From Escherichia coli (lineage in GTDB: Bacteria; Pseudomonadota; Gammaproteobacteria; Enterobacterales; Enterobacteriaceae): a stretch of 64,000 bases of DNA. A program made the translations under genes and the position numbers. The notes below the pieces were generated by a model. The model made no database searches, was not told the origin of the DNA, and was given only the letters and a program-made list of their open reading frames with translations. Positions within the stretch are counted from its first letter, which is position 1; the number at the start of each line of letters is the position of its first letter. This document shows, in pieces, positions 1 to 64,000 of this stretch. The stretch is from assembly GCF_050920415.1 (NCBI RefSeq), contig NZ_CP169309.1; one strand, 5' to 3'.

Positions 1-1081
1 TTAACCCTCTACAGAATAACAACAACTTCAAAGGGCGTAATGTTATTGTAATCTTTGCTGAGGGATTTTCATCGGAGATTATTGGTAATTCAAAAATGGC
101 GCATTTTCCAATTACGCCTAATTTAGATAAGTTATCTACTGAAGCACTAAGTTTTAAAAATTATTATAACCATACAGCAGTAACCTTTCGAGGTTTAAGA
201 GGCCAGTTAACTTCTGGCTATCAATTTCGTGATGGGTTAACTGATGCTGGTACTGGTATTGCACAATTATCTAACGTAGAAATTAATAATATTTATCTTC
301 ATCGTCAAACATCTTTGCCGAATATATTGAAAGAGTATGGCTATAAAAGTTATTTTATAGCGTCTACAGAAAAAATAGCCCACTCAACACTATGTTGAAA
401 ACGCTTAATTTTGATAAAGTTCTTGGTATGGGAGATTTTATTGGTTATCAACGCGACAGAATGACTGATAAGCAAACATTTAATGCACTGCAATATTTTT
501 TACGTTCTCAAGAAAATAAAAACGAACGCTTTTTTATTGGTGTGTACCCATCTGGTACTCATCATGGTCAAGATAGTCCAAATGAAAAATATTTTGATGG
601 TAGCAATCCTCTCTACAATAAATTCTATAACTATGATTTTCAGTTGGGGAAGTTTGTTGATTTTTTTCGGCGCAGTTCATTTTATGGCAATACGTTGTTG
701 ATAATTACATCGGATCATTCTACATTTCCTTCGACAGAATATAAGAAATCATTTAACAGCGATTCTCGTTATTTTGTGGACAAAATACCATTTCTGATCA
801 TTGGGAAAAATATTACGCCTGAAGTTTTAGATGCAGGAGGTGAAAATTCTTTAAGTTTCGCGCCAACAATATTGCACATGTTAGGGATTCAGTATTCAAT
901 GAATTATTTTTTGGGGTGTTCTCTTTTTGATAAGACGTGCACATCACCATTCTCACATCTTTCTGCTATTGGTAGTGATTATTTCAATACAGGCAAAGAA
1001 AATCATGTTGAACTAATTCAAAATAATAGTGGTAATGAATTAATAAAATTAGCCGAACGTTTTTATAACATTAGTGGCTAA
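1..1081 (+). pseudogene. Sulfatase-family (alkaline phosphatase superfamily) phosphotransferase-like gene, 5' end outside the window, frame broken near 392-398
   Basis: Open frame from window start to 398 (NVIVIFAEGFS metal-site-like motif), then continues in another frame 392..1081 (ITSDHSTFP motif). AT-rich, as expected for an O-antigen cluster gene beside gnd. The frame break could be a sequencing error. Confidence 0.5.
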
Positions 1082-1215
1082 ATATAAAAATGTACAAGTT
1101 ACAAGCAATTTCCTAATTAGGAAATATATGACTGTAAAAGAAGATATAAATTAAGCTATTCTTTATCTTCAATAAGCCGCAACCCCGCGGTGATCACCCC
1201 TGACAGGAGTAAACA

Positions 1216-2622
1216 ATGTCAAAGCAACAGATTGGCGTAGTCGGTATGGCAGTGATGGGGCGCAACCTTGCGCTCAACATCGAAAGCCGTGGTTATACCG
1301 TCTCTATTTTCAACCGTTCCCGTGAGAAGACGGAAGAAGTGATTGCCGAAAATCCAGGCAAAAAACTGGTTCCTTACTATACGGTGAAAGAGTTTGTTGA
1401 ATCTCTGGAAACGCCTCGTCGCATCCTGTTAATGGTGAAAGCAGGTGCAGGCACGGATGCTGCTATTGATTCCCTCAAGCCATACCTCGATAAAGGTGAC
1501 ATCATCATTGATGGTGGTAATACCTTCTTCCAGGACACCATTCGTCGTAACCGTGAGCTTTCTGCCGAAGGCTTTAACTTTATCGGTACCGGTGTCTCCG
1601 GTGGTGAAGAAGGTGCGCTGAAAGGTCCTTCCATTATGCCTGGTGGCCAGAAAGAAGCCTATGAACTGGTTGCACCGATCCTGACCAAAATCGCCGCCGT
1701 TGCTGAAGACGGCGAGCCATGCGTTACCTATATTGGTGCCGATGGTGCTGGCCACTATGTGAAGATGGTTCATAACGGTATTGAATACGGCGATATGCAG
1801 CTGATTGCTGAAGCCTATTCACTGCTTAAAGGTGGCCTGAGCCTCACCAACGAAGAACTGGCTCAGACCTTTACCGAGTGGAATAACGGTGAACTAAGCA
1901 GCTACCTGATCGACATCACCAAAGATATCTTCACCAAAAAAGATGAAGACGGTAACTACCTGGTTGATGTGATTTTGGATGAAGCAGCAAACAAAGGTAC
2001 AGGCAAATGGACCAGCCAGAGTGCGCTAGATCTCGGCGAACCGCTGTCGCTGATTACCGAGTCTGTGTTTGCACGTTATATCTCTTCTCTGAAAGATCAG
2101 CGTGTTGCCGCATCTAAAGTTCTCTCTGGCCCGCAAGGACAGCCAGCAGGCGACAAGGCTGAGTTCATCGAAAAAGTTCGCCGTGCGCTGTATCTTGGCA
2201 AAATCGTTTCTTACGCTCAGGGCTTCTCTCAGCTGCGTGCTGCGTCTGAAGAGTACAACTGGGATCTGAACTACGGCGAAATCGCGAAGATTTTCCGTGC
2301 TGGCTGCATCATTCGTGCGCAGTTCCTGCAGAAAATCACCGATGCTTATGCCGAAAATCCGCAGATCGCTAACCTGTTGCTGGCTCCTTACTTCAAGCAA
2401 ATTGCCGATGACTACCAGCAGGCGCTGCGTGATGTCGTTGCTTATGCAGTACAAAATGGTATCCCGGTTCCGACCTTCGCTGCTGCGGTTGCCTATTATG
2501 ATAGCTACCGTGCCGCTGTTTTGCCTGCGAACCTGATCCAGGCACAGCGTGACTATTTCGGTGCGCATACTTATAAGCGCATTGATAAAGAAGGTGTGTT
2601 CCATACCGAATGGCTGGATTAA
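1216..2622 (+). CDS. gnd: 6-phosphogluconate dehydrogenase, decarboxylating
   Basis: 468 aa [25 protein letters not shown]-terminus recognised as Gnd; RBS caggag upstream. Confidence 0.97.
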
Positions 2623-2648
2623 TCTGATTTAACCAACAATAAATTGAA

Positions 2649-2678
2649 GCCCGGCGTGTATTGCGCCGGTTTTTTTTT
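2649..2678 (+). terminator. Rho-independent terminator after gnd
   Basis: GC hairpin ccggcg...cgccgg followed by T9. Confidence 0.7.
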
Positions 2679-2859
2679 GCCGATTATCTTATAGACTAAA
2701 TTTCACTGCTTAATATTAACTTAATAAATATCAGCTATTCTTATAAAGAAAATCTGAATTGTTTTTTGTTGCGTTGACCATCTGACAACGTAGCGTTAAA
2801 ACTTTTAGCTCTTATCAGGATGCTAAAAACATCATGATTCACAGTTAAGTTAATTCTGA

Positions 2860-4035
<1,176 letters not shown>

Positions 4036-4044
4036 CATCCTGTT

Positions 4045-4072
4045 ATCAGGGCGATTTTCGCCCTGATTCTCT
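4045..4072 (+). terminator. Hairpin terminator after ugd
   Basis: tcagggcgattttcgccctga inverted repeat. Confidence 0.5.
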
Positions 4073-4178
4073 CATGTTCCCTTTGTAATAATTCATTATT
4101 TTTATCATTTATCCTATAGCATTCATGGCGATTATCGCTAAACTATGGCGACTTAAAATTATTTCGTCCGTTAGGGTA

Positions 4179-5159
4179 ATGATGAGAGTAGAAAATAATA
4201 ATGTTTCTGGGCAAAACCATGACCCGGAACAGATTGATTTGATTGATTTACTGGTCCAACTATGGCGTGGCAAGATGACAATCATCATTTCTGTCATTGT
4301 GGCTATAGCTCTGGCTATTGGATATTTGGCAGTAGCGAAGGAGAAATGGACGTCAACAGCAATTATCACTCAGCCCGATGTGGGGCAAATTGCTGGCTAT
4401 AACAATGCCATGAATGTTATCTATGGTCAGGCTGCACCGAAAGTATCGGATTTGCAGGAGACGTTAATTGGTCGCTTCAGTTCTGCCTTCTCTGCATTAG
4501 CAGAAACGCTGGATAATCAGGAAGAACCAGAAAAACTTACCATCGAACCTTCTGTTAAGAACCAGCAATTACCATTGACTGTTTCTTATGTTGGGCAAAC
4601 TGCAGAGGGCGCACAAATGAAGTTGGCCCAATACATTCAGCAAGTTGACGATAAAGTGAATCAAGAGCTAGAAAAGGATCTCAAGGACAACATTGCTCTG
4701 GGACGGAAAAACTTGCAGGACTCTTTAAGAACACAGGAAGTGGTTGCGCAGGAACAGAAAGATCTGCGTATCCGTCAGATTCAGGAAGCGTTGCAGTATG
4801 CGAATCAGGCGCAGGTGACAAAGCCACAAGTTCAGCAGACTGAAGATGTGACACAAGATACGTTGTTCCTTTTGGGGAGCGAAGCGCTGGAGTCGATGAT
4901 TAAGCACGAGGCGACCCGTCCGTTGGTGTTCTCGCCAAACTACTATCAGACTCGTCAAAACCTGCTGGATATCGAAAACTTAAAGGTTGATGATCTTGAT
5001 ATTCATGCTTACCGTTATGTGATGAAACCGACGTTACCTATTCGTCGCGATAGCCCGAAAAAGGCAATTACCTTGATTCTGGCGGTGCTGCTGGGCGGCA
5101 TGGTTGGCGCGGGGATTGTGCTGGGGCGTAACGCGCTGCGTAATTACAACGCGAAATAA
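4179..5159 (+). CDS. wzzB: O-antigen chain length determinant (Wzz, polysaccharide co-polymerase)
   Basis: ORF 4125..5159; start placed at internal Met (MMRVENNNV) to give about 326 aa; TM segments at both ends. Confidence 0.9.
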   Translation: MMRVENNNVSGQNHDPEQIDLIDLLVQLWRGKMTIIISVIVAIALAIGYLAVAKEKWTSTAIITQPDVGQIAGYNNAMNVIYGQAAPKVSDLQETLIGRFSSAFSALAETLDNQEEPEKLTIEPSVKNQQLPLTVSYVGQTAEGAQMKLAQYIQQVDDKVNQELEKDLKDNIALGRKNLQDSLRTQEVVAQEQKDLRIRQIQEALQYANQAQVTKPQVQQTEDVTQDTLFLLGSEALESMIKHEATRPLVFSPNYYQTRQNLLDIENLKVDDLDIHAYRYVMKPTLPIRRDSPKKAITLILAVLLGGMVGAGIVLGRNALRNYNAK

Positions 5160-5179
5160 TATTATTGTGCATTTAAGAG

Positions 5180-5217
5180 AAACGGGCAGGGTGGTGACAC
5201 CATGCCCGTTTTTTTTG
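5180..5217. terminator. Bidirectional terminator between convergent wzzB and hisI
   Basis: A-run, hairpin acgggca...tgcccgt, T8. Confidence 0.7.
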
Positions 5218-5253
5218 CCGGATGCGATGCTGGCGCATCTTATCCGGCCTACG
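5217..5253. repeat. REP (repetitive extragenic palindrome) element
   Basis: gccggatgcg...cttatccggcctac REP-type consensus. Confidence 0.6.
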
Positions 5254-5344
5254 TGTGTTGAGATAATGTGTAGGCACGATAAGCTTGCGCATCGGGCAAT
5301 GGCTCCGGGTGTGACAACAACATCACACCTGCTCAGCCCGCAAC

Positions 5345-5949
5345 TCACTGATGCCGTTTACGCAGGTTCTCAATTACCGTCGTTAAATCCAGATCCTGAT
5401 CCTGCAACAGCACCAGCAGGTGATACATCAAATCAGACGCCTCGTTGGTCAGCTCAAAGCGGTCATGTACCGTTGCTGCCAGTGCGGTTTCCACGCCTTC
5501 TTCGCCCACTTTCTGCGCAATGCGTTTAGTGCCGCTGGCATACAGTTTGGCGGTGTAAGAGGTTTCCGGGTCGGCAGATTTCCGTTCGGCGAGCAGTTGT
5601 TCCAGTTGATACAGGAACAGCCACTGGTGAGCGGTGTTGCCGAAGCAGCTGTTGGTGCCTTTGTGGCAGGTCGGGCCGATGGGATTCGCCAGCACCAGCA
5701 ATGTGTCGTTGTCGCAGTCCGGCGCAATGCTCACTACGTCGAGGAAATTGCCGGACGTTTCACCTTTGGTCCACAGTCGCTGTTTAGTGCGCGAGAAGAA
5801 GGTGACTTTGCCGCTTTCGATGGTTTTGTCCAGAGCTTCCGGATTCATATAGCCCAGCATTAGCACTTCGCCGGATACCGCGTGTTGAACAATTACCGGC
5901 ATCAATCCGTCGGTTTTTTCCCAGTCCAGTTCGCGACGTTGTTGTTCTG

Positions 5950-5956
<7 letters not shown>
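5345..5956 (-). CDS. hisI: Bifunctional phosphoribosyl-AMP cyclohydrolase / phosphoribosyl-ATP pyrophosphatase
   Basis: 203 aa, recognised HisIE; overlaps hisF stop. Confidence 0.95.
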
Positions 5957-8034
<2,078 letters not shown>

Positions 8035-8035
<1 letters not shown>

Positions 8036-9101
8036 TACAGCACTCCTTTAGACGAGGGCAGGGTATCGCCTTCCACGCGGATGGCCTGGCGCAGGGTGCG
8101 ACCAAAAGCTTTGAACAGGCTCTCTACACGGTGGTGATCATTTTTACCTTTGGTTTTCAGGTGCAGGGTCACGCCCATGGTGTATGAGAGCGAACGGAAG
8201 AAGTGCTCGATCATTTCGGTGCTGAGATCGCCTACACGCTGGTAGGTAAACTCGGCTTTATATTCCAGGTGCGGGCGACCAGAGATATCCAGCGCGCAGC
8301 GGGCAAGACATTCGTCCATCGGCAGCACAAAACCGAAGCGGCAAATACCGCGTTTGTCGCCAAGAGCTATTTTTAACGCTTCGCCCAGCGCCAGACCGGT
8401 ATCTTCGACAGTGTGGTGATCGTCGATATAGAGGTCGCCTTTAACGTTGATTTCCATCCGGAAGCCGCCGTGGGTAGCAATCTGATCCAGCATGTGATCA
8501 AAGAAGCCAACGCCGGTGTTAATCTTGCTGCCGCCTTCGCGATCCAGCCACACCTGAACGTCAATCTGCGTCTCTTTGGTATTACGCACTACGTGAGCGT
8601 AACGATCGCGTTTAGTGAGCTGTTCGCCAATCATTGGCCAGTTCAGGGTTTCGCGGTCGTAGCGTAAACCATTAATGCCCATGTTTTCCGCCAGTTGAAT
8701 ATCGGTCGCGCGATCGCCAATTACATAACTGTTAGCGCGATCCATCGCTTGCTCAGCCAGGTAACGTTCCACCAGTTTTACTTTCGGCTTACGGCAGTCG
8801 CACTCATCGGCGGGCAAGTGCGGGCAAATCAGCACTTCATCAAACTGCACGCCTTGCGAGGTGAAGATCTGCATCATCAGATTGTGCGGGCCATCGAAAT
8901 CCGCCTGCGGGAAACTTTGTGTTCCCAGACCATCCTGATTAGTGATCATCACCAGCTTGTAGCCCGCTTTTTGCAGCCTCAGCAGTTCCGGGATCACGCC
9001 CGGTTCAAAGGCGAGTTTGTCAAAACGGTCCACCTGAAAATCACTCGGCGGTTCGCTAATCAGGGTTCCATCGCGATCAATAAAAAGATACTTCTGACTC
9101 A

Positions 9102-9102
<1 letters not shown>
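8035..9102 (-). CDS. hisB: Bifunctional histidinol-phosphatase / imidazoleglycerol-phosphate dehydratase
   Basis: ORF 8035..9105; start at [14 protein letters not shown], 355 aa. Confidence 0.96.
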
Positions 9103-11473
<2,371 letters not shown>

Positions 11474-11478
11474 GGCGA

Positions 11479-12378
11479 TCACTCCATCATCTTCTCAATC
11501 GGCAGGACCAGGATTGAACTGGCACCCAGCGCTTTCAGTTTTTCCATCGTTTCCCAGAACAGGGTTTCGCTGCTGACCATGTGCATCGCTACGCGCTGTT
11601 GATCACCCGCCAGCGGTAGAATGGTTGGGCGTTCGGCACCTGGCAGCAGGGCGATGACTTCATCCAGTCGGTCGGTTGGTGCGTGCATCATGATGTATTT
11701 TGATTCGCGCGCCTGGATCACGCCCTGAATACGCGTCAGCAGTTTGTCGATCAGTTGCTGTTTGGATTCTTCCATTTCGCCATCGCGTTGGATCAGGCAG
11801 GCTTTCGAGCGGTAGATAACTTCGACTTCGCGCAGGCCGTTAGCTTCCAGCGTGGCACCGGTGGAAACCAGATCGCAAATCGCATCCGCCAGTCCGGCGC
11901 GCGGCGCAACTTCGACAGAACCGTTCAGTAAGCAGGATTTAAAAGAGATGCCTTTCTGATCGAGATAACGCTTGAGCAGGTGAGGATAAGAGGTGGCGAT
12001 ACGTTTACCGTTTAAGGAGAGCGGGCCGTCCCAGGCTTCATCAACCGGCGTTGCCAGCGAAAGGCGGCAGCCGCCGAAATCCAGACGACGCAGGGTAAAG
12101 TAGCGAGGATCTTCACCCTGGGCGCGGCGGTTAAGCAGCTCTTCTTCCAGCACGTTTTCGCCGATAATCCCAAGGTCAACCACGCCGTCCATTACCAGAC
12201 CGGGAATGTCGTCGTCACGCACGCGCAGAATATCAATCGGCATGTTTTCTGCCATCGCGATCAGGCGCTGGGTGTGAAGATTAATTTTAATGCCGCAGCG
12301 CGCCAGTAATTCGCGTGAGTCATCACTTAAACGGCCGGATTTCTGCATAGCTATGCGTAAACGAGTGTTGTCTGTCAT
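11479..12378 (-). CDS. hisG: ATP phosphoribosyltransferase
   Basis: ORF 11479..12417; start at [17 protein letters not shown], 299 aa. Confidence 0.96.
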
Positions 12379-12422
12379 TTTCTTATTCCTCTTTAAACCT
12401 GTCTGAACCGTTATCAACCGCG

Positions 12423-12460
12423 CAATAAAAAAGCCCCCGGAAGGTGATCTTCCGGGGGCT
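12423..12460 (-). terminator. his operon attenuator terminator
   Basis: On minus strand: hairpin agcccccggaagatcaccttccgggggct followed by U-run, between hisL and hisG. Confidence 0.85.
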
Positions 12461-12523
12461 TTCTCATACGTTCATGCACCACTGGAAGATCTGAATGTCT
12501 TCCAGCACACATCGCCTGAAAGA

Positions 12524-12574
12524 CTAGTCAGGATGATGGTGATGATGGTGGTGTTTAAATTGAACGCGTGTCAT
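12524..12574 (-). CDS. hisL: his operon leader peptide (7 consecutive His codons)
   Basis: Minus strand ATGACACGCGTTCAATTTAAACACCACCATCATCACCATCATCCTGACTAG read directly = MTRVQFKHHHHHHHPD. Confidence 0.92.
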   Translation of the reverse strand: MTRVQFKHHHHHHHPD

Positions 12575-12797
12575 AAAAGTCTCTGTGAATGTTTATTCAA
12601 CTGATGTCTTTTAACCTAAACCACTTTCACGTTAGAAAGCAAGGGCTTTTTTATATATTTTATGGCGATGGATTTGTTTAATGAATGAGCGGGGAAAGGA
12701 GAGGGCCAGGAGTGGCTACGTTAAAAAAGTAATCGTGAAAATATGTCTTTAAAACCCTCAAGAACATTGTGTTCTGTAACTAAAGTGGGCTTGGTTC

Positions 12798-12897
12798 CTG
12801 CCGGATGCGGCGTGAATGCCTTATCTGGTCTACAAATGTTGCCTAAATTCAATATATTGATGTTTTTGTAGGACTGATAAGCGGAGCGCATCAGGCA
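12798..12897. repeat. BIME-like pair of REP elements
   Basis: ccggatgcggcgtgaatgccttatctggtctac and gactgataagcggagcgcatcaggc, REP-type palindromes. Confidence 0.5.
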
Positions 12898-13000
12898 ATT
12901 GTATATTTGCTAACAGTTTCGATTTCATTCATAGAATGAATTGTCAGTTTTGATACGCTAGCGTAGCCTTATAGATCTAAGGTGTATCAGGAGATAACGG

Positions 13001-13825
13001 ATGAAAAAGGTCGCAATTGTCGGGTTAGGGTGGTTAGGTATGCCGCTAGCGATGTCACTTTCAGCGCGAGGCTGGCAAGTCACCGGGAGTAAAACCACAC
13101 AAGATGGCGTCGAAGCGGCCCGAATGAGTGGCATTGATAGTTATCTGCTTCGCATGGAACCTGAGTTAGTTTGCGATTCTGACGATCTGGATGCCCTGAT
13201 GGATGCTGATGCGCTGGTCATCACGCTTCCGGCACGTCGTAGCGGCCCCGGCGATGAGTTCTATTTACAAGCGGTACAAGAGTTAGTGGATAGTGCGCTG
13301 GCTCATCATATTCCCCGCATTATTTTTACCAGCTCAACGTCTGTCTATGGCGACGCACAAGGCACCGTTAAAGAAACGACCCCGCGTAATCCGGTGACCA
13401 ACAGTGGACGAGTATTAAAAGAACTTGAAGACTGGCTGCACAATTTACCCGGTACTTCAGTCGATATTCTGCGTCTTGCGGGCCTGGTCGGGCCGGAACG
13501 TCATCCTGGTCGCTTTTTTGCCGGAAAAACCGCGCCTGATGGTGAACATGGTGTCAATTTAGTCCATTTAGAAGATGTTATTGGCGCTATCACCCTGTTG
13601 TTACAGGCACCTAAAGGCGGACACATCTATAATATATGTGCGCCAGCTCACCCTGCGCGTAATGTTTTCTATCCGCAGATGGCCCGTTTACTGGGACTGG
13701 AACCTCCGCAGTTCAGAAATAGTCTGGACAGCGGCAAAGGTAAGATTATTGATGGCAGTCGGATTTGTAATGAACTGGGATTTGAATACCAGTATCCCGA
13801 TCCGCTGGTAATGCCGCTGGAGTAA
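13001..13825 (+). CDS. yeeZ: NAD(P)-binding epimerase/dehydratase-family protein
   Basis: 274 aa, N-terminal GxxGxxG-like MKKVAIVGLGWLG. Confidence 0.85.
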   Translation: MKKVAIVGLGWLGMPLAMSLSARGWQVTGSKTTQDGVEAARMSGIDSYLLRMEPELVCDSDDLDALMDADALVITLPARRSGPGDEFYLQAVQELVDSALAHHIPRIIFTSSTSVYGDAQGTVKETTPRNPVTNSGRVLKELEDWLHNLPGTSVDILRLAGLVGPERHPGRFFAGKTAPDGEHGVNLVHLEDVIGAITLLLQAPKGGHIYNICAPAHPARNVFYPQMARLLGLEPPQFRNSLDSGKGKIIDGSRICNELGFEYQYPDPLVMPLE

Positions 13826-13870
13826 ACGATCACGCCAGCAGGACGCCGCATGCACTGCAAGGGGGCGTGT

Positions 13871-14800
13871 ATGAAACCACTGCTGGATGTGTTGATGATC
13901 CTCGATGCCTTAGAAAAAGAAGGCAGTTTTGCGGCGGCGTCGGCCAAACTCTATAAGACGCCGTCTGCTCTGAGTTACACCGTTCACAAGCTGGAAAGCG
14001 ACCTTAATATTCAATTGCTTGATCGTAGCGGTCACCGCGCAAAATTCACCCGCACCGGAAAAATGTTATTAGAGAAGGGGCGGGAAGTTCTGCATACCGT
14101 GCGAGAACTGGAAAAACAGGCGATAAAACTGCATGAAGGCTGGGAAAACGAGCTGGTGATTGGCGTGGACGACACGTTTCCTTTTTCTCTGCTTGCGCCA
14201 CTCATTGAAGCTTTTTATCAACATCATAGCGTGACGCGCCTGAAGTTTATCAATGGCGTACTCGGTGGTTCATGGGATGCCCTGACTCAGGGGCGAGCGG
14301 ATATTATTGTTGGCGCGATGCATGAGCCACCATCTTCCAGTGAGTTTGGTTTCTCACGGTTGGGCGATCTTGAACAAGTCTTTGCGGTCGCGCCCCATCA
14401 TCCGTTAGCCCAGGAAGAAGAACCGTTAAACCGTCGTATCATTAAGCGATATAGGGCGATTGTGGTAGGGGATACTGCGCAGGCAGGCGCTTCTACGGCC
14501 TCGCAACTTCTCGACGAACAAGAAGCCATTACCGTTTTCGATTTTAAAACCAAGCTGGAGCTGCAAATTAGCGGCCTCGGCTGCGGCTATTTACCCCGTT
14601 ATCTGGCACAACGTTTTCTCGATAGTGGCGCGTTAATCGAGAAGAAAGTGGTCGCCCAAACTCTCTTTGAACCTGTCTGGATTGGCTGGAACGAACAGAC
14701 CGCAGGACTTGCCAGCGCCTGGTGGCGAGACGAGATTTTAGCAAATAGTGCGATCGCCGGTGTTTATGCAAAATCTGATGACGGAAAATCAGCCATTTAA
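13871..14800 (+). CDS. yeeY: LysR-family transcriptional regulator
   Basis: ORF 13850..14800; start at MKPLLDVLMILDALEKEGSFAAAS (HTH), 309 aa. Confidence 0.85.
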   Translation: MKPLLDVLMILDALEKEGSFAAASAKLYKTPSALSYTVHKLESDLNIQLLDRSGHRAKFTRTGKMLLEKGREVLHTVRELEKQAIKLHEGWENELVIGVDDTFPFSLLAPLIEAFYQHHSVTRLKFINGVLGGSWDALTQGRADIIVGAMHEPPSSSEFGFSRLGDLEQVFAVAPHHPLAQEEEPLNRRIIKRYRAIVVGDTAQAGASTASQLLDEQEAITVFDFKTKLELQISGLGCGYLPRYLAQRFLDSGALIEKKVVAQTLFEPVWIGWNEQTAGLASAWWRDEILANSAIAGVYAKSDDGKSAI

Positions 14801-15066
14801 AGAAAAATTATTATGACAAGCCTCTCATTCTCTTGTCATTTCCCCCCCATTTAGGCACAATGCGCCGCTGTCAAAAAATGACTAAAAACCGACGTTTAAT
14901 TAGCGTCGGTTATTTTTTGCTTCAAACCAATCATTCATACCAAGAGGCCGGGCTTCGTACCGGATAGATATTTACTAAAAATCGACAGTTGTTGTCGCTG
15001 AGGAATCCAAAAAAATGGGGCAATTTTTTGCTTACGCGACGGTTATTACCGTAAAGGAGAATGACC

Positions 15067-16425
15067 ATGTCGCATAACGTTACTCCAAACACCTCTCGCG
15101 TGGAATTGCGTAAAACGCTTACGTTAGTTCCGGTTGTAATGATGGGTCTTGCCTATATGCAGCCGATGACGCTGTTTGATACATTTGGTATCGTTTCAGG
15201 CCTCACGGATGGTCATGTGCCGACAGCCTATGCGTTCGCATTGATTGCGATCCTGTTTACGGCTCTGAGCTACGGGAAGCTGGTTCGCCGCTATCCTTCT
15301 GCTGGCTCTGCATACACTTACGCCCAGAAATCCATTAGCCCGACCGTCGGCTTTATGGTGGGTTGGTCTTCTCTGCTCGACTATCTGTTCGCGCCGATGA
15401 TCAACATTCTGCTGGCGAAAATCTATTTTGAAGCTCTGGTGCCTTCCATCCCATCGTGGATGTTTGTGGTGGCGCTGGTGGCCTTTATGACCGCCTTTAA
15501 CCTGCGTAGTCTGAAATCCGTAGCGAACTTCAACACCGTCATCGTGGTGTTGCAGGTAGTGCTGATCGCGGTGATTCTGGGCATGGTTGTTTATGGCGTA
15601 TTTGAAGGTGAAGGCGCTGGTACGCTGGCGAGCACTCGTCCGTTCTGGTCTGGCGATGCGCATGTTATTCCGATGATTACCGGGGCGACAATCCTGTGCT
15701 TCTCCTTTACCGGCTTTGACGGCATCAGCAACCTGTCGGAAGAAACCAAAGATGCAGAGCGCGTGATCCCGCGTGCGATTTTCCTGACCGCGCTGATCGG
15801 CGGCATGATCTTCATCTTTGCAACTTACTTCCTGCAACTGTATTTCCCGGATATCTCTCGCTTTAAAGATCCGGATGCGTCACAGCCTGAAATCATGCTG
15901 TACGTTGCGGGTAAAGCGTTCCAGGTTGGCGCGCTGATCTTCTCCACCATTACCGTACTGGCGTCCGGTATGGCGGCGCACGCAGGCGTGGCGCGTCTGA
16001 TGTACGTAATGGGTCGTGACGGCGTATTCCCGAAAAGCTTCTTCGGTTATGTGCACCCGAAATGGCGTACTCCGGCAATGAACATCATCCTGGTTGGCGC
16101 GATTGCTCTGCTGGCAATCAACTTCGACCTGGTAATGGCTACGGCGCTGATTAACTTTGGTGCGCTGGTGGCGTTCACCTTCGTTAACCTGTCGGTTATC
16201 TCGCAGTTCTGGATCCGTGAGAAGCGTAACAAGACGCTGAAAGATCACTTCCAGTATCTGTTCCTGCCGATGTGTGGTGCGCTGACTGTAGGTGCGCTGT
16301 GGGTTAACCTGGAAGAAAGCTCAATGGTTCTGGGGCTGATCTGGGCGGCAATCGGTCTGATTTACCTGGCTTGCGTCACCAAGAGCTTCCGTAACCCGGT
16401 TCCGCAGTACGAAGACGTTGCATAA
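15067..16425 (+). CDS. plaP: Putrescine importer (APC-family amino acid/polyamine permease)
   Basis: ORF 15061..16425; start at [16 protein letters not shown], 452 aa, multi-TM. Confidence 0.9.
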
Positions 16426-16463
16426 TCTTACAAGCCGGATGACATAATCATCCGGTAAATCTC

Positions 16464-16496
16464 AAAAAGCCGGAGTTTGTCGCTCCGGCTTTTTTG
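16464..16496. terminator. Bidirectional terminator between convergent plaP and sbcB
   Basis: aaaaagccggag...ctccggctttttt. Confidence 0.75.
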
Positions 16497-16498
16497 TT

Positions 16499-17926
16499 TC
16501 AGACGATCTCTTCCGCGTACTGCCAAAGCGCTTTTAACAGCGCCACTTTCTCTTTGTCATCGGCATATTGTTGTGCCAGCATCTGCAATTCATCTGCATA
16601 GCCCTGCAAAAACTCTGGCGTGAAGACCTGGCGGCGGTGCTCCAGCCAGCGTTGCTGCTCGGCATAATCCAGCGTCCCCGGGAAGTTGCGTGCTCGATAA
16701 TTGAACAACAGCTTTTCAATCCGTTTATCAACAAAAGTGATATCCAGTGCCGGTAAATTACGCGGCTCGGTTTCAAGCACAATTTTCATTGCTGCACGAT
16801 CGGCGTCACTGAAAAAGCCATTATAAAGCTGTGCATCCACGTTATCTGAAGGCGTAAACGGTTCGGCTTCGGCGAATATCGCCACCACTTTTTCACGCAC
16901 TTGCGGATTTTCACGCAGAATTTTCAGGTTATCGAGGCAATGCTGACGATTAATTCCCAGTCGGTCGGCATCTTCCGGGCGTAGCGTATTCGCCTGGGCC
17001 AGCACCGGACATTTATTGATATGCACCAGTTTAACCGGAACGGCGGCGTTATCGCCAAGATCGGCTTTTGCGGTATATAAACGCTCGCGCAATGTGTCGC
17101 TATCCAGCTCCAGTAATGGCGAAATGTCTCCTGCCAAATCCACCATAATTACGGCATTGCGATTTTCAGGATGCCACGCCAGCGGTGCTACCCAGCTGGT
17201 ATTGCCGCGCCATGCCCCAAACATTCCGGAAACGTGAACCAGGGGTTTCATCTGCGGAACATCAATCAACGCCATCAGTTTGTGTTTATTGCGATGGGTA
17301 AAGAGATAATCAAATAGGCGTGGCTGACGCATTTTTACCAGCTTTGCCATCGCAATAGTGGCGTACACATCAGCCATCGCATCGTGGGCGTTGCTATGTT
17401 CAATACCATTCGCTTTGGTTAAATGCTCAAGGCGAAAGCTCGGTAGACCGTCATCATTTTCAGGCCAGTTTATTCCTTCCGGGCGCAGGGCATAACAGGC
17501 ACGCATAACATCCAGTAAATCCCAGCGCGAGTTATCATGCTGCCAGCTCCAGGCGTAAGGATCGTAGAAATTACGATAAAAAACGTTGCGTGTGACTTCG
17601 TCGTCGAAACGCACATTGTTGTAGCCCAGAATACAGGTCTTCGGTACGGTAAAAAGCGAGTGAATACGGGCGGCAAACGCGGCTTCGTTTTCTCCTTTCG
17701 CCCGTGCTTCCTGCGGGGTAATACCGGTAATTAATACTGCTCCAGGCTGCGGTAAATAGTCATCCGCGGGCTTGCAGTAAAAAACTTCGGGTTCGCCGAT
17801 GACGTTGAATTCGTTATCAGTGCGAATGGCTGCGAACTGTGCAGGGCGATCTAACGCGGGGTGCGTTCCAAAGGTTTCGTAATCGTGAAACAAAAAGGTA
17901 GATTGTTGCTTACCGTCATTCATCAT
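16499..17926 (-). CDS. sbcB: Exodeoxyribonuclease I
   Basis: ORF 16499..17974; start at MMNDGKQQSTFLFHDYETFG, 475 aa. Confidence 0.95.
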   Translation of the reverse strand: MMNDGKQQSTFLFHDYETFGTHPALDRPAQFAAIRTDNEFNVIGEPEVFYCKPADDYLPQPGAVLITGITPQEARAKGENEAAFAARIHSLFTVPKTCILGYNNVRFDDEVTRNVFYRNFYDPYAWSWQHDNSRWDLLDVMRACYALRPEGINWPENDDGLPSFRLEHLTKANGIEHSNAHDAMADVYATIAMAKLVKMRQPRLFDYLFTHRNKHKLMALIDVPQMKPLVHVSGMFGAWRGNTSWVAPLAWHPENRNAVIMVDLAGDISPLLELDSDTLRERLYTAKADLGDNAAVPVKLVHINKCPVLAQANTLRPEDADRLGINRQHCLDNLKILRENPQVREKVVAIFAEAEPFTPSDNVDAQLYNGFFSDADRAAMKIVLETEPRNLPALDITFVDKRIEKLLFNYRARNFPGTLDYAEQQRWLEHRRQVFTPEFLQGYADELQMLAQQYADDKEKVALLKALWQYAEEIV

Positions 17927-18134
17927 TAGGTTAAATCCGTTATTTCTGCTGTCTGCCAGAGTATCAAATATCACCGTGCTAATCAGCTTTAGCGCGACAA
18001 TTTGGCAGCGAGTGGCAACAGATCATGTCAGATAAAAATGAGATAGTAGTCACATTTTCTTGCACTTTATTCCAGCCAGTTCATAAGTATTTCCGTAAAA
18101 AGAACAGCTATTTGAAACACCTGAGGGTTTGCTG

Positions 18135-19301
18135 TTGAAACGCCGTCTTATTATTGCTGCTTCTTTGTTCGTTTTTAACTTATCGTCTGGTTTTGCGGCG
18201 GAAAACATTCCTTTTTCACCTCAGCCTCCAGAGATTCATGCCGGGTCCTGGGTACTGATGGATTACACCACCGGTCAGATTCTCACCGCGGGTAATGAGC
18301 ATCAACAGCGCAATCCCGCCAGCCTGACAAAGCTGATGACGGGCTATGTTGTGGATCGCGCTATCGATAGTCATCGCATTACGCCAGATGATATTGTCAC
18401 CGTGGGGCGCGATGCGTGGGCGAAAGATAATCCGGTGTTTGTCGGTTCTTCACTGATGTTTCTGAAAGAGGGCGATCGCGTATCGGTACGTGATTTAAGC
18501 CGTGGTTTAATTGTGGATTCCGGAAATGACGCTTGTGTTGCACTGGCTGACTATATTGCCGGTGGGCAACGGCAGTTTGTTGAAATGATGAACAACTATG
18601 CCGAGAAGCTGCATCTCAAGGATACGCATTTTGAAACAGTGCATGGTCTGGATGCACCTGGCCAGCATAGCTCGGCTTATGATTTAGCTGTGCTTTCTCG
18701 CGCTATCATCCACGGCGAGCCCGAGTTTTATCATATGTACAGTGAGAAAAGCCTCACCTGGAACGGTATTACCCAGCAAAACCGTAACGGGTTATTGTGG
18801 GATAAAACCATGAATGTTGACGGCCTGAAAACGGGTCATACTTCTGGTGCCGGGTTTAATCTCATTGCTTCGGCTGTGGATGGGCAGCGTCGTCTCATTG
18901 CAGTGGTAATGGGGGCTGACAGTGCAAAAGGTCGTGAGGAAGAGGCAAGAAAATTACTGCGTTGGGGGCAACAAAACTTTACTACAGTGAAAATTTTGCA
19001 CCGTGGGAAAAAGGTCGGGACGGAACGTATCTGGTATGGCGATAAAGAAACTATCGCCCTGGGAACGGAACAAGAGTTCTGGATGGTGCTACCTAAAGCC
19101 GAAATTCCACATATCAAAGCCAAATATACCCTTGATGGTAAAGAACTCACTGCGCCAATTAGCGCCCATCAGCGGGTAGGGGAAATTGAACTTTACGACC
19201 GTGATAAACAGGTGGCGCACTGGCCGCTGGTTACCCTGGAATCTGTCGGGGAAGGCAGCATGTTTTCCCGCCTGAGTGATTATTTCCACCATAAGGCCTG
19301 A
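18135..19301 (+). CDS. dacD: D-alanyl-D-alanine carboxypeptidase (PBP6b)
   Basis: ORF from 18129; likely TTG start giving MKRRLIIAASLF, 388 aa; SxxK motif region present. Confidence 0.9.
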   Translation: MKRRLIIAASLFVFNLSSGFAAENIPFSPQPPEIHAGSWVLMDYTTGQILTAGNEHQQRNPASLTKLMTGYVVDRAIDSHRITPDDIVTVGRDAWAKDNPVFVGSSLMFLKEGDRVSVRDLSRGLIVDSGNDACVALADYIAGGQRQFVEMMNNYAEKLHLKDTHFETVHGLDAPGQHSSAYDLAVLSRAIIHGEPEFYHMYSEKSLTWNGITQQNRNGLLWDKTMNVDGLKTGHTSGAGFNLIASAVDGQRRLIAVVMGADSAKGREEEARKLLRWGQQNFTTVKILHRGKKVGTERIWYGDKETIALGTEQEFWMVLPKAEIPHIKAKYTLDGKELTAPISAHQRVGEIELYDRDKQVAHWPLVTLESVGEGSMFSRLSDYFHHKA

Positions 19302-19387
19302 CCTTTCTTTTGCAGCAGACTGGCAGGAGTGCGAGTCTGCTCGCATAATCAACACTCATTCCTTGTGGTTTTAATATTGCAACTATG

Positions 19388-19403
19388 CTGTATATAAAAA
19401 CAG
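19388..19403 (+). promoter_or_regulatory. LexA (SOS) box upstream of sbmC
   Basis: CTGTATATAAAAACAG matches CTGT-N8-ACAG, 17 bp upstream of sbmC ATG. Confidence 0.8.
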
Positions 19404-19419
19404 TATTAATGGAGGCGTC

Positions 19420-19893
19420 ATGAACTACGAGATTAAGCAGGAAGATAAACGTACCGTTGCAGGTTTCCATCTTGTTGGCCCGTGGGAGCAGACGGTAAAG
19501 AAAGGTTTTGAGCAGTTGATGATGTGGATAGATAGCAAAAATATTGTGCCGAAGGAGTGGGTTGCTGTCTATTACGACAATCCAGATGAAACACCCGCCG
19601 AAAAATTACGCTGCGACACCGTCGTGACGGTGCCGAATAACTTTACGCTCCCTGAAAACAGTGAGGGCATCATTCTGACAGAAATTTCAGGTGGTCAGTA
19701 TGCGGTGGCGGTGGCTCGTGTAGTCGGTGATGATTTTGCTAAACCCTGGTATCAGTTCTTTAATAGCCTCTTGCAGGACAGTGCTTATGAAATGTTACCA
19801 AAGCCCTGCTTTGAGGTTTATTTGAACAATGGCGCGGAAGAGGGGTACTGGGATATCGAAATGTATGTTGCGGTGCAGCCAAAACATCACTAA
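19420..19893 (+). CDS. sbmC: DNA gyrase inhibitor (GyrI-like)
   Basis: 157 aa, [25 protein letters not shown]. Confidence 0.93.
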
Positions 19894-20091
19894 TTCATCT
19901 CAGGGCGGTGTGTTAACGCGATGACCACTCTTTTTTTGAAAGCGAAAAGAGTAAGATGCGCCTTTCAAATTTTTCGCTCCTGCCGGGAAATTACACTGTT
20001 CCCGGTATGTCCGTCGGATAATTCAGAGGCGCGCCTTCTGGCCGACAGATGTGTTATGAGCGCTTTTAATCTTCATTAACGGAGTTTCTGC

Positions 20092-21150
20092 GTGCGTGCC
20101 GATAAGTCATTAAGCCCGTTTGAAATCCGGGTATACCGCCATTACCGCATTGTGCATGGTACTCGGGTCGCGCTGGCATTCCTGCTCACTTTTCTCATTA
20201 TCCGCCTGTTTACTATCCCGGAAAGCACCTGGCCGCTGGTCACCATGGTGGTGATTATGGGGCCAATCTCGTTCTGGGGTAACGTTGTCCCTCGCGCATT
20301 CGAACGTATTGGCGGTACGGTGTTGGGGTCGATTTTAGGTCTTATCGCTCTGCAACTGGAGTTAATCTCGTTACCGCTGATGTTAGTCTGGTGCGCGGCG
20401 GCTATGTTTCTTTGCGGTTGGCTGGCGCTGGGCAAGAAACCGTATCAAGGTTTATTGATTGGGGTGACGCTGGCAATTGTTGTTGGTTCCCCGACAGGTG
20501 AAATTGATACGGCGTTATGGCGAAGCGGCGATGTGATCCTCGGCTCTTTACTGGCAATGTTGTTTACCGGTATCTGGCCACAACGGGCGTTCATCCACTG
20601 GCGCATTCAACTGGCGAAAAGTCTGACCGAGTATAATCGGGTCTATCAATCTGCATTCTCACCGAACTTACTCGAACGCCCACGTCTGGAAAGCCATCTA
20701 CAAAAACTCCTGACCGATGCCGTGAAAATGCGTGGGCTGATTGCGCCCGCCAGCAAAGAAACCCGTATTCCCAAATCGATATATGAAGGTATCCAGACCA
20801 TTAATCGCAATCTGGTTTGTATGCTGGAGTTGCAAATCAATGCATACTGGGCCACGCGCCCCAGCCATTTCGTGTTATTGAACGCGCAAAAACTTCGTGA
20901 TACCCAGCACATGATGCAGCAAATACTGCTGAGCCTTGTTCATGCGCTGTACGAAGGTAATCCGCAGCCGGTTTTTGCCAATACGGAAAAATTGAACGAT
21001 GCTGTGGAAGAGCTGCGTCAGTTGCTCGATAACCACCATGACCTGAAGGTCGTGGAAACACCAATCTATGGCTATGTGTGGCTGAACATGGAAACGGCAC
21101 ATCAGCTTGAGTTGCTATCGAATCTGATTTGCCGGGCCTTGCGCAAATAA
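20092..21150 (+). CDS. yeeA: Inner membrane protein YeeA (FUSC-like family)
   Basis: 352 aa, multi-TM, recognised sequence. Confidence 0.85.
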   Translation: MRADKSLSPFEIRVYRHYRIVHGTRVALAFLLTFLIIRLFTIPESTWPLVTMVVIMGPISFWGNVVPRAFERIGGTVLGSILGLIALQLELISLPLMLVWCAAAMFLCGWLALGKKPYQGLLIGVTLAIVVGSPTGEIDTALWRSGDVILGSLLAMLFTGIWPQRAFIHWRIQLAKSLTEYNRVYQSAFSPNLLERPRLESHLQKLLTDAVKMRGLIAPASKETRIPKSIYEGIQTINRNLVCMLELQINAYWATRPSHFVLLNAQKLRDTQHMMQQILLSLVHALYEGNPQPVFANTEKLNDAVEELRQLLDNHHDLKVVETPIYGYVWLNMETAHQLELLSNLICRALRK

Positions 21151-21321
21151 TTCCTGAACTTCAGAATCATCTTGCTGCTGCTTCGATTCAGCAAGGATAA
21201 AGGGTATGATAGTGAAAAGGGATAAAAGCATTGTCATCTGCGGCAGCTATGAGTAATGTTGGCCCTAACGAATAGCGGTTGCTTAAACGAATCCGACTCT
21301 CACATTATCAGGGGTATAAAA

Positions 21322-21651
21322 ATGGAAACTACCAAGCCTTCATTCCAGGATGTACTGGAATTTGTTCGTCTGTTCCGTCGTAAGAACAAACTGCAACGTG
21401 AAATTCAGGACGTTGAGAAAAAGATCCGTGACAACCAGAAGCGCGTCCTGCTGCTGGACAACCTGAGTGATTACATCAAGCCGGGGATGAGCGTTGAAGC
21501 AATCCAGGGCATCATCGCCAGCATGAAAGGTGACTATGAAGATCGCGTTGACGATTACATCATCAAAAATGCCGAGCTCTCCAAAGAACGCCGCGATATC
21601 TCCAAAAAGCTGAAAGCTATGGGCGAAATGAAAAACGGCGAAGCGAAGTAA
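21322..21651 (+). CDS. yeeX: DUF496-family protein YeeX
   Basis: ORF 21256..21651; start at [20 protein letters not shown], 109 aa. Confidence 0.88.
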
Positions 21652-21667
21652 TTCCTGTTTTATTCAA

Positions 21668-21700
21668 TGAGGGTTGCCCGGTAACCCTCATTGCTCATTG
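21668..21700 (+). terminator. Terminator after yeeX
   Basis: tgagggttgcccggtaaccctca hairpin followed by T-rich tract. Confidence 0.65.
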
Positions 21701-21751
21701 TTTCTTTTCTGTGTATCACCGTCATCATTCCCATCTGATAACCTATTGAAA

Positions 21752-21934
21752 TTAGCGATAGCCTTCTTCTGTATGCAGCAAGGCAAAAAGTTCTGCAACT
21801 CCATTGTTATTAACCGCACTGGTTACTAACACATTGTGCGCTCCAGCTTCCCGTAACCAACTTTTCACCAAAGATATTTGTTCCATACTGGCTAAATCTG
21901 CTTTGGTGACTACTCCAATGACCGGGCGATTCAT
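21752..21934 (-). pseudogene. yoeF: Remnant of a PduV/EutP-like small GTPase gene (yoeF-like fragment)
   Basis: 60 aa ORF ...[25 protein letters not shown]... resembles the C-terminus of PduV/EutP-family proteins; no full-length partner frame. Confidence 0.45.
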
Positions 21935-22519
21935 TGACGAGGTAAAGCCTGGCGAAAAAGGTGACCACGGTGCGTCCGCATTAAGTACCAGCGCGATAAT
22001 GTCTGCTTCGCAGGCACTGACTAACAGAGCACTGTAGAGGCTGCGGTTTTATCGGTGAGGACTGGCAGCAAGATTTCCAGCCTTTTGACGGTGGGCCTGT
22101 GCAATCGTTATCAGATTCGTATAGCGATTATTCAGTGCTGCTATTGATAGCAGCTGAAAGCGAGATATCCGTACCAGAATAGCTCCCTCATTCTGAGGGA
22201 ACGACGGTAATTTTGATTGCAGAACACAATGCCCGTTTGCTGAATGGTCCGGCTGGTGGGGCTGTAGCATTAATCCATTATTTGAATGAAATCAGTCATG
22301 CCAGAGAAACCGCTGTCAATGACGCATTTTGTCGGACGTTAACACGAGGAAGTCTGGCTATTCCGCAATGCCATCTTCTTTCGTAATGGATTGAGAATGC
22401 TGGATTTTTAATTATATTACGCGCAGTATTAATCGCGTAAATGTTTTGCGGTCAGCAACAGTGGGGGAACCATTGTTCTGTTCAATGAATACCATCATAC
22501 AATTGAATCAGGAGTCGGT

Positions 22520-23065
22520 ATGATGATTTTGGTGACAGGTGGAGCACGGAGCGGGAAGAGTCGCCACGCAGAGGCGCTTATTGGGGACTCTTCACAGGTT
22601 CTGTATATCGCCACCTCGCAAATCCTTGATGATGAGATGGCTGCACGGATAGAACATCATCGGCAAGGCCGCCCGGCTCACTGGCGCACAGTGGAGCGCT
22701 GGCAACATCTTGATGAATTAATTCATGCAGACATTAACCCGAATGAGGCTGTGTTGCTGGAATGCGTTACCACAATGGTGACTAATCTGTTGTTTGATTA
22801 TGGCGGCGATAAAGACCCTGATGAATGGGATTATCAGGCGATGGAACAGGCGATTAATGCTGAGATTCAGTCGTTGATTGCTGCCTGCCAACGTTGCCCC
22901 GCAAAGGTTGTATTAGTGACTAACGAAGTGGGAATGGGGATTGTGCCGGAGAGTCGTCTGGCACGACATTTTCGTGATATTGCCGGGCGGGTAAATCAGC
23001 AGTTGGCCGCTGCGGCAAATGAAGTATGGCTGGTGGTTTCGGGTATTGGAGTAAAAATCAAATGA
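22520..23065 (+). CDS. cobU: Adenosylcobinamide kinase / adenosylcobinamide-phosphate guanylyltransferase
   Basis: 181 aa, [19 protein letters not shown]-loop. Confidence 0.95.
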
Positions 23066-23805
23066 GTAAATTATTTTGGGCGATGCTCTCATTTATTACG
23101 CGTCTGCCTGTACCGCGTCGCTGGTCCCAGGGACTGGATTTCGAGCATTATTCTCGCGGTATTATTGCTTTTCCTTTAATTGGATTATTGCTTGGCGCGA
23201 TTAGCGGGCTGGTCTTCATGGTGCTGCAGGCATGGTGTGGCGTACCACTGGCGGCATTGTTTAGCGTACTTGTGCTGGCGCTGATGACCGGGGGATTCCA
23301 CCTGGACGGCCTCGCTGATACCTGTGATGGCGTATTTTCTGCACGTAGCCGCGATCGCATGTTGGAAATCATGCGTGATAGCCGTTTAGGCACCCACGGC
23401 GGTCTGGCATTGATTTTTGTTGTACTGGCAAAGATTCTGGTGTTAAGCGAGCTGGCTTTGCGTGGCGAACCGATCCTTGCATCGCTGGCGGCAGCATGCG
23501 CGGTCAGCCGCGGGACTGCCGCATTATTGATGTATCGTCATCGTTATGCCCGAGAAGAAGGGCTTGGCAATGTGTTCATTGGCAAAATTGATGGGCGACA
23601 AACCTGCGTCACACTCGGTTTAGCCGCTATTTTTGCTGCCGTATTATTGCCTGGTATGCATGGCGTGGCTGCTATGTTGGTGACGATGGTGGCGATCTTC
23701 ATCCTCGGTCAGCTTCTCAAACGGACTCTGGGCGGGCAAACCGGCGATACGCTGGGAGCAGCCATAGAGCTTGGTGAACTGGTCTTCCTGCTGGCACTGC
23801 TATAA
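23062..23805 (+). CDS. cobS: Adenosylcobinamide-GDP ribazoletransferase (cobalamin synthase)
   Basis: ORF 23026..23805; start at [18 protein letters not shown] overlapping cobU stop, 247 aa. Confidence 0.93.
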
Positions 23806-23816
23806 AGAGACGTGAC

Positions 23817-24896
23817 ATGCAAACACTTGCCAATTTACTGAATACGATCCCTGCCATCGATCCTGCCGCTATGTCGCGTGCACAACGGCATATTGACGGG
23901 TTGCTCAAACCTGTTGGTAGCCTGGGAAGGCTGGAGGCGCTTGGCGTACAACTGGCGGGAATGCCGGGGTTGAATGGCATACCGCATGTGGGCAAAAAAG
24001 CGGTACTGGTTATGTGTGCCGATCACGGCGTCTGGGAGGAAGGGGTCGCTATTTCCCCAAAAGAAGTGACAGCCATTCAGGCTGAAAATATGACCCGCGG
24101 AACAACCGGCGTGTGTGTGCTGGCAGCACAAGCGGGCGCTTACGTCCACGTAATTGATGTTGGTATTGATACTGCTGAGCCTATCCCCGGGCTTATCAAC
24201 ATGCGTGTCGCACGAGGTAGCGGCAATATTGCTTCAGCTCCGGCAATGAGTCGCCGTCAGGCTGAAACGTTGCTTTTGGACGTCATATGCTATACGCGGG
24301 AGCTGGCAAAAAACGGTGTCACGCTGTTTGGTGTAGGTGAACTGGGGATGGCAAACACGACACCGGCAGCGGCGATAGTGAGCACAATCACTGGCCGGGA
24401 TCCTGAAGAAGTGGTTGGGATTGGCGCAAACCTGCCGACAGATAAACTGGCTAATAAAATTGATGTTGTGCGACGGGCGATTACGTTGAATCAACCAAAT
24501 CCGCAGGATGGCGTTGATGTCCTGGCAAAAGTGGGTGGATTTGATTTGGTCGGAATGGCTGCCGTGATGTTAGGCGCTGCGTCCTGCGGTTTACCGGTGT
24601 TGCTGGATGGATTTCTTTCTTATGCTGCCGCGCTCGCAGCCTGCCAGATGTCTCCTGCAATCAAACCGTATCTCATTCCTTCTCACCTGTCGGCAGAAAA
24701 AGGGGCGCGTATAGCGTTGTCGCATTTGGGGCTGGAGCCTTATCTCAATATGGATATGCGTTTAGGTGAGGGAAGTGGCGCAGCTCTGGCGATGCCCATC
24801 ATCGAAGCTGCCTGTGCGATATACAACAGCATGGGCGAACTTGCTGCCAGTAATATTGTTCTACCGGGGAATACGACTTCTGATTTGAACAGTTAA
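23817..24896 (+). CDS. cobT: Nicotinate-nucleotide--dimethylbenzimidazole phosphoribosyltransferase
   Basis: 359 aa, recognised CobT. Confidence 0.95.
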
Positions 24897-24957
24897 AAAC
24901 GAAAAGTCTGATAAAAGCTATACTTATCGGATAGTATTCGCGACTTAGGAAAGGGAC

Positions 24958-27208
24958 ATGATGCGTCGTGTAAATATTTTTTGCTCATTTGCTCTACTTT
25001 TTGCCAGCCATAATAGCCTGGCGGTAACTTATCCATTACCTCCAGAGGGTAGCCGTTTAGTGGGACAGTCGCTTACTGTAACTGTTCCTGATCACAATAC
25101 CCAGCCGCTGGAGACTTTTGCCGCACAATACGGGCAAGGGTTAAGTAACATGCTGGAAGCGAATCCGGGGGCTGATGTCTTCTTACCGAAGTCTGGCTCG
25201 CAACTCACCATTCCGCAGCAACTGATTTTGCCCGCCACTGTTCGTAAAGGGATTGTGATTAACGTCGCTGAGATGCGTCTTTATTACTACCCGCCAGACA
25301 GTAATACTGTGGAAGTCTTTCCTATTGGTATCGGCCAGGCTGGGCGAGAAACCCCGCGTAACTGGGTGACTACCGTTGAACGTAAACAAGAAGCACCAAC
25401 CTGGACGCCAACGCCGAACACCCGGCGCGAATATGCGAAACGAGGGGAGAGTTTGCCCGCATTTGTTCCTGCGGGGCCTGATAATCCCATGGGGCTGTAC
25501 GCGATTTATATTGGCAGGCTATATGCCATCCACGGTACCAATGCCAATTTTGGTATTGGGCTCCGGGTAAGTCAGGGCTGTATTCGTCTGCGCAATGACG
25601 ATATCAAATATCTGTTTGATAATGTTCCTGTAGGTACTCGTGAACCGCCCCGGAAATCCTGGAGACTAAACTTCCTGAGAAAGAGGTAAACAGGATGACT
25701 AAAAATACTCGTTTTTCCCCCGAAGTCCGTCAACGCGCAGTTCGTATGGTTCTGGAAAGTCAGGGCGAATATGACTCACAATGGGCGGCAATTTGTTCCA
25801 TTGCTCCAAAGATTGGCTGTACGCCAGAGACTCTGCGTGTCTGGGTTCGCCAGCATGAGAGGGATACCGGGAGCGGTGATGGTGGGCTCACCACCGCTGA
25901 ACGTCAGCGTCTGAAAGAGCTGGAACGTGAAAATCGTGAACTGCGCCGCAGTAACGATATCCTTCGCCAGGCTTCCGCTTATTTTGCGAAGGCGGAGTTC
26001 GACCGCCTCTGGAAAAAATAATGCCACTGCTGGATAAGCTGCGTGAGCAGTACGGGGTCGGACCGGTATGCAGTGAACTGCATATTGCCCCGTCAACGTA
26101 TTACCATTGTCAGCAGCAGCGGCATCATCCTGATAAACGCAGTGCCCGTGCGCAGCGCGATGACTGGCTGAAGAGAGAGATACAGCGCGTATACGATGAA
26201 AATCATCAGGTGTACGGTGTGCGTAAAGTCTGGCGTCAGTTGTTACGGGAAGGAATCAGGGTGGCCAGATGTACAGTGGCGCGCCTCATGGCGGTTATGG
26301 GACTTGCCGGTGTTCTCCGGGGTAAAAAGGTCCGCACTACCGTCAGCCGGAAAACCGTTGCCACAGGTGACCGCGTAAACCGTCAGTTCGTGGCAGAACG
26401 TCCTGACCAGCTGTGGGTGGCTGATTTTACTTACGTCAGCACATGGCAGGGCTTCGTCTATGTGGCGTTCATCATTGATGTGTTTGCCGGATACATCGTG
26501 GGGTGGCGGGTCTCATCGTCTATGGAAACGACATTCGTGCTGGATGCGCTGGAGCAGGCGTTGTGGGCCCGTCGTCCGTCTGGCACCATCCATCACAGCG
26601 ATAAAGGCTCTCAGTATGTGTCACTGGCCTATACGGAGCGACTAAAAGAAGCAAAACTGCTGGCATCAACAGGGAGTACAGGCGACTCGTATGACAACGC
26701 GATGGCTGAGAGCATCAATGGTCTTTACAAAGCGGAGGTAATACACCGTAAGAGCTGGAAAAACCGTGCAGAAGTGGAACTGGCCACACTCACGTGGGTG
26801 GACTGGTATAACAATCGACGATTGCTGGGAAGGCTGGGCCATACTCCTCCGGCAGAAGCAGAAAAAGCTTATTATGCTTCCATCGGAAACAATGATCTGG
26901 CAGCCTGAGTTCACAGATAAAACACTCTCCAGGAAACCCGGGGCGGTTCAACTCGTGTACAAATTATTGATCAGCCAGTGAAATACACAACGGAACCGGA
27001 TGGATCAAAGTGGCTGGAAGTTCATGAGCCACTGTCGCGCAACCGTGCGGAATATGAGTCAGACCGAAAAGTGCCTTTGCCAGTAACGCCATCTTTGCGG
27101 ACGTTCATTAACGGGCAAGAAGTTGATGTGAATCGCGCAAATGCTGCATTGCAGCGCCGATCAGGAATGCCTGTGCAAATTAGTTCTGGTTCAAGACAGA
27201 TGTTTTAA
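24958..27208 (+). pseudogene. ldtA: L,D-transpeptidase LdtA (ErfK) interrupted by an IS element; 5' part 24958..25640, 3' part 26951..27208
   Basis: N-terminal ORF ends ...DNVPVGTR at the IS boundary; the reading frame resumes exactly after the IS as TRVQIIDQPVKYTTEPDGS...SGSRQMF. Confidence 0.9.
25641..26950 (+). mobile_element. IS3-family insertion sequence, IS629/IS1203-like, 1310 bp, with orfA 25695..26021 and orfB 26021..26908
   Basis: Terminal inverted repeats TGAACCGCCCCGG...CCGGGGCGGTTCA; orfA (108 aa, HTH) and orfB (295 aa, DDE transposase) overlap at an A-rich slippery region; flanked by direct repeat ACTCG. Confidence 0.92.
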
Positions 27209-27230
27209 GAGCGTTGTTAATTAGAAAGCA

Positions 27231-27258
27231 AAAAGCCTGCTCGAAAGCAGGCTTTTTT
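27231..27258. terminator. Hairpin terminator between ldtA and asnV
   Basis: aaaagcctgctcgaaagcaggctttttt. Confidence 0.75.
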
Positions 27259-27263
27259 GAATT

Positions 27264-27339
27264 TGGCTCCTCTGACTGGACTCGAACCAGTGACATACGG
27301 ATTAACAGTCCGCCGTTCTACCGACTGAACTACAGAGGA
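27264..27339 (-). tRNA. asnV: tRNA-Asn (GUU)
   Basis: 76 nt; reverse complement begins TCCTCTGTAGTTCAGTCGGTAGAACGGCGGACTGTTAATCC and ends ...GAGGAGCCA. Confidence 0.95.
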
Positions 27340-27592
27340 ATCGTGTGAACGGGGCGCATATTAATGGCAGTGCATGGTGATGTCAAAGGGTGAAATGCAT
27401 TTTTTTGTTTGTTTGCTGCCAATTTCGACAAAATGGTGAGCTTTCAATCTTTTTGGTAATGAACCATCGTGGTGCATACCTTTCTGTCTTGGGGCAGAGA
27501 ACGCGAGTTCTAATAAAAAGATCGAGTGACAAAACTATCATAATCTCTTATTTGACCGTTGGTTAGCTTGCATATCAACACAAAATTAAAAC

Positions 27593-27608
27593 TGGCAAGT
27601 ATCTTGCA
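27593..27608 (+). promoter_or_regulatory. Sigma-54 type promoter (-24 GG / -12 GC) upstream of nac
   Basis: TGGCAagtatcTTGCA with canonical GG-N10-GC spacing, about 55 bp upstream of nac ATG. Confidence 0.7.
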
Positions 27609-27663
27609 ATCTGGTTGTAAGTAATGGCGGCACTTGGGCCGATTCTTATAAACCGGAGGCAAC

Positions 27664-28581
27664 ATGAACTTCAGACGCCTGAAATACTTCGTAAAAATTG
27701 TAGATATTGGTAGCCTGACCCAGGCTGCTGAAGTGTTGCATATCGCGCAACCCGCGCTCAGCCAGCAGGTTGCCACGCTGGAAGGTGAGTTGAATCAACA
27801 ACTTTTGATTCGCACAAAACGGGGCGTTACGCCAACAGACGCCGGAAAAATTCTCTATACCCATGCGCGGGCCATTTTACGTCAGTGTGAGCAGGCCCAA
27901 CTGGCGGTGCATAACGTTGGTCAGGCATTATCGGGGCAAGTCTCGATTGGCTTTGCACCAGGAACAGCGGCCTCATCTATCACCATGCCTTTATTGCAGG
28001 CGGTTCGCGCTGAATTCCCGGAAATTGTTATTTATCTCCATGAAAATAGCGGTGCTGTGCTCAACGAAAAACTGATAAGCCACCAACTCGATATGGCAGT
28101 AATTTATGAGCATTCTCCTGTGGCTGGTGTTTCCAGTCAGGCTTTGCTGAAAGAAGATCTTTTCCTGGTAGGAACGCAAGATTGCCCGGGGCAAAGCGTT
28201 GATGTTAATGCTATTGCGCAAATGAACCTCTTTCTCCCCAGCGATTACAGTGCCGTTAGACTTCGTGTTGATGAGGCTTTTTCCCTACGGCGACTCACGG
28301 CAAAAGTCATTGGTGAAATTGAGTCTATTGCCACGCTTACCGCAGCAATTGCCAGCGGCATGGGCGTTGCAGTATTACCCGAATCGGCCGCGCGTTCGTT
28401 ATGTGGCGCAGTAAACGGATGGATGTCACGCATTACCACACCTTCAATGAGTCTCTCTTTGTCATTAAATTTACCCGCCAGAGCGAACTTATCACCACAG
28501 GCGCAAGCAGTGAAAGAGTTGTTAATGTCAGTGATGAGTTCTCCAGTGATGGAAAAAAGGCAGTGGCAATTGGTGAGCTAA
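27664..28581 (+). CDS. nac: Nitrogen assimilation control protein (LysR family)
   Basis: 305 aa, MNFRRLKYFVKIVDIGSLTQAAEVLHIAQPALSQQ. Confidence 0.93.
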   Translation: MNFRRLKYFVKIVDIGSLTQAAEVLHIAQPALSQQVATLEGELNQQLLIRTKRGVTPTDAGKILYTHARAILRQCEQAQLAVHNVGQALSGQVSIGFAPGTAASSITMPLLQAVRAEFPEIVIYLHENSGAVLNEKLISHQLDMAVIYEHSPVAGVSSQALLKEDLFLVGTQDCPGQSVDVNAIAQMNLFLPSDYSAVRLRVDEAFSLRRLTAKVIGEIESIATLTAAIASGMGVAVLPESAARSLCGAVNGWMSRITTPSMSLSLSLNLPARANLSPQAQAVKELLMSVMSSPVMEKRQWQLVS

Positions 28582-28682
28582 GCGTTATATCGGGATGGAA
28601 TAAGATGCGGGTTTTTATTATTTGTTATGCCGGGCATTAAACTTTAACAATAACGTGATATCTGAACTGCCCGGAGTTTACC

Positions 28683-29633
28683 GTGAATTTCCAACAACTA
28701 AAGATAATCCGCGAGGCTGCACGTCAGGATTACAACCTGACAGAGGTTGCGAATATGCTTTTTACCTCACAGTCAGGCGTCAGCCGTCACATTCGGGAAC
28801 TGGAGGATGAACTTGGCATCGAAATATTTGTTCGACGAGGTAAGCGACTGCTGGGCATGACTGAACCGGGCAAAGCATTACTGGTCATTGCAGAACGTAT
28901 TCTGAATGAAGCCAGTAATGTTCGTCGGCTTGCAGACCTGTTTACCAACGATACGTCTGGCGTTCTCACTATTGCAACGACGCATACTCAGGCACGTTAT
29001 AGCTTGCCTGAGGTCATTAAAGCTTTTCGCGAACTTTTCCCGGAGGTTCGGCTGGAGCTAATCCAGGGTACACCACAGGAAATTGCGACGTTGTTGCAAA
29101 ATGGCGAAGCTGATATTGGTATCGCCAGCGAGCGTTTAAGTAATGACCCGCAGCTCGTCGCCTTCCCGTGGTTTCGTTGGCACCATAGTTTGCTTGTTCC
29201 ACTCGATCATCCCTTGACGCAAATTATACCGTTGACGCTGGAATCAATAGCGAAGTGGCCGTTAATCACTTACCGACAGGGGATTACGGGGCGCTCACGT
29301 ATTGATGACGCATTTGTCCGCAAAGGTTTGCTGGCAGATATTGTATTAAGTGCGCAGGATTCTGATGTCATTAAAACCTATGTTGCACTCGGGCTGGGGA
29401 TTGGATTAGTTGCCGAACAATCCAGCGGTGAACAAGAGGAAAAGAATTTAATCCGTCTGGATACGCGGCATCTTTTCGATGCTAATACTGTCTGGTTGGG
29501 ACTCAAGCGAGGACAACTTCAGCGTAACTATGTCTGGCGCTTTCTGGAACTTTGTAATGCAGGACTGTCAGTTGAGGATATCAAGCGCCAGGTGATGGAG
29601 AACAGTGAAGAGGAAATTGATTATCAGATATAG
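28683..29633 (+). CDS. cbl: CysB-like LysR-family regulator of sulfonate utilisation
   Basis: 316 aa, MNFQQLKIIREAARQDYNLTEVANMLFTSQSGVSRHIRELE. Confidence 0.93.
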   Translation: MNFQQLKIIREAARQDYNLTEVANMLFTSQSGVSRHIRELEDELGIEIFVRRGKRLLGMTEPGKALLVIAERILNEASNVRRLADLFTNDTSGVLTIATTHTQARYSLPEVIKAFRELFPEVRLELIQGTPQEIATLLQNGEADIGIASERLSNDPQLVAFPWFRWHHSLLVPLDHPLTQIIPLTLESIAKWPLITYRQGITGRSRIDDAFVRKGLLADIVLSAQDSDVIKTYVALGLGIGLVAEQSSGEQEEKNLIRLDTRHLFDANTVWLGLKRGQLQRNYVWRFLELCNAGLSVEDIKRQVMENSEEEIDYQI

Positions 29634-29634
29634 C

Positions 29635-29663
29635 AAAAAGCCCGCTATAAAAGCGGGCTTTTC
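29635..29663. terminator. Hairpin terminator between cbl and asnU
   Basis: aaaaagcccgctataaaagcgggctttt. Confidence 0.75.
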
Positions 29664-29670
29664 AGAAATT

Positions 29671-29746
29671 TGGCTCCTCTGACTGGACTCGAACCAGTGA
29701 CATACGGATTAACAGTCCGCCGTTCTACCGACTGAACTACAGAGGA
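29671..29746 (-). tRNA. asnU: tRNA-Asn (GUU)
   Basis: 76 nt, identical tRNA-Asn sequence on minus strand. Confidence 0.95.
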
Positions 29747-29906
29747 ATCGCTGTTGAGGCACATCTTAACGGCGAAAAATCTTTTGTCAAACCCGATTTT
29801 TAAATTTCCCAACTGTTTGCCGTTTCTATCAACAGTTTGTTGCATTTGCAGACAATTTGTTGGCGAAAATCTTTGCAGCTTTGCTGATTCTCCCTCATCA
29901 TTTGAA

Positions 29907-31394
29907 ATGTGGTTTCACTTTTTGCAATTAAGGTCGGCTTTGAATATCTCCTCTGCTTTACGCCAGGTTGTTCACGGCACTCGCTGGCACGCCAAACGCA
30001 AGAGCTACAAGGTGTTGTTCTGGCGCGAGATAACCCCGCTTGCTGTTCCTATCTTCATGGAGAATGCCTGTGTCCTGTTGATGGGTGTTTTGAGTACTTT
30101 TCTGGTCAGCTGGCTGGGAAAAGATGCGATGGCCGGCGTGGGATTGGCGGACAGCTTCAATATGGTCATTATGGCTTTTTTTGCAGCTATCGATCTTGGT
30201 ACTACTGTCGTTGTGGCATTTAGTCTCGGTAAGCGGGATCGACGACGAGCGAGGGTGGCGACGCGGCAGTCATTGGTGATCATGACGTTGTTTGCCGTAC
30301 TGTTGGCAACGCTTATTCATCATTTTGGCGAACAAATTATTGATTTCGTCGCAGGTGATGCCACGACAGAAGTTAAAGCACTGGCGTTGACTTATCTGGA
30401 GCTGACGGTACTCAGTTATCCAGCAGCTGCCATCACTTTGATTGGTAGCGGGGCACTTCGTGGTGCAGGGAATACGAAAATACCGCTACTGATTAACGGT
30501 AGCCTGAATATTCTTAATATTATTATTAGCGGCATATTGATTTACGGCCTTTTCTCCTGGCCGGGACTGGGATTTATCGGGGCTGGGTTGGGGTTAACCA
30601 TTTCTCGTTATATTGGCGCAGTGGCAATTTTGTGGGTGCTGGCGATTGGTTTTAATCCTGCGCTAAGGATTTCGTTAAAGAGCTATTTTAAACCGCTGAA
30701 TTTTAGCATTATCTGGGAAGTCATGGGGATTGGCATTCCTGCGAGTGTCGAATCAGTATTATTTACCAGTGGTCGGTTATTAACCCAAATGTTCGTTGCC
30801 GGGATGGGGACCAGTGTTATTGCCGGGAATTTTATCGCGTTTTCAATTGCGGCTCTTATCAACTTACCCGGAAGTGCGCTCGGCTCTGCTTCTACAATCA
30901 TTACAGGCCGAAGGTTGGGGGTAGGGCAGATAGCGCAAGCAGAGATTCAGTTGCGGCATGTGTTCTGGCTGTCCACTCTTGGATTAACGGCCATCGCCTG
31001 GCTAACGGCTCCCTTTGCTGGGGTTATGGCATCGTTTTACACCCAGGATCCACAGGTTAAACATGTCGTTGTGATTCTGATTTGGCTAAATGCTTTATTT
31101 ATGCCTATTTGGTCTGCCTCATGGGTGCTACCCGCTGGATTTAAGGGGGCTCGCGATGCCCGTTACGCCATGTGGGTTTCTATGTTGAGCATGTGGGGTT
31201 GCCGGGTTGTAGTCGGTTATGTGCTGGGAATCATGCTTGGCTGGGGTGTGGTTGGTGTCTGGATGGGAATGTTTGCCGACTGGGCTGTGCGGGCCGTGCT
31301 GTTTTACTGGCGCATGGTTACTGGACGTTGGCTGTGGAAATACCCTAGACCTGAGCCGCAAAAGTGTGAAAAAAAGCCAGTTGTGTCGGAATAA
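29907..31394 (+). CDS. yeeO: MATE-family multidrug/flavin efflux transporter
   Basis: ORF 29754..31394 (546 aa); start placed at internal Met MWFHFLQ (495 aa); 12-TM MATE-like; start uncertain. Confidence 0.8.
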   Translation: MWFHFLQLRSALNISSALRQVVHGTRWHAKRKSYKVLFWREITPLAVPIFMENACVLLMGVLSTFLVSWLGKDAMAGVGLADSFNMVIMAFFAAIDLGTTVVVAFSLGKRDRRRARVATRQSLVIMTLFAVLLATLIHHFGEQIIDFVAGDATTEVKALALTYLELTVLSYPAAAITLIGSGALRGAGNTKIPLLINGSLNILNIIISGILIYGLFSWPGLGFIGAGLGLTISRYIGAVAILWVLAIGFNPALRISLKSYFKPLNFSIIWEVMGIGIPASVESVLFTSGRLLTQMFVAGMGTSVIAGNFIAFSIAALINLPGSALGSASTIITGRRLGVGQIAQAEIQLRHVFWLSTLGLTAIAWLTAPFAGVMASFYTQDPQVKHVVVILIWLNALFMPIWSASWVLPAGFKGARDARYAMWVSMLSMWGCRVVVGYVLGIMLGWGVVGVWMGMFADWAVRAVLFYWRMVTGRWLWKYPRPEPQKCEKKPVVSE

Positions 31395-31494
31395 ACGACA
31401 AAGTGCAGATTATTTCAGCAAACGATTTCAAATTTAAAAAACAGGCTTTGACATTAAGGATGGGCATCGCTAATATTCGCCTCGTTCTCACGAT

Positions 31495-31570
31495 TCCTCT
31501 GTAGTTCAGTCGGTAGAACGGCGGACTGTTAATCCGTATGTCACTGGTTCGAGTCCAGTCAGAGGAGCCA
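31495..31570 (+). tRNA. asnW: tRNA-Asn (GUU)
   Basis: TCCTCTGTAGTTCAGTCGGTAGAACGGCGGACTGTTAATCCGTATGTCACTGGTTCGAGTCCAGTCAGAGGAGCCA. Confidence 0.95.
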
Positions 31571-31577
31571 AATTTTA

Positions 31578-31607
31578 GTTTTGAGACATCTCTATAAGTC
31601 TCAAAAC
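31578..31607 (+). terminator. Hairpin terminator after asnW
   Basis: gttttgagacatctctataagtctcaaaac. Confidence 0.7.
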
Positions 31608-32023
31608 AGTTAAAAAATAAAAATTATTTTTACCCGGTTACTTTGTAAAAAAGTGACCGGGTTTTTTGATTTCTGTGTTTCGTGCGCTTAATCGAGTCTC
31701 ACGCTTCAGTGAGCAAATTGCCCCTCCCCAACAGACATCACGATTCGCAAGGTCAAAAACTCTGTTCCATGAAGTACCGTACAAAGATAAAGAGAAAAAT
31801 GCCTTATGCGGGATGTCGCTATCGCGTCTTTATCGGGAAACTATGCGTAATTGCCACTTTGCCTTCTGTAATCAGAAAAAGAAGAACTGGAATTTTAATA
31901 AATATTATTTCTCTGGGACCGGTATTTTTATAATCAATATGACGAGTTGAATATTATGTTTATTATAAGATTTATATGAAATTAAAGAAATCTGCCATAA
32001 AGACAGATTTCTTTAAAATATAA

Positions 32024-32740
32024 TTAGAGATTTGCGACGTTATGATAAACTTTTTGAACATCGTCGTCATCTTCAAGGGCATCAACAAGCCCTTCAAAGA
32101 TTTCTAAATCTTCTGGGGAAAGCTCAACTTCAGATTGAGCAATCATTTCTAATTCTGTTGTTGAGAACTCAGTGATTCCAGCTGCTTTTAGAGCCGCGAT
32201 TCCTTTATGAAGGTCAGTTGGTTCAGTATAAATAACAATGTTACCTTCTTCTTCGGTCACATCGCGAACATCAACTTCAGCTTCAAGCAAAATTTCAAAA
32301 ATATGGTCCGGGTCTGTCCCTTTAAATACAATCACACCCGTATTGTCAAACATATAGCTGACAGAACCTGCCGCTCCGATATTGCCACCTTTTTTATTGA
32401 AAATTGTGCGAACGTTAGCAATTGTACGGTTAACATTGGAAGTCAATGTCTCGGCGATAATCATTGAGCCATTTGGACCAAAGCCTTCATAACGTCCCTG
32501 CACGAACGTTTCATCTCCGCCGCCTTTGGCTTTATCAATTGCTTTATCAATAACGTGCTTTGGAACTTGTGCCTGCTTCGCACGTTCAATAACGAATTTT
32601 AAAGATGTGTTTAATTCTGGATCGGGTTCACCTTGTTTGGCAGCAGCATAGATTTCTACACCGAATTTTGCATAAATTTTAGACGTTGCACCGTCTTTAG
32701 CCGTTTTTTTAGCAACAATATTGGCCCATTTACGTCCCAC
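32024..32740 (-). CDS. yeeN: YebC/PmpR-family probable transcriptional regulator
   Basis: 238 aa, [27 protein letters not shown]. Confidence 0.9.
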
Positions 32741-33081
32741 TGGAATGATCTCCTCGAAAATTTATTTACATTACTGGTAAATCGTTAACATGCGTTAATT
32801 CGACATATTATATCATAACAGGAAAAATCTCGTCTATTAGAAATAAAAATATTCTAAATCCATAATCTTATATTTAATCTCATAAAAACTAATGTTGTTG
32901 GCGGATTTTTTTATAATTGTGTTTTGAAAGCATACTTGCTTTTAATATATGGAAATCATTAAGGCTATAATAAAACTTGTATCCGCCCCAGGAAGCAAAC
33001 AGCCTGCTTTATTGCAGGCTATTTGCTGGATGACTTACTAAATCCTTCACATCTATTCCTGATAAAAAGGAACAGAACTTA

Positions 33082-34536
33082 TTACCGGAACGGCGGTTCA
33101 TTAAAGGTTCGTAATTTACGTGAATGCAGTCGGTCGCCTTCTGCGCGCAGCAAATCGATCGCACGAATGCCAATTTGCAGGTGTTCGGAAATAGCGCCTT
33201 CATAAAAACGGTTAGCCTGACCGGGAAGTTTAATCTCACCATGCAACGGTTTATCTGAAACACACAGTAGTGTCCCGTATGGCACGCGGAAACGATATCC
33301 TTGCGCGGCAATAGTTGCACTTTCCATATCAATTGCTACGGCCCGGCTTAAGTTAAAACGAAGTGCAGAAGCTGAGTAACGTAATTCCCAGTTCCTGTCA
33401 TCTGTGGTTACCACAGTGCCAGTACGTAGCCGCTGTTTAACTTCCTCTCCGGGCCTGCCGCTGACTAACTTGGTAGCGTCATAAAGCGCACGTTGCACTT
33501 CAGCAATGCTCGGAATAGGAATATCGGGCGGCAGTACCGCATCAAGAACGTGGTCATCGCGTAAATAAGCGTGTGCAAGTACATAATCTCCAATGGCCTG
33601 GCTTTCACGTAAGCCACCACAGTGACCAATCATCAACCAGACATCCGGGCGCAGCACCGCCAGATGATCGCAGATGGTTTTAGCATTTGACGGTCCCACG
33701 CCAATATTCACCAGAGTAATACCCTGACCATCGGCGGTAATTAAATGCCATGCTGGCATCTGGTGTTTTTTCCATGCAAGGTCGGAAATGGCTTCTTCTG
33801 GCGCTTCGGTTTCGGCGGTGATCCAGTTCCCGCCAGCACAAGAAAGGGCAATGTAGGGACTATCAGGGTCGAGGATCTGGCTGCATCCCCAACGAACGAA
33901 TTCATCCACATAACGTGTGTAGTTGGTAAACAAGACGAACGGCTGAAAATGTTCAACTGGCGTACCGGTATAATGGCGCAACCGCGCGAGGGAGAAATCG
34001 ACGCGGCGCGCATCAAAATGCGATAGCGGGGAGAATTCAGTTGGATGATAAATGCCGTCTGCAGTTTCATCGCCAATTTGCGCCAGTTCTGTTGTCGGGA
34101 AGTAGCGAGTTAACCCAGCGCTCATTGAGCGATCAAGTGTCAATTCAGAGCCATCGATGACATAAGGATAAGGGATTTCATGCTGCGAGGGTTGCACCGA
34201 GATATGCGCACCATAATCCTGATACAGCAACGTAAGTTGTTCATTCAGATACGAACGAAAGAGAGTAGGGCGAGTAATCGTGGTGGTGTAGCTGCCTGCG
34301 TGAGTAAAACGACCAAATGCGCGCGTTTTGGGGGGATTTGTTGTGCTACCGTCCCAGGTTACGGTCAGTGATGGATAGACAAAAAGACCTTCTTTACGGG
34401 CATTTTCATCAGGTAATTCGCCACTTTTAATATAGTTGCCAATGGCATTGCGTAAAGCGACTACAGATTGCTCATACAGCGCGTCGAGTTTTTCCAGTGC
34501 CTGAGCTGGGGTCAGACCGGAGCCCTTATTATTCAT
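33082..34536 (-). CDS. amn: AMP nucleosidase
   Basis: ORF 33082..34692; start at MNNKGSGLTPAQALEKLDALYEQS, 484 aa. Confidence 0.93.
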   Translation of the reverse strand: MNNKGSGLTPAQALEKLDALYEQSVVALRNAIGNYIKSGELPDENARKEGLFVYPSLTVTWDGSTTNPPKTRAFGRFTHAGSYTTTITRPTLFRSYLNEQLTLLYQDYGAHISVQPSQHEIPYPYVIDGSELTLDRSMSAGLTRYFPTTELAQIGDETADGIYHPTEFSPLSHFDARRVDFSLARLRHYTGTPVEHFQPFVLFTNYTRYVDEFVRWGCSQILDPDSPYIALSCAGGNWITAETEAPEEAISDLAWKKHQMPAWHLITADGQGITLVNIGVGPSNAKTICDHLAVLRPDVWLMIGHCGGLRESQAIGDYVLAHAYLRDDHVLDAVLPPDIPIPSIAEVQRALYDATKLVSGRPGEEVKQRLRTGTVVTTDDRNWELRYSASALRFNLSRAVAIDMESATIAAQGYRFRVPYGTLLCVSDKPLHGEIKLPGQANRFYEGAISEHLQIGIRAIDLLRAEGDRLHSRKLRTFNEPPFR

Positions 34537-34637
34537 GTGTGTCTCCTGTTCCATACAATTACCGCACTTCCGATAGTATGTCACAGGAATGTGAAACAAA
34601 AGTGTAAGGCGAAGATCGGATGATCTTCGCCTGACTA

Positions 34638-35954
34638 TCAAGCGTGTTGATTGTCTTTCATCAACAAAGCGGTCATTGCGGAAATCAGGCATCCAGCCAG
34701 TAAATAAATGGCGACGCTATGCCAGTTCCCGGCAAAGTAAGTGATAAGTGCAGCGGCAATGAAAGGTGTAAATCCACCGCCAACCACACTGGCAACCTGA
34801 TATCCGACTCCAGCGCCACTATAGCGATAACTGGCACCAAACATTTCGGTAAACATCGGTTGTTGCACGCACACCACCATGTCATGCGCAATGTTTGCCA
34901 GCATTATGGAGAAGAAAACTATCCAGAAAATAGATTGTGCTTCAAGCGCCATAAAGAAAGGAAATGCGCTCAACGTTCCGATTAACGCACCTGTGATATA
35001 AACTCTGCGGCGACCAAAACGATCGGCAAGCCAGGCAAAACAGGGAATTGTCAGACAGCTTAGTCCACCTACCAGCAAACCGATATTAAGGAAAAGTTCG
35101 CGCGGTAACCCCATATTTTGGGTTGAATAGTTAAGCGCAAAGGCGGTAACGATGTACATCGTCAGCAACTCGCACAGTCGTAGCGCAATAATCTTCAGAA
35201 AAGCACCGGGATGTCGTAACAGTGCTTCGATAACCGGGATGCGTTTTTGCGCTGCCGCTTGATTATGTTGCTGTTGTTCAAATTCCGCGGACTCCTCCAT
35301 GCCATTACGCACCCACAATGCTCCCAGCACCAGTACGATGCTAAACAGGAAAGGAATACGCCAGCCCCAGCTTAGAAACTGTTCGTCAGTCGTCATCATA
35401 CTGATCAGTGAAACCAGTCCGGTCGAAAGCAGTAAACCTACTCCGTAGCCAACTTGTACACCGCTACTGTAAAAGGCTTTTTTATTTTTCGGTGCACTTT
35501 CAACGGAAAGTAACGCCGCGCCTCCCCATTCGCCGCCGACGGCAAATCCCTGAATGGCACGCAGTGTCACCAGTAAAATGGGGGCCCACCAACCTATGGT
35601 CGAGAAGGAAGGAAGAATGCCAATCAAGGCTGTCGCGATGCCCATCATCCAGACGGTCAGCATTAACATGCGCTTACGTCCCAGTCGGTCGCCAAAGTGA
35701 CCGAAAATGACACCGCCGAGCGGACGGAACAGGAATCCGACACCAAAGGTGGCAAATGCGGCGAGCGTTCCCATAGCCGGGCTTACTTGCGGGAAAAACT
35801 CGCGATTAAACACCAGTGCGGCGGTAATGCCATAGAGTAAAAAATCATACCAGTCGACGACGGCACCAGCGAAACTGCCTAACGCAGCTCGTCGGGCGCG
35901 ACTTAACGAAAGCGTCCCTTCATCGGGACGAGTGGAGATGAGCGTGGAGTCCAT
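34638..35954 (-). CDS. shiA: Shikimate transporter (MFS)
   Basis: 438 aa, MDSTLISTRPDEGTLSLSRARRAALGSFAG, 12-TM MFS. Confidence 0.93.
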   Translation of the reverse strand: MDSTLISTRPDEGTLSLSRARRAALGSFAGAVVDWYDFLLYGITAALVFNREFFPQVSPAMGTLAAFATFGVGFLFRPLGGVIFGHFGDRLGRKRMLMLTVWMMGIATALIGILPSFSTIGWWAPILLVTLRAIQGFAVGGEWGGAALLSVESAPKNKKAFYSSGVQVGYGVGLLLSTGLVSLISMMTTDEQFLSWGWRIPFLFSIVLVLGALWVRNGMEESAEFEQQQHNQAAAQKRIPVIEALLRHPGAFLKIIALRLCELLTMYIVTAFALNYSTQNMGLPRELFLNIGLLVGGLSCLTIPCFAWLADRFGRRRVYITGALIGTLSAFPFFMALEAQSIFWIVFFSIMLANIAHDMVVCVQQPMFTEMFGASYRYSGAGVGYQVASVVGGGFTPFIAAALITYFAGNWHSVAIYLLAGCLISAMTALLMKDNQHA

Positions 35955-36259
35955 AATGATCCTGTTTGTACTGTCTTTTTATAATTAGTATGGAAAAGGT
36001 AACTCACATTGCCGTCGATCTATAAACGAACCTTATGAGACTACCTCGACAGAGCGCATCTGCAAATGATTTTATGGCTGATTAACGGCAACATGAAAAA
36101 TTCGATGGAAGATGAAATCGCAGGAGTTGCATAAGGATTGAGCAGAGCACCTACAGTTTTGAGATATGAAACATAAAAGTCCGCATATGCACAAAATTGC
36201 ACCCTGATGATTCTGATAGACTGCATTGCATTTTAACCAGTAGGGAGGCGAGGTTAGGT

Positions 36260-37330
36260 ATGTTTTTAGCATCATTGTTGAGACGTATTGCATTTAGTTA
36301 CTACGATTATAAAGCTAATAATTTCAATATTGAAAAAACAGAGTTTGTTGTCATCCATATTCCCGATCAGATTGGCGATGCTATGGCTATCTTTCCAGTG
36401 ATTCGGGCGCTTGAATTGCATAAAATCAAGCATCTTTTAATTGTTACTTCGACAATTAATTTAGAAGTCTTTAATGCGCTCAAACTTGAACATACTAAAT
36501 TAACATTAGTCACAATGACTATGCAGGATCACGCAACATTAAAAGAAATAAAAGATTTAGCGAAGAACATAACACAGCGATACGGTACGCCGGATCTTTG
36601 TATAGAGGCGATGCGTAAAAAGAACCTGAAAACGATGTTATTTATCAGTCAGTTGAAAGCAAAAACGAATTTTCAGGTTGTCGGTTTAACCATGAAGTGC
36701 TATTCCCCTTTGTGTAAGAACGCCTCCCGGATGGATCAACATCTCCGGGCTCCCGTACCCATGACATGGGCGTTTATGATGCGTGAAGCGGGTTTTCCTG
36801 CAGTCAGGCCAATATATGAATTACCATTAAGCGAGCAGGTAATAAATGAAGTACGTGAGGAATTGTGCACTTTAGGATCTTACATTGCGCTTAATTTAGA
36901 TGGCAGCGTGCAGGAACGCACATTTTCGTTATCAGTAGCTGAGAAACTCATCGCCAAAATTCAAAGTGATAATGATATGCCAATAGTCATTGTTCATGGA
37001 CCAAAAGGGGAAGATAAAGCCCGGAAATTAGCGGGTTGTTATAATAATGTCTACCGGCTATCCTTATCACCCTCGATTAAACGTTCAGCAGCAATCATAA
37101 AAGATGCTTATATCGCAATAACCCCTGATACCTCAATATTACATATGGCAAGTGCCTATAATACCCCCGTCGTTGCAATTTATGCTGATTACAAAACGCG
37201 GTGGCCTGCGATGGCAGATATCTCGGAGTCAGTGGTCGTTGGGCAAAAAATTGATCATATAAGTTTGGATGAATTCGGAAAGGCGCTAAAAAGTGCTTTG
37301 GAGAGAGTATGTGTCAGTACTTACGTATAG
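36260..37330 (+). CDS. yeeL: Glycosyltransferase family 9 (heptosyltransferase-like) protein, apparently intact
   Basis: ORF 36197..37330; start at MFLASLL with GGAGG RBS; C-terminal ...ITPDTSILHMASAYNTPVVAIYADY... typical of GT9. Confidence 0.7.
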   Translation: MFLASLLRRIAFSYYDYKANNFNIEKTEFVVIHIPDQIGDAMAIFPVIRALELHKIKHLLIVTSTINLEVFNALKLEHTKLTLVTMTMQDHATLKEIKDLAKNITQRYGTPDLCIEAMRKKNLKTMLFISQLKAKTNFQVVGLTMKCYSPLCKNASRMDQHLRAPVPMTWAFMMREAGFPAVRPIYELPLSEQVINEVREELCTLGSYIALNLDGSVQERTFSLSVAEKLIAKIQSDNDMPIVIVHGPKGEDKARKLAGCYNNVYRLSLSPSIKRSAAIIKDAYIAITPDTSILHMASAYNTPVVAIYADYKTRWPAMADISESVVVGQKIDHISLDEFGKALKSALERVCVSTYV

Positions 37331-37706
37331 AGGGTAATGCCGATCTATGCTGAACAGGGGACATTAATACCCTGAGGTTGGTCAATCACCACAAAAAAAG
37401 CCTTTGAATCAAAGCAATACTCACCGAATAATAAGGCAACCTGAACTTAAATCCCCGTTAACTGCCATACATTATTATGACTTGCACTGATGTAATTAGC
37501 TAAACATTATCGTGATTTGACTAAATAGCAAAAATGATAGCTATTAAAAATAGCTCATATACTTTGTTTCCCGCTGCCGTAGAATAGATGGTCCTTCCAT
37601 GTTCAAGCATTTATTCAAAAAAAGGGGGCTCGACTGTCTTCAGATAAACAGAGAGGGATTGTAAAGTCGAGTGCCCCTAATGGAGCACTCTATAAAAAAT
37701 CAACAA

Positions 37707-45695
<7,989 letters not shown>

Positions 45696-46107
45696 GCTTA
45701 CCTTCCCTGAACGAGCTAACATAAATGCGCCCTTTCTAGCACAGCGAAAAAATATAAATCCTGATAGCAATATGATTGAAAATTAATAACTTTTCGTTAA
45801 GCAGTTTTGGGTGTGAGTTGCAAGAGGGGAGACTACTGAATAACTCAGTTTAATAATTGAGGGGGCAATGGTGACGAATATAGGGACGGAGTAGAGAAGA
45901 TAGTGCTGAACTCTTTGCCAGCAGAAGGTTATGTGGCACAAAAATAACCGTAACTTCTCACTCTCGACAGGAAAGCTGTAGACGGCGTCCATAACAAAAC
46001 GCCCCCAACCATAAGGTCGAGGGCGCTTAAGATGACAAACCCGCTCTTCGTTAAAGAATCAATGCTTAATGTAGATGAGTTGCATTGCACGATAAAAGCG
46101 AATTTTT

Positions 46108-46129
46108 AGAATTTGGCTCCTCTGACTGG
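46108..46129. repeat. 21-bp direct repeat of the 3' end of tRNA-Asn (distal att site of the islet)
   Basis: gaatttggctcctctgactgg is identical to 54382..54402 (3' end of asnT plus 5 bp). Confidence 0.85.
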
Positions 46130-46462
46130 GATCGCCGTAGCCATTAACAGGCTGATTGGTAAAGCTAAAAAAATTTGAGTTTGTCAAGACCACCAGAATG
46201 ACCACCATTTTAAAGTAACATTTGAAGTTTACTCAGTAGCACCTTTAGCTTCACTTACAATCAATTAACCTGTGAAGATAGCTGTACCTACAATCGCAAT
46301 AACTTATTACAGATCCGACGACAAACATCACCTGTTATCCACTCTGGCACTACCGTGCATGATAATCAATAAGTCGGGTGCTGGCTTGCAAGGCAATTGC
46401 GTTGTAATGTACCAAATCCCAGTTCGCCTTCACTCTAAAATGCCCCGACGTTTCGAACGCGT

Positions 46463-47341
46463 TTACGGTAAATAATGCGTGACAATCTGCAGGAACTCAT
46501 CCCGCATCTGGTTGTCGATTTTCGGATTCCATGCCACACCAATGTTCCATATGATCTGCTTTCCCCACAGAGTAATCAGCTTGACTCCTACAGGTAAAAA
46601 ATTCTCGACGCTGGCGGGTAGCAGCGCGAGACCATTCCCTCCGGCTATCAATGCTAGCAGGGAATGAATATCATTCGTCGCAGAGATTGGCTCAATGATG
46701 AGTTCATTATCCCGCAGGAACGCAGTCGTTTGCTCCGCCAGACAAGGGCTGACCGCTGGATCCATGCATAAAATCGGATAGATTGCCAGCGTACGCTGGA
46801 GATCGGTGGGATCAATATCGACGGCTACCGGGACAGCCAACACCAGATTTTCTTTATTTATTAAGCGAGAGGCCAATAATTCTGTTACCGGCATACGAAC
46901 AAAACCAGCATGCAGTTCACCTTCCATCAACATCCTAGCTTGTACGCTGGAGGCAATTTGGCTGATAACAACGTCGCAGTCGGGAAATTTCTGGCGAAAA
47001 GTGTTAATCCAAACTGGTGTGCTTTTAAACGAAGATATACCAAATCCGAGCACCAGTTTACCCGTACTCCCCTTTTGGATTTCTCTGGCGTAGGTTAAAA
47101 AATCGTGGTGGGATTTCAGCAACTCATAAGCTTTAGCAAACAACTGCCTGCCAACCATCGTCAACACTGCCCCGTGGCGACCACGCAGGAAAAGCTGCCC
47201 TCCGGTCTTCTGTTCGAGCATCTTGATCTGCTTTGAAAGCGCAGGTTGTGTCAGAAATAAAGCTTCTGCAGCTTTATTGTAGTTTCCCTTTTCCGCCAGT
47301 GTCACAAATGCACGCAGCAGCCTTATATCTATTCCTGACAT
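46463..47341 (-). CDS. LysR-family transcriptional regulator (islet-encoded, divergent from the operon)
   Basis: 292 aa, N-terminal HTH IRLLRAFVTLAEKGNYNKAAEALFLTQPALSKQIKMLE. Confidence 0.85.
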   Translation of the reverse strand: MSGIDIRLLRAFVTLAEKGNYNKAAEALFLTQPALSKQIKMLEQKTGGQLFLRGRHGAVLTMVGRQLFAKAYELLKSHHDFLTYAREIQKGSTGKLVLGFGISSFKSTPVWINTFRQKFPDCDVVISQIASSVQARMLMEGELHAGFVRMPVTELLASRLINKENLVLAVPVAVDIDPTDLQRTLAIYPILCMDPAVSPCLAEQTTAFLRDNELIIEPISATNDIHSLLALIAGGNGLALLPASVENFLPVGVKLITLWGKQIIWNIGVAWNPKIDNQMRDEFLQIVTHYLP

Positions 47342-47567
47342 TTATTGAATCCTGAAAAATTGGAATTATACAAATACTCGCAACAGATGACATGATGCGT
47401 AAAATGATTTACGCCGAGATCCCCTTGGTTTGTCAAACTCAGAAACGCCATACCTGCTGCTCTTGGTTCTATTTAACACTCACTAATGCGCAGGTTATTT
47501 ATAAAAATTGACCTCATAAATCATTCAAAAACATTAATTATATAAATACAATAAGGATTAAATATTT
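47342..47567. promoter_or_regulatory. Divergent promoter/operator region between the LysR gene and the isochorismatase-hypEF operon
   Basis: 226-bp AT-rich intergenic region between divergent starts; classic LysR arrangement; no specific site mapped. Confidence 0.5.
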
Positions 47568-48167
47568 ATGCCAAATATTGCCGTTCTCACTAATGACCTG
47601 CAGTATGAGTTTACCTACAAAATAACACGCTCTCCAGAAATTCTGGCGCAAAAACTCGTCCAGTTTAATCAGTTTCTCGATGGCATTCGCGCTCTGGATC
47701 AATCCATTATCCACCTGCAACTTATCAACGATCCTAATGACCCGGCGGTACAAAAGCGCTATCGCAACCGCGAAGCGGGCATTCCTGCACTAGCTGGTCG
47801 CCCGGAAAACCAGATTATCGATAAAGTATACCGCCCCACAGATCTGGTTGTAGTCAAGGGCAGAGACAGCGGTTTTTTTAATAACGATCTCGACGAAATC
47901 CTCCAGCAACTCGGGGTAAAAACCGTAATCGTTACCGGGTTGCAAACTCATGTTTGCGTGCAGACCACTGCAGCGGATGCCTTCTTTCGCGGCTATAACG
48001 TCTGGGTACCGGGCGACTGCGTGTTCGCTCCTTCGTCCGAAGATACAGAGCGTGCACTCGAGTGGCTTGCCAGCTATTGCGCAACTGTAGCACCTTCTGC
48101 GGAAATTTTATCAATATTGCAAAAACAGAACGATCTGCCTGAGCGCGGCGAAAGGGAAGCATCATGA
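47568..48167 (+). CDS. Isochorismatase-family cysteine hydrolase
   Basis: 199 aa; ...VTGLQTHVCVQTTAADAF... matches the catalytic Cys region of the isochorismatase/CSHase/nicotinamidase family. Confidence 0.75.
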   Translation: MPNIAVLTNDLQYEFTYKITRSPEILAQKLVQFNQFLDGIRALDQSIIHLQLINDPNDPAVQKRYRNREAGIPALAGRPENQIIDKVYRPTDLVVVKGRDSGFFNNDLDEILQQLGVKTVIVTGLQTHVCVQTTAADAFFRGYNVWVPGDCVFAPSSEDTERALEWLASYCATVAPSAEILSILQKQNDLPERGEREAS

Positions 48168-49195
48168 GCTTAACCCAGACGCTAAATCATGAAGAGGTCG
48201 TTGTACTGGATCATGGCACCGGGGCGAAATTAAGCCGCGAGTTGGTTGAAAAAATTGCTAGCATTCTCGGTGACACCTATCTGGGCGTGATGGAAGATAG
48301 CGCGGTGCTGGGGTTATCCACCAGGCGAATTGCCTTCACCACCGACTCCTTTGTTGCCACGCCGCTGATTTTCGGCAACGGTGATATTGGCAAAATCGCC
48401 GTATGCGGCACCGTTAACGATCTCGCTGTCAGTGGGGCTCGTCCCCTTTACATCACACTCAGTCTTATTATTGAGGAAGGTATGCCGATGGCTGATCTGG
48501 TCAGAATCATCGAGTCCGTACGTGAAACGGCTCGTGAGGCAGAGGTCAAGATTGTCGCTGGTGATACCAAGGTCGTAGGTAAAGGTGAAGCAGATCGGCT
48601 GTTTATCAATACTGCTGGCATCGGCGTGTTTGAACATCCGCCAGTCTCAGTTAAGAACGTGCGTCCGGGGCAGAAAATAATCCTGAGCGGATATATCGGC
48701 AATCACTCGATTCACCTGCTGTCGATGCGGGAAGGATTGGGGTTCGAGCGAAATATTCTTAGTGATTGCGCACCGCTGAACCACATTATTGACAAACTTA
48801 TCAGCAACATCCCTGAAGGCAAAATAGCGTCAATGCGAGACGTTACGCGCGGTGGGCTGTCCGCTGTTTTACACGAACATGCGCGCGCAACAAATTATCA
48901 GATTCATTTCGACCAGCCATCTTTGCCCATACAGCCGGAAACCGCCATGGCAGCTAATATGCTGGGTGTTGACGTCATTAATCTCGCTAATGAAGGTTGT
49001 TTGTGCCTGTTTGTTGAACCTGAGTATGCTCAGAAGGTACTACATTTGCTGCAGGAGCATCCTGTCGGCAAGCACGCGACAATTATCGGCGAGATCACCG
49101 CTGTCTCGGGTACTGAAGTCTATATGATTGAAGCTGATGGAACACACACAGAAGTCGAGGAATTATATGGCGCAGAATTACCCAGACTCTGTTGA
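48164..49195 (+). CDS. HypE-like protein (PurM superfamily; carbamoyl dehydratase / thiocyanate-forming type) with C-terminal Cys
   Basis: 343 aa; ...DTKVV.KG.ADRLFINTAG.G... and C-terminus ...ELPRLC resembling HypE PRIC; ATGA overlap with upstream gene. Confidence 0.8.
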   Translation: MSLTQTLNHEEVVVLDHGTGAKLSRELVEKIASILGDTYLGVMEDSAVLGLSTRRIAFTTDSFVATPLIFGNGDIGKIAVCGTVNDLAVSGARPLYITLSLIIEEGMPMADLVRIIESVRETAREAEVKIVAGDTKVVGKGEADRLFINTAGIGVFEHPPVSVKNVRPGQKIILSGYIGNHSIHLLSMREGLGFERNILSDCAPLNHIIDKLISNIPEGKIASMRDVTRGGLSAVLHEHARATNYQIHFDQPSLPIQPETAMAANMLGVDVINLANEGCLCLFVEPEYAQKVLHLLQEHPVGKHATIIGEITAVSGTEVYMIEADGTHTEVEELYGAELPRLC

Positions 49196-51545
49196 GCTTC
49201 ACGAGACGCCGGAAACCCGGCGTTACCGCATCTGTGGGGTCGTTCAGGGCGTTGGATTTCGTCCCTTTGTTCACCGACTGGCCCGCACCTATGGTGCCAC
49301 CGGCTGGGTGTTAAACGATTCAGAAGGCGTGTTGCTTGAGCTGCAGGCATCCGGCACGGTTATTGCCAGAATCATGGACAAACTGGTGACCGAGGCACCA
49401 CCACTGGCAAAAATCATCAGTACGCAGGAAGTTAGCCCAACGGATACCAGAGCGCACTATGAAACGTTCAGCATCCGTAAAAGCCGCGATCATACCAGCA
49501 TGGACACGATTATCCCGCCAGATACCAACGTCTGCAGCGATTGCCTGCGCGAGATAAGCGATCCTGATAATCATCGTTATCGTTACGCTTTCACCAATTG
49601 CACCAATTGTGGGCCGCGCTATTCCATTATTCTTGGTATGCCTTACGATCGTGCCCAGAGCACTATGCGTAAATTCCCTTTATGTCCAACCTGTGAGCGT
49701 GAATACAACGATATTGAGGATCGACGCTATCATGCCCAGCCCAATGCCTGCCCAGTTTGCGGCCCACAGTTGCAACTTACCGATCGACAGGGCACATCCG
49801 TTCACACAGATGATATTGTCAAATTTGCCATTACGAAACTAAAAGAAGGCGGAATTCTTGCAATAAAGAGCCTTGGTGGCTTTCATCTCGTGGCCGATGC
49901 TTGCAATGAGAATGCTGTCAATGAACTTCGGCAACGCAAGCGAAGAGACGCCAAACCTTTTGCAGTGATGGTCGCGGATGTGGAAAGCGCGTCGCGTATT
50001 GCTTTCATCCCCCCCTGTAATCACAAATTGCTGGAAAGCCCGCAGCGTCCCATTGTCTTGTTGTATAAGCGCAACGTCCTGCTGGCGAGTACCGTTGCGC
50101 CACATAATCCGAACATCGGTGTAATGCTGCCTTCAACGCCGCTTCAGCATTTATTGCTGGAAGACCCGTCTCTGCCGATCCTGATTATGACCAGCGGTAA
50201 TATTTCCGGTCATCCGATCGTCTTTGACAACGACATGGCAATTAAGCAACTCGGGAAAATCGCGGATTACTTCATTCTGAATAATCGCGATATTCATACG
50301 CGTGTTGACGATTCGGTGGTCCGCACGGTGTTTCTCAACGACGCCATTACCTCGCAGCTATCGTTTTTGCGCCGCTCCCGCGGTTACGCGCCATACCCTA
50401 TTCATCTACCTTACGCAGTGGATTCCGTTATCGCGCTCGGGGCGGAGCTAAAAAACACGATCAGCATCGGCAAAGGAAAACAGGTTTTTCTGAGCCAGCA
50501 TATTGGCGATCTTAAGAATAACGTGACTTTTAAATCACATATCGAATGTATTGATCATCTTCAAAACCTGCTGAACGTGAAGGCAAATGTCGTGGCCTGC
50601 GATTTGCATCCCTCTTTCCGCTCTACCCGGCATGCGCTGGAGAATTTAGAGCATCAGGTTGTTCAGGTTCAACACCATCACGCGCATATGGCATCCTGCA
50701 TGGCGGAAAATGGCCTGTCAGGTACTACTCTAGGCGTAATTTTTGACGGTACAGGATATGGCACCGACGGCACCATTTGGGGCGGTGAGTTTCTCGTTGG
50801 TGATTTCGAAAAATTCGAGCGTGCAGGATGCTTGCGTTCAATGACCCTGCCCGGAGGCGATCGGGCAGTTAAAGAGCCGCTGCGCGTCGGCATCTCCTTA
50901 CTGGTGGAAACCTTCGGCGAAGATATCAGTACGCTCGCAGTACCAGGCTTGCAGGCGCTCCAGCCTCAGCAGCGCGATATATTCAGTAAAATGGCGACCA
51001 GAAAAATCAACACCACCACGACCAGCAGCATGGGCAGACTATTTGACGGCATCGCCGCGCTGATGGGCGTTTGCACTCAGGTGGAGTACGAAGCCCAGGC
51101 GGCCATTGAACTGGAAGCGCTGCTGCAGTGTAAACTTCATATGACGGCTCCGTTCAGCTACATCATTGCCGATGTCGAGAATAAGCTCGAGGTGGATTAT
51201 CGCCCGATGATAAGGGAACTGGTGCAATGCTTCAGCCAGCCCGGTTTTGATATGGCCGAACTAAGTCGGCGCTTTCACTCTACCATCGTCGACATGATTT
51301 GCGAGGTCTGTAAACGTCTGGTGGCACGCTCAGGCACGCAACAAATTGTCCTGAGCGGCGGCGTGTTCTGCAATGAATTCATCCTCGTTAATTCTCTTAA
51401 CAGTCTGGAGTCTTGTGGATTCCGGCCTTACAGCCATCAGTTAGTTCCGACTAACGATGGTGGTATTTCATTGGGGCAAGTGGTTATTGCTACCGCATAC
51501 ACTCGCGCAACGCGCAATAAAAATCTGGAGAGAGAAAATGCATAG
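49167..51545 (+). CDS. HypF-like carbamoyltransferase (acylphosphatase, two CxxC-N18-CxxC Zn fingers, YrdC-like and Kae1-like domains)
   Basis: ORF 49128..51545; start at ATG 49167 with GAGG RBS; VQGVGFRPFV acylphosphatase motif; CSDC...CTNCGPR and CPTC...CPVCGP fingers; HHHAH in the C-terminal domain. Confidence 0.82.
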   Translation: MAQNYPDSVELHETPETRRYRICGVVQGVGFRPFVHRLARTYGATGWVLNDSEGVLLELQASGTVIARIMDKLVTEAPPLAKIISTQEVSPTDTRAHYETFSIRKSRDHTSMDTIIPPDTNVCSDCLREISDPDNHRYRYAFTNCTNCGPRYSIILGMPYDRAQSTMRKFPLCPTCEREYNDIEDRRYHAQPNACPVCGPQLQLTDRQGTSVHTDDIVKFAITKLKEGGILAIKSLGGFHLVADACNENAVNELRQRKRRDAKPFAVMVADVESASRIAFIPPCNHKLLESPQRPIVLLYKRNVLLASTVAPHNPNIGVMLPSTPLQHLLLEDPSLPILIMTSGNISGHPIVFDNDMAIKQLGKIADYFILNNRDIHTRVDDSVVRTVFLNDAITSQLSFLRRSRGYAPYPIHLPYAVDSVIALGAELKNTISIGKGKQVFLSQHIGDLKNNVTFKSHIECIDHLQNLLNVKANVVACDLHPSFRSTRHALENLEHQVVQVQHHHAHMASCMAENGLSGTTLGVIFDGTGYGTDGTIWGGEFLVGDFEKFERAGCLRSMTLPGGDRAVKEPLRVGISLLVETFGEDISTLAVPGLQALQPQQRDIFSKMATRKINTTTTSSMGRLFDGIAALMGVCTQVEYEAQAAIELEALLQCKLHMTAPFSYIIADVENKLEVDYRPMIRELVQCFSQPGFDMAELSRRFHSTIVDMICEVCKRLVARSGTQQIVLSGGVFCNEFILVNSLNSLESCGFRPYSHQLVPTNDGGISLGQVVIATAYTRATRNKNLERENA

Positions 51546-52278
51546 TTCTGCGAACCGTATTGCCGCTGTTTTATTCGATATGGATGGTGTCCTTATTGAT
51601 TCCAATGCGGTGATTGAGCGCGGCTGGGCTGAAGGCGCACAGATGTTTGGCAAGACGCTAACGGAAGAGGATATCGTCAGGCATATTCACGGACAGCCCG
51701 GCCCGCATACCATTCGCGCCCTGTTCAGCGACCTTTCCCTGGAAGATCAAAAGAAGGTCCAGTCACATATCATCCACGTTGAAAATACCGCTGATTACGA
51801 CCCGATCCCTGGAGTTAGCGAACTTATCCAGGCGTTGCATAAGGCTGGCATCAGTGTGGGGATTGTCACTAGCGGCTGGCGGTCGAAAATCGATCGTATT
51901 ATGGAGATGCTGCAAATCACGCCCTGTATTTCAGTGATTGTCGAACGTGATGATGTCGTGCGCGGCAAGCCTTATCCCGATCCTTATCTGCTTGCCGCAG
52001 AGCGGTTTCATCTTGCACCGTCCAGAACACTGGTCTTTGAGGATTCAAGAAGCGGCGTAACATCTGCTGTTACAGCAGGCGCAATTTGTGTTGGCATCGG
52101 TACAGACAGTCTGAAAGAGTGCGGTGCCGTGCTTGCAATTACAGATTTTCGTAATGTGAAAATCACCTCACAGACAGGCGAAAAAGTAGTGATTGCCTTT
52201 ACTCCAGAGCACCAGATGGAGATGGAAACTCAGAGCTCTCGTAAGAAAACATCCTGTACCACAAGAGAAGAGTGCTAA
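51538..52278 (+). CDS. HAD-superfamily hydrolase (subfamily IA, phosphatase/beta-phosphoglucomutase-like)
   Basis: ORF 51457..52278; start at MHSSANRIAAVLFDMDGVLIDS (DxDG motif), overlapping the hypF-like stop. Confidence 0.75.
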   Translation: MHSSANRIAAVLFDMDGVLIDSNAVIERGWAEGAQMFGKTLTEEDIVRHIHGQPGPHTIRALFSDLSLEDQKKVQSHIIHVENTADYDPIPGVSELIQALHKAGISVGIVTSGWRSKIDRIMEMLQITPCISVIVERDDVVRGKPYPDPYLLAAERFHLAPSRTLVFEDSRSGVTSAVTAGAICVGIGTDSLKECGAVLAITDFRNVKITSQTGEKVVIAFTPEHQMEMETQSSRKKTSCTTREEC

Positions 52279-53471
52279 TGAATATCACACAGAAGGGACG
52301 CTGGGCTGTCACTATGCTATTTTTTATCAATGGCTTCGTCACCGGAGGTTGGGCTGTGCAAATTGCACAGCTTGTACCACGCTTTGGCGTGACCGACAAA
52401 GTGATCGGCCATTTAATTCTGATCTTCGGATTCGGTGCACTAACCATGATGCCCATATCAGGCATTCTGATGGAAAAGATGGGGACACAAATCGTAACGC
52501 GTATTTTTGCCCTTGCAGCCTCCCTGGCATTAATTCCGGTTGGTTTAGCCACCACCCCATTAGTGTTGATGCCAGCGTTATTTGTTCTTGGTGCGATGAT
52601 TGGTGCCATGAATGTAGCGATGAACTCGAATGCCGTGGCGGTGGAGAGATCACTCTCACAAGCGATTTTATCCTCCTGCCATTGCTTCTGGAGTATCGGC
52701 CTATTTGCGGCGGGCTCGATAGGCGGCCATCTTGTTGAACAATTTGGCTTTTTGACGCATATCTTTTTGATTAGTGCCGTGGCCTTAATACTGACGCTGA
52801 TTATCGCTCCGGCCATTTTTAAAGACATACAGACGGTTAAATCCACCAGCAGACAGACCACCCGGTTGCCTCGTTCTCCGGCGATTTATCTGATTGGATT
52901 GATGGCTTTTCTGGCCATGATCCCTGAATGCGCTGTTGTTGACTGGTCGTCACGCTATTTGATTAAAAATCTCAATGCAAAAACAGAAATCGCCAGCCTT
53001 GCCTTCGCCTGCTTTGCTGTAGCAATGGCCTTGTTTCGCTTTATGGGTGACGTGATCCGCAACCGCTTCGGCGCAATATTAATTATACGAATCTCCAGCT
53101 TACTGGCAGGCGCTAGCCTATTGTTGAGCGCACTGGCACACAATCCCTGGCAGGCGATCTGCGCATTTACCTTAGCGGGAATCGGCATCGCCAACCTTGT
53201 GCCCATTGTCTTTTCCGCAGCGGGAAATCAGCCCAATATTTCCACCAACACAGGAATGAGCATTGCCACAACCATTGGGTATTTAGGCACGCTAATGGCC
53301 CCTGCGCCTATTGGCTATATTGCGGAAATAACCGGTTTTCCAGTGGTTTATTGCGGACTAGCTTTCATGTCGGGAATTATCTTTTTGCTGGCACCACTGG
53401 TTCGGGGGGCAGAAATCTCTGTACAGCGGCAGCGAGCCTCAAACAAACACCAGAATACCGGAGCGTTGTAA
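52272..53471 (+). CDS. MFS transporter
   Basis: 399 aa, about 12 predicted TM segments; start overlaps the HAD stop (GTG 52272 or ATG 52278). Confidence 0.75.
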   Translation: MLMNITQKGRWAVTMLFFINGFVTGGWAVQIAQLVPRFGVTDKVIGHLILIFGFGALTMMPISGILMEKMGTQIVTRIFALAASLALIPVGLATTPLVLMPALFVLGAMIGAMNVAMNSNAVAVERSLSQAILSSCHCFWSIGLFAAGSIGGHLVEQFGFLTHIFLISAVALILTLIIAPAIFKDIQTVKSTSRQTTRLPRSPAIYLIGLMAFLAMIPECAVVDWSSRYLIKNLNAKTEIASLAFACFAVAMALFRFMGDVIRNRFGAILIIRISSLLAGASLLLSALAHNPWQAICAFTLAGIGIANLVPIVFSAAGNQPNISTNTGMSIATTIGYLGTLMAPAPIGYIAEITGFPVVYCGLAFMSGIIFLLAPLVRGAEISVQRQRASNKHQNTGAL

Positions 53472-54027
53472 TTTCTGCCTGGCAAATACTGTGAAACGCT
53501 GACGCAAATTTTACTTTCCTGCGTATTGTCATCACAGGCCGTACAGACAGTGCGCGGTCTGTTGGCGGATCTGCCTGGTATTTTGCCGATGAACTGAGGG
53601 CGTCCTGCGGGATACGTATCGCCAGGGGCGTGAAACTAATTGATGAGGTGGCGGCATGATGCCGGCGGACTAGCATATCTGCCTTTCGCCGCCTGACATG
53701 TCCTTTGGGGCCGCTGTCAGTTCAGAGTAAAGGAGAAAAAGATCGATACCGAGGGGGGGCACGACGCCCCGGAGACACCCCTGTTTCGTCAGACAGTCTG
53801 TACCGCGTACAGCCTGAAACTCCCTAAACCTCAACAAACTGCCACTTCGACGTGAAGGTATCGTTCTGGCGCAGCCAAAAAGCACATGCCGGAGACTGTT
53901 TTTTTGGTTGTAGAGGGTAGTCATGAGCAAATTAAGTAGTGAAATGAAGGCCCTGACGAAGAAAGCAGGCGGCAGCTTCAAAACGGTAAATGACCGTATC
54001 CATATTACAAAACGGTTCAGTGAGCAT

Positions 54028-54225
54028 TTACGCGAACTGAACATCCAGATCCGGCGGGTATGCGCCAAGACTGACTCTGGATTCTTTTCCGTTGAAACGA
54101 TATTTGAGATACCAGATGCGTGAACCGCCCGGATTGACGAGCAGATACAGACCGTGAGAGTCGGAGAGTTTTACCGGACGGGAAGAGGTTTTTAACTTGC
54201 GGATTTTAGAATCGTTTAAAGACAT
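54028..54225 (-). pseudogene. P4-type tyrosine integrase, N-terminal remnant only
   Basis: MSLNDSKIRKLKTSSRPVKLSDSHGLYLLVNPGGSRIWYLKYRFNGKESRVSLGAYP matches the N-terminal arm-binding region of tRNA-associated island integrases, then terminates prematurely. Confidence 0.65.
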
Positions 54226-54386
54226 TTGGGGGTCACTCCAGAATCGAACCAAACTGACCCCAGATCTGACCACCAAATTATCCCGATGCGGAGAGAAAAC
54301 CAGATACGCACCGGGGAGGATTTTCACGCTAACTTACTGAACCGTAAACAAATAGAGATGTACAGATAAGCATGAAAACTTGAATT

Positions 54387-54462
54387 TGGCTCCTCTGACT
54401 GGACTCGAACCAGTGACATACGGATTAACAGTCCGCCGTTCTACCGACTGAACTACAGAGGA
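54387..54462 (-). tRNA. asnT: tRNA-Asn (GUU)
   Basis: 76 nt, identical tRNA-Asn sequence; sits between mtfA and the islet/yeeJ. Confidence 0.93.
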
Positions 54463-54562
54463 ATCGTGTGAACAGGGCGCATGTTACTTAGCGGTACCTT
54501 GTCTGTCAACACTAAATTTCATAAGTCATTTCAATTGGTTAATTAATCTGCAAAGTTGTTAA

Positions 54563-55360
54563 TTAATGAACATTCGTCGCCGAAAACGAGTCTGTATCAT
54601 TAGCGTGATGCAGTCTCTGCAAAGGATCTTGTTGATAAAATTGGCAGAAACGTTGCCACAATGAAGGGAAACGAGGAGCAAAAAGCTCAGGGGCGCTAAA
54701 GAAATATTCAGAAAGTACGGCAAAACACTCAGCAGGATCACTGGCAGCATAAGCATCGATGCTCGCCGCATTCTCACCGACTAATTCGATCTCTTCCTGA
54801 ATGTTGTTCATTGCGGCATGAAGATCGTGTTCCCAGCCAGCAACCTCACGCAACGGAATAAAGGGAACTCCGCTGGCGCGATCGCCGTTACGGGTGTCCA
54901 GCTTATGAGCGACTTCATGAATAATCAGGTTAAAACCAGAAGCATCAAACGAATCTTGTATATCCAACCAGTTCAAAACGATTGGCCCTTGCTGCCAGCT
55001 CTGACCTGACTGAACAATACGTTGGTTATGCACTAAACCGATATCGTCTTCCCACTCATCATCGACTACAAATGGCGCAGGGTAAATTAAGACTTCATGA
55101 AAACCATCCAGCCATTCTAGCCCTAACTCCAGAACGGGCAGGCAAAATAGAAGGGCTATCCGGCAGCTTCTTAATGAATCCAGCTCAAAGCCCTGTAAGG
55201 GAACAAGCCGTTTTTGCTGTAAAAAACGTTCGGCAAGAGTGACTAATTTGCTTTGTTCCTGTTCTGTCAGGCACGTTAAAAGGGGAATCGATAGTGCTTC
55301 CTGCCAGGGAAGGGCAGTTTGATGTGCTGATTCTTGTACTTTCCAGGGCCACTTAATCAT
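54563..55360 (-). CDS. mtfA: Mlc titration factor A (zinc-dependent peptidase-like)
   Basis: ORF 54563..55399; start at [14 protein letters not shown], 265 aa; HEVAH motif. Confidence 0.9.
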
Positions 55361-55453
55361 CGTTTTGCTCGCAAACTCGTCACTTGAACAAAATTGCACG
55401 GACAGGGACTGTTAAAATGCCAAATTTCCTGGCATCATGGCAACCATCTGAAC

Positions 55454-55543
55454 GGAGAGATGCCGGAGCGGCTGAACGGACCGGTCTCGAAAACCGGAGT
55501 AGGGGCAACTCTACCGGGGGTTCAAATCCCCCTCTCTCCGCCA
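55454..55543 (+). tRNA. serU: tRNA-Ser (long variable arm)
   Basis: GGAGAGATGCCGGAGCGGCTGAACGGACCGGTCTCGAAAACCGG...GGTTCAAATCCCCCTCTCTCCGCCA; anticodon not checked in detail. Confidence 0.85.
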
Positions 55544-56126
55544 CTTTATCAATGACTTATCTCCCGACTTCCCGCCTTGCTTTTCCTAAACAGAACAATC
55601 GTAGAATATTCTTGAAGGGTTAGATCGTCACTGTTTTCTGTTCGATACTGTGACATTCAGCACTTGATTCGCTATGGATCAGACAGGAAGGTTTCGAGCG
55701 AAAATCTACTGTTATTCAGTCGTTTTCTTATCGGTCACCATTATTCTTCTCATCTTATGCTTTAGATATTGATCCTATGAAACCGATGTTACGTTAGTGG
55801 GCGGGAACTGAAGTTACGGAGTAAAAGGGTTAATAATTGAGCCAAAAAAGGAACGCGGCCGTCAGATTAAAGCCGCGGGACAAAGTCCATAATTTCCAAG
55901 AGTTGTTGAATTTCCCAGCTTTTTTGAAAGCCTTTGTATCATACTAACAAGTAAAAAAGGTTTAAATACCAAAATTAACCTGTATTTTTGATAAGTCTTA
56001 CCATTGTACGATTTACACAGTTTCTGCTCCTCCTTGTTGATAGTGGAAAGAGTGCGGTATGCACTTGCGTAAACATTTATGATGCGTTGATGTCCAGGGT
56101 TCACATTTCCTTGTCAGGGGATCGAC

Positions 56127-56657
56127 TTATTTGTGGCGAGGCATCATTCGTAACAGAGTATTATCTTTCTGAATGTAATGATGAAAGAGCGCTGCGCCAG
56201 CGTGGGCTGCGATTAAAAAGTAACCTATGTTCGCCCAGGTTTCGTGAATATTTTTTATCAATGCTTTAATTTCACTGTTTGGGGTAACAAAAGGCGGCAC
56301 ATTGAAACCAAGGAAACTCCACGATTTTCCACTATAAGCCATTAAAGCAATCCCCAACAGTGGAAGCGCAAGGAAGGTTATATAAAGCATGATGTGCATT
56401 AGCGAAGCCGCTTTCATTTGCCAGGCAGGTGGCGGTGGCACAATAGAGGGATCACTATAACGGTGTTTTATTATAAGGCGTGAAAACATTAACACCCAAA
56501 CGAAGATACCCGCATTGTAATGTGTTTCACGCATCAACAGATAAGTATTACTACCTTTGGGAAACCAGCCACGGAGTTCCATTGCGGCATAAGTGATTGC
56601 AATGAAAAGCAGCGTTATCCAGTGTAAATAAATTTGAGTTTTTGAGAATCGATTCAT
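56127..56657 (-). CDS. yodB: Cytochrome b561-family protein
   Basis: ORF 56127..56687; start at MNRFSKTQIYLHW, 176 aa, 4 TM. Confidence 0.88.
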   Translation of the reverse strand: MNRFSKTQIYLHWITLLFIAITYAAMELRGWFPKGSNTYLLMRETHYNAGIFVWVLMFSRLIIKHRYSDPSIVPPPPAWQMKAASLMHIMLYITFLALPLLGIALMAYSGKSWSFLGFNVPPFVTPNSEIKALIKNIHETWANIGYFLIAAHAGAALFHHYIQKDNTLLRMMPRHK

Positions 56658-57001
56658 TTTTATAGCTCCTGTAATTTTCACAGTCAAGCTATCCCACGAA
56701 CCTTAAAAATACCTTATACAGATGTGGTTTTAAGAATTTGTTATTTAAAAAATTGAAAAGGGTAAATTGTGAACAGTCAATATAAGCAATTGCCTGCGCC
56801 CAGTTATCTTACGCTGTTGGCAGTATTGTATATGGAGTCCGTTATTGATTAACCCTATGAGGGCTTGCTTATTAAGATGCAGACACGTCATAGCGATGAG
56901 CGTGTCTGCAGCTACCTTGCATTCAGTGGCGTTTGTGGATGGACCTGTGGCTGCTATGATAACTTAATAAAAACGGCATCGAGACGCTATTCATGGAAGA
57001 C

Positions 57002-57652
57002 TCAATGAGACATCATCTCCTCGACCACTTCTTCGCTACTCAACTGATAGGGATAATACGTTGGCCAGTTTTCCATTTCATTCAATAAAGATTGCTGTGA
57101 ATCATTACCCATAAAAATGTGAAAATGAGATGATTTTCGTGGTGCAATTATATGATCGCTAAATTGTATATATTTAGGGGCTTTGCTTTCAGGATCTTTA
57201 CATTCGAATAAGTAACGAACGCCTTTCTTGCCTGATTTATAGGTGAGTATTTTGTAGCCATCGTAATCATATTTACAGGATGTAGTTTCGTTATTTATAT
57301 GGAATTCAATAATGCCGTCCTCAATACCAATCATTTCGATATCTGTCGAGTAGCCTTTCTGATAATAATCTTTAACTTCTGCGAATGTTTTGGTTTTATC
57401 TGCATTCGCTTTCTTTCGAAAGACGGGGTCAAGCTTGCCATTTTGCAGTAAGGGATAAACGGATTGCCAGACTCCATCCCAGTCACTGAGCGTTCGGTTT
57501 TGTACATTGGCATCATCAAAAACACCGTTAGCCGCTTTTTGTTCGACCTCTGTTAAGGGTTTGCCGTGTGAGTGATGACCATGCGAAAAGGCAGGAGCGC
57601 TAACAATAAAGACACCTAAAGCAATAGCCAGTTTATTAAGACGAATCGCCAA
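57002..57652 (-). CDS. zinT: Periplasmic zinc/cadmium-binding protein ZinT
   Basis: 216 aa, signal peptide then HGHHSHG His-rich motif. Confidence 0.93.
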
Positions 57653-57844
57653 AACAGTTTCCTCCAGAGTTATTGTACATGACGTGTTATGTTATATTGT
57701 AACATATGACGAAATGCAATAACTCTTAGGAAACAAGAGCATAGTTTTCTCAGGTGTATTTACCTATCTTATTGAAATGAAATAAATTATGTCGATGATT
57801 TGAGGTTGATGACAAACGAAACATAACTTGATGCGATCTGTGTG

Positions 57845-57878
57845 GGCCGGATAAGGCGCTCACACCGCATCCGGCAGG
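57845..57878. repeat. REP element
   Basis: gggccggataaggcgctcacaccgcatccggcag. Confidence 0.6.
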
Positions 57879-57908
57879 GATAACGCGTACTTTGTCGGCA
57901 ATATGAAG

Positions 57909-58544
57909 TTATAGAGATGATTTGTTGTGAACCTGCTTGCGTAATCGGTTGAAAAGGGAAAGTAGCTTTTTATACCGTAAGGCTAAAAGCAGTACAGCCA
58001 GCCCAGCGTAGATGAGTGGCTGCGGTGAAATAATCTTCACTGACCACAGATAATGTATTGGAGCCAGGATCGCGACAAGATAGACGAAGTTATGCAACTG
58101 TTGCCAGTGTTTGCCGAGTTTTCGCTGCATCGCCTGGGTTGAAGTGAACGCTAAAGCAAGCAAAATTACCCAACTAATAATACCTAACGTTAAATAAGGT
58201 CGGGTGATTAACTCCTTGCCTAATAACGCCAGATTATTCACGCCCAGCTCCAGTAATGCGTAACTGGTTAAATGCAGTGTCGCCCAGGCAAAGCACCATA
58301 AGCCTAACAGGCGTCGAGTCCGCATCAATAACGGCTGTTTTGCGTAACGTGCCAGAGGTGTAATTAACAAGGTCGCCAGCAAAAATTTCAGTGCAGTGCG
58401 TCCGGTAAAATGCTGAATATCTTTCACCGGATCGGCTCCTAGTCCACCGTGATTGATCGCCCAGGCAAGCCAGAGCAACGGCAACAATCCGGCAAGATGC
58501 AGGCAAAGTTTTAGCCATGTCACCTGTTTTGCTGTCAGACGCAT
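57909..58544 (-). CDS. msrQ: Methionine sulfoxide reductase heme-binding membrane subunit
   Basis: 211 aa, [26 protein letters not shown]. Confidence 0.92.
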
Positions 58545-59555
<1,011 letters not shown>

Positions 59556-59651
59556 TCACACTGTTTTGTCGTTAACCAGTAAGAGATTGTTAATCTGTCA
59601 GGGAGTCTCCTCCCTAACAGTAGCAGAGATCTGCTTTTACATATTTACGCA

Positions 59652-60065
59652 TTAACTGCCACGATAGGTTGAATACCCATATTGGCTAAGTAACAAAGGT
59701 ACATGATAATGCTCGTTCACTTTATTAATTTGAAACTCAACAGGGATCTCAGGGAAGAAACTTTCAAGATTTTGTTTCTTAAAATATTCTCCAGTTTTAA
59801 ATACAACACGGTAATCGCCCGTGGTTGCAGTTTGCTCGGGCCACAGTGCCTTGATTCGTCCATCCTTATCTGTTTTGGCGGTATTAAGTTGTAACCAGCC
59901 GTTATCCGCTTTCTTTTCCAGAGTGACTGTCACGTCGGCAGCGGGTTTTCCTGTTTGCTGGTTCAAAATGTGCACGCTAAGAATGTTTTGTTGTGCGGCA
60001 TAAACCAAAGAAGGTAATGAAAATGCAGCCGTTGCAACCGAGAGTAGTAAATAACGCTTTAACAT
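59652..60065 (-). CDS. hiuH: 5-hydroxyisourate hydrolase (transthyretin-like)
   Basis: 137 aa, C-terminal YRGS. Confidence 0.9.
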
Positions 60066-60197
60066 GTTTATATCCTTGTCATGTGAATGAGTTTTGAGGA
60101 TAGCGAAAAAACGTCTGTGATAACCTTACAGAAGCATTACAATTTTGTAATGAACCAGGCTGTTTCTATAACATATGATTTATGGCATATTATTTTC

Positions 60198-60869
60198 ATG
60201 AAGATTCTACTTATTGAAGATAATCAAAGGACCCAGGAATGGGTAACGCAGGGGCTTTCAGAAGCAGGTTATGTCATTGATGCGGTTTCTGATGGCAGAG
60301 ATGGGCTTTATCTTGCGCTGAAGGATGATTATGCATTGATCATTCTGGATATTATGCTTCCGGGTATGGATGGCTGGCAGATCTTACAAACGTTACGAAC
60401 GGCAAAGCAAACCCCCGTTATTTGCCTTACAGCAAGGGATTCTGTCGATGACAGAGTCAGAGGGCTGGACAGTGGGGCAAATGATTATCTGGTAAAACCT
60501 TTTTCATTTTCTGAGTTGCTGGCGAGGGTTCGGGCACAATTAAGGCAACATCATGCGCTGAATTCAACATTAGAAATCAGCGGATTAAGAATGGACTCTG
60601 TCAGCCAAAGTGTGAGCAGGGACAATATCAGTATTACACTGACGCGCAAGGAGTTTCAGTTACTTTGGCTACTGGCCTCCAGAGCTGGCGAAATTATACC
60701 CAGAACGGTTATTGCGAGTGAAATTTGGGGAATCAATTTCGATAGTGATACTAATACGGTGGATGTCGCTATTCGCAGGCTCCGCGCAAAAGTTGATGAT
60801 CCTTTTCCTGAAAAGCTAATCGCTACAATCCGGGGAATGGGGTATTCATTTGTAGCGGTAAAAAAATAA
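60198..60869 (+). CDS. hprR: OmpR-family response regulator
   Basis: ORF 60087..60869; start at MKILLIEDNQ, 223 aa. Confidence 0.9.
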   Translation: MKILLIEDNQRTQEWVTQGLSEAGYVIDAVSDGRDGLYLALKDDYALIILDIMLPGMDGWQILQTLRTAKQTPVICLTARDSVDDRVRGLDSGANDYLVKPFSFSELLARVRAQLRQHHALNSTLEISGLRMDSVSQSVSRDNISITLTRKEFQLLWLLASRAGEIIPRTVIASEIWGINFDSDTNTVDVAIRRLRAKVDDPFPEKLIATIRGMGYSFVAVKK

Positions 60870-62227
60870 TGAAAAGATTATCTATAACCGTCCGTTTAAC
60901 CTTGCTTTTTATATTGCTACTGTCTGTCACTGGCGCTGGAATTGTCTGGACTCTCTATAATGGCCTGGCAAGTGAGTTGAAATGGCGCGATGATACAACA
61001 CTCATTAACCGGACAGCGCAGATCAAGCAGTTGTTAATTGATGGGGTAAATCCAGATACGTTACCTGTGTACTTTAACCGGATGATGGATGTTAGTCAGG
61101 ATATCTTGATCATTCATGGTGATGGCATCAATAAAATTGTTAACCGGACGAATGTCAGTGATGATATGTTAAATAACATACCTACGACTGAGGCAATCAG
61201 TGCAGCTGGCATTTACAGAAGCATTATTAATGACACAGAGATAGATGCTTTACGAATTAACATTGATGAAATTTCGCCATCATTAACGGTTACTGTGGCT
61301 AAATTGGCTTCAGCCAGACATAACATGCTTGAACAGTATAAAATTAATAGCATTATAATTTGCATCGTCGCCATTATACTGTGCTCAGTATTAAGTCCGC
61401 TGTTAATCAGAACGGGATTACGAGAGATCAAAAAGTTGAGTGGGGTAACGGAAGCATTAAATTATAACGACACCCGAGAGCCTGTTGAGGTTATCGCACT
61501 ACCGAGTGAATTAAAACCTCTTGGTCAGGCGTTGAATAAAATGCACCATGCTTTAGTAAAAGATTTTGAGCGCCTTAGCCAATTTGCTGACGATCTCGCT
61601 CATGAACTTAGAACGCCAATTAATGCATTACTGGGTCAGAATCAGGTGACGCTCAGTCAAACCCGAAGTATCGCTGAGTATCAAAAAACAATTGCCGGAA
61701 ACATTGAAGAGCTGGAAAATATTTCGCGGTTAACAGAGAATATACTGTTTCTTGCCAGAGCAGATAAAAGCAATGTTTTGGTGAAACTGGATTCGCTCTC
61801 TCTTAACAAGGAAATTGGGAATTTGTTAGACTATCTGGAATACCTTTCAGAAGAGAAAGAGATTCGTTTTCAGGTCGAGTGCAATCAGCAAATCTTTGCG
61901 GATGAAATTTTACTTCAACGAATGTTATCGAATCTTATTGTTAACGCCATTCGATATTCACCAGAAAAATCGTGCATTCATATAACCAGTTTTCTTGATG
62001 CCAACGGCTCTCTTAATATTGATATCGCCAGCCCTGGATCGAAAATTAATGAGCCGGAAAAACTCTTCCGTAGATTTTGGCGGGGAGATAATTCGCGTCA
62101 TTCTGCAGGTCAGGGGCTTGGCCTTTCTTTAGTCAAAGCAATTGCCGAATTGCATGGGGGAAGTGCTACGTATCACTATTTAAATCAACATAATGTGTTC
62201 CGTATTACGTTACCGCAAAGAAATTAA
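60869..62227 (+). CDS. hprS: Sensor histidine kinase
   Basis: 452 aa, two TM segments, H-box LAHELRTPINAL, ATPase domain. Confidence 0.9.
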   Translation: MKRLSITVRLTLLFILLLSVTGAGIVWTLYNGLASELKWRDDTTLINRTAQIKQLLIDGVNPDTLPVYFNRMMDVSQDILIIHGDGINKIVNRTNVSDDMLNNIPTTEAISAAGIYRSIINDTEIDALRINIDEISPSLTVTVAKLASARHNMLEQYKINSIIICIVAIILCSVLSPLLIRTGLREIKKLSGVTEALNYNDTREPVEVIALPSELKPLGQALNKMHHALVKDFERLSQFADDLAHELRTPINALLGQNQVTLSQTRSIAEYQKTIAGNIEELENISRLTENILFLARADKSNVLVKLDSLSLNKEIGNLLDYLEYLSEEKEIRFQVECNQQIFADEILLQRMLSNLIVNAIRYSPEKSCIHITSFLDANGSLNIDIASPGSKINEPEKLFRRFWRGDNSRHSAGQGLGLSLVKAIAELHGGSATYHYLNQHNVFRITLPQRN

Positions 62228-62334
62228 CCTATGGCTTCAGTACGCCACAGGTTAACCGTGAAAAAACGCAGCCACGCCGTGAGTACTCACGTGGCTGCGA
62301 TTGATTATGCGCTTACATTACAATGTAACAGGGA

Positions 62335-63186
62335 TTAACCCACGTAAGCTGCCAGCATTTCCTGTGCTGCCAGTTTACCCAACGCATTCGCTGCGAAAGG
62401 ACTGTCGCCGGTGAGAACTTTACGGTCCTTATGTACTCGCCCGGTGATGTCGTCATTAATGATGTTCATGCCCATTTTCTTCAGCTCTTCGCCGAAGTAC
62501 CAGGTGAGATGACCCGGCATATAGCCAATATCTGGCGTTTGTTTGTCTGCGGCGTCTGGGAATGCGCAAATGGAATAACCGTTCAGTGGGTTATCGCCGT
62601 GGCGAAGCGCCAGAAATGCCGCCGGGCCGTGGCAAAGGGAGATAACAAAACGGTTATTTTTGATTGCCCACTGCAAAGCGTTAGCCACGTCCTGGCTTTC
62701 AGGTAAACCAATAAGTGCGCCATGACCACCAGGAACAAAGATTGCTGCATATTCGCTGTCAGCATTGAGGCTGGCGACAATATCCGCGAGTTTCTTCGGA
62801 TTGCGGAACAACGATTTATGCTGCTCAAAGAACGGCATTACCTTTTCATCTTTGTGTGGCATAGCCCAGTATTCAAACTTGGTCATCAGGCCGGAAATGG
62901 TCGCCACTTCGAATTCGAAACCTGCCGCATGGAGATGATACAACGGCAGCAACGTTTCAATCGGATGATTACCGGTTGAGAACAATTTGCCATTGTCGGT
63001 CGGCAAATAACGTTCGTCCGCGGCGATCACCAGAATTTTGTGTTTACCGCGATACGGTTTTGGATAGTCCACGCCATCAAGATCAGAGACAGGACTGGTA
63101 TATTGGCTAAGCGAATATTCTGAAGGGAAGAATGCATTATCTTCAGCAGTATCGACCTGCGGATCTTTACTTTTTTGAACAGTCAT
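62335..63186 (-). CDS. hchA: Hsp31 glyoxalase / protein deglycase (DJ-1/PfpI family)
   Basis: 283 aa, MTVQKSKDPQVDTAEDNAFFPSEYSLSQYTSPVSDLDGVDYPKP. Confidence 0.93.
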   Translation of the reverse strand: MTVQKSKDPQVDTAEDNAFFPSEYSLSQYTSPVSDLDGVDYPKPYRGKHKILVIAADERYLPTDNGKLFSTGNHPIETLLPLYHLHAAGFEFEVATISGLMTKFEYWAMPHKDEKVMPFFEQHKSLFRNPKKLADIVASLNADSEYAAIFVPGGHGALIGLPESQDVANALQWAIKNNRFVISLCHGPAAFLALRHGDNPLNGYSICAFPDAADKQTPDIGYMPGHLTWYFGEELKKMGMNIINDDITGRVHKDRKVLTGDSPFAANALGKLAAQEMLAAYVG

Positions 63187-63688
63187 AGTGTATTCCTTGT
63201 TGTTGCTTAGTTAGGTTAGTCACTATATTTGCGACTGAGCTGGTCGCTATTTTTAACCAGGCTGGAAAATTGAGTCAATATATCGAAAGCGGTAGGCGAC
63301 GAGGGAAAATATGTAATGATGATGCTGCACTGATGTTGAATGTTTCTCACGCCAAATTTTCCTTTTTGAGTCATGTGGTCACAAGTGACTTCAATGATTT
63401 TAGACCATTATTAGAGGTCTGGGACGACGATGAGAGATTTAGTGCTATGGAATATTGTTATTCTGTTGAATATTTATATCCCGGACTGCTATAGAAAAGG
63501 CTTTTTTTATGCACTATTTTTGCAAATATTTTTATATGGGAGGCGGTTTTGTTGCGGATTAATTCATAAAGAAATGCATTTGGGGTGGCTGGAAGAGTCG
63601 CTGGTAGATGTTATTGTGCCAGGAGGGGCAGGGTAAGGTGCTGTATCGATATGTTTGGCAATTGCGTGTGCCGTAGATGGAGATGAAA

Positions 63689-64000
63689 TGATCTTACCCA
63701 GTAATAGTGGACACTCGGATAAGTGAGTAAACTCTCAGTCAGAGGTGACTCACATGACAAAATCTGTATCAACCAGCAAAAAAGCACGTAAACAACATTC
63801 GCCTGAATTTCGCAGTGAAGCCCTGAAACTTGCTGAACGCATCGGTGTGCTGCCGCAGCCCGTGAACTCAGCCTGTATGAATCACAGCTCTACAACTGGC
63901 GCAGTAAACAGCAACATCAGCAGACTTCTTATGAACGTGAGCTGGAGATGCCCACCGGGGTTGCACGTCTCAAACGCCAGCTGGCAGAGCGGGATGAAGA
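63689..64000 (+). mobile_element. IS3-like element, left end and start of orfA (continues beyond the window)
   Basis: TGATCTTACCCAGTAATAGTGGACAC terminal repeat; orfA starts ATG 63754, MTKSVSTSKKARKQHSPEFRSEALKLAERIG. Confidence 0.8.

Follow-up and report, generated by a model that had tools for sequence, protein, structure and literature searches.

The window analysed here, a stretch of 64,000 nucleotides of Escherichia coli DNA (one strand of contig NZ_CP169309.1), opens inside an AT-rich gene that ends at position 1081. This gene is followed by an intergenic stretch at 1082-1215 (+), placed from the window sequence and the annotation, and by an intact gnd (6-phosphogluconate dehydrogenase) at 1216-2622 (+), placed from the ORF list and the annotation, which marks the end of the O-antigen region. 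Judged by sequence comparison, positions 1-1081 (+) are the 3' two-thirds of wekS, the last and gnd-proximal gene of the E. coli O2/O50 O-antigen cluster. A megablast search with window positions 1-1215 against 5,426 complete E. coli genomes gave a match in 166, all of them chromosomal, and 61 of these 166 matched at 99% identity or more (99.2-100%). MFDS1022581 and N96 were 100% identical to the window over 1-1215, and genomes typed as O2, O2:H6 and O2:K2:H1 showed 99.2-99.3% identity. The window does not reach the upstream part of the cluster, the gene order of which was taken from the matching genomes inspected. In these, rfbBDA, fdtA/C/B-type genes and wzx and wzy annotated by PGAP as 'O2/O50 family' are followed by three genes of glycosyltransferase type (for a GT4, a GT2 and a DUF1972 protein), then by an ISAs1 transposase and finally by wekS. 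The last ORF of the O2 cluster of G1674 (GU299792) has been named wekS (PMC5293828). The window gene occupies the same place, from ISAs1 to gnd, as wekS of O2 and O50, with at least 99.2% nucleotide identity to O2-typed genomes. It stands at the cluster end, adjoins gnd, has O2/O50-type wzx and wzy upstream and is nearly identical in sequence, all of which places it in O2/O50 wekS. A reading made from the letters of the window alone (the sequence-only reading) had put an AT-rich gene at the gnd-proximal end of an O-antigen cluster that is not the one of K-12. Both points were borne out: the wzx and wzy of the matching genomes identify the cluster as O2/O50, and the GC content was 33% in wekS versus about 50% in the adjacent gnd.

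Copies of wekS with 86-89% identity, with ISAs1 before and gnd after the gene, were present in O10:H32 and also in further O2/O50-type clusters that form a second set; those of HM670 (O2:H1) and APEC E18055 (O2:K1:H7) are examples of the latter. The mosaic cluster of the O1-variant strain A47 has been described to end with a 91%-identical wekS copy (PMC5293828). One or more ISAs1 (ISEc1/H-repeat) copies were always present 5' of the wekS-type gene, and gnd 3' of it (L002:12245-15082, L004:11501-15629, L005:11429-14629). The order ISAs1-wekS-gnd is common to O2/O50, to the second O2/O50-type set (87% allele), to O10 and, from its published description, to the O1 variant A47 (PMC5293828). It looks as if wekS, linked to an IS, travels as a module among O-antigen clusters (those of O2/O50, O10 and the O1 variant). 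In all O2/O50 genomes inspected, PGAP divides the fdtC-type acetyltransferase gene further upstream, between fdtA and fdtB, into two partial pseudogenes (L001:4385-4845, L002:4392-4852). A single frame is open throughout this interval and reads as a complete hexapeptide-repeat acetyltransferase, and the pseudogene call is probably artefactual, caused in annotation by a start that is unusual or overlaps. The O50-type His-to-Arg exchange in FdtB was considered as a means of telling O2 from O50 and was discarded, no such difference being seen among the three alleles compared.

The window was further compared with MFDS1022581 and N96. The window and MFDS1022581 were identical over 1-15215 and then showed five small differences and one IS2 copy, which is located between zinT and msrQ in MFDS1022581 and is absent from the window at about 57723-57730; the window therefore derives from a very close relative of MFDS1022581 and not from that genome itself. 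Compared with N96, both were identical through wekS and gnd and then diverged, with 45 differences in ugd and 128 in wzzB (window 2869-5159), a change that marks a recombination boundary immediately 3' of gnd. In N96, an IS621 additionally separates wzzB from hisIE. At about 24958-27206 of the window (mapped from the MFDS1022581 annotation) an IS3-family element interrupts an L,D-transpeptidase gene, and an intact gene of about 8 kb at about 37705-45693 (-) codes for a 2662-aa protein with Ig-like domains, with internal repeats of about 85% identity near 41362-42660; a glycosyltransferase family 9 gene adjoins it.

In the window wekS is read in two frames. The upstream piece (1-398, +, frame 3) comprises, in translation, codons 184-307 of 542 followed by seven out-of-frame codons. 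Three-frame translation places its first complete codon at bases 3-5 and a premature TGA at 396-398. The start of this N-fragment lies 547 nt upstream of the window; its 314 residues, of which the last seven form the aberrant tail IAHSTLC after 307 native ones, are identical to those of WP_001354753.1, a CDS that RefSeq lists as 'sulfatase-like hydrolase/transferase' in both MFDS1022581 and N96. The downstream piece (392-1081, +, frame 2), taken from the ORF list, corresponds to residues 314-542 (229 aa). Its frame is open from about 347, with an ATG at 392-394 and the native stop TAA at 1079-1081, and it appears in RefSeq as a second 'sulfatase-like hydrolase/transferase' CDS. Alignments to intact alleles place the site of the -1 frameshift at an A6 homopolymer at 370-375 (+), which falls in the short overlap of the two open frames, and A7 versus A6 is the sole length difference between the intact alleles (e.g. 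that of PSUO2) and the window. The intact A7 tract is found at gene position 917-923, in the codons GAA AAA AAT of E306-K307-N308, and together with a T7 run at 1209 is the longest homopolymer of wekS.

The Pfam Sulfatase profile PF00884 is divided by the same break. Profile positions 1-99 were found on the upstream piece (E 5e-12, 46.1 bits) and 130-301 on the downstream piece (E 4e-11, 43.1 bits); the intact 542-aa protein covers positions 1-301 in one stretch (E 2.6e-26, 93.1 bits). With a gathering cut-off of 25 bits, intact WekS and both window fragments score above threshold, and the split of the profile across the break is far beyond chance. Since one 542-aa protein and one PF00884 domain account for both pieces, the proposal in the sequence-only reading of a single sulfatase/alkaline-phosphatase-superfamily gene broken at a run of A is confirmed, as are the stop at 396-398 and the continuation in a second frame from 392; the first frame, however, starts at base 3 and not at base 1. 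Programmed -1 frameshifting was considered and rejected, as the A6 run in frame (GAA AAA ATA) forms no canonical X XXY YYZ heptamer. At low level, the frame may be restored by slippage of the polymerase or the ribosome at this run. We are highly confident that wekS in the window is a genuine frameshift pseudogene. The lesion itself is already visible in public annotation, RefSeq listing two adjacent CDS.

The frequency of the A6 allele was determined with a 91-base probe across the tract, which matched 70 complete genomes of O2/O50 type. Exact A6 was present in 7 of the 70 (about 10%), representing six strains with SCU-101 deposited twice. The other 53 matches listed span 92 bases and thus carry A7, and no A8 allele was seen among the probe matches listed in complete genomes. 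The A6 carriers are distributed over at least two wekS haplotypes, the window haplotype being 12 SNPs away from the common one, and A6 has at least two independent origins. On the common haplotype, A6 is found in PG20180057 with no other change, in SCU-101 and C237-04 together with the synonymous A357G, and in HCP4S3_I4 together with two SNPs. For this haplotype the N-fragment was counted on 226 contigs; for the intact protein the count was at least 1000. PG20180057 (O2:H6, mouse gut) differed from NC101 and PSUO2 by one base (an A) over the 5.7 kb of wekS-gnd-ugd-wzzB; its A6 is either a recent independent event or an assembly error.

These data bear on the idea that the A7 tract is a contingency site, at which reversible slippage between A7 and A6 would turn WekS on or off and make the surface modification of O2 lineages heterogeneous. 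The occurrence of A6 on more than one haplotype and in 7 of 70 complete genomes, the near-clonal pair of PG20180057 and NC101/PSUO2, and the conservation of the A7 tract in three alleles that are about 13% divergent in nucleotides would all be in line with such a switch. We nevertheless consider it very unlikely. A tract of seven is short for this purpose and is simply what the codons GAA AAA AAT spell, and the approximately 97 genomes with 86-89% alleles carry the same A7 and are nearly all annotated as intact. Neither A8 nor reversion was observed, the latter in that no intact allele with the 357G marker of the SCU-101/C237-04 A6 clade was found among complete genomes. In the window lineage, A6 was stable across many assemblies and was accompanied by further damaging substitutions, a pattern that fits decay and not switching.

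The A6 of the window lineage is a real, vertically inherited mutation, because it is shared by independent assemblies, is present in old accessions and has an intact allele of the ancestral type on the same haplotype. Seven independent assemblies all carried A6 with 0-1 differences from window positions 1-2622. One was a complete chromosome of 5.3 Mb and the rest were contigs of 74-612 kb; the 2011 draft AEXD01 (GCA_000194575.2) is among the seven. Protein records matched the window haplotype exactly on 36 contigs for the 314-aa N-fragment and on 80 for the 229-aa C-fragment, the oldest accessions being from 2011; the fragment proteins EGB63571.1 and EGB63570.1 are consecutive accessions. MFDS1022581 (Korean food) and N96 (Tibetan pig) come from different sources and, as described above, differ from each other in ugd and wzzB. 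The closest intact wekS was that of Escherichia sp. HH41S (GCA_009820115.1), which has A7 on the same wekS-gnd haplotype. Only C728T (A243V), G868A (D290N) and the deleted A distinguish the window lineage from HH41S in wekS, with one further difference in the intergenic stretch and gnd. The A6 allele arose from an intact ancestor that HH41S still represents.

The sequence-only reading had left open whether the gene was inactivated or affected by a homopolymer error in sequencing or assembly, in which case it would really be intact. An error might be suspected because the gene is AT-rich and the break sits in one of its two longest homopolymers, and some other broken wekS copies in complete genomes do resemble long-read homopolymer errors. 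The T6 deletion in ETEC1717 is probably an assembly error because the sibling ETEC1718 is intact, and the 22 gaps in the wekS of SCU-484 probably reflect assembly quality; pseudogene counts from complete genomes alone are therefore inflated. Other lesions comprised deletions at position 551 and in the T7 run in TUM13773, an IS1-mediated 5' truncation in strain I3 and an IS1 insertion in one genome with the 87% allele. For the window, however, an error is extremely improbable, as the same A6 on a near-identical haplotype was recovered from the seven independent assemblies, the 2011 draft among them, and from two complete genomes of different countries, and the exact fragment proteins recur on the 36 and 80 contigs mentioned. 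In addition, broken features in the annotation of MFDS1022581 across the window span were limited to IS-related ones, gene remnants and one gene of cobalamin biosynthesis that contains an internal stop; no housekeeping gene was marked as frameshifted, and the 8-kb ORF was intact. The lineage moreover carries two extra non-synonymous changes, one of them at an invariant residue. Of the two options of the earlier reading, inactivation was thus upheld and error was not.

That the two ORFs are separate genes, or a functional split enzyme with reassembling halves, has a practically negligible probability in spite of the two RefSeq CDS without pseudogene flag and of the downstream ORF having its own ATG that overlaps the upstream stop (ATGTTGA). 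Taken together, the pieces follow the order of a single 542-aa protein, which is present on at least 1000 contigs, and of a single Pfam domain. Neither half has a homologue family of its own, shorter entries in the database being partial or truncated copies, and the independent homologues envisaged as a counter-case in the sequence-only reading did not materialize. The downstream piece has neither the anchor nor the signal peptide expected for a periplasmic enzyme, and the break cuts the AF2 model within the catalytic domain, where strand E298-306 ends.

With wekS in the window taken as a frameshift pseudogene, the consequence for the protein can be read from the conserved residues. In an alignment of 27 homologues (36-100% identity), invariant positions included E203, N239-H240-T241, A243-T244, R246, H370 and D421-H422. 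The predicted metal ligand E203 is encoded at 60-62 (+) of the window and aligns with the LtaS LES/FtEG motif. Residue 243 and T244, the predicted nucleophile, are encoded at 180-185 (+). H370 of the GTHHG motif, a predicted active-site histidine that aligns with LtaS 'sNHfp', is found at 560-562 (+), and D421 and H422 of the TSDHS motif, predicted metal ligands that align with LtaS 'GDH', at 713-718 (+). T244 aligned with the nucleophile position of the sulfatase S/C-x-P-x-R motif, and the prediction of T244 rather than T241 as the nucleophile rests on this one pairwise HMMER alignment to a sulfatase. The C728T change of the window lineage places V243 directly beside T244, where all homologues have alanine. 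An AF2 model of intact WekS (pLDDT 82.7, pTM 0.84) located the break at the end of the core-sheet strand 298-306. With the break at codon 307, E203, H240, T241 and T244 remain on the N-fragment, and H370, D421 and H422 are found on the downstream ORF. The 314-aa membrane fragment would thus keep E203 and T244 and lack H370, D421 and H422, and the 229-aa product of the downstream ORF would contain these three residues and lack the membrane anchor, an export signal and the nucleophile. We strongly infer that neither fragment is active, and the split of the active site therefore makes wekS of the window a loss-of-function pseudogene.

Intact WekS has 542 aa and is named 'LTA synthase family protein' in RefSeq, e.g. 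WP_019842891.1 in PSUO2 and NC101. Its transmembrane part lies outside the window. The AF2 model showed helices at 3-22, 26-44, 49-73, 93-112 and 126-142 (plus 146-162) and an alpha/beta domain from about residue 178, which corresponds to the predicted LtaS-family architecture of about five N-terminal transmembrane helices and an extracytoplasmic catalytic domain. The LtaS-family residues E203, T244, H370, D421 and H422 are likewise invariant among the homologues, and are distributed over two ORFs in the window allele. When a single WekS protein was compared with the PDB, the top match was 3LXQ (E 6e-18; 1e-21 with a profile), followed in the profile search by 2W8D (8e-16), 4UOP (7e-13) and 4UOO (6.5e-11), i.e. 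by B. subtilis LtaS2 and Listeria LtaP/LtaS. Foldseek comparison of the AF2 model with LtaS/LtaP gave E values of 1e-13 to 1e-16 and target-normalised TM-scores of 0.62-0.66. In the fold ranking, 3LXQ (E 5e-17) was followed by LtaP/LtaS and then by full-length PbgA/YejM, with a match spanning about 610 alignment columns; MCR-1 had rank 23. The top match in both sequence and fold, 3LXQ, is VP1736 of Vibrio parahaemolyticus, an uncharacterised member of the alkaline-phosphatase superfamily that says nothing on mechanism. The best characterised structural and profile matches were LtaS/LtaP of Firmicutes (2W5Q, 2W8D, 4UOO, 4UOP), which share with WekS the transmembrane and alkaline-phosphatase-fold architecture and the E, T, H and D-H residues. 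The identity to LtaS/LtaP is only 16-19%, however, and the host of WekS is a Gram-negative bacterium without lipoteichoic acid.

Other families of the superfamily matched less well. OpgB (MdoB), the phosphoglycerol transferase I of E. coli, likewise has a periplasmic-facing sulfatase fold, uses phosphatidylglycerol and was the best NCBIfam match of WekS. The scores were nevertheless far under the cut-offs (NF009027, 35.5 bits versus 572; NF003000, 29.9 versus 574), and the profiles have 703-763 positions versus 542 aa in WekS, which is not an OpgB orthologue. The NCBIfam profile for CptA gave 16.9 bits versus a cut-off of 404 and that for YejM/PbgA/LapC 18.1 versus 825, the likeness to the latter being structural only, and no EptA/MCR chain was found at E≤0.001 in the PDB profile search. 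On sequence comparison and modelled fold, intact WekS is an LtaS-family enzyme, closest to the LtaS-type glycerophosphotransferases and not to EptA, OpgB or YejM, and is no orthologue of OpgB, EptA/CptA or YejM. Of the two transferase types suggested from the letters alone, the phosphoglycerol type thus comes nearest, and the phosphoethanolamine type is not supported by the CptA, EptA and MCR comparisons.

WekS homologues were found across Enterobacterales (Citrobacter, Enterobacter, Salmonella, Rahnella, Serratia and others) and beyond. Between intact alleles that are about 13% divergent in nucleotides dN/dS was 0.13-0.19, and because of these low values we conclude that intact wekS is functional and maintained by purifying selection. 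Members of the LtaS family transfer glycerol-1-phosphate from phosphatidylglycerol via a phospho-Thr intermediate. WekS is an inner-membrane protein with a periplasmic alkaline-phosphatase-superfamily domain of the LtaS type. By analogy, its most likely activity would be to modify a periplasmic glycan with a phospho-alcohol head group, the most plausible donor and group being phosphatidylglycerol and its sn-glycerol-1-phosphate. Catalysis would proceed via a covalent intermediate at Thr244, with E203, D421 and H422 forming the metal site. We give the assignment of intact WekS as a glycerophosphotransferase about even chances.

The acceptor may be something other than the O antigen, because the published O2 and O50 repeat units, as described, contain no glycerophosphate, phosphoethanolamine or other phospho-substituent (PMC7685785); alternatively, the modification may be sub-stoichiometric or lost in preparation. 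[quoted passage not shown] Literature searches on O50, and on a sulfatase or phosphoglycerol transferase with O-antigen, returned nothing on WekS function. A comparable case, likened to WekS by literature description alone, is Pgt1 of Acinetobacter baumannii, also a predicted phosphoglycerol transferase that ends a surface-polysaccharide locus. At one end of the K loci it is listed as 'Phosphoglycerol transferase' with 'no defined role' in known structures, and its presence or absence leaves the capsule structure unchanged (PMC9676051). The WekS homologue P0165 of A. baumannii (41% identity) was considered as a K-locus pgt1 and ruled out, as it is carried by an 8-kb Rep_3 plasmid. P0165 has 523 aa and lies at 1957-3528 (L016) of an 8-kb contig that also codes for a Rep_3 replicase, a TraG/TrwB-like coupling protein and an integrase.

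As lesions go, the window allele is an ordinary pseudogene of an already known accessory gene. In RefSeq its two CDS ought to be merged into one pseudogene, and the practical gain is the assignment of the locus to O2/O50. A more far-reaching possibility, which we regard as improbable, is that WekS, as a periplasmic glycerophosphotransferase, modifies the O2, O10 or O1-variant O antigen or another envelope glycan with a phospho-substituent that is labile or sub-stoichiometric and was missed in structural work, and that recurrent slippage at the conserved A7 tract creates ON and OFF lineages of O2. If this were true, serology, recognition by phage and complement, and the epitopes of O2-containing ExPEC glycoconjugate vaccines would be affected. 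The intact gene is of interest in its own right: wekS is an LtaS-like, ISAs1-linked gene that has no assigned product in the known O-unit structures and yet is under selection, and the natural A7 and A6 strains NC101 and PG20180057 offer a near-isogenic pair for finding the function of WekS.

Follow-up and report, generated by a model that had tools for sequence, protein, structure and literature searches.

We are highly confident that the 426-bp spacer between hisL and yeeZ in the 64-kb window (the whole stretch of Escherichia coli DNA that we analyzed, 64,000 nucleotides) carries one of two alleles common in Escherichia: a form with no toxin–antitoxin (TA) genes and no protein-coding gene of any kind, whose core is a BIME-1 element at the position where K-12 has yefM-yoeB. 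That a TA-free, REP-bearing spacer occurs at this locus is a correct finding, and one already described for O157:H7 Sakai: Iguchi et al (2011; PLoS One 6:e23250, PMC3158064) reported this strain to be without yoeB and yefM at yeeZ–hisL, and counted yeeZ–hisL among the spacers holding REPs tied to insertions and deletions. Our analysis adds population counts, exact breakpoints, the assignment of the element to BIME-1, the state of the locus in outgroups and a comparison with plasmids, and it leaves this picture unchanged.

A replaced yefM-yoeB cassette

The spacer sits between two divergent genes, hisL on the − strand and yeeZ on the + strand. Its left boundary is the hisL leader peptide gene (12524..12574, − strand), which we placed from the sequence and from the annotation of NZ_CP169399.1, where the coordinates are identical. 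The His leader (attenuator) RNA at 12425..12548 (− strand; Rfam RF00514, 131.8 bits, E = 1.5e-23, gathering threshold 49) flanks the spacer on this side and is untouched by the TA/BIME polymorphism, and hisG lies beyond it at 11479..12378 (− strand). The right boundary is yeeZ (13001..13825, + strand), which encodes an SDR-family oxidoreductase or epimerase and was placed from the list of open reading frames (ORFs) and the annotation of a near-identical genome; yeeY is the next gene after it. That genome, of the Korean food isolate E. coli MFDS1022581 (NZ_CP169399.1), is complete and independent of the window, matches it at 99.994% identity over 50 kb, and agrees with it in gene coordinates.

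The first-pass annotation had described an interval at 12575..13000 free of ORFs of 60 amino acids or more, and had placed yefM-yoeB between yeeZ and hisL in K-12. Both statements are right. The interval is exact to the base, with the hisL start codon ending at 12574 and yeeZ beginning at 13001, and the longest ORFs in the six-frame list are one of 58 amino acids (12958..13134, − strand), which extends into yeeZ on the opposite strand, and one of 56 amino acids (12721..12891, − strand); a further ORF of 42 amino acids lies at 12743..12871 (+ strand). In MG1655, the order is yeeZ (b2016)–yoeB (b4539)–yefM (b2017)–hisL (b2018). The same annotation had proposed that the TA pair is absent here, and permissive tblastn searches of the 64-kb window with the K-12 proteins bear this out: the best matches reached only E = 0.8 for YefM and E = 1.4 for YoeB, and neither query matched within 12575..13000, so that both genes are missing from the spacer and from the entire window. 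For the strain’s genome as a whole, absence has indirect support in the near-identity of the window to MFDS1022581 and in the genome counts given below, which place all full-length cassettes at this locus; a divergent pair of the YefM/YoeB family may still exist elsewhere in it.

Alignment of the interval with K-12, which had been suggested as a check, gives sharp breakpoints. In blastn, the window and K-12 form two collinear blocks at 12000..12712 (98.0% identity) and 12924..14000 (97.1%), and the gap separating these blocks is filled in the window by 211 bp that bear the BIME (12713..12923) and in K-12 by a 652-bp TA cassette (locus L001, 4207..4858). The K-12 cassette begins with 144 bp upstream of yefM, where the operator and promoter lie, continues through yefM and yoeB, and ends 5 bp past the yoeB stop codon; the operon is autoregulated and directed toward yeeZ. 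The window resembles the K-12 type II TA locus (Kedzierska et al, 2007; PMC1802561) in hisL, the his promoter region, a 55-bp piece that follows, and the last 77 bp before yeeZ, all at 97–98% identity. It differs in what lies between these parts, which in K-12 is 652 bp with an autoregulated promoter, paired palindromes, yefM and yoeB, and in the window is an unrelated 211 bp.

We compared the 211-bp segment to the cassette on both strands by Smith-Waterman alignment, and the scores fell inside the distribution obtained with shuffled sequences. For the 144 bp upstream of yefM, 886 of 1,000 shuffles scored as high as or higher than the alignment to the 211-bp segment. The yefM operator is made up of paired palindromes with a TGTACA core at the promoter (PMC1802561), and local alignment gave no significant match between this upstream region and the 211 bp. 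With alignments to both the cassette and the promoter region at shuffle level, we rejected the idea that the segment holds a decayed TA remnant. By these scores, the 211 bp and the cassette are unrelated, and the difference at this spacer is a replacement and not a TA locus in decay.

Since the 652-bp cassette is replaced, strains with the BIME allele would have neither the YoeB mRNA interferase nor the YefM repressor, and they would be without the yefM promoter, which is divergent from that of the his operon; in these strains, yeeZ would rely on a promoter of its own. The yefM promoter is the likely source of an old “cryptic divergent transcript” (Kedzierska et al; PMC1802561). As judged from the alignments, the region just upstream of hisL (left of 12658) is common to all spacer forms.

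Several further features of the window came to light alongside this locus. Both tsuA (yeeE) and yeeD, which stand beside plaP in MG1655, are missing, and plaP (15067..16425) is followed by sbcB (16499..17926) across a gap at 16426..16498; yeeD and yeeE are likewise absent in some strains with the O157 antigen (Iguchi et al, 2011; PMC3158064). At 24958..27206, an L,D-transpeptidase gene is interrupted by an IS3-family transposase that carries a frameshift, and the sole differences between the window and MFDS1022581 over 50 kb (one mismatch and two gaps) start inside this IS3-family element, at about 26328. Within a gene for a very large protein with Ig-like domains (37705..45693; about 2,660 amino acids), a stretch of about 610 bp is duplicated in tandem, with 85% identity between the copies (41362..42051 versus 41971..42660). 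Around nac, cbl and yeeO, three genes annotated as tRNA-Asn are found in the space of 5 kb (27262..27337, 29669..29744 and 31493..31568), with a fourth near-identical copy about 23 kb further along, at about 54380..54486; tRNA-Asn genes serve as island integration sites in other strains.

Anatomy of the spacer and its BIME-1

The spacer divides into four parts. The his-side part (12575..12657), which alignments show to be common to K-12, Salmonella and Citrobacter, contains just upstream of hisL what we take to be the his promoter, with a −35 element of TTGCTT and a −10 element of TAGGTT on the − strand. It is followed by a 55-bp piece (12658..12712) specific to Escherichia and present in both the BIME and the TA alleles, as defined by a MAFFT alignment with Citrobacter and Salmonella and by the alignment with K-12; in blastn, the region of this piece is 88% identical over 60 bp to a TA-allele locus from E. 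whittamii. The allele-specific segment delimited by the blastn comparison with K-12 (12713..12923, 211 bp) comes third. The remaining 77 bp (12924..13000, + strand) are common to K-12 and the outgroups and hold the yeeZ ribosome-binding region.

A hairpin with a 7-bp stem, TTCATTC-ATA-GAATGAA, begins exactly at the right junction (12924..12940; fold z = −2.85). The junction is also spanned by a promoter-like match, CTAACA-16-TAGAAT (12910..12937), which is weak and a match to consensus only; as a putative yeeZ promoter, it would be allele-specific.

Where the first-pass annotation had noted REP/BIME-like palindromes, correctly, we can now be more precise and describe one BIME-1. Its first arm is a Y-type REP at 12800..12833 (+ strand; three mismatches to the consensus), its second arm an inverted Z1-type REP at 12868..12896 (− strand; one mismatch), and for each of these, none of 100 dinucleotide shuffles gave a match. 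The Y and Z1 consensus sequences are those of the Gilson/Bachellier classification. Between the two REPs lies a 34-bp L-type linker, AAATGTTGCCTAAATTCAATATATTGATGTTTTT (12834..12867), with an IHF-like site at 12850..12862 (− strand; core ATCAATATATTG). The core of the linker is palindromic, and 12 of its 13 positions match the IHF consensus WATCAANNNNTTR on either strand. Each REP folds as single-stranded DNA into an imperfect hairpin, and the whole element has a fold z of −3.7.

BIME-1 elements combine a Y and a Z1 REP across a long conserved L linker, often with an IHF site, and occur in single copy (Ton-Hoang et al, PMC3333891). The spacer element has the Y REP, the inverted Z1 REP and the long L linker, and on this sequence evidence it is one BIME-1; the Y/Z1 pair is single, with no tandem repeat. 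Like the BIME-1/RIB/RIP elements of E. coli (PMC3333891), it pairs inverse Y and Z1 REPs in single copy around a long, conserved linker that bears an IHF-like site, and its family occupies dozens of places per genome. It aligns from end to end, linker included, with the BIME of the cmoB–torZ spacer. A 104-bp query made from the element matched at least 25 to 61 places per E. coli genome among the matches listed, many of them with 97–98% coverage at 84–86% identity. The one departure is in position: BIME-1 elements usually lie at the 3′ end of a transcription unit, which is typical and not strictly defining, whereas this one sits between divergent genes, and functional equivalence with the others is an assumption on our part. 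By analogy with other BIME-1 elements, it would bind IHF and form hairpins. Elements of the RIB/RIP type were reportedly described in E. coli by Boccard and Prentki in 1993. The sole other Y-type REP in the 64-kb window is at 57842..57875 (− strand), also with three mismatches to the consensus.

The BIME does not fill the allele-specific segment. About 114 bp flank it within the 211 bp (87 bp on the left and 27 bp on the right), and these had no match elsewhere in E. coli genomes or plasmids. A search for the source of the non-REP insert DNA among plasmids and 80 enterobacterial loci gave nothing beyond copies on Escherichia chromosomes and matches of a generic BIME kind.

Two alleles in E. 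coli and the spacer in related species

We counted both alleles in 5,426 complete E. coli genomes, accepting matches with at least 80% query coverage. The 652-bp K-12 cassette is present in 4,212 of these (78%), and 4,212 of 5,426 is also the count for the cassette found at a single place together with its two flanks. The equality of the two counts suggests that every full-length cassette sits at the hisL–yeeZ locus; on the plasmids of the 5,426 genomes, we found no copy of the cassette. The 211-bp segment of the window is present in 1,196 genomes at 96–100% identity, and the window spacer is contiguous with its flanks in 1,193. The two alleles together account for 5,408 genomes, which leaves about 18 with something else. 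Neither the counts nor the matches sampled gave any sign of an overlap of the two alleles in one genome, which is compatible with the TA and BIME alleles being mutually exclusive.

Among pathogenic lineages, O157:H7 has the BIME allele with an unchanged layout. Its spacer resembles that of the window in locus, in the absence of yoeB and yefM and in its REPs (as for Sakai; PMC3158064), and the 211-bp segment is 96.7% identical in O157:H7 genomes. The differences are a few substitutions and a 1-bp indel; the spacer has 425 bp there and 426 bp in the window, whose genomic background is close to that of MFDS1022581. The TA allele was found in the genomes sampled from O103, O111:H8, O121 and the ST131 strain EC958.

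Three E. coli genomes have unusual spacers. TUM1509 (H133, NZ_CP195093.1 1796002..1797746) carries a TA allele of K-12 type with an IS1A inserted within the hisL–yeeZ interval. The soil isolate MEI4BO-21 (L083 1650..1827, NZ_CM149565.1) has a compact spacer of 178 bp like those of non-Escherichia genera; because it also lacks yeeY and is only 89.6% identical in the his leader region, its sequence suggests that it acquired its his–yeeZ region from a different genus. The spacer of HH97 (L082 1325..1973, NZ_CP116409.1) is 649 bp long and shows a partial cassette match at 76.8%. K-mer painting resolved it into runs of 8–40 bp from the TA allele and the BIME allele, interleaved in order and with no intact gene. 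Given this fine interleaving, we rejected HH97 as an evolutionary intermediate and excluded it from the analysis; its spacer is best read as the chimeric consensus of a mixed sample, in other words as an artefact of assembly in a genome publicly deposited as “complete”.

Outside E. coli, we relied on one YeeZ scan of species-representative genomes, which yielded 80 loci, E. fergusonii and E. marmotae not among them. The BIME allele is found in E. albertii NBRC 107761 (L002; 89.9% identity to the window, with yeeZ at 92.5%), Escherichia sp. E1V33 (L005; 95.3%, yeeZ 93.2%) and Escherichia sp. MOD1-EC7003 (L006; 93.4%, yeeZ 93.9%), as well as in a genome labelled “E. coli E69” (L003; 99.5%, yeeZ 93.5%). 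The TA allele is found in E. whittamii (L004), at 96.8% identity to K-12 and with yeeZ at 93.2% to K-12. Because the first three of these loci are of the BIME type and that of E. whittamii is of the TA type, both alleles are common to several Escherichia species and appear to be old.

In other genera, the locus is compact. The gap between the start of hisG and the start of yeeZ is 349–382 bp in about 70 species, from genera that include Salmonella, Citrobacter, Klebsiella, Enterobacter, Kluyvera and Kosakonia, and the hisL–yeeZ spacer is 161–163 bp long in the Salmonella and Citrobacter loci that we examined. No YefM or YoeB was found in the non-Escherichia loci of the YeeZ scan. Alignment with these outgroups identifies the extra, Escherichia-only DNA as window positions 12658..12923, that is, the 55-bp piece together with the allele-specific part. 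Moreover, the right edge of this Escherichia insert, at 12923/12924, coincides with the right edge of the TA/BIME difference. As far as these alignments go, neither the TA allele nor the BIME allele is ancestral for the family.

Other repeats occur at or near this site. Two loci, L019 (2502..3003) and L075 (2366..3003; Kosakonia oryziphila), have a repeat at the BIME/TA insertion point, which widens their hisG–yeeZ gaps to 498 and 634 bp; judged by the ERIC consensus, we take this repeat to be ERIC/IRU-like. BIME/REP-like sequence also lies just 3′ of hisG in three Citrobacter loci (L057 1634..1730, L046 1633..1730 and L021 1631..1728) and in Salmonella diarizonae (L014 1707..1736), where it is related to the BIME of the window; in the window, merely 5 bp separate hisG from hisD.

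Origin of the two alleles and what they mean

A recent private deletion or an assembly collapse, by which the TA genes would have been lost or missed in this strain only, could account for the absence itself, and HH97 shows that an assembly-type anomaly can arise at this locus. We give this reading next to no credence: it is refuted by the 1,196 complete genomes that share the 211-bp segment with 96–100% identity, by the occurrence of this segment in O157:H7 and in other Escherichia species, and by the agreement at 99.994% of the independent complete genome of MFDS1022581. The window allele would instead be an old alternative state. It is also very improbable that a substitute gene is hidden in the spacer, whether for a small protein, an sRNA or another type of TA system. 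The candidates are the ORFs of 56 (− strand) and 42 (+ strand) amino acids, together with the REP-derived RNA naRNA4, whose Rfam model matches weakly and far below its gathering score (19.9 versus 59.5 bits). However, the 56-aa ORF is interrupted by stop codons in E. albertii, E1V33 and MOD1-EC7003, the 42-aa ORF has lost both its start and its stop codon in E. albertii, and both ORFs overlap the REPs; neither being kept in other Escherichia species, we rejected them as genes. In an Rfam scan of the spacer at a permissive E-value, only the His leader rose above threshold.

The harder question is how the two old alleles are related. Because the 55-bp piece and the right junction are common to both, one allele was probably converted into the other at some point. 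Under an ancient loss, the TA module would have come first, in the Escherichia ancestor, and its 652 bp would later have been replaced by the 211-bp REP-bearing segment, which then spread by homologous recombination through the his and yeeZ flanks. The shared 55-bp piece and the identical junction at 12923/12924 fit such a derivation, most E. coli genomes (78%) have the TA allele, which is also found in E. whittamii, and REPs are known to be places where rearrangements and insertions occur (PMC3333891). Yet the 211 bp retain no remnant of the cassette, and the BIME allele is found in E. albertii, the most divergent lineage sampled, at an identity (89.9%) in line with that of the flanking genes. 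Plasmids also bear on the matter. Large plasmids of Salmonella, Citrobacter and E. marmotae carry yefM-yoeB modules with 82–86% identity to the K-12 cassette. The homology is confined to positions 81–648 of the cassette: it starts some 64 bp ahead of yefM, runs as far as the stop codon of yoeB, and has its right end within a few bases of the right chromosomal junction. Because the plasmid copies match only this stretch from promoter to yoeB stop, we infer, in keeping with the usual view, that the TA module is the mobile, horizontally acquired part; limits that fit the right edge of the cassette are as expected for an insertion, and count against a loss. We regard ancient loss as possible and rather doubtful, and place somewhat ahead of it a landing of the TA module in a BIME-bearing spacer, or a neutral scenario.

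A more far-reaching reading, to which we give somewhat less than even odds, is that the site flanked by the his promoter region and the small yeeZ hairpin is a recurrent insertion hotspot across Enterobacteriaceae, and that the TA/BIME difference is an old polymorphism of several Escherichia species, maintained by frequent recombination in the neighbouring his–O-antigen region and not by TA function. Such a hotspot may have received a plasmid-type TA module or a BIME-1 segment in Escherichia; in two other species, the elements it received would be ERIC-like. A parallel is ccdO157, which Mine et al. reportedly found in 2009 in the folA–apaH spacer of some E. coli lineages, with a short non-coding sequence in others. 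There too, a chromosomal type II TA system in a housekeeping intergenic region is present or absent by lineage; the TA family and the locus are different, and at hisL–yeeZ we saw no pseudogenised intermediates.

Overall, the TA/BIME polymorphism at hisL–yeeZ amounts to ordinary variation between strains. Fiedoruk and colleagues in 2015 (in Microbiology) and Ramisetty and Santhosh in 2016 (in FEMS Microbiol Lett) are reported to have dealt with how unevenly TA systems are spread in E. coli and with their horizontal transfer. The yefM-yoeB pair is among the most studied “chromosomal” TA systems, and a link has been drawn between it and colonisation of the bladder by uropathogenic E. coli. MG1655, W, EDL933 and UTI89 have no type II TA system in common (Fraikin et al, 2020; PMC7167474). 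Our counts make yefM-yoeB accessory, with about 22% of complete E. coli genomes, O157:H7 included, lacking it and a BIME-1 in its stead, which cautions against generalising TA phenotypes from K-12. The spacer also offers a simple two-allele marker beside the O-antigen region and, with its compact ancestral form, two alternative inserts in Escherichia and ERIC-like inserts elsewhere, a modest example of an intergenic hotspot.

What the first reader, a model, noticed from the sequence alone, without database searches (positions are those of the whole stretch)
16426..16498. plaP and sbcB are separated by only a 73-bp terminator: yeeD/yeeE (tsuAB) absent
From memory, K-12 carries yeeD and yeeE (thiosulfate uptake) between sbcB and plaP (yeeF). 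Here the two convergent genes share a single bidirectional terminator, which suggests a lineage-specific deletion or that K-12 carries an insertion.
Basis: partly seen in the sequence, partly recalled or inferred. Interest (0 to 1): 0.3.

Follow-up and report, generated by a model that had tools for sequence, protein, structure and literature searches.

The report
Common tsuAB-lacking plaP–sbcB junction allele
This E. coli strain lacks the two-gene thiosulfate-uptake operon tsuAB (yeeED) that K-12 carries between plaP and sbcB, so the two genes meet at a 73-bp terminator spacer; about a fifth of sequenced E. coli share this published variant, so it is ordinary.

Summary
plaP (15067-16425, +) and sbcB (16499-17926, -) converge on a 73-bp spacer (16426-16498). 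K-12 has 1,520 bp there, carrying tsuA and tsuB. No tsuAB is found in the window or anywhere on the source chromosome (E. coli MFDS1022581).

The spacer holds two hairpins. One has no U-tract. The other is an A-tract/GC-stem/T-tract intrinsic terminator that can serve both genes. That terminator is plaP's own and is conserved across Enterobacteriaceae whether or not tsuAB is present.

The empty junction is not private to this strain. It occurs in 1,214 of 5,426 complete E. coli genomes, including CFT073, ABU 83972, Nissle 1917 and ST131. E. whittamii has it too (69 of 73 bases identical). tsuAB is found in 4,209 genomes, an almost exact complement.

Across 76 scorable Enterobacteriaceae species, tsuAB is present at this same site in 23 and absent in 53, in a patchy pattern. 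Other lineages carry different cargo at the site.

The spacer is not a simple deletion product of the K-12 sequence, so this is an old allele. Whether it arose by loss or K-12's state by gain remains unresolved within Escherichia.

Strains lacking yeeD/yeeE were already reported by Iguchi et al. 2011. Interest is low.

The parts
15067..16425 (+). plaP (yeeF), putrescine/proton symporter; its stop codon TAA is at 16423-16425
   Evidence: Annotated in the 100%-identical RefSeq record. 100% tblastn identity to K-12 PlaP. APC-family amino-acid permease hits.
16426..16498 (.). 73-bp convergent intergenic spacer, the tsuAB-empty allele of the plaP-sbcB junction
   Evidence: Sequence. Does not align with K-12's 178-bp and 42-bp spacers except for the terminator stem. 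Shared by 1,214 complete E. coli genomes and by E. whittamii at 69/73. No Rfam match.
16434..16456 (.). Hairpin 1 (GCCGGATGA-cataa-TCATCCGGT), 9 pairs, no U-tract; function unknown, possibly a 3'-end stabiliser
   Evidence: Fold energy -14.4 kcal/mol, z = -6.1. Single copy in the window. Conserved in B2 strain W224N and, with one stem change, in E. whittamii. Absent from the K-12 allele.
16464..16494 (.). Bidirectional intrinsic terminator: A-run 16464-16468, GC stem-loop 16469-16489 (GCCGGAGt-ttgtc-GCTCCGGC), T-run 16490-16495
   Evidence: Fold energy -19.6 kcal/mol on the + strand, with an equivalent hairpin followed by UUUUUGAGAUUU on the - strand. The CCGGAG...CTCCGG + T-run core lies downstream of plaP in nearly all of the ~75 Enterobacteriaceae loci examined, with or without tsuAB; a few lineages (L072, L081, L083, L084) have a different hairpin there.
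16499..17926 (-). sbcB, exodeoxyribonuclease I; its stop codon (TGA on the minus strand) is at 16499-16501
   Evidence: NCBIfam NF008746, 813 bits against a cut-off of 260. RefSeq annotation. Homology with K-12 resumes within the stop codon, at 16501.

Best explanation
The 73-bp spacer is the tsuAB-empty allele of a long-standing presence/absence polymorphism at the plaP-sbcB junction. It consists of plaP's own conserved Rho-independent terminator, which here sits 4 bp from the sbcB stop codon. Because an A-run and a T-run flank it, it can terminate both convergent transcripts. A second, upstream hairpin of unknown role is also present. In K-12-type genomes a cassette of about 1.45 kb lies between this terminator and the sbcB stop. 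The cassette comprises a conserved tsuA upstream region, tsuA, tsuB and a separate GC-rich hairpin. This strain has no tsuAB anywhere on its chromosome. It should therefore lack the TsuA/TsuB (YeeE/YeeD) thiosulfate uptake route and depend on CysPUWA for thiosulfate and sulfate (inference). The empty allele is old and widespread: about 22% of complete E. coli genomes, including B2 archetypes, and E. whittamii. It was not produced by a recent deletion in this strain. My preferred history, about 50% likely, is as follows. tsuAB was resident at this site early in the Enterobacteriaceae. It was lost in an Escherichia ancestor. The two alleles have since been sorted among lineages and exchanged by homologous recombination, including the large his/O-antigen-region replacements documented in E. 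coli.
For: Anatomy. K-12 layout. Absence from the window and the chromosome. Counts: the junction occurs in 1,212-1,214 of 5,426 genomes and tsuAB DNA in 4,209, which are nearly complementary. Every tsuAB-less genome sampled had a single matching place. The named strains CFT073, ABU 83972, Nissle 1917 and ST131 carry the empty junction. E. whittamii has the same spacer, 69/73. The K-12 and window spacers do not align between the plaP stop and the terminator or in the terminator loop, although the flanking coding sequence is 95-96% identical. In 22 other species, tsuAB sits at the same site in the same orientation, with a conserved upstream motif and its own terminator. TsuA identity tracks SbcB identity (Pearson r = 0.75; E. 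coli against Citrobacter is 90-92% for TsuA and 92-93% for SbcB). Decay is visible elsewhere: tsuA is split in Trabulsiella and truncated forms occur in Shigella flexneri. Literature: three O157:non-H7 strains lack yeeD/yeeE, and fragments of at least 34 kb including the his operon are exchanged (PMC3158064). YeeE/YeeD are needed for growth on thiosulfate only when cysPUWA is deleted (PMC11073785).
Against: Unweighted parsimony on an SbcB neighbour-joining tree gives 'absent' at the root, with 9 changes; a losses-only history needs 16 events and a gains-only history 10. No tsuAB remnants were found in any empty spacer, including the 649-bp one. The same site holds unrelated cargo in other lineages and an IS200C in strain p11B, so insertion there is clearly possible. 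Some TsuA pairs are much more alike than their SbcB (92-93% against 83-84%), which suggests some lateral movement. Terminator activity and the thiosulfate phenotype are inferred, not measured.
Confidence: 0.8

Rival explanations
1. Gain rather than loss. The ancestor of E. coli and E. whittamii had the empty junction, as B2 strains and this window still do. The lineage leading to the A, B1 and E strains examined acquired the tsuAB cassette by homologous replacement, through the conserved plaP and sbcB flanks, from another Escherichia or a close enteric relative. On this view K-12 carries the insertion.
For: E. whittamii and the B2 archetypes share the empty allele. Fitch parsimony on the SbcB tree puts 'absent' at the root. 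The site accepts other cargo and IS200. plaP shows two protein classes that cut across genera, which indicates inter-genus allele replacement next to the junction. Some TsuA pairs are more alike than expected from SbcB. TsuA is about 70% identical to Paenibacillus and Bacillus YeeE, hinting at an ancient horizontal origin.
Against: E. coli TsuA is no closer to any sampled genus than SbcB is: the best is Citrobacter at 90-92%, against 92-93% for SbcB. No donor outside Escherichia is therefore visible. tsuAB diversity within E. coli (about 98.2-100% for nearly all genomes) resembles that of a resident core gene. The cassette's spacers are orthologous to those of tsuAB-positive Citrobacter.
Confidence: 0.25
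2. A recent deletion private to this strain or its clone removed tsuAB from a K-12-like junction.
For: The window's strain is an outlier: only its own record reaches 99% identity or more over 1.1 kb and over 8.4 kb.
Against: The same spacer occurs in 1,214 genomes and in E. whittamii. The sequence between the plaP stop and the terminator is unrelated to K-12's, which a simple internal deletion would have left intact.
Confidence: 0.02
3. An assembly or window artefact: tsuAB was collapsed or lies elsewhere in the genome.
For: None.
Against: The window is 100% identical to a complete circular chromosome at every stretch compared (about 11.5 kb in three queries). Over a thousand independent complete genomes have the same junction. 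There is no second tsuAB-like place on the source chromosome.
Confidence: 0.01

Closest known systems
The yeeD/yeeE-lacking sbcB-yeeF junction described in O157:non-H7 E. coli (Iguchi et al. 2011, PLoS One 6:e23250, PMC3158064)
   Same: The same locus and the same gene content (yeeZ-yeeY-yeeF directly followed by sbcB). The same neighbouring polymorphisms are reported: yoeB-yefM missing between yeeZ and hisL, and an IS200-like element between sbcB and yeeF. All three are seen here.
   Different: That paper reported it as a side observation in three strains. It did not give the frequency in E. coli, the spacer anatomy, or the distribution in other genera. I did not compare their sequences directly with the window.
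E. coli K-12 sbcB-tsuB-tsuA-plaP arrangement (b2011-b2014)
   Same: The flanking genes are orthologous (95-98% DNA identity). The stem of plaP's terminator (CCGGAG/CTCCGG plus a T-run) is shared.
   Different: K-12 has 1,520 bp between the two stop codons. This comprises a 178-bp plaP-tsuA spacer, tsuA, tsuB, and a 42-bp spacer with its own hairpin CCTCCGCCG...CGGCGGAGG. The window has 73 bp, a different sequence ahead of the terminator, and an extra hairpin.
Bidirectional Rho-independent terminators between convergent bacterial genes
   Same: A GC-rich stem-loop flanked by an A-run and a T-run, placed between two converging stop codons.
   Different: Activity was not measured here. It lies only 4 bp from the sbcB stop. 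A second hairpin without a U-tract sits beside it.

Membership tests
Intrinsic (Rho-independent) terminator, bidirectional | Stable GC-rich stem-loop | tested here: met
   16464-16494 folds at -19.6 kcal/mol, z = -6.0, with none of 200 shuffles as stable.
Intrinsic (Rho-independent) terminator, bidirectional | A U-tract immediately 3' of the stem on both strands | tested here: met
   The + strand has TTTTTTGTTT after the stem. The - strand has CTTTTTGAGATTT. The consensus scanner did not list it, probably because its stem extension uses up the T-run.
Intrinsic (Rho-independent) terminator, bidirectional | Transcripts end at the hairpin in vivo | not testable with these tools
   Needs Term-seq, 3'-RACE or a reporter assay.
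tsuAB (yeeED) thiosulfate-uptake operon | A YeeE/YedE-family membrane protein gene (PF04143) followed by a TusA-family gene (PF01206) between plaP and sbcB | tested here: not met
   No tblastn hit in the window. No blastn hit on the source chromosome. K-12-type contigs show PF04143 and PF01206 at that position.
REP/BIME repetitive extragenic palindrome (considered for hairpin 1) | Many dispersed copies per genome of a shared palindromic consensus | tested here: not met
   The hairpin 1 sequence occurs once in the window even with 3 mismatches allowed. The 103-bp junction query gives 1,215 places in 1,214 genomes. A canonical REP lies elsewhere in the window, within the hisL-yeeZ interval 12575-13000.
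Known structured RNA families (Rfam 15) | A covariance-model match | tested here: not met
   No match up to E = 1 in 15000-18200 on either strand.

The most novel reading that the evidence does not exclude
The boundary between plaP's terminator and the sbcB stop codon may be an ancient cargo site that stays polymorphic across species throughout the Enterobacteriaceae. Alternative states would be empty, tsuAB, an EF-G-like gene with an ArsR-like gene, a low-GC sulfatase-like gene, or IS200. These states would be kept in circulation by homologous replacement through unusually conserved flanks. The plaP gene's two discrete protein classes, which cut across genera, would be the footprint of that exchange.
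Probability: 0.3. Interest if true: 0.35.

Novelty: already known. Interest (0 to 1): 0.12.

Why it matters
It matters little as a discovery. The gene-content difference is visible in every RefSeq annotation of B2 strains and was noted in print in 2011. Its practical value is modest. It predicts that about a fifth of E. coli, including major extraintestinal pathogens and Nissle 1917, lack the TsuA/TsuB thiosulfate route and rely on CysPUWA alone. That could matter in the inflamed gut, where thiosulfate and tetrathionate are available. It also gives a clean PCR-size marker (73 bp against 1,520 bp between plaP and sbcB). The family-wide patchiness and the plaP dimorphism are small leads for anyone studying recombination around the his/O-antigen hot region.

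Tried and rejected
1. I looked for direct repeats or shared ends that would mark a deletion between the K-12 spacers and the window. Only the terminator stem and chance 8-14-mers matched.

2. I looked for tsuAB remnants in empty spacers. This included blastx of the 649-bp spacer of Enterobacter sp. Bisph1. Nothing scored better than E = 0.7.

3. I tried to reach other Escherichia species. The MOD1-EC7003 contig runs out about 280 bp beyond sbcB, in sequence unrelated to either allele that I read as an IS end, so it is uninformative.

4. Exact-protein look-ups with K-12 PlaP and TsuB returned only E. coli contexts, at 97% or more sbcB/dacD identity. The members sampled from the TsuA clusters were E. 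coli, Shigella and Citrobacter only.

5. The first chimeric query, meant to test the source genome for tsuAB, failed. sbcB and tsuAB were joined into one place and outranked the source. It was redesigned with a distant anchor and then worked.

6. Hairpin 1 was considered as a REP element or a small RNA and rejected.

7. Sliding-window identity found no raised divergence next to the junction that would mark a recombination breakpoint.

8. Literature searches pairing yeeE with 'phylogroup B2' found nothing.

Full report
**What is in the sequence**

plaP runs from 15067 to 16425 on the + strand and ends in TAA. sbcB runs from 16499 to 17926 on the - strand and ends in TGA. The two converge on a 73-bp spacer, 16426-16498.

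Wherever it was compared (about 11.5 kb in three queries), the window is 100% identical to the complete chromosome of E. coli MFDS1022581 (NZ_CP169399.1), a food isolate from Korea. The RefSeq annotation of that record gives the gene order hisL, yeeZ, yeeY, yoeI, plaP, sbcB, dacD, sbmC, yeeA, tmaR. NCBIfam scores confirm sbcB, dacD, sbmC and hisG.

K-12 MG1655 has sbcB, tsuB (yeeD), tsuA (yeeE), plaP, with 1,520 bp between the sbcB and plaP stop codons.

**Is tsuAB really absent?**

tblastn with K-12 TsuA and TsuB finds nothing in the 64-kb window, while PlaP, SbcB, DacD, YeeY and YeeZ are all found.

To test the whole genome I built a chimeric query: 2 kb of the window's amn-shiA region plus 1.3 kb of K-12 tsuAB. 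In blastn mode the source chromosome ranks first and matches at one place only, the amn-shiA part. tsuAB-positive genomes match at two places. So no tsuAB-like DNA exists on that chromosome down to roughly 65-70% identity. The strain's plasmids were not examined individually.

**Anatomy of the spacer**

The spacer folds into two hairpins on either strand. Total energy is -34 kcal/mol on the + strand (z = -7.65) and -31.9 kcal/mol on the - strand.

- Hairpin 1 (16434-16456, GCCGGATGA/TCATCCGGT, -14.4 kcal/mol) has no U-tract.
- Hairpin 2 (16464-16494, -19.6 kcal/mol) has a GC core GCCGGAG/CTCCGGC, preceded by AAAAA and followed by TTTTTTGTTT. This is the classical shape of a bidirectional intrinsic terminator.

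Hairpin 2 ends 4 bp before the sbcB stop codon. The consensus scanner did not list it, probably because it extends the stem through the A/T runs and so uses up the tail. I treat that as a limitation of the tool.

There is no Rfam match and no promoter-like site. The only ORFs touching the spacer are mechanical TTG-started ones of 32-48 codons. Hairpin 1 is single-copy in the window, so it is not a REP element.

**How common is the allele in E. coli?**

- A 1.1-kb query across the junction is contiguous in 1,212 of 5,426 complete genomes and split in the rest.
- A 103-bp junction-specific query hits 1,214 genomes.
- K-12 tsuAB DNA is found in 4,209 genomes.

The two sets are almost exactly complementary. 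All 13 tsuAB-less genomes sampled in a spread listing had no second matching place.

Carriers of the empty junction include CFT073, ABU 83972, Nissle 1917, O25b:H4-ST131 and PCN033. I know the first four to be phylogroup B2; that is my own knowledge, not a tool result. K-12, BL21, O157:H7 and O55:H7 carry tsuAB.

The window's own strain is an unusual lineage. No other genome reaches 99% identity over 1.1 kb or over 8.4 kb. Its flanks are about equally distant (roughly 97.5-98%) from K-12 and from the cerebrospinal-fluid isolate W224N, which also carries the empty junction. Most of its nearest relatives in the amn-shiA region are also tsuAB-less.

**Not a simple deletion of the K-12 sequence**

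Alignment with K-12 breaks two bases after the plaP stop codon and resumes inside the sbcB stop codon.

Between them, K-12 has TCATCTTTTCTAATAAT followed by the terminator AAACCGGAG-(16-nt loop)-CTCCGGTTTTTTT. The window has a different 38 bp containing hairpin 1, then AAAAAGCCGGAG-(short loop)-CTCCGGCTTTTTT. An internal deletion in a K-12-like ancestor would have left the plaP-proximal part intact, and it did not.

By contrast, E. whittamii has the same 73-bp spacer with four differences, and strain W224N has it with one difference. The empty allele is therefore an old haplotype that either predates or has crossed the boundary between E. coli and E. whittamii.

**The same polymorphism across the family**

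A genome-contig scan with SbcB returned 80 species-representative loci. I located TsuA, TsuB, PlaP, DacD, YeeY and YeeZ in each by tblastn. The states at the junction were:

| State | Species |
|---|---|
| tsuAB between sbcB and plaP | 22 (23 with K-12) |
| Short spacer of 52-163 bp | 44 (45 with the window) |
| Unrelated 649-bp spacer | 1 |
| Other inserts of 2.8-3.0 kb | 7 |
| Not scorable | 6 |

- **tsuAB-positive species:** tsuAB has the same orientation in all of them. They include C. amalonaticus, C. youngae, Kluyvera, some Kosakonia, Trabulsiella, Pseudocitrobacter, Superficieibacter, Huaxiibacter and one Lelliottia. In one of them, Pseudocitrobacter vendiensis, a further 5.8 kb separates tsuB from sbcB.
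- **Other inserts:** in Klebsiella and Raoultella the insert carries an EF-G-like gene and an ArsR-like gene. In Enterobacteriaceae bacterium 89 it is a 36%-GC segment with a sulfatase-like gene.

In both the tsuAB-positive and the empty state, the plaP terminator core (CCGGAG-loop-CTCCGG plus a T-run) is conserved. In the tsuAB-positive state it is followed by a conserved upstream motif (TAATAACC...TTAGAG...TTTGGTTATTGG), then tsuA, tsuB and a separate GC hairpin. The variable point is therefore the few bases between plaP's terminator and the sbcB stop codon. IS200C sits at that same point in strain p11B.

**Direction of change**

Evidence for ancestral presence followed by losses:

- The cassette has the same architecture in all genera.
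- TsuA identity tracks SbcB identity (Pearson 0.75). E. coli against Citrobacter gives 90-92% for TsuA and 92-93% for SbcB.
- Diversity of tsuAB within E. coli looks like that of a core gene.
- Decaying copies exist in Trabulsiella and Shigella flexneri.

Evidence against:

- Fitch parsimony on a single-gene SbcB neighbour-joining tree needs 9 changes and puts 'absent' at the root. A losses-only history needs 16 events and a gains-only history 10.
- No remnants survive in any empty spacer.
- The site demonstrably accepts insertions.
- Some TsuA pairs are much more alike than their SbcB, for example 93% against 83% between Lelliottia and Kosakonia.
- plaP shows two discrete protein classes that cut across genera, which points to inter-genus allele replacement right beside the junction.

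I could not sample E. albertii, E. fergusonii, E. marmotae, E. ruysiae or Salmonella. I therefore give loss in an Escherichia ancestor about 0.5 and gain in non-B2 E. coli about 0.25. A recent strain-specific deletion is refuted.

**Function and consequence (inferred)**

The published work shows that E. coli YeeE and YeeD together provide a thiosulfate uptake route. Its loss prevents growth on thiosulfate only when cysPUWA is also deleted (PMC11073785). The strain should therefore still assimilate thiosulfate through CysPUWA, and loss of tsuAB is probably close to neutral in most conditions. With tsuAB and its own hairpin gone, plaP's terminator is the only terminator-like hairpin left for sbcB, and its A-run/T-run symmetry fits that role. 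None of this was measured.

**Comparison with what is known**

Iguchi et al. 2011 (PMC3158064) sequenced about 59 kb around the O157-antigen cluster in five O157:non-H7 strains. They reported that three strains lacked yeeD and yeeE, that one had an IS200-like element between sbcB and yeeF, and that Sakai lacks yoeB-yefM between yeeZ and hisL. They concluded that fragments of at least 34 kb, including the his operon, are exchanged between strains.

The window shows the first and third features itself, and another genome in the collection shows the second. The finding is therefore already known in kind. My additions are the frequency, the spacer anatomy, the E. whittamii match and the family-wide pattern.

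**Verdict**

Novelty: already known. Interest: low (0.12).

Noticed in passing
L006-L085 (plaP in each locus); window 15067-16425: PlaP proteins from 74 Enterobacteriaceae loci fall into two discrete classes (22 and 50 loci). Identity is 90-100% within a class and 84-89% between classes, with 22 fixed differences, many clustered around residues 145-175 and 288-296. Class membership cuts across genera: E. cloacae differs from E. asburiae, and Kluyvera georgiana from K. cryocrescens. It is uncorrelated with SbcB identity (r = 0.12) or with tsuAB state. plaP DNA is also markedly more conserved than its flanks between E. coli and E. whittamii or Citrobacter. This suggests inter-genus allelic replacement.
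   Followed up: partly
L028, L034, L035, L056, L058, L069 (~9425-12400); L063 9425-12340: Klebsiella and Raoultella-type genomes carry a 2.8-3.0 kb insert between sbcB and plaP in place of tsuAB. It encodes a 700-aa EF-G-like protein, and at least in L056 an ArsR-like regulator. Enterobacteriaceae bacterium 89 carries a 2.9-kb, 36%-GC insert with a 517-aa sulfatase/LTA-synthase-like protein. The junction is a recurrent cargo site.
   Followed up: partly
L096 (E. coli p11B) ~900-1605; corresponds to window 16496/16497: An IS200C copy is inserted exactly between the terminator's T-run and the sbcB stop codon, the same point where tsuAB sits in K-12. Iguchi et al. 2011 saw an IS200-like element at this junction in strain PV57.
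   Followed up: partly
window 12575-13000: The yefM-yoeB toxin-antitoxin pair that K-12 has between hisL and yeeZ is absent. The 426-bp interval contains REP-like sequence instead. Its presence or absence is independent of the tsuAB state (L088 and L089 lack yefM-yoeB but have tsuAB). This polymorphism is known.
   Followed up: partly
window 24958-27206: An L,D-transpeptidase gene is split by a frameshifted IS3-family element, per the RefSeq annotation of the identical record.
   Followed up: no
window 21752-22386: Two pseudogene fragments lie between tmaR and cobU: a partial EutP/PduV-family gene and a cobalamin biosynthesis gene with an internal stop. They look like relics of a pdu/cbi region.
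   Followed up: no
L003 8527-8704 and the plaP-tsuA spacers of all tsuAB-positive loci: A conserved motif lies about 60-100 bp upstream of tsuA in most tsuAB-positive genera: TAATAACC-N-TTAGAG-N-TTTGGTTATTGG, with ATAACC/GGTTAT dyad symmetry, followed by AATAATTT. It is probably a regulator binding site. It was not analysed further and is not present in the window.
   Followed up: no
whole window (tested at 15900-17000 and 27600-36000): The source strain is a rare lineage. Among 5,426 complete E. coli genomes, only its own record reaches 99% identity or more; the next best is 97.5% over 1.1 kb and 98.3% over 8.4 kb. Its phylogroup was not determined.
   Followed up: partly
L027 9710-10716; protein cluster of P0003: tsuA appears to be decaying in some lineages. 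In Trabulsiella odontotermitis it is split into two overlapping tblastn segments. Many Shigella flexneri entries are truncated, at 84-309 aa.
   Followed up: no
proteins P0050-P0120: E. coli TsuA is 66-72% identical to YeeE proteins of Paenibacillus, Bacillus-group and Brevibacillus species. That is about as close as it is to homologues in other Enterobacterales such as Sodalis (71%) and Brenneria (75-76%). This suggests an old horizontal link between Firmicutes and Enterobacterales for this transporter.
   Followed up: no

Follow-up and report, generated by a model that had tools for sequence, protein, structure and literature searches.

The 868 bp that separate tmaR (yeeX) from cobU in this Escherichia coli genome (positions 21652-22519 of the window, by which we mean the whole stretch of 64,000 nucleotides that was analyzed) are best explained as a non-functional deletion scar of the pdu operon, and we put the probability of this explanation, taken as a whole, at a little under nine in ten. 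Two gene remnants, the 3′ end of pduV and a 5′-truncated frame related to cbiG, meet within the interval at a 5-bp junction, and in pdu-positive E. coli the same two sequences lie on either side of a region of more than 15 kb. In other words, the island-free state of the source genome reflects loss of pdu and not an empty phage attachment site.

Both remnants are already annotated by RefSeq as pseudogenes, and the interval is an ordinary, known polymorphism. The importance of the scar is slight beyond bookkeeping. For ST372 it has been described how E. coli lineages gain and lose pdu (PMC9997745), and loss of cob-pdu in E. coli is standard background (PMC3158058).

Contents of the Interval

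The interval is bordered by two intact genes on the plus strand: on the left tmaR, a DUF496 gene (21322-21651; Pfam DUF496, E = 2.3e-45, and RefSeq annotation), and on the right cobU (22520-23065; Pfam CobU, E = 2.1e-64, and annotation). Gene and pseudogene calls for the interval were taken from the RefSeq record NZ_CP169399.1 (E. coli strain MFDS1022581), which is 100% identical to the window over 21200-23100. The longest open reading frames inside the interval encode 77, 73, 60, and 57 amino acids, in agreement with the first-pass annotation, which had described a spacer of about 870 bp without long open reading frames. That annotation had also taken the site to be free of prophage genes; we looked for them with a six-frame scan against the PHROG families and found none at E ≤ 0.01. 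No direct repeats occur in window 21500-22700, and att-like repeats are likewise absent. The features by which a prophage or integrative island would be recognized, namely phage or island genes, an integrase, att repeats, and reading frames longer than 77 amino acids, are thus all lacking from the interval. A search of window 21000-23200 for Rfam families, the cobalamin riboswitch (RF00174) among them, returned none at E ≤ 1. Between the convergent tmaR and pduV remnant lies a 14-nt inverted repeat (21665-21693) with the look of a tmaR terminator, which K-12 and the pdu-positive allele have kept as well.

On the minus strand, positions 21752-22048 hold 98 codons and a stop codon that correspond to PduV residues 50-147, as judged from Pfam and NCBIfam profiles and from alignment to the intact PduV of E. 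coli strain DETEC-P836 (locus L004). The Pfam PduV-EutP family (PF10662) matches with E = 9.7e-27 and 94 bits (cutoff 21) over profile positions 53-142 of 143, and the NCBIfam EutP family (TIGR02528) matches with E = 1.3e-27 and 96.8 bits, a score short of the 138 bits required at full length, as no more than two thirds of the PduV protein remains. The matches begin at profile position 48-53. The 49 N-terminal residues, including the GPSQCGKT P-loop and the DTPG motif, are missing, and the fragment has neither the start codon nor the N-terminal P-loop (GxxxxGKT) of a complete PduV. Judged by these matches it is a pduV pseudogene fragment, and RefSeq labels it an EutP/PduV family pseudogene "missing N-terminus." The first-pass description of a PduV/EutP-like, yoeF-like C-terminal fragment was accurate on both counts, as the profile matches bear out the first and the K-12 yoeF reading frame overlaps the same pduV-derived sequence (K-12 2078749-2078931, equivalent to window 21934-21752). 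That frame is chimeric, made up partly of island sequence and partly of the final 61 codons of pduV, so that the window remnant, with 98 PduV codons, is longer than its yoeF counterpart.

The second remnant, on the plus strand at 22051-22386, is what is left of a 145-amino-acid reading frame resembling the N terminus of CbiG. It is collinear with the intact frame of DETEC-P836 (L004 19904-20341), which begins MKTIKPESIALFCL. The first 34 codons are gone, there is no start codon of its own, and an in-frame TAG at 22180-22182 replaces the TGG (Trp) seen in the translations of pdu-positive alleles and of other scar alleles; the RefSeq label is "cobalamin biosynthesis protein, internal stop" pseudogene. 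The NCBIfam CbiG family (NF004463) matches with E = 7.5e-5 and 22 bits, against a cutoff of 546, over positions 40-126 of 351, and the remnant thus stays below the thresholds of the CbiG families (NF004463; CbiG_N, PF11760; CbiG_C). Neither the window remnant nor the intact 145-amino-acid E. coli frame has a match in Pfam. The middle and C-terminal catalytic domains of CbiG, a protein of about 350 amino acids, are absent, since the frame stops at 145 amino acids in pdu-positive E. coli and at 144 in E. albertii and E. marmotae.

Apart from PduV/EutP, weaker GTPase families on the same stretch, and the weak NCBIfam CbiG match, the six-frame scan of the interval returned nothing else. In particular, no CbiP/CobQ similarity was found in any frame (six-frame NCBIfam profile scan, E ≤ 1), and the idea of a CbiP remnant upstream of cobU, which the first-pass annotation had raised, is rejected; the adjacent remnant is CbiG-like.

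Elsewhere in the window, several other features of the chromosome deserve a brief record. The gap between plaP and sbcB is only 73 bp (16426-16498), where K-12 has the thiosulfate uptake genes tsuB and tsuA (yeeD/yeeE), so tsuB and tsuA are absent from the source strain. The yefM-yoeB toxin-antitoxin pair, which in K-12 lies between hisL and yeeZ, is also absent, and its place is taken by a 426-bp gap with no reading frame longer than 58 amino acids (12575-13000). By annotation, ldtA (erfK) is split at 24958-27206 by a frameshifted IS3-family element into pieces at 24958-25641 and 26949-27206, and the transposase lies between them at 25695-26906. Also by annotation, a minus-strand gene of 7,989 bp (37705-45693) has as its product an Ig-like domain protein some 2,660 amino acids long.

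The Deletion Junction and the pdu-Positive Allele

DETEC-P836 is one of the E. coli whose sequence matches the cobU side of the window from 22046 on. Its tmaR is followed by pduV to pduA, which run on the other strand, and then by pduF, pocR, a cobalamin riboswitch (L004 19511-19685, Rfam 109 bits), the 145-amino-acid frame, cobU, cobS, and cobT; cbiA-P, pduW, and pduX are absent from this locus. We note separately that pduG and pduH are truncated in this strain (L004 12359-12983; the reactivase subunits are annotated as partial pseudogenes), and the presence of the operon is thus no guarantee of its function.

By blastn, window 21000-22050 aligns with L004 3247-4295 at 97.4% identity and window 22046-23200 with L004 20001-21155 at 98.4%, and the two alignments share 5 bp, GTTTT (window 22046-22050), a sequence found at both endpoints in L004 (4291-4295 and 20001-20005). 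Between these endpoints 15,705 bp are missing from the window, comprising pduU to pduA, pduF, pocR, and the cobalamin riboswitch, and the result is a fusion of pduV codon 50 to codon 35 of the 145-amino-acid frame. The anatomy of the scar and its junction can be read directly from these alignments. A second scar-bearing genome (L003) has the same junction, down to the three bases that follow GTTTT, which are ATC in both scar alleles and GTT in the single pdu-positive reference; the junction may contain a 3-bp filler instead of being one of pure microhomology. Within the remnants, two genomes that carry the scar diverge by 3-6%, which is high for one recent event and points to an old allele or to later recombination.

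Escherichia marmotae and Escherichia albertii have the same order of pduB-pduA, pduF-pocR, a 144-amino-acid frame, and cob genes, and for this reason an arrangement with pdu and without cbi appears to be the ancestral one in the genus. It is on parsimony that we would take the pdu-positive state as the starting point and count the events and their direction. As a separate observation, in the E. albertii locus (L008 6436-8812) cobS is the sole called gene between the 144-amino-acid frame and ldtA, and cobU and cobT appear to be missing or degraded.

The scar is not where the cbi operon was lost, since cbiA-P is absent from the pdu-positive allele as well and the gene order is the same in E. marmotae and E. 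albertii. The first-pass annotation had called the interval a scar of the lost cbi/pdu region, and this holds in part: pdu and cbi-related DNA have been lost upstream of cobUST, but the cbi operon was not lost here.

We suggest the following history. An ancestral locus consisting of tmaR, a convergent pduV-to-pduA operon, pduF, pocR, a cobalamin riboswitch, a truncated CbiG-like frame, and cobUST would have undergone one GTTTT-mediated deletion, which would have joined the two remnants while taking out the whole pdu operon together with pduF, pocR, and the riboswitch. A single microhomology-mediated event is the simplest reading of the junction. The change from TGG to TAG would have come later and inactivated the CbiG-like remnant further. 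The K-12-type CP4-44 island represents a separate, mutually exclusive allele at the same locus, one that the window never needed to carry.

The K-12 Island and the Alleles of the Locus

K-12 annotation gives the order cobU, CP4-44 (IS5, IS2, flu, cbeA/cbtA), yoeF, tmaR and confirms the first-pass statement that CP4-44 lies between yeeX and cobU in that strain. The cobU-yeeX position has been tabulated as that of CP4-44, with the site filled in K-12 and B but vacant in W and Crooks (PMC3032704). By blastn, window 21000-21934 corresponds to K-12 2079683-2078749 and window 22215-23200 to K-12 2066060-2065084, and the K-12 island (2066061-2078748; 12,688 bp) stands in place of window 21935-22214, a stretch of 280 bp that is present in the window and in pdu-positive alleles and whose segments have no K-12 match. 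The yeeX-side end of the island adjoins a fragment annotated as "transposase domain-containing protein," the cobU-side end a fragment annotated as "IS4 family transposase," and no repeat of at least 8 bp, direct or inverted, is common to the two junctions. The two fragments might be parts of one insertion sequence, but when compared they matched neither each other nor the IS4-family copy in E. coli strain 48 (locus L007).

With 280 bp that are missing from K-12, the window cannot derive from the K-12 allele, and precise excision of CP4-44 is ruled out on the same ground; no att-type repeats are found either in the window or at the K-12 junctions. Given that the island replaces sequence and that its junctions have no common repeat, the window represents an island-free allele and not an emptied attachment site. 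Of the first-pass claim that the site is in an unoccupied state, what survives is that a CP4-44-type island is absent, but the implied vacant attachment site does not.

To estimate the frequencies of these alleles, we searched 5,426 complete E. coli genomes with 200-bp queries that span each junction and counted the genomes matched at 80% coverage or more. The window-type scar junction is a minority allele, found in 201 genomes (3.7%). The left and right endpoints of the undeleted, pdu-positive allele occur in 646 and 645 genomes, respectively, and the K-12-type junction in 4,158 on the yeeX side and 3,726 on the cobU side, a difference that indicates further rearrangement without settling the route by which the island entered. 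The 3′ end of pduV lies next to tmaR in at least 5,381 of the 5,426. A shorter scar, represented by NZ_CM132922.1 (L006 1501-1958), has a tmaR-cobU spacer of 458 bp whose junction joins window positions 21928 and 22333 with a 6-bp alignment overlap. Its raw count of 531 genomes includes the 201 of the window type, as pieces less than 600 bp apart were merged into one place, and about 330 remain after these are subtracted. The endpoints of the short scar sit just inside the boundaries of the K-12 island, and it could have arisen by deletion of the island, by deletion of pdu, or by further deletion of a window-type scar. Four main states make the tmaR-cobU locus a multi-allelic hotspot: an intact pdu region, two scars left by independent deletions, and an island with IS elements at its borders.

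Two other histories, in both of which the island has a part, should be weighed against a pdu deletion. The lineage might once have carried a K-12-type CP4-44 and later lost it by excision or deletion, leaving the present interval. An island is indeed missing here at a locus that is occupied in about 77% of genomes, and the 458-bp scar, lying as it does inside the island boundaries, could have been produced in just this way. For the window-type allele, however, the proposal is already contradicted: the 280 bp absent from island-bearing genomes are homologous to pduV and the CbiG-like frame of pdu-positive genomes, the adjacent segment (22215-22519) shows 98.4% identity with the pdu-positive allele but only 91.1% with K-12, and att-like repeats are lacking. 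We find such a history scarcely credible. Alternatively, the 868-bp scar might be the state that preceded insertion, the island having entered an existing scar and IS-mediated deletions having then removed 280 bp around the point of entry. The K-12 boundaries (21934 and 22215) do bracket the scar junction, so that only 280 bp would have had to be lost, and transposase fragments at both ends of the island fit IS-mediated adjacent deletion. Yet replacement by the island of about 16 kb of intact pdu region explains these boundaries equally well, the window is far more diverged near cobU from K-12 than from the pdu-positive allele, and no intermediate has been seen; on balance this order of events strikes us as rather unlikely. 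Direct deletion from a pdu-positive allele is the explanation that we prefer.

The CbiG-Like Frame, cobUST, and Related Systems

The homology of the 145-amino-acid frame to CbiG is supported indirectly, by sequence comparison. The frame is 40% identical (E = 2e-22) to a 144-amino-acid frame of E. coli strain 48, which in turn matches Pfam CbiG_N at E = 1.2e-20, and it is because of this relationship that we regard the frame as a probable truncated and decayed CbiG N-terminal domain. A search of solved structures with the 145-amino-acid frame returned nothing meaningful, and in the single search made its relatives were confined to Escherichia and Shigella. The strain 48 frame belongs to a second, diverged pdu cluster carried elsewhere in that 5.9-Mb genome (L007, NZ_CP166879.1; 18615-39473), which contains a pduW-like kinase, pocR, two cobalamin riboswitches, and btuB, has a pduV about 75% identical at the DNA level, and is bordered by a cdiA locus and fragments of IS elements.

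E. albertii and E. marmotae carry counterparts of 144 amino acids, likewise open and of the same length (6001-6435 both in L008, from E. albertii, and in L010). Among E. coli, E. albertii, and E. marmotae, dN/dS is 0.32-0.42 for this frame, against 0.02-0.09 for its neighbors pocR, pduF, cobS, and pduB and no nonsynonymous change at all in pduA. By this measure constraint on the frame is strongly relaxed, yet it is not clearly neutral, and the frame could be debris in slow decay or else a leader or gene under weak constraint. That it is a maintained gene or translated leader between the cobalamin riboswitch and cobUST, and not cbi debris, seems to us decidedly unlikely. If it were maintained, it could couple riboswitch control to cobUST, for example by preventing Rho polarity, or could handle corrinoids, and most E. 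coli would have lost B12-responsive control of cobinamide salvage along with pdu.

It is a further question whether the remnants in the scar still serve some function, for example if cobUST expression needed the truncated CbiG-like frame as a promoter region or as a leader that is translated. Some scar genomes (L003) have an open frame of 119 amino acids from a new ATG, the intact frame is open in three Escherichia species with a dN/dS below 1, and the 133 bp upstream of cobU, with a promoter-like site, are kept in all alleles examined. That site, at 22391-22418 on the plus strand about 100 bp upstream of cobU, resembles a sigma-70 promoter (TTGAGA, a 16-nt spacer, and TATATT; 10 of 12 matches). 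On the other side, the frame in the window is interrupted by TAG and has no start, K-12-type genomes keep its last 57 codons only and short-scar genomes fewer, and the count of promoter-like sites is not above the expectation from shuffled sequence. We consider a functional role for the remnants very unlikely. The preferred reading of the interval as a non-functional scar leaves room for 22391-22418 as a candidate promoter left to cobUST after loss of the riboswitch region. With the riboswitch and the pocR-side upstream region gone, expression of cobUST would presumably depend on a promoter within the 133 bp that are left upstream of cobU, free of riboswitch control, and the source strain should be unable to use 1,2-propanediol.

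Among the closest known arrangements is the Escherichia-type pdu locus of DETEC-P836, E. marmotae, and E. albertii, to which the window flanks are 97-98% identical and in which both remnants have collinear counterparts; the difference is the 15.7 kb that lies between them there and is lacking in the window. The K-12 yoeF/CP4-44 locus has in common with the window the flanking genes and the pduV-derived sequence next to tmaR, but carries an island where the window has none.

The cob-pdu cluster of Salmonella consists of cbiA-P, cobUST, pocR, pduF, and pduA-X, and Lawrence and Roth (cited in PMC3158058) reportedly put forward, in 1996, a model of loss and reacquisition for it. This cluster occupies the same chromosomal neighborhood as the Escherichia locus and includes the same pdu, pocR, pduF, and cobUST families, whereas the Escherichia arrangement is without cbiA-P, pduW, and pduX and has a truncated CbiG-like frame alone between the riboswitch and cobU. 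For CbiP, which belongs to the Salmonella cluster, the six-frame profile scan of the interval found no similarity. An early loss of de novo B12 synthesis in the Escherichia lineage is a view of long standing, and an Escherichia locus that retains of cbi only a remnant of the CbiG N terminus fits it.

What the first reader, a model, noticed from the sequence alone, without database searches (positions are those of the whole stretch)
24958..27208. IS629-like insertion splits the L,D-transpeptidase gene ldtA (erfK)
A 1310-bp IS3-family element with TGAACCGCCCCGG inverted repeats, orfA and orfB sits exactly within the ldtA reading frame; the frame resumes immediately after the element (...VGTR | VQIIDQPVKYTTEPDGS...), with ACTCG duplicated at both junctions. 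This inactivates one of the enzymes that attach Braun lipoprotein to peptidoglycan. IS629 is, as far as I recall, typical of EHEC O157 and Shigella lineages, so this may hint at strain background.
Basis: partly seen in the sequence, partly recalled or inferred. Interest (0 to 1): 0.5.

Follow-up and report, generated by a model that had tools for sequence, protein, structure and literature searches.

The report
IS629-type insertion sequence interrupting ldtA
A common 1.3-kb jumping gene of the IS629/IS1203 type has landed inside ldtA, one of three redundant E. coli enzymes that tie the outer membrane lipoprotein to the cell wall; this is an ordinary, strain-specific gene knockout that standard annotation already flags in a sister genome.

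Summary
A 1310-bp IS3-family element lies at window 25641-26950. It has 13-bp perfect terminal inverted repeats (TG...CA ends), intact orfA and orfB, an A6 frameshift site with an ALIL pseudoknot, and a DDE motif. It sits in codon 228 of ldtA and is flanked by a 5-bp direct repeat, ACTCG. Removing the IS and one repeat copy gives a 936-nt ORF. That ORF scores as the LdtA equivalog and differs by one residue from an intact allele whose empty site is identical over 60 bp.

The element belongs to the IS629/IS1203/IS3411 group. It is 97.2% identical to an IS1203-named copy, 95.0% to a Shigella plasmid copy and only 94.8% to an O157:H7 copy. IS629-like DNA occurs in 4250 of 5426 complete E. coli genomes, so it does not indicate an O157 or Shigella background.

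The same insertion is found in one complete genome, MFDS1022581. This is a Korean food isolate with an stx2g prophage and an O2-type O-antigen gene, and its ldtB and ldtC are annotated intact. The likely result is a null ldtA allele with a mild phenotype. The one small oddity is the 5-bp duplication, where 3 bp is usual. This is a known kind of event of low interest.

The parts
24958..25640 (+). ldtA 5' part (codons 1-227 plus 2 nt of codon 228): signal peptide, most of the YkuD catalytic domain including His192 and Cys208. As it stands the ORF runs into the IS to 25689 (243 aa, with a 15-residue IS-encoded tail [15 protein letters not shown]).
   Evidence: ORF list; Pfam YkuD 97-231; motif positions; PGAP pseudogene 'missing C-terminus' in the sister genome
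25636..25640 (.). left copy of the 5-bp target-site duplication ACTCG
   Evidence: single copy in the empty site of strain E200086
25641..26950 (+). complete 1310-bp IS3-family insertion sequence of the IS629/IS1203/IS3411 group
   Evidence: 100% identical full-length copies in other E. coli genomes carry an intact transposase annotated with programmed frameshift
25641..25665 (.). left terminal inverted repeat (TGAACCGCCCCGG...; 13/13 perfect, 22/25 overall)
25695..26021 (+). orfA (108 aa, DNA-binding part of the transposase)
   Evidence: NCBIfam transpos_IS3 on the OrfAB fusion
25976..26092 (+). ALIL pseudoknot (Rfam RF01497), the -1 frameshift stimulator; the A6 slippery run lies at 26013-26018 inside it
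   Evidence: 120.9 bits, gathering score 50, E 3.3e-32; sequence
26021..26908 (+). orfB (295 aa, -1 frame). The OrfAB fusion (25695-26018 + 26018-26908, 404 aa) carries D244, D303, E339 and K346.
   Evidence: (NF033516, 365.3 bits, cut-off 160)
26926..26950 (.). right terminal inverted repeat (...CCGGGGCGGTTCA)
26951..26955 (.). right copy of the 5-bp target-site duplication ACTCG
26956..27208 (+). ldtA 3' part (remainder of codon 228 to the stop): last strand of the YkuD domain and the whole Ldt_C domain, now without promoter, start codon or signal peptide
   Evidence: PGAP pseudogene 'L,D-transpeptidase', incomplete at its 5' end, in the sister genome
27230..27257 (.). 12-bp-stem hairpin with T runs on both sides between ldtA and the convergent tRNA-Asn gene (27264-27339, minus strand); probable bidirectional terminator, so no downstream gene is exposed to polar effects

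Best explanation
An IS629/IS1203-type IS3-family insertion sequence transposed into codon 228 of the chromosomal ldtA (erfK) gene and duplicated 5 bp of target (ACTCG). IS3-family elements are known to move by a copy-out/paste-in route through a circular intermediate.

The element looks transposition-competent. It has both ends, intact orfA and orfB, the A6 slippery run with the ALIL pseudoknot that yields the OrfAB transposase by -1 frameshifting, and a DD(35)E-K catalytic motif.

The insertion cuts LdtA after Arg228. Translation from the ldtA start now gives a 243-residue product: 228 LdtA residues plus a 15-residue tail. This product keeps the signal peptide and the catalytic His and Cys. 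It lacks the last beta-strand of the YkuD fold and the entire C-terminal Ldt_C domain. The 3' fragment has no start signals.

The most likely result is a null ldtA allele (inferred). LdtB does most Lpp attachment and LdtC is also redundant with LdtA. Both are intact in the sister genome. The expected phenotype is therefore at most a small drop in peptidoglycan-bound Braun lipoprotein.

The event is recent and lineage-specific: 1 of 5426 complete E. coli genomes shares it.
For: Anatomy of the IS and the duplication. ALIL pseudoknot at 120.9 bits. OrfAB matches NCBIfam transpos_IS3 at 365.3 bits (cut-off 160). DDE spacing.

Identical copies in strains RM9088, UTAK-1, OkiPb01676 and OkiPb01711 are annotated as intact transposase with programmed frameshift.

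The reconstructed ORF matches NF007563 (the L,D-transpeptidase equivalog of LdtA length) at 695.9 bits (cut-off 517), ahead of the paralogue models. It shows 7 differences over the 310 residues of K-12 LdtA. It shows 1 difference from strain E200086, with an identical empty site.

Synteny is cobU-cobS-cobT-ldtA-asnV-nac-cbl, as in K-12.

Domain map: YkuD 97-231 and Ldt_C 235-303. The B. subtilis YkuD structures align up to residue 231, two to three residues short of their C-termini.

The same junction is 100% identical in one other, independent assembly, where PGAP calls both halves pseudogenes. The uninterrupted site is present in 5411 of 5426 genomes.

ldtC and ldtB are intact in that sister genome.

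Redundancy of LdtA/B/C, with LdtB doing the majority: PMC12505904, PMC8263019, PMC12729407.
Against: Loss of activity is not demonstrated; the truncated product retains His192 and Cys208. The 5-bp duplication is longer than usual. All four other copies examined here that have a duplication show 3 bp, and 3-4 bp is reported for IS629 in O157 (PMC3271280). ldtB and ldtC were checked only in the sister genome, not in the genome the window comes from, which is not available.
Confidence: 0.88

Rival explanations
1. The truncated LdtA (residues 1-228 plus a 15-residue IS-encoded tail) is still exported and partly active, so the insertion yields a hypomorph or an altered enzyme rather than a null.
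For: The signal peptide, the AIHGT histidine (192) and the SQGCIR cysteine (208) all lie upstream of the break. B. subtilis YkuD works without an Ldt_C domain: its solved chains are 164-175 residues long and align only to the catalytic domain.
Against: The break removes the final VQII strand, which lies inside the Pfam YkuD model (match to 231, model 146/146) and inside the region aligned to the solved YkuD structures. It is replaced by a basic, unrelated tail. The Ldt_C domain is present in the closest solved homologue, 4LZH.
Confidence: 0.08
2. The knockout was selected. Lowering Lpp-peptidoglycan tethering benefits an O-antigen-producing gut or bovine E. coli, for example under bile-salt stress, so the allele is adaptive rather than neutral drift.
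For: In O-antigen-restored K-12 lacking waaL, disrupting ldtA, ldtB or ldtC each marginally restored bile-salt resistance, and deleting lpp restored it fully (PMC12505904; review PMC12729407). The window carries O-antigen cluster genes.
Against: Only 1 of 5426 complete genomes shares the insertion, and 5411 keep the site uninterrupted, so there is no sign of recurrent loss. The reported effect of a single ldt deletion was marginal and was seen in a waaL mutant. LdtA is the minor enzyme.
Confidence: 0.04
3. The insertion is an assembly artefact: an IS copy was wrongly placed into ldtA.
For: IS copies are a frequent cause of misassembly, and this strain background has other copies (MFDS1022581 has 2 places on the chromosome and 3 on a plasmid).
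Against: Both junctions are clean, and a 5-bp duplication matches the single-copy empty site exactly. The same junction appears in an independent complete assembly. That assembly differs from the window elsewhere: an extra IS2, two 1-bp indels in the ldtA IS and one SNP in the 12.6 kb around it. The plasmid IS copy of that strain differs from the ldtA copy at 3 positions.
Confidence: 0.01

Closest known systems
IS629 and its isoforms IS1203 and IS3411 (IS3 family)
   Same: Length is 1310 bp with no indels against an O157:H7 copy or an IS1203-named copy. It has the same TGAACCGCCCCGG termini, the same orfA/orfB layout and the same ALIL frameshift pseudoknot. Nucleotide identity is 97.2% to an IS1203-named copy, 95.0% to a Shigella flexneri plasmid copy and 94.8% to an O157:H7 copy. 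This is the same range as the 4-5% divergence reported between IS629 sub-types (PMC3271280).
   Different: It is a distinct, rarer isoform. Copies at 99% identity or more occur in only 43 E. coli records and 15 plasmid records, mostly from cattle, a crow and food isolates. PGAP gives its transposase only the generic name 'IS3 family transposase'. Here it made a 5-bp rather than a 3- to 4-bp duplication. No ISfinder entry could be aligned with these tools.
Laboratory delta-ldtA (erfK) mutants of E. coli K-12
   Same: The same gene is disrupted. LdtA, LdtB and LdtC redundantly attach Lpp Lys58 to meso-DAP, and only the triple mutant loses Tri-Lys-Arg (PMC8263019; PMC12505904).
   Different: This is a natural insertion allele in a wild strain. 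It leaves a 243-residue truncated ORF rather than a clean deletion. Its phenotype is untested.
Other IS629-type gene disruptions in Shiga-toxin E. coli (IS629 behind O-rough O157:H7 strains; IS in lacZ of O121:H19, removable by the IS-excision enhancer IEE)
   Same: An IS3-family element inactivates a chromosomal gene in an STEC background, as a strain-specific polymorphism (abstracts of PMC3271280 and PMC9397093).
   Different: The target gene differs, and no visible phenotype is expected. Whether this strain has IEE, which could make the insertion reversible, could not be checked.

Membership tests
IS3 family insertion sequences | Length about 1.2-1.55 kb with terminal inverted repeats ending 5'-TG...CA-3' | tested here: met
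   1310 bp; TGAACCGCCCCGG...CCGGGGCGGTTCA, 13/13 perfect and 22/25 overall
IS3 family insertion sequences | Two consecutive ORFs, the second in the -1 frame, joined by programmed -1 frameshifting at an A-rich slippery site with a downstream RNA stimulator | tested here: met
   orfA 25695-26021 and orfB 26021-26908 in the -1 frame. A6 run at 26013-26018. ALIL pseudoknot RF01497 at 120.9 bits against a gathering score of 50. Identical copies are annotated 'programmed frameshift'. Frameshifting itself was not measured.
IS3 family insertion sequences | Transposase with a DD(35)E catalytic triad and K/R seven residues after the E | tested here: met
   D244, D303, E339 (35 residues between D303 and E339) and K346; NCBIfam NF033516 transpos_IS3 at 365.3 bits, cut-off 160
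IS3 family insertion sequences | Short target-site duplication (3-5 bp for the family, from established knowledge; 3-4 bp reported for IS629) | tested here: met
   5-bp ACTCG, proven by the single-copy empty site. This is within the family range but longer than the 3 bp seen at four other copies and the 3-4 bp in PMC3271280.
IS629 group (IS629 / IS1203 / IS3411 isoforms) | About 95% or higher nucleotide identity to a named reference copy over the full 1310 bp (the ISfinder isoform convention, recalled from memory) | tested here: inconclusive
   97.2% to a copy PGAP names 'IS1203 family', 95.0% to a Shigella flexneri plasmid copy and 94.8% to an O157:H7 copy, all gap-free. The ISfinder reference entries themselves were not available.
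LdtA (ErfK) L,D-transpeptidase | Full-length match to the LdtA equivalog model above its cut-off, scoring better than the paralogue models | tested here: met
   Reconstructed protein: NF007563 at 695.9 bits (cut-off 517), covering profile positions 1-310 of 310. The next models, NF007612 (458 bits, cut-off 583) and LdtE (309 bits, cut-off 480), fall below their cut-offs.
LdtA (ErfK) L,D-transpeptidase | Conserved chromosomal position between cobT and asnV-nac-cbl | tested here: met
LdtA (ErfK) L,D-transpeptidase | YkuD catalytic domain with the His...Cys active site, plus the Ldt_C domain | tested here: met
   In the reconstructed protein: YkuD 97-231, Ldt_C 235-303, His192, Cys208. In the window as it stands, the two domains are separated by the IS.
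LdtA (ErfK) L,D-transpeptidase | Attaches Lpp to peptidoglycan (enzymatic activity, and its loss in this allele) | not testable with these tools
   Needs muropeptide analysis

The most novel reading that the evidence does not exclude
The ldtA knockout is not neutral. It would be a selected way for an O-antigen-bearing, Shiga-toxin (stx2g) O2-type bovine/food lineage to loosen outer membrane-peptidoglycan tethering, for example for bile-salt tolerance or vesicle release. The atypical 5-bp duplication would reflect an unusual strand-transfer geometry of this rare IS629 isoform.
Probability: 0.04. Interest if true: 0.35.

Novelty: already known. Interest (0 to 1): 0.08.

Why it matters
It matters little beyond strain description.

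The insertion is a clean, lineage-specific marker. Only 1 of 5426 complete genomes shares it, so it could serve for typing or tracing this stx2g, O2-type lineage. It also shows that a rare IS629 isoform has been active recently in that lineage.

Physiologically it removes the minor of three redundant Lpp-attaching enzymes. Any effect on envelope integrity should be small unless ldtB or ldtC are also impaired.

It does not open a new question. PGAP already annotates both gene halves as pseudogenes in the sister genome.

Tried and rejected
1. K-12 as the empty-site comparator. The K-12 ldtA differs at 49 of 933 nt and its site reads GTTGGGACGCGTGTG, so it cannot show the duplication directly. 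A closer intact allele (strain E200086) was used instead.

2. O157 or Shigella background inferred from the IS. This was rejected. The O157:H7 copy is only 94.8% identical, the Shigella plasmid copy 95.0%, and the family is present in 78% of complete E. coli genomes. The O-antigen gene at the window start matches O2-type clusters.

3. The window being the MFDS1022581 assembly itself. This was rejected. The window lacks that genome's IS2 between zinT and msrQ and differs by two 1-bp indels in the IS and a few SNPs.

4. A 3-bp duplication with chance extension. This was rejected, because the filled site is exactly 1315 bp longer than the empty site.

5. The plasmid IS copy of the sister strain as the immediate donor. 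It differs at 3 positions, so this stays undecided.

6. PGAP product names as a way to name the isoform. They were uninformative: this isoform and the O157 copy are both called 'IS3 family transposase'.

7. Structure prediction and the large protein-database searches were deliberately not run; the question did not need them.

Full report
**1. The observation**

Reading window 24700-27500 and a direct check confirm every sequence statement.

- TGAACCGCCCCGG starts at 25641. Its reverse complement ends at 26950. Each occurs only once in the 64-kb window.
- The element is exactly 1310 bp. The terminal inverted repeats are 13/13 perfect and 22/25 when extended.
- The ORF list gives orfA at 25695-26021 (108 aa) and orfB at 26021-26908 (295 aa) in the -1 frame.
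- ACTCG lies immediately outside both ends, at 25636-25640 and 26951-26955.
- Joining 24958-25640 to 26956-27208 gives a 936-nt open frame of 311 aa that reads ...NVPVGTR|VQIIDQPVKYTTEPDGS....

**2. The interrupted gene is ldtA**

- The reconstructed protein matches NCBIfam NF007563, an L,D-transpeptidase equivalog of 310 positions. The score is 695.9 bits against a cut-off of 517, over the whole profile. The paralogue models fall below their cut-offs.
- It differs from K-12 LdtA (b1990) at 7 of 310 residues.
- Gene order is cobU-cobS-cobT-ldtA-tRNA-Asn-nac-cbl, as in K-12.
- K-12 is a poor empty-site comparator, because synonymous differences change the site.
- A search with the reconstructed 600-bp site found it uninterrupted in 5411 of 5426 complete E. 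coli genomes.
- The closest intact allele, in strain E200086, has an identical 60-bp site with a single ACTCG and one amino-acid difference overall.
- The filled site is therefore 1310 + 5 bp longer than the empty one, so the 5-bp repeat is a true target-site duplication.

**3. The element**

- The OrfAB fusion was built by a -1 shift on the A6 run at 26013-26018. It matches NCBIfam transpos_IS3 at 365.3 bits, cut-off 160.
- It carries D244, D303, E339 and K346, the DD(35)E-K signature.
- Rfam finds the ALIL pseudoknot (RF01497) at 25976-26092 with 120.9 bits against a gathering score of 50. This is the -1 frameshift stimulator described for IS3411 by Mazauric et al. 2008, cited in PMC4066793.
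- Copies 100% identical to the window's occur in strains RM9088, UTAK-1, OkiPb01676 and OkiPb01711. They are annotated there as intact transposase with programmed frameshift.
- The copy in ldtA therefore looks transposition-competent.

**4. Which IS it is**

All comparisons are gap-free over 1310 bp.

| Compared copy | Identity |
|---|---|
| Copy that PGAP names 'IS1203 family' (strain 350) | 97.2% |
| Shigella flexneri plasmid copy | 95.0% |
| O157:H7 copy (strain YB14-1) | 94.8% |

- This spread matches the 4-5% divergence reported between IS629 sub-types. It also fits the treatment of IS1203 and IS3411 as IS629 isoforms (PMC3271280).
- 'IS629-like' is therefore correct. However, this is a distinct and rare isoform. 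Only 43 E. coli records and 15 plasmid records hold a copy at 99% identity or more, mostly from bovine faeces, a crow and food.
- The ISfinder entries themselves could not be aligned with these tools.

**5. Strain background**

- IS629-like DNA is present in 4250 of 5426 complete E. coli genomes. It is also on plasmids of Escherichia, Shigella, Salmonella and Klebsiella. The IS says little about lineage.
- The exact ldtA-IS junction occurs in one complete genome only: MFDS1022581, from animal-source food in Korea.
- The window is 99.98% identical to that genome over the 12.6 kb around the insertion and about 99.99% over the rest of the shared sequence. It lacks that genome's IS2 between zinT and msrQ and differs by two homopolymer 1-bp indels inside the IS and a few SNPs. 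It therefore comes from a sister strain or a different assembly.
- The first 1.1 kb of the window is the terminal gene of an O2-type O-antigen cluster.
- MFDS1022581 carries an stx2g prophage between potB and potC.
- The background is therefore most likely a non-O157 Shiga-toxin E. coli with an O2-type antigen. This conclusion comes from those markers, not from the IS.

**6. Consequence for LdtA**

- Pfam places YkuD at residues 97-231 and Ldt_C at 235-303. His192 and Cys208 lie upstream of the break in codon 228.
- The ORF now continues 15 codons into the IS and ends at 25689, giving 243 aa.
- Lost are the final VQII strand and the whole Ldt_C domain. That strand lies within the Pfam YkuD model and within the region aligned to the B. 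subtilis YkuD structures, up to two to three residues from their C-termini.
- The 3' fragment has no start signals.
- I infer a null allele with about 0.85 confidence. This is not shown.
- No polar effect is expected. ldtA is followed by a strong hairpin at 27230-27257 and a convergent tRNA-Asn gene.

**7. Expected phenotype**

- LdtA, LdtB and LdtC redundantly attach Lpp to meso-DAP. LdtB does the majority of the attachment, and only the triple mutant loses Tri-Lys-Arg (PMC12505904; PMC8263019; PMC12729407).
- In the sister genome ldtC (963 nt) and ldtB (921 nt) are annotated intact.
- The expected phenotype is mild.
- A speculative adaptive reading exists. In an O-antigen-restored waaL mutant, single ldt disruptions marginally improved bile-salt resistance. 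The rarity of the allele argues against selection.

**8. One small oddity**

- The duplication is 5 bp.
- The four other copies examined that show a duplication all have 3 bp: GTA, TAC, GGA and TAC.
- Rump et al. report 3-4 bp for IS629 in O157.
- Five base pairs is within the IS3-family range (established knowledge) but atypical for this group. I have no specific explanation beyond variation in the stagger of the strand-transfer cuts.

**9. Verdict**

The finding is real and correctly interpreted in its core. It is an ordinary IS-mediated pseudogenisation, already flagged as such by PGAP in the sister genome. Novelty: already known. Interest: low.

Noticed in passing
window 25636-25640 and 26951-26955: The target duplication is 5 bp (ACTCG). 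Four other copies of this IS group with a recognisable duplication all show 3 bp, and the literature gives 3-4 bp for IS629.
   Followed up: partly
window 1-1081: The last gene of an O2-type O-antigen cluster, next to gnd, is split into two ORFs annotated 'sulfatase-like hydrolase/transferase'. Many O2 strains have one 'LTA synthase family protein' that is 1 bp longer over the same span. This may be a frameshifted O-antigen modification gene.
   Followed up: partly
window 57723-57730: This is the empty site of an IS2 that is present between zinT and msrQ in the otherwise near-identical genome MFDS1022581. The window therefore comes from a sister strain, and IS content is polymorphic within this lineage.
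   Followed up: partly
L001 6961-7160 (MFDS1022581), equivalent to window 26323 and 26500: The sister genome's copy of the ldtA IS has two 1-bp homopolymer deletions (A5 to A4, G4 to G3) and is annotated 'frameshifted'. These are either sequencing errors in that assembly or real decay; the window's copy is intact.
   Followed up: partly
L010 35546-36787 (MFDS1022581 chromosome 2985545-2986786; outside the window): The only complete genome sharing the ldtA insertion carries Shiga toxin Stx2g A and B subunit genes on a lambdoid prophage inserted between potB and potC. That prophage itself has an IS2 in its tail region.
   Followed up: no
window 21752-22386: Remnants upstream of cobU: a partial EutP/PduV-family gene and a cobalamin-biosynthesis gene with an internal stop, both annotated as pseudogenes in the sister genome.
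   Followed up: no
window 47568-54462: A cluster absent from the K-12 stretch I inspected: cysteine hydrolase, HypE-like, HypF-like carbamoyltransferase, HAD hydrolase and MFS transporter. It is followed by two integrase N-terminal fragments (53923-54225) next to a tRNA-Asn gene (54387-54462). It looks like the remnant of an island integrated at an asn tRNA.
   Followed up: no
window 37707-45695 (minus strand): A 7989-nt gene for an Ig-like-domain protein, in the position of yeeJ. It has internal repeats of about 690 bp that are 85% identical to each other.
   Followed up: no
window 27264-27339, 29671-29746, 31495-31570, 54387-54462: Four tRNA-Asn genes lie in the window, with near-identical flanking repeats of about 100 bp. 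These are potential substrates for recombination or island integration around ldtA.
   Followed up: no

Follow-up and report, generated by a model that had tools for sequence, protein, structure and literature searches.

Asn tRNA genes of Escherichia coli are published hotspots for the integration of HPI and pks islands (PMC8209727), and the 64-kb stretch of chromosome analysed here (the window) harbors four of them. This raises the question of whether each of these sites is occupied in this strain or whether, as an earlier note on the same DNA had claimed, an islet resides at asnT only while asnV, asnU and asnW are empty. We consider it very likely that the 4.3-kb stretch spanning the latter three genes represents the usual E. 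coli arrangement, asnV-nac-cbl-asnU-yeeO-asnW, in its K-12 (non-inverted) orientation, that its three sites are empty and that only asnT has been used.

Four identical tRNA-Asn genes in a K-12-like setting

ARAGORN identified four tRNA-Asn(GTT) genes of 76 nt each in the window and their alignment confirmed that all four are 100% identical (76/76 columns), as had been noted earlier. Because the gene order of the window (ldtA-asnV-nac-cbl-asnU-yeeO-asnW-yeeN ... yeeJ-asnT-mtfA, as in K-12) fits K-12 synteny, we refer to the copies as asnV (27264-27339, minus strand), asnU (29671-29746, minus strand), asnW (31495-31570, plus strand) and asnT (54387-54462, minus strand). Each has the look of a unit of one gene, preceded at approximately 20 nt by a promoter-like site and followed by a hairpin terminator. 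Sigma-70-like promoters, which are consensus matches only, precede asnV (TTGACA-17-TAATAT, 27358-27386, minus strand), asnU (TTGACA-16-TAAGAT, 29763-29790, minus strand) and asnW (TTGACA-17-TAATAT, 31448-31476, plus strand). The terminator-like hairpin of asnV (27230-27257, minus strand) lies 6 nt past the 3' end of the gene and also faces the ldtA stop codon; a paralogous hairpin with a T-run, read from the sequence, separates the cbl stop codon from the 3' end of asnU (29636-29662, minus strand), and asnW is followed by a hairpin resembling an intrinsic terminator (31632-31662, plus strand) that is itself preceded by a weaker one (31579-31606).

The genes interspersed with these tRNAs are core genes: the LysR-family gene nac (27664-28581, plus strand) between asnV and asnU, a second LysR-family gene, cbl (28683-29633, plus strand), which stops 37 nt short of the 3' end of asnU, and the MATE exporter gene yeeO (29907-31394, plus strand) between asnU and asnW. 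The PGAP annotation of the identical database record places only core genes, an insertion sequence (IS) and a split ldtA around the three tRNAs, and Pfam domains agree. K-12 MG1655 (asnT b1977, asnW b1984, asnU b1986, asnV b1989) shares the order, orientation and sequence of the tRNA genes, and the flanks of asnV, asnU and asnW are alike in the two strains save for 1-bp indels. Over 26951-37428 the window is collinear with K-12 at 95.5% identity, and between 26951 and 32100 only 1-bp indels separate them. It differs from K-12 in its nucleotide divergence (about 4.5%, and more in patches), in carrying an IS in ldtA and an 8.25-kb islet at asnT, and in having no CP4-44 prophage beyond cobU. In a GC profile, nothing between 27 and 32 kb stands out as foreign; the bin at 0.37 GC falls on core sequence, namely yeeN together with the AT-rich DNA around it. 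When 24900-32800 was searched against Rfam, only the tRNAs and the ALIL pseudoknot of the IS were recovered; a manA-II match scoring 35 bits (gathering score 100) was discarded as chance along with other matches of E>0.05.

Three empty attachment sites and one islet

'Empty' is used here relative to K-12 and to the majority of E. coli. The 3' end of each of the three putatively empty genes is that of a full-length tRNA gene with a 16-17-nt core, CCAGTCAGAGGAGCCA(A), identical to that of asnT, and the corresponding empty attB sites lie at 27260-27279 (asnV), 29667-29686 (asnU) and 31555-31574 (asnW). Across the 64 kb, where 0.1 matches would be expected by chance, CCAGTCAGAGGAGCCAA, a 17-mer, is found at all four tRNA ends and at 46113-46129. 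The 3' flank comparison and partial att search that the earlier note had proposed were carried out, and scans of the 64 kb at 5/20, 7/25 and 2/14 mismatches recovered no degenerate copy beyond these five sites. The sole extra copy (46109-46129) pairs with asnT and none is found downstream of asnV, asnU or asnW. Likewise, a tblastn search with the full pks integrase yielded a single match, beside asnT (54055-54225, E=1e-24; all others E>2), and neither this search nor the PGAP annotation provides an integrase remnant near the other three genes.

The asnT site is occupied by an 8.25-kb islet (46130-54381, minus strand) that K-12 is without. Its boundaries are now set by an exact 21-nt direct repeat, CCAGTCAGAGGAGCCAAATTC, present as attL at 54382-54402 and as attR at 46109-46129 (minus strand), and past attR the sequence aligns with the 3' flank of asnT in K-12. 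The asnT site thereby exhibits two features of a tRNA-associated island, a direct repeat at the far end and an outer flank that matches the empty allele. The islet encodes a LysR regulator, a cysteine hydrolase, HypE-like and HypF-like proteins, a HAD hydrolase and an MFS transporter. The HPI (yersiniabactin) also integrates at asnT, but the islet lacks ybt, irp and fyuA and carries the hypE/hypF-like, HAD, MFS and LysR genes instead. PGAP annotates two partial integrase pseudogenes within it, a P4-like N-terminal fragment at 54055-54225 and another at 53923-54060. Only the N-terminal 57 codons of the integrase beside asnT are left, which are 77% identical to residues 1-57 of the pks integrase, and because the gene has been cut down in this way the islet is probably immobile and fixed in place. 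It is also rare: of 5,426 complete E. coli genomes, 15 contain at least 80% of its length.

Together, these data indicate that asnV, asnU and asnW are unoccupied attachment sites, the ordinary state of K-12 and of most E. coli. Their flanks are collinear with the reference empty allele of K-12 and with the population majority, no second att copy or integrase remnant accompanies them, and 86-95% of complete E. coli genomes have the same junctions as the window, in agreement with the earlier claim that the sites are empty and that only asnT carries an islet. By our account, the 3' ends of the three genes (CCAGTCAGAGGAGCCA plus AATT) would be intact, free attachment sites for the P4-type integrases of the HPI, pks and related islands, and asnT alone would have been used in this strain, giving rise to the islet between exact 21-nt repeats. 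Insertions at asn tRNA genes of identical sequence in strains PBP5 and SF-088, and those described in PMC8209727, give indirect support to the inference that asnV, asnU and asnW may still be able to receive an island. Their proposed use as in-window controls for the asnT repeat is borne out insofar as they are empty; however, they have only 20 nt (CCAGTCAGAGGAGCCAAATT) in common with that repeat before the sequences diverge, and the empty asnT allele of K-12 is a better control than the three paralogous sites.

The IS element beside asnV and the asnW-yeeN spacer

The one departure from the K-12 arrangement near these sites is a 1,310-bp IS3-family element resembling IS629/IS1203 (25641-26950, plus strand) that lies inside ldtA, separating a 5' fragment encoding the YkuD catalytic domain (24958-25640, plus strand) from a 3' fragment encoding the Ldt_C domain (26951-27208, plus strand). 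The element possesses the hallmarks of its family: 25-nt inverted repeats (terminal TGAACCGCCCCGG), an orfA of 108 aa with an HTH_Tnp_1 domain (25695-26021, plus strand), an orfB of 295 aa with a DDE-type rve domain (26021-26908, plus strand), a frameshift signal (the Rfam ALIL pseudoknot, 25976-26092) and a target-site duplication, ACTCG, within the ldtA reading frame, which is restored when the element is taken out. It resembles IS629/IS1203 in its length, the sizes of orfA and orfB, the ALIL pseudoknot and its terminal repeats, and in genomes that carry matching copies these are labelled 'IS3-like element IS1203 family'. By contrast, over its left 300 bp it is no more than about 94-96% identical to copies among the matches listed, and PGAP labels its transposase 'frameshifted' rather than as the product of a programmed frameshift. 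The IS-ldtA junction is present in 1 of 5,426 genomes, being unique to this one, and near-identical ldtA alleles (99.7%) are intact elsewhere. The presence of the IS in ldtA, with its own inverted repeats and target duplication, is due to transposition and not to tRNA-directed integration. In our account this would be an event separate from the one at asnT, inactivating ldtA and leaving the asnV att site untouched; the loss of ldtA is strain-specific and a minor phenotypic note.

Because this element splits ldtA, the earlier description of the three flanks as short terminators and core genes, which is accurate for asnU and asnW, is wrong in one detail at asnV. Extra att-like repeats or foreign genes next to the three tRNAs had been named as evidence against emptiness. 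No extra repeat was found, but a foreign gene, the IS transposase, does adjoin asnV as part of a transposon inside ldtA. One could argue from the proximity of this transposase (313 bp from the asnV 3' end) and from the unusual divergence of the surrounding allele that asnV is in fact occupied, the IS having arrived by tRNA-directed integration or being what remains of an island. We regard this as highly improbable given that the element is a complete IS with its own inverted repeats and its own duplication inside ldtA, that the 313 bp between it and asnV consist, as in K-12, of the ldtA 3' end and the terminator, and that its junction is shared with none of the other genomes, near-identical ldtA alleles being intact elsewhere. 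The divergence itself is real: the allele that covers the 3' end of ldtA and the region upstream of nac is 79-91% identical to K-12 in patches and 91.6-93.2% identical to most genomes, and only 3 of 5,426 genomes match the ldtA 3' end/asnV/nac upstream allele at 99% or above. Recombination has therefore acted beside asnV. That the allele is a recombination scar of an island gained or lost at asnV through exchange of homologous flanks is unlikely; if true, asnV would once have been occupied and its 'empty' site would bear witness to this.

Another reading that accommodates empty-looking junctions is that an old, fully degraded island remnant has become fixed in E. coli at one of the sites, most plausibly in the intergenic spacer between asnW and yeeN (31571-32023), which at 453 bp is long, is AT-rich towards yeeN and is without an annotated feature. 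Since the first 40 nt downstream of asnW look by eye like the asnT attL arm, the spacer was tested as an island remnant by local alignment against shuffled sequence. It matched the asnT attL arm (z 1.8) and the pks arm (z 0.9) at chance level, as opposed to z 117 for the two arms against each other. The spacer also has no integrase-like translation, no second att core and no phage similarity except one 58-nt stretch in a Salmonella record, and it is species-wide: 5,414 of 5,426 genomes have exactly one copy. On these grounds the spacer was rejected as a remnant, and we deem the broader proposal very unlikely. It is also conceivable that the tRNA genes, as four identical repeats of 76 nt that lie in both orientations inside 27 kb, misled the assembler such that an island was collapsed or omitted. 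However, a closed, complete chromosome record contains the window without a single difference, K-12 and thousands of other, independent complete genomes are collinear with it, and long reads far exceed the 76-nt repeat, all of which leaves an artefact with next to no probability. We thus retain the reading of a standard segment with three empty sites.

Occupancy of the asn tRNA sites across E. coli

In B2 strains, the pks (colibactin) island is found at one of asnW, asnU and asnV (Auvray et al. 2021, PMC8209727), and the asnV-asnW segment is reported to be non-inverted in pks-negative strains and inverted in pks-positive B2 strains (PMC8209727). In line with these reports, and with the earlier statement that asn tRNAs are insertion targets, pks adjoins a tRNA-Asn gene in strain PBP5, where the asnV-asnW segment is inverted and HPI genes occur on the side of yeeJ, the expected place of asnT, and strain SF-088 harbors an ICE-like element at asnU. 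The pks island targets the identical asn tRNA 3' ends, and its attL arm aligns strongly with the asnT arm of the window. By contrast, the window has no pks genes, asnV, asnU and asnW are unused and the asnV-asnW segment is non-inverted.

To place the window within the species, the same uninterrupted junctions were sought in 5,426 complete E. coli genomes. They were recovered in 4,664 genomes for asnV, 5,177 for asnU and 4,979 for asnW. The K-12-type empty asnT junction is kept in only 2,668 of these genomes, making asnT the most often disrupted of the four. The non-contiguous counts of asnV and asnW overlap and are upper bounds on occupancy because the inversion of pks-positive B2 strains breaks both junctions. 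Sites were counted singly: a joint query across the three could miss an insertion at asnV and was set aside, as asnV lies too near the query end for its 80% coverage criterion.

The empty configuration of asnV, asnU and asnW is already known and is nothing new. Its documentation in this strain, where it is the common arrangement, matters little by itself. Its use lies in up-to-date figures on the occupancy of the four asn tRNA sites in 5,426 complete E. coli genomes, which serve as background for the asnT islet and for the spread of the HPI and pks islands.

The asnV, asnU and asnW integration sites

ARAGORN located four tRNA-Asn(GTT) genes in the window, namely asnV between ldtA and nac (27264-27339, minus strand), asnU between cbl and yeeO (29671-29746, minus strand), asnW between yeeO and yeeN (31495-31570, plus strand) and asnT between mtfA and yeeJ (54387-54462, minus strand), as well as serU (55454-55543). 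The tRNA-Asn gene names were assigned by comparison with annotated K-12 MG1655, of whose map the window is the reverse complement. An earlier note had reported these genes as identical, with asnV, asnU and asnW unoccupied, and its coordinates, gene names and identity claim all proved correct by ARAGORN, by the K-12 comparison and by an alignment in which 76/76 positions are the same in all four genes.

Four independent tests, namely collinearity, repeats, integrase search and gene content, agree in confirming that the three sites are empty, as the note had claimed. K-12 aligned with 26951-37428 in one block (95.5% identity), and a base-level alignment of 26951-32100 contained three indels of 1 bp each, none at any tRNA 3' end. 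The 17-mer att core CCAGTCAGAGGAGCCAA occurs at the four tRNA-Asn ends and at one extra position, 46113-46129 (chance expectation 0.1); the search for additional att repeats near each tRNA that the note had called for found none beyond this copy, and no further core was present in the 64 kb at 5/20, 7/25 or 2/14 mismatches. When the full integrase of the colibactin (pks) island of strain PBP5 was used as a tblastn query, it matched 54055-54225, adjoining asnT (residues 1-57, 77% identity, E=1e-24); all matches elsewhere had E>2, leaving no integrase remnant by asnV, asnU or asnW. Finally, annotation and Pfam domains identified nac, cbl, yeeO, yeeN and ldtA as the genes surrounding the three tRNAs.

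Consensus matching placed a TTGACA-type promoter-like site ~20 nt upstream of each tRNA-Asn gene and a hairpin terminator downstream of each (that of asnU read from the sequence at 29636-29662), an arrangement that fits intact single-gene units. The 3' terminators of asnV (27227-27263) and asnU (29632-29670) are paralogous (local alignment z=8, ~92% identity, extending ~37 nt past the tRNA) and the asnW and asnT 3' flanks are unrelated to them, which suggests that asnU and asnV may have arisen by a duplication that took in the terminator. The serU site also looks unoccupied, with yodB next to it as in K-12, and an IS2 copy lies between zinT and msrQ at about 57742-58970.

Flanks of the three sites

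The description of these flanks as terminators and core genes holds except at asnV, where a 1,310-bp IS3-family element (25641-26950) splits ldtA (24958-27208) into a 228-codon fragment with the YkuD domain and an 85-codon fragment with the Ldt_C domain. The element ends in 25-nt terminal inverted repeats and carries an ALIL frameshift pseudoknot (120.9 bits), and Pfam assigned an HTH_Tnp_1 domain to its orfA and an rve domain to its orfB; its left end is ~94-96% identical to copies elsewhere annotated as IS1203 family, and we class it by sequence as an IS629/IS1203-like IS3-family element. It is bordered on both sides by an ACTCG duplication, and its removal restores the ldtA frame. Of the 5,426 complete E. 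coli genomes, the source one alone has this ldtA-IS junction, and other strains carry ldtA alleles that are annotated as intact and match at 99.7% identity across the 305 bp compared; the insertion is therefore a recent, strain-specific transposition. The asnV att site is untouched, since the 313 bp between it and the element consist of the usual 3' end of ldtA and the terminator.

The adjoining 26951-27700 (ldtA 3' end, asnV flank and nac upstream region) is a rare allele, found at ≥99% identity in 3 genomes and 91.6-93.2% identical in most E. coli, with 100-bp bins as low as 79-91% identity to K-12; the probable source of this divergence is mosaic recombination in the polymorphic region around rfb, gnd and his. 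Across the whole 11 kb tested, the chromosome of E. coli strain MFDS1022581 (NZ_CP169399.1), whose annotation was used for the entire window, was the one complete genome to match at 100%. Further from the tRNAs, the interval between tmaR (yeeX) and cobU (21754-22388) lacks the CP4-44 prophage that K-12 has there and holds only EutP/PduV and cobalamin-biosynthesis pseudogene remnants. Within 36260-45695 lie an intact homologue of yeeL (family 9 glycosyltransferase), a pseudogene in K-12, and a 2,662-aa yeeJ homologue whose central part is only 70-86% identical to K-12.

Only the unannotated 453-bp asnW-yeeN spacer seemed able to hide a remnant. An island remnant there is unlikely: alignments of the spacer with the attL arms of asnT and pks were not significant (z 1.8 and 0.9), it has no integrase-like coding potential by tblastn with the pks integrase and no Rfam family above threshold, and 5,414 of 5,426 genomes carry it exactly once. 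The phage collection gave a single match, 58 nt long, to a Salmonella record. On this basis we treat the spacer as core intergenic DNA of E. coli, with a very old remnant fixed in the species as an improbable alternative.

The asnT islet as a comparison

At asnT, a 21-nt exact direct repeat, CCAGTCAGAGGAGCCAAATTC, lies at the tRNA 3' end (54382-54402) and at 46109-46129, beyond which the DNA aligns with the sequence directly after asnT in K-12; K-12 lacks the 8,252 bp that separate the two copies (46130-54381). This islet encodes a LysR regulator, a cysteine hydrolase, HypE-like and HypF-like proteins, a HAD hydrolase and an MFS transporter, and has the look of a small cluster for biosynthesis or modification. 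It also carries two integrase N-terminal fragments; the P4-type integrase stops after codon 57 and abuts the fragment of the second on the other strand (53923-54060). The attL arm of the islet shows a clear relationship to that of the pks island (local alignment z ~117), and only 15 of 5,426 genomes hold at least 80% of its length.

The note had offered the three paralogous sites as empty-site controls for this repeat. Because asnV, asnU and asnW share exactly 20 nt with it (through ...CCAAATT) and then diverge, asnV sharing the 21st base too, they serve for the extent of the tRNA-derived core but not for the flanks, for which the K-12 asnT allele is the proper control.

Occupancy across E. 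coli

The 5,426 complete genomes were searched with a short query for each site, centred on the 3' end of the tRNA. The junction was uninterrupted in 5,177 genomes at asnU (95.4%), 4,979 at asnW (91.8%) and 4,664 at asnV (86.0%), and therefore the empty state is the norm at these sites; asnT, queried with the K-12 sequence, was uninterrupted in 2,668 (49.2%) and is the junction disrupted most often of the four. The genomes counted as non-contiguous at asnV and at asnW are partly the same, because inversion breaks both junctions together, and these counts are therefore maxima for true occupancy.

Pks-positive PBP5 (locus L004, 15792-20100) has such an inversion, of the nac-cbl-asnU-yeeO segment that lies between the outer pair of tRNA-Asn genes, in agreement with PMC8209727. 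As a result, pks lies on the ldtA side, with a tyrosine recombinase and clbS-clbK adjoining a tRNA-Asn upstream of yeeO, and the nac-flanked tRNA lies next to the yeeN spacer; the yersiniabactin island (HPI) genes are found beyond yeeJ. In SF-088, an element that carries genes for a MobQ relaxase and a type IV pilus separates cbl from the remainder of the asnU locus, and the cbl-side match takes in 24 nt of the tRNA and then stops, the pattern expected if an att repeat stayed behind beside cbl. Both patterns were described by Auvray et al. 2021 (PMC8209727), whose region corresponds to 27264-31570 (4,307 bp), here non-inverted.

Collectively, these data support the interpretation of asnV, asnU and asnW as empty sites, all facts on which are textbook or published knowledge. 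The least ordinary features lie outside them: an asnT islet that few genomes share, an IS insertion unique to this genome, and the unusually divergent allele of the ldtA 3' end and nac upstream region.

Follow-up and report, generated by a model that had tools for sequence, protein, structure and literature searches.

The 64,000-nt stretch of Escherichia coli DNA analysed here (the window) carries, at the 3' end of the tRNA-Asn gene asnT, an islet that is best explained overall, with a probability that we put at roughly 0.8, as a decayed tRNA-Asn element carrying a hydrogenase-independent, small-molecule HypE/HypF operon. The islet is rare acquired DNA at a tRNA-Asn gene and is ordinary as a mobile element; its cargo is more interesting. 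Judged by sequence, the noteworthy part is a cassette encoding a HypE, a HypF and a cysteine hydrolase that is conserved across phyla and independent of hydrogenase genes. The features of the islet are listed in Table 1.

Table 1. Features of the asnT islet (window coordinates)
Feature	Position	Strand	Basis
attR, distal att core; orphan 21-bp copy of the tRNA-Asn 3' end	46109..46129		Exact match; K-12 empty-site alignment
Conserved island terminus adjoining attR	46130..46215		Recurrence in other asn-tRNA islands
LysR-family regulator, 292 aa, divergent from operon	46463..47341	-	ORF; WP_000014150.1
Divergent intergenic region, presumed promoter and operator	47342..47567		Position only
Isochorismatase-family cysteine hydrolase, 199 aa; first operon gene, conserved-cassette marker	47568..48167	+	PF00857 on all homologues
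HypE paralogue, 343 aa; PurM-like carbamoyl dehydratase, C-terminal ELPRLC	48164..49195	+	TIGR02124
HypF paralogue, 792 aa; acylphosphatase, two zinc fingers, YrdC-like and Kae1-like domains	49167..51545	+	TIGR00143
HAD-IA family phosphatase, 246 aa	51538..52278	+	TIGR01509 above cut-off
MFS transporter, 397 aa; last operon gene	52278..53471	+	ORF, annotation
Backbone remnant ending at deletion scar 1 (53683/53684)	53472..53683		blastn vs. L016
EFASI RNA (RF02957), complete	53738..53867	+	90.1 bits vs. gathering score 51.2
Second integrase-like gene, first 46 codons, Phage_int_SAM_2 + Integrase_1 type	53923..54060	+	Annotated pseudogene; cut off at scar 2
P4/HPI-type tyrosine integrase, first 57 of 420 codons, Arm DNA-binding domain only, dead	54055..54225	-	ORF, L099 match
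attL, proximal att core, overlapping the tRNA 3' end	54382..54402		Exact match; empty-site alignment
tRNA-Asn(GTT), intact	54387..54462	-	ARAGORN; Rfam tRNA 72.6 bits

The cargo operon and its relatives in other bacteria

The cargo consists of a five-gene operon, whose genes overlap or abut (start and stop codons were checked), beside a divergent LysR gene; the ORF listing, the RefSeq annotation of an identical copy and NCBIfam scans agree on the six genes that an earlier note on this DNA had named. The LysR regulator matches LysR families only in NCBIfam, all under the equivalog cut-offs, and is co-conserved with the cluster in Enterobacterales. The intergenic region next to it gave promoter-like matches that were not above chance (8 found vs. 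10.4 expected) and no Rfam riboswitch at the gathering score. The hydrolase has an Asp10-Lys97-Cys130 triad, the columns of which are invariant in a 16-sequence alignment (49-83% identity) and align with the catalytic positions of solved family members; it scores below every NCBIfam equivalog cut-off, with RutB, BiuH and PncA as the best matches. The best named matches of the HAD enzyme, all below cut-off, are a sugar phosphatase, the beta-PGM family and a HAD-type pyrophosphatase; outside Enterobacterales, the gene accompanies the cluster only in Trinickia and one delta-proteobacterial MAG. The NCBIfam matches of the MFS transporter are weak.

The HypE paralogue scores 415 bits against its NCBIfam model (cut-off 251.6) and can be aligned over its entire length with solved HypE structures, terminal Cys included. 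The HypF paralogue scores 788 bits (cut-off 466), is 39% identical to K-12 HypF over its full length and visibly retains GVGFRPF, both CxxC...CxxC pairs, KPFAVM and HHHAH. Since canonical hypE is core in E. coli (5,423 of 5,426 genomes), the islet copy is an extra one. The extra HypE and HypF might serve as spare maturation factors, or as ones used under particular conditions, providing cyanide ligands for the host HypCD and [NiFe]-hydrogenases, a role that we consider improbable. Such a role would fit the scores above the equivalog cut-offs for both proteins, the catalytic motifs and C-terminal Cys that they share with the canonical pair, and the presence of HypCD and hydrogenases in the E. 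coli host. However, the islet HypE is only 39% identical to that of K-12 vs. 55-80% to the cassette HypEs of other, distant phyla, and the cassette is unlinked to hypABCD or hydrogenase genes: none of 80 loci had HypA, HypB, HypC, HypD or a HycE-type large subunit within 10 kb. Instead, the cassette, i.e., the first three genes of the operon, is tied to the cysteine hydrolase and conserved from Enterobacterales to Sorangium and Streptomyces; both HypE and HypF lie beside a hydrolase homologue in 64 of the 69 bacterial loci that hold one, and in a sister clade the three genes stay together but are ordered differently. The cassette proteins also form a separate clade from the canonical ones, with a distinct, all but invariant ELPRLC tail (51 of 52 cassette HypEs) as opposed to PRIC; cassette HypEs fall in one cluster at 60% identity (439 bits), followed by a gap to 323 bits, and canonical PRIC-ending HypEs share at most 45% identity with the cassette HypE. 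Further, the cassette often sits within clusters with NRPS, ATP-grasp, diaminobutyrate transaminase, sugar aminotransferase and SHMT-like genes in other taxa, which also argues against a role in hydrogenase maturation. The enterobacterial version is without an aminotransferase or ligase.

No functional study of the cassette was found in the literature, the sole mention being a remark on orphan hypE/hypF genes in decRiPPter clusters of Streptomyces, which lie beside an ATP-grasp ligase without other hyp genes and were said to have probably 'adopted a novel function' (PMC7794033). These orphan genes are probably the same cassette as the islet trio, although that paper mentions neither the hydrolase partner, nor the enterobacterial version, nor a function, and HAD, MFS and LysR genes take the place of ligases in E. 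coli.

Proposed chemistry of the cassette

The architectures, motifs, cut-off scores and C-terminal Cys shared with canonical HypE and HypF suggest that the carbamoylation-dehydration chemistry is probably the same. That is, the HypF paralogue would convert carbamoyl phosphate to carbamoyl-AMP and then carbamoylate the C-terminal Cys343 of the HypE paralogue, which, with ATP, would dehydrate the group to a protein-bound thiocyanate. Without the HypC/HypD iron scaffold, the Asp-Lys-Cys hydrolase may accept or release this one-carbon, one-nitrogen unit and hand it on to a small molecule, probably an amine, as acceptor; our guesses are that the hydrolase acts as an acceptor or releaser, supplies carbamate or proofreads. 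The enterobacterial version would further have its product dephosphorylated by the HAD enzyme and exported through the MFS pump. Transfer of a carbamoyl or cyano group onto a metabolite is thus what we tentatively propose as the cargo chemistry, at somewhat under even odds. YrdC/Kae1 carbamoyltransferases of the TobZ/NodU type resemble this proposal in that they use carbamoyl-AMP chemistry from carbamoyl phosphate, within biosynthetic clusters; these enzymes carbamoylate small molecules directly, with no protein-bound intermediate, and are without a HypE-like dehydratase and without zinc-finger or acylphosphatase domains.

Alternatively, the operon might be catabolic or detoxifying, e.g., if the MFS protein imported a ureido, carbamoyl or cyano compound that was then broken down, chiefly through amidase activity of the hydrolase. 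Among named proteins, those nearest to the hydrolase (RutB, biuret hydrolase and an N-carbamoylsarcosine-amidase-related structure) take ureido/carbamoyl substrates, and a LysR gene accompanied by a transporter and hydrolases is an arrangement typical of catabolic operons. We find breakdown unlikely, however, because HypF and HypE spend ATP on making a carbamoyl or cyano group rather than on breaking one down, the trio is found in biosynthetic clusters in other phyla, and every match of the hydrolase is far under the equivalog cut-offs.

Distribution of, and selection on, the cargo

The gene block is not a fixture of essentially all E. coli: the cargo was found in only 16 of 5,426 complete genomes (0.3%; 15 full-length and one partial, two of the 16 at asnV), and the islet DNA is absent from K-12-type genomes. 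In Z1323HEC0462, asnV is occupied by a unit with the cargo and the same left boundary as the asnT islet, and Raoultella terrigena has an islet homologue with 88% nucleotide identity over the first 2.4 kb and the same att-core boundary.

All six cargo genes are intact in the window, and comparisons among the E. coli copies gave synonymous:non-synonymous codon-difference counts of 20:14, 19:8 and 15:5; hypF of the R32_14_1F copy has zero synonymous and six non-synonymous differences. The hydrolase gene is broken in AST85, the cluster has a 5' deletion in WL297, hypF is split in Citrobacter (L005), hypE is interrupted in Raoultella, and Gilliamella is without hypEF. Such frequent decay points to weak or conditional selection on the cluster. 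An islet that is a functionless relic, its cargo heading to pseudogenisation and inert in this strain, is a more extreme reading that we hold to be quite unlikely. It would account for the destroyed mobility genes (below), the disruptions in several copies from E. coli and other genera, and the carriage of the cargo by so few complete genomes, but not for six intact genes with coupled starts and stops, for synonymous changes outnumbering non-synonymous ones among copies, or for the strong conservation of the proteins across phyla (e.g., the hydrolase identities given above).

Insertion at asnT and decay of the element

The intact minus-strand tRNA-Asn reported in the earlier note was recovered by ARAGORN with the same coordinates, and it occupies the asnT position, i.e., between the yeeJ side and mtfA-serU, with mtfA and tRNA-Ser(CGA) as neighbours. 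Together with a 21-bp copy of its 3' end, it brackets 8,273 bp of DNA. The core, GAATTTGGCTCCTCTGACTGG, is exact at both att positions (chance expectation 0.00) and, on alignment, comprises 16 nt of the tRNA 3' end plus 5 flanking bp, as the note had described, with no extension on either side; the distal copy had been placed at 46108..46129, and its exactness held up while its start moved by one position, to 46109. Elsewhere, the core matches only at the 3' ends of the three other asn tRNA genes, exactly at 27259 and with one mismatch at both 29666 and 31555; the copy at 46109 is thus the sole one without a tRNA attached.

An empty site was found in 2,681 of 5,426 complete E. coli genomes, and in a K-12-type genome yeeJ and asnT lie 313 bp apart, in line with the ~0.3 kb given in the earlier note. 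When aligned with the K-12 empty site, the sequence at both junctions passes from flank into island precisely at the 21-bp core, which defines the att core and substantiates the view of an occupied tRNA integration site. The attR boundary is reused at asnV in another copy of the unit (L016, one mismatch) and in R. terrigena (L018). About 85 bp of the island terminus recur with 88.6% identity in ~30 other E. coli genomes beside other asn-tRNA islands (83-91% for the copies in L003), and this terminus may hold putative recombinase arm sites. The comparison of GC content that the note had put forward gave no distinguishing signal (49.1% in the islet vs. 47.7% in the rest of the window); the foreign origin of the islet is not marked by GC content.

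The truncated P4-type integrase beside the tRNA was also correctly recognised: the translation of this N-terminal fragment, MSLNDSKIRKLK...SLGAYP, corresponds to residues 1-57 of the integrase of a near-intact relative (L099), which has the Pfam domains Arm-DNA-bind_3, Phage_int_M and Phage_integrase. With 57 of 420 codons left, the islet is immobile and, the integrase having been lost by deletion, unable to excise by itself. Related integrases seen in E. coli are all pseudogenes. The earlier note had missed the 46-codon second integrase-like fragment, the complete EFASI RNA and two internal deletion scars. A full-length relative of the second integrase-like gene (L099:14241-15125) matches PF12834 and PF12835. 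EFASI RNA, a known integrase-associated motif of unknown function, is matched here over model positions 1-133 of 133 (E = 1e-17); the asnV copy has this RNA too, immediately upstream of the Integrase_1 gene. Window positions 46103-53683 equal L016 25295-32877 (blastn, 99.5%) and the match resumes at L016 33610 (window 53684-54059 = L016 33610-33984), leaving ~0.73 kb of the asnV copy missing at scar 1; at scar 2, ~2.9 kb are absent relative to L016 (blastn). All sampled asnT copies are collinear across both scars.

The islet is, very probably, a decayed deletion derivative of a ~12-kb integrative element, which two genomes also carry at asnV. Integration would have rebuilt the tRNA and duplicated the 21-bp core at both ends, and two later internal deletions (~0.73 and ~2.9 kb) would have taken the integrase except for its 57 codons and most of the second integrase-like gene; the islet would since have been inherited vertically or carried with its flanks by homologous recombination. 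A block ancestral at asnT and lost from K-12-like strains, with the 21-bp repeat as an incidental tRNA fragment, would fit the GC content, which is indistinguishable from the surroundings, but is highly improbable given the precise and common empty site, the integrase remnants adjoining the tRNA, the same core bounding the same unit at asnV, and the Raoultella homologue with the same att-core boundary.

Among known elements, the EARL (ROD21-like) islands of Enterobacteriaceae differ from the islet in that their repeats, 24-37 bp long, begin 8 nt further into the tRNA (GTTCGAGT...; PMC6035254), a start that is not repeated in the islet. With a probe of ROD21 attL plus 82 nt, the match is confined to the 27-nt tRNA end, both here and in the near-intact relatives, and the islet is without RDF, H-NS and relaxase genes. 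The integration module of the Yersinia high-pathogenicity island (HPI) shares several features with the islet: both target the asnT 3' end with the integrase directly beside the tRNA, the islet-family integrase (that of L099) and the HPI integrase are both 420 aa long and align without gaps over 416 aa at 70% identity, and the att core contains CCAGTCAGAGGAGCCAA, which is also at the asnT tRNA 3' end beside the HPI integrase. Nevertheless, the islet has no ybt/irp/fyuA cargo, and the earlier judgement that the cargo is neither HPI nor pks stands. The HPI is roughly 30 kb or more, whereas the islet is ~8 kb and very rare (16 genomes), and in the islet the integrase was deleted, not the distal repeat. 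In being immobilised by a deletion and probably spreading through recombination in its flanks, the islet resembles the HPI of E. coli (PMC2606025).

The islet at asnT and its empty site

The islet occupies a tRNA integration site, as the earlier note had read it, and this overall reading is supported by the repeat, the empty site and the intact tRNA. The window has five tRNAs by ARAGORN, among them the tRNA-Asn beside the islet and further asn tRNAs at 27264, 29671 and 31495; the former is intact and has the island at its 3' end, where the junctions align with the empty site. The 21-bp direct repeat (GAATTTGGCTCCTCTGACTGG) is exact at the two ends (21/21; chance expectation 0.00) and combines, also as claimed, the final 16 nt of the tRNA with 5 flanking bp and extends no further; only its start had been placed one position off, at 46108 instead of 46109. 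Core to core, the inserted DNA amounts to 8,273 bp. The copy at 46109 is the sole orphan of the core, since the three remaining matches all fall on 3' ends of other asn tRNA genes (one of them exact including the 5-bp flank). These three asn tRNA sites are unoccupied in the window, which holds neither an HPI nor a pks island, and their vacant core copies are potential secondary sites.

In a K-12-type genome (L002), 313 bp separate yeeJ from the tRNA-Asn, in agreement with the gap of about 0.3 kb that the earlier note gave for K-12, and in a three-way alignment the left junction tracks K-12 through the core and the right junction tracks K-12 from the core onward. Strains with an empty site do exist, as a 331-bp probe across the site matches without a break in 2,681 of the 5,426 complete E. 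coli genomes. That the same gene block might be present in all E. coli, K-12 included, is contradicted by the empty K-12-type locus and by the number of carriers, 16 in total, of which 15 have the full-length cargo (at 99.1-100% identity) and the last, WL297, only part of it. The neighbourhood of asnT is otherwise normal, with his, sbcB, cobUST, ldtA, nac, cbl, yeeO, amn, shiA and a yeeJ-like gene on one side and mtfA, serU, yodB, zinT and msrQP on the other. Deviant base composition was not seen when GC content was compared between the islet (49.1%) and the rest of the window (47.7%), and the GC3 of the islet genes (0.50-0.56) lies mostly inside the range of the flanking genes, that of hypF (0.555) being slightly higher. 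A plasmid origin found no support, in that the cargo has no megablast match among 72,556 plasmids.

Coordinates of features in the window and in loci of related genomes
Feature	Sequence	Coordinates	Strand	Remark
att core, orphan copy	window	46109-46129		
Cargo, as searched in E. coli genomes	window	46130-53700		
EFASI RNA (RF02957), complete	window	53738-53867	+	90 bits vs. gathering score of 51; between the two scars
Second integrase-like gene, remnant	window	53923-54060		46 codons left; from comparison with the asnV copy
P4-type integrase, remnant	window	54055-54225	-	codons 1-57 of 420 left
att core at asnT	window	54382-54402		
tRNA-Asn(GTT)	window	54387-54462	-	ARAGORN
Core copies at other asn tRNAs	window	27259-27279; 29666-29686; 31555-31575		
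EFASI RNA of the asnV copy	L016 (Z1323HEC0462)	33664-33792		
PTS sugar modules	L016 (Z1323HEC0462)	15979-25247		
Sister-clade trio	L100	2457-6472		
Sister-clade trio	L101	5041-9017		
hypF of the islet	L015 (R32_14_1F)	6038-8416		
Pseudogene fragments upstream of cobU	window	~21750-22390		
ldtA (erfK), split	window	~24958-27208		
IS3-family orfA	window	25695-26021		
IS3-family orfB	window	26021-26908		
Family-9 glycosyltransferase gene	window	36260-37330	+	intact
yeeJ-position gene	window	37707-45695	-	2,662 aa
serU island	L012 (WL297)	12884-16762		
serU island	L102 (CU532-9)	8744-14187		
IS2 between zinT and msrQ	L011 (MFDS1022581)	3884-5112		
Corresponding site, no IS2	window	57653-57908		

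Decay and affinities of the mobile element

A longer version of the element is found in E. coli Z1323HEC0462, next to nac, where cargo 99.5% identical to that of the window occupies asnV instead of asnT; the NY1601 copy appears to match this arrangement. In the asnV unit (~12 kb), the att core has one mismatch and all six cargo genes are present, together with a small ORF and an HTH pseudogene; then come an 885-bp Integrase_1-type gene, a 1.26-kb P4-type integrase gene (frameshifted) and the tRNA. By blastn against this unit, the window copy is without ~0.73 kb after the MFS gene and without a second stretch of ~2.9 kb that represents most of both integrase genes. The truncated P4-type integrase that had been noticed beside the tRNA is indeed what is left of one of these genes. 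No functional integrase was found, that is, the window gene is truncated, the asnV, asnW and asnT relatives carry frameshifts or stop codons, and the gene is a pseudogene in all E. coli copies that were examined. The EFASI RNA, a described motif typically located upstream of integrase genes, immediately precedes the truncated Integrase_1-type gene, in the same arrangement as in the asnV copy, and no STAXI motif was found near it. Only EFASI and the tRNAs reach Rfam gathering scores, so no riboswitch is available as a clue to a ligand.

Both scars recur in the sampled asnT copies, which run collinear across them, and this argues that the decay happened once; judged by query coverage, 14 copies would be of the asnT type and two of the asnV type. 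Since the decay, the islet has been inherited or moved with its flanks. About 85 bp just inside attR recur beside other asn-tRNA islands in about 30 genomes, which fits a shared island terminus. The integrase backbone also occurs with other cargo (RHS/PAAR toxin genes, radical-SAM genes) at asnW in E. coli AR13438 (L003) and at asnT in 2023CK-01509 (L099). Z1323HEC0462 also has two PTS sugar modules, accompanied by rpe, hxlB and an SDR gene, in the interval from ldtA to the internal core of the asnV island; a search for another att core beyond them found none, and their identification with the Raoultella flank was rejected for lack of similarity.

The earlier note had also stated that the cargo is not that of the HPI, and ybt, irp and fyuA are all missing from the islet (compare the true HPI in L102). 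A near full-length relative of the integrase (2023CK-01509, asnT, RHS cargo) shows Arm-DNA-bind_3, Phage_int_M and Phage_integrase domains, and a genuine HPI integrase is 70% identical to the islet-family relative over 416 residues without a gap. On this alignment, the islet-family integrase is predicted to belong to the same subfamily as the HPI integrase but to be a different gene. The E. coli HPI has likewise been immobilised through a deletion (PMC2606025). An affiliation with the EARL islands was rejected: a ROD21 probe (attL, integrase promoter and first 82 nt of the integrase gene), searched by BLASTn against the window, L016 and L003, matches only 20-27 nt of the tRNA end, and hence the element is not an EARL island. 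In addition, EARL islands have direct repeats of 24-37 bp beginning GTTCGAGTCCAGTC, whereas the islet repeat is 21 bp long and runs from CCAGTC, the 8 nt upstream being unrepeated, and their conserved RDF, H-NS-like and transfer genes are found neither in the islet nor in the 12-kb asnV version. Within the HPI-integrase class of asn-tRNA islands, the mobile part is a new, rare and dead member and, as a mobile element, adds just one member to a well-known E. coli set.

A HypE-HypF cassette as cargo

As cargo, the islet carries a HypEF system in a new form, and this is the main reason for interest in the locus. There are six cargo genes, as the earlier note had it; all are intact in the window, five on the plus strand and a divergent LysR gene. 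Successive genes of the operon overlap by 4 nt (hydrolase/hypE), 29 nt (hypE/hypF), 8 nt (hypF/HAD) and 1 nt (HAD/MFS). HypE and HypF pass the NCBIfam equivalog cut-offs (415 bits vs. 251.6 and 788 vs. 466, respectively), and each is 39% identical to its K-12 namesake. The HypE paralogue aligns with solved HypE structures up to its last residue, a Cys, and ends in PRLC where the canonical ending is PRIC, and the HypF paralogue matches K-12 HypF across its four domains and keeps the signature motifs. Because hypE is core in the host species (5,423 of 5,426 E. coli genomes), the islet HypE is an extra paralogue. The hydrolase has invariant Asp10, Lys97 and Cys130 and aligns with solved members of the PF00857 fold, PF00857 being found on all homologues; it could be assigned to none of the characterised subfamilies RutB, BiuH, PncA and YcaC (best match 53.7 bits vs. 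a cut-off of 378), and the closest named relatives, all matched far under their cut-offs, have ureido or carbamoyl substrates. PADLOC gave no anti-phage match for any of the six islet proteins, and promoter and terminator counts were not above shuffled expectation. Codon differences among E. coli copies show synonymous to non-synonymous ratios of 20:14, 19:8 and 15:5, an excess consistent with purifying selection; disrupted cargo copies are frequent over taxa.

Within Enterobacterales, the Raoultella terrigena copy (88% nucleotide identity) begins exactly at the att core, its hypE similarity ending at about codon 112, and the Citrobacter and Enterobacteriaceae MAG clusters (~68%) abut the 3' end of tRNA-Asn in the islet's orientation, with neither an integrase nor a distal repeat found at these clusters. 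No degenerate attR (up to 7 mismatches) was detected beside the Citrobacter, Buttiauxella or Lonsdalea clusters, and no tRNA lies within 10 kb of the cluster in Escherichia sp. E1V33, Buttiauxella, Lonsdalea or Trinickia. The loci in Raoultella, Citrobacter, the MAG and other genera argue that the cluster is old in Enterobacterales and repeatedly tied to asn tRNA genes, and the islet illustrates how an element with an HPI-type integrase can carry the cluster that adjoins tRNA-Asn in Citrobacter from one genus to another.

Hydrolase homologues (43-95% identity) extend to Enterobacterales, Burkholderiales, Sorangium, many actinomycetes, Bacillus/Cohnella, Photobacterium and Psychromonas, with 235 relatives in a scan of one-genome-per-species contigs. 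In 64 of 69 retrieved bacterial loci, HypE and HypF are both encoded beside the hydrolase, and hydrolase-HypE-HypF is almost always the gene order; among the five exceptions, four either run into a contig end or have one partner, and only Gilliamella is clearly without both. None of 80 cassette loci has a HypA, HypB, HypC, HypD or HycE-type subunit within 10 kb, nor does the islet contain one. The tail ELPRLC is present in 51 of 52 cassette HypEs, and a HypE search of 1.84 billion representatives recovered the cassette clade as one cluster (60% identity, 439 bits), then a gap, then three proteins at 47-49% and finally canonical PRIC proteins at no more than 45%. Two of the three intermediate HypEs have a PRLC ending; their loci (sister clade, L100 and L101) run HypF-hydrolase-HypE and adjoin a DegT-type aminotransferase gene. 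The three-protein association outlasts changes of gene order and phylum. Orthology with the bona fide maturation HypE and HypF was rejected on the 39% identity to K-12, the separate cluster and the score gap. A related HypE-like representative (P0124) ends in PRLG, without the terminal cysteine.

The neighbours of the cassette include a diaminobutyrate transaminase at 12 loci (ORFs came from a GC3-filtered caller, and counts of neighbour families are approximate), a DegT/DesI-type sugar aminotransferase with an SDR and a small protein that we read as Nudix-like (no family match), an SHMT/threonine-transaldolase-like enzyme with NRPS modules, ATP-grasp ligases and an M20 peptidase; in Sorangium, they are a 4,160-aa NRPS and an ABC exporter. 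Orphan hypE/hypF genes by an ATP-grasp ligase in Streptomyces were noted as probably those that “have adopted a novel function” (decRiPPter, PMC7794033). This remark is all that was found on a function for orphan HypE/HypF with an isochorismatase-family protein, in a search that covered few subscription journals.

Given that the clade is conserved, coupled to a hydrolase, free of hydrogenase genes nearby and placed in biosynthetic clusters of several phyla, HypF/HypE chemistry appears to have been reused for another purpose; the only biological role known for these two proteins is making the cyanide ligands of [NiFe]-hydrogenases. Tentatively, at a probability of roughly 0.4, we propose that the first three operon genes of the islet are the E. 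coli member of a widespread hydrogenase-independent system in which a protein-bound thiocyanate or thiocarbamate passes its C-N unit to small-molecule amines (N-cyanation, urea or guanidine formation). In actinomycetes and myxobacteria, this cassette forms part of NRPS, ATP-grasp and amino-sugar clusters. By the established mechanism, and with the motifs retained, HypF would activate carbamoyl phosphate and carbamoylate the terminal Cys of HypE, which would then dehydrate the carbamoyl adduct to a thiocyanate. More speculatively, the cysteine hydrolase could stand in the place of HypCD, receiving or releasing the C-N unit, and an amine acceptor might be converted to a cyanamide and on to a urea or guanidine, as the frequent amine-forming neighbour genes hint. 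In Enterobacterales, the HAD phosphatase may dephosphorylate a phosphorylated intermediate, or alternatively remove pyrophosphate, and the MFS transporter may export the product. If the proposal is true, E. coli carriers offer a tractable host for a new enzymatic cyano- or carbamoyl-transfer, and a cyano, cyanamide, urea or guanidine product would represent a new biosynthetic route; the simplest system for studying it would be islet-bearing E. coli or a clone of the 6-kb operon (47568-53471).

Other features of the window and related strains

Elsewhere in the window, the L,D-transpeptidase gene ldtA, by asnV, is split by an IS3-family element, and the gene at the yeeJ position is an Ig-like-domain allele whose annotation differs from that of K-12 yeeJ; between it and shiA lies the family-9 glycosyltransferase gene. 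Upstream of cobU, the annotation of a near-identical record shows pseudogene fragments of EutP/PduV-type microcompartment and cobalamin-biosynthesis genes, and Z1323HEC0462 has a full pdu/pocR region at this position. A tRNA-Ser (serU) island with DUF6387, H-NS-family, NACHT or RepL genes is present in WL297 and CU532-9 and absent from the window. The hypF of R32_14_1F differs from that of the window by six non-synonymous and no synonymous changes, its other cargo genes differing mostly by synonymous ones. MFDS1022581, a close but distinct relative that carries an IS2 between zinT and msrQ where the window has none, has an islet 100% identical to that of the window.
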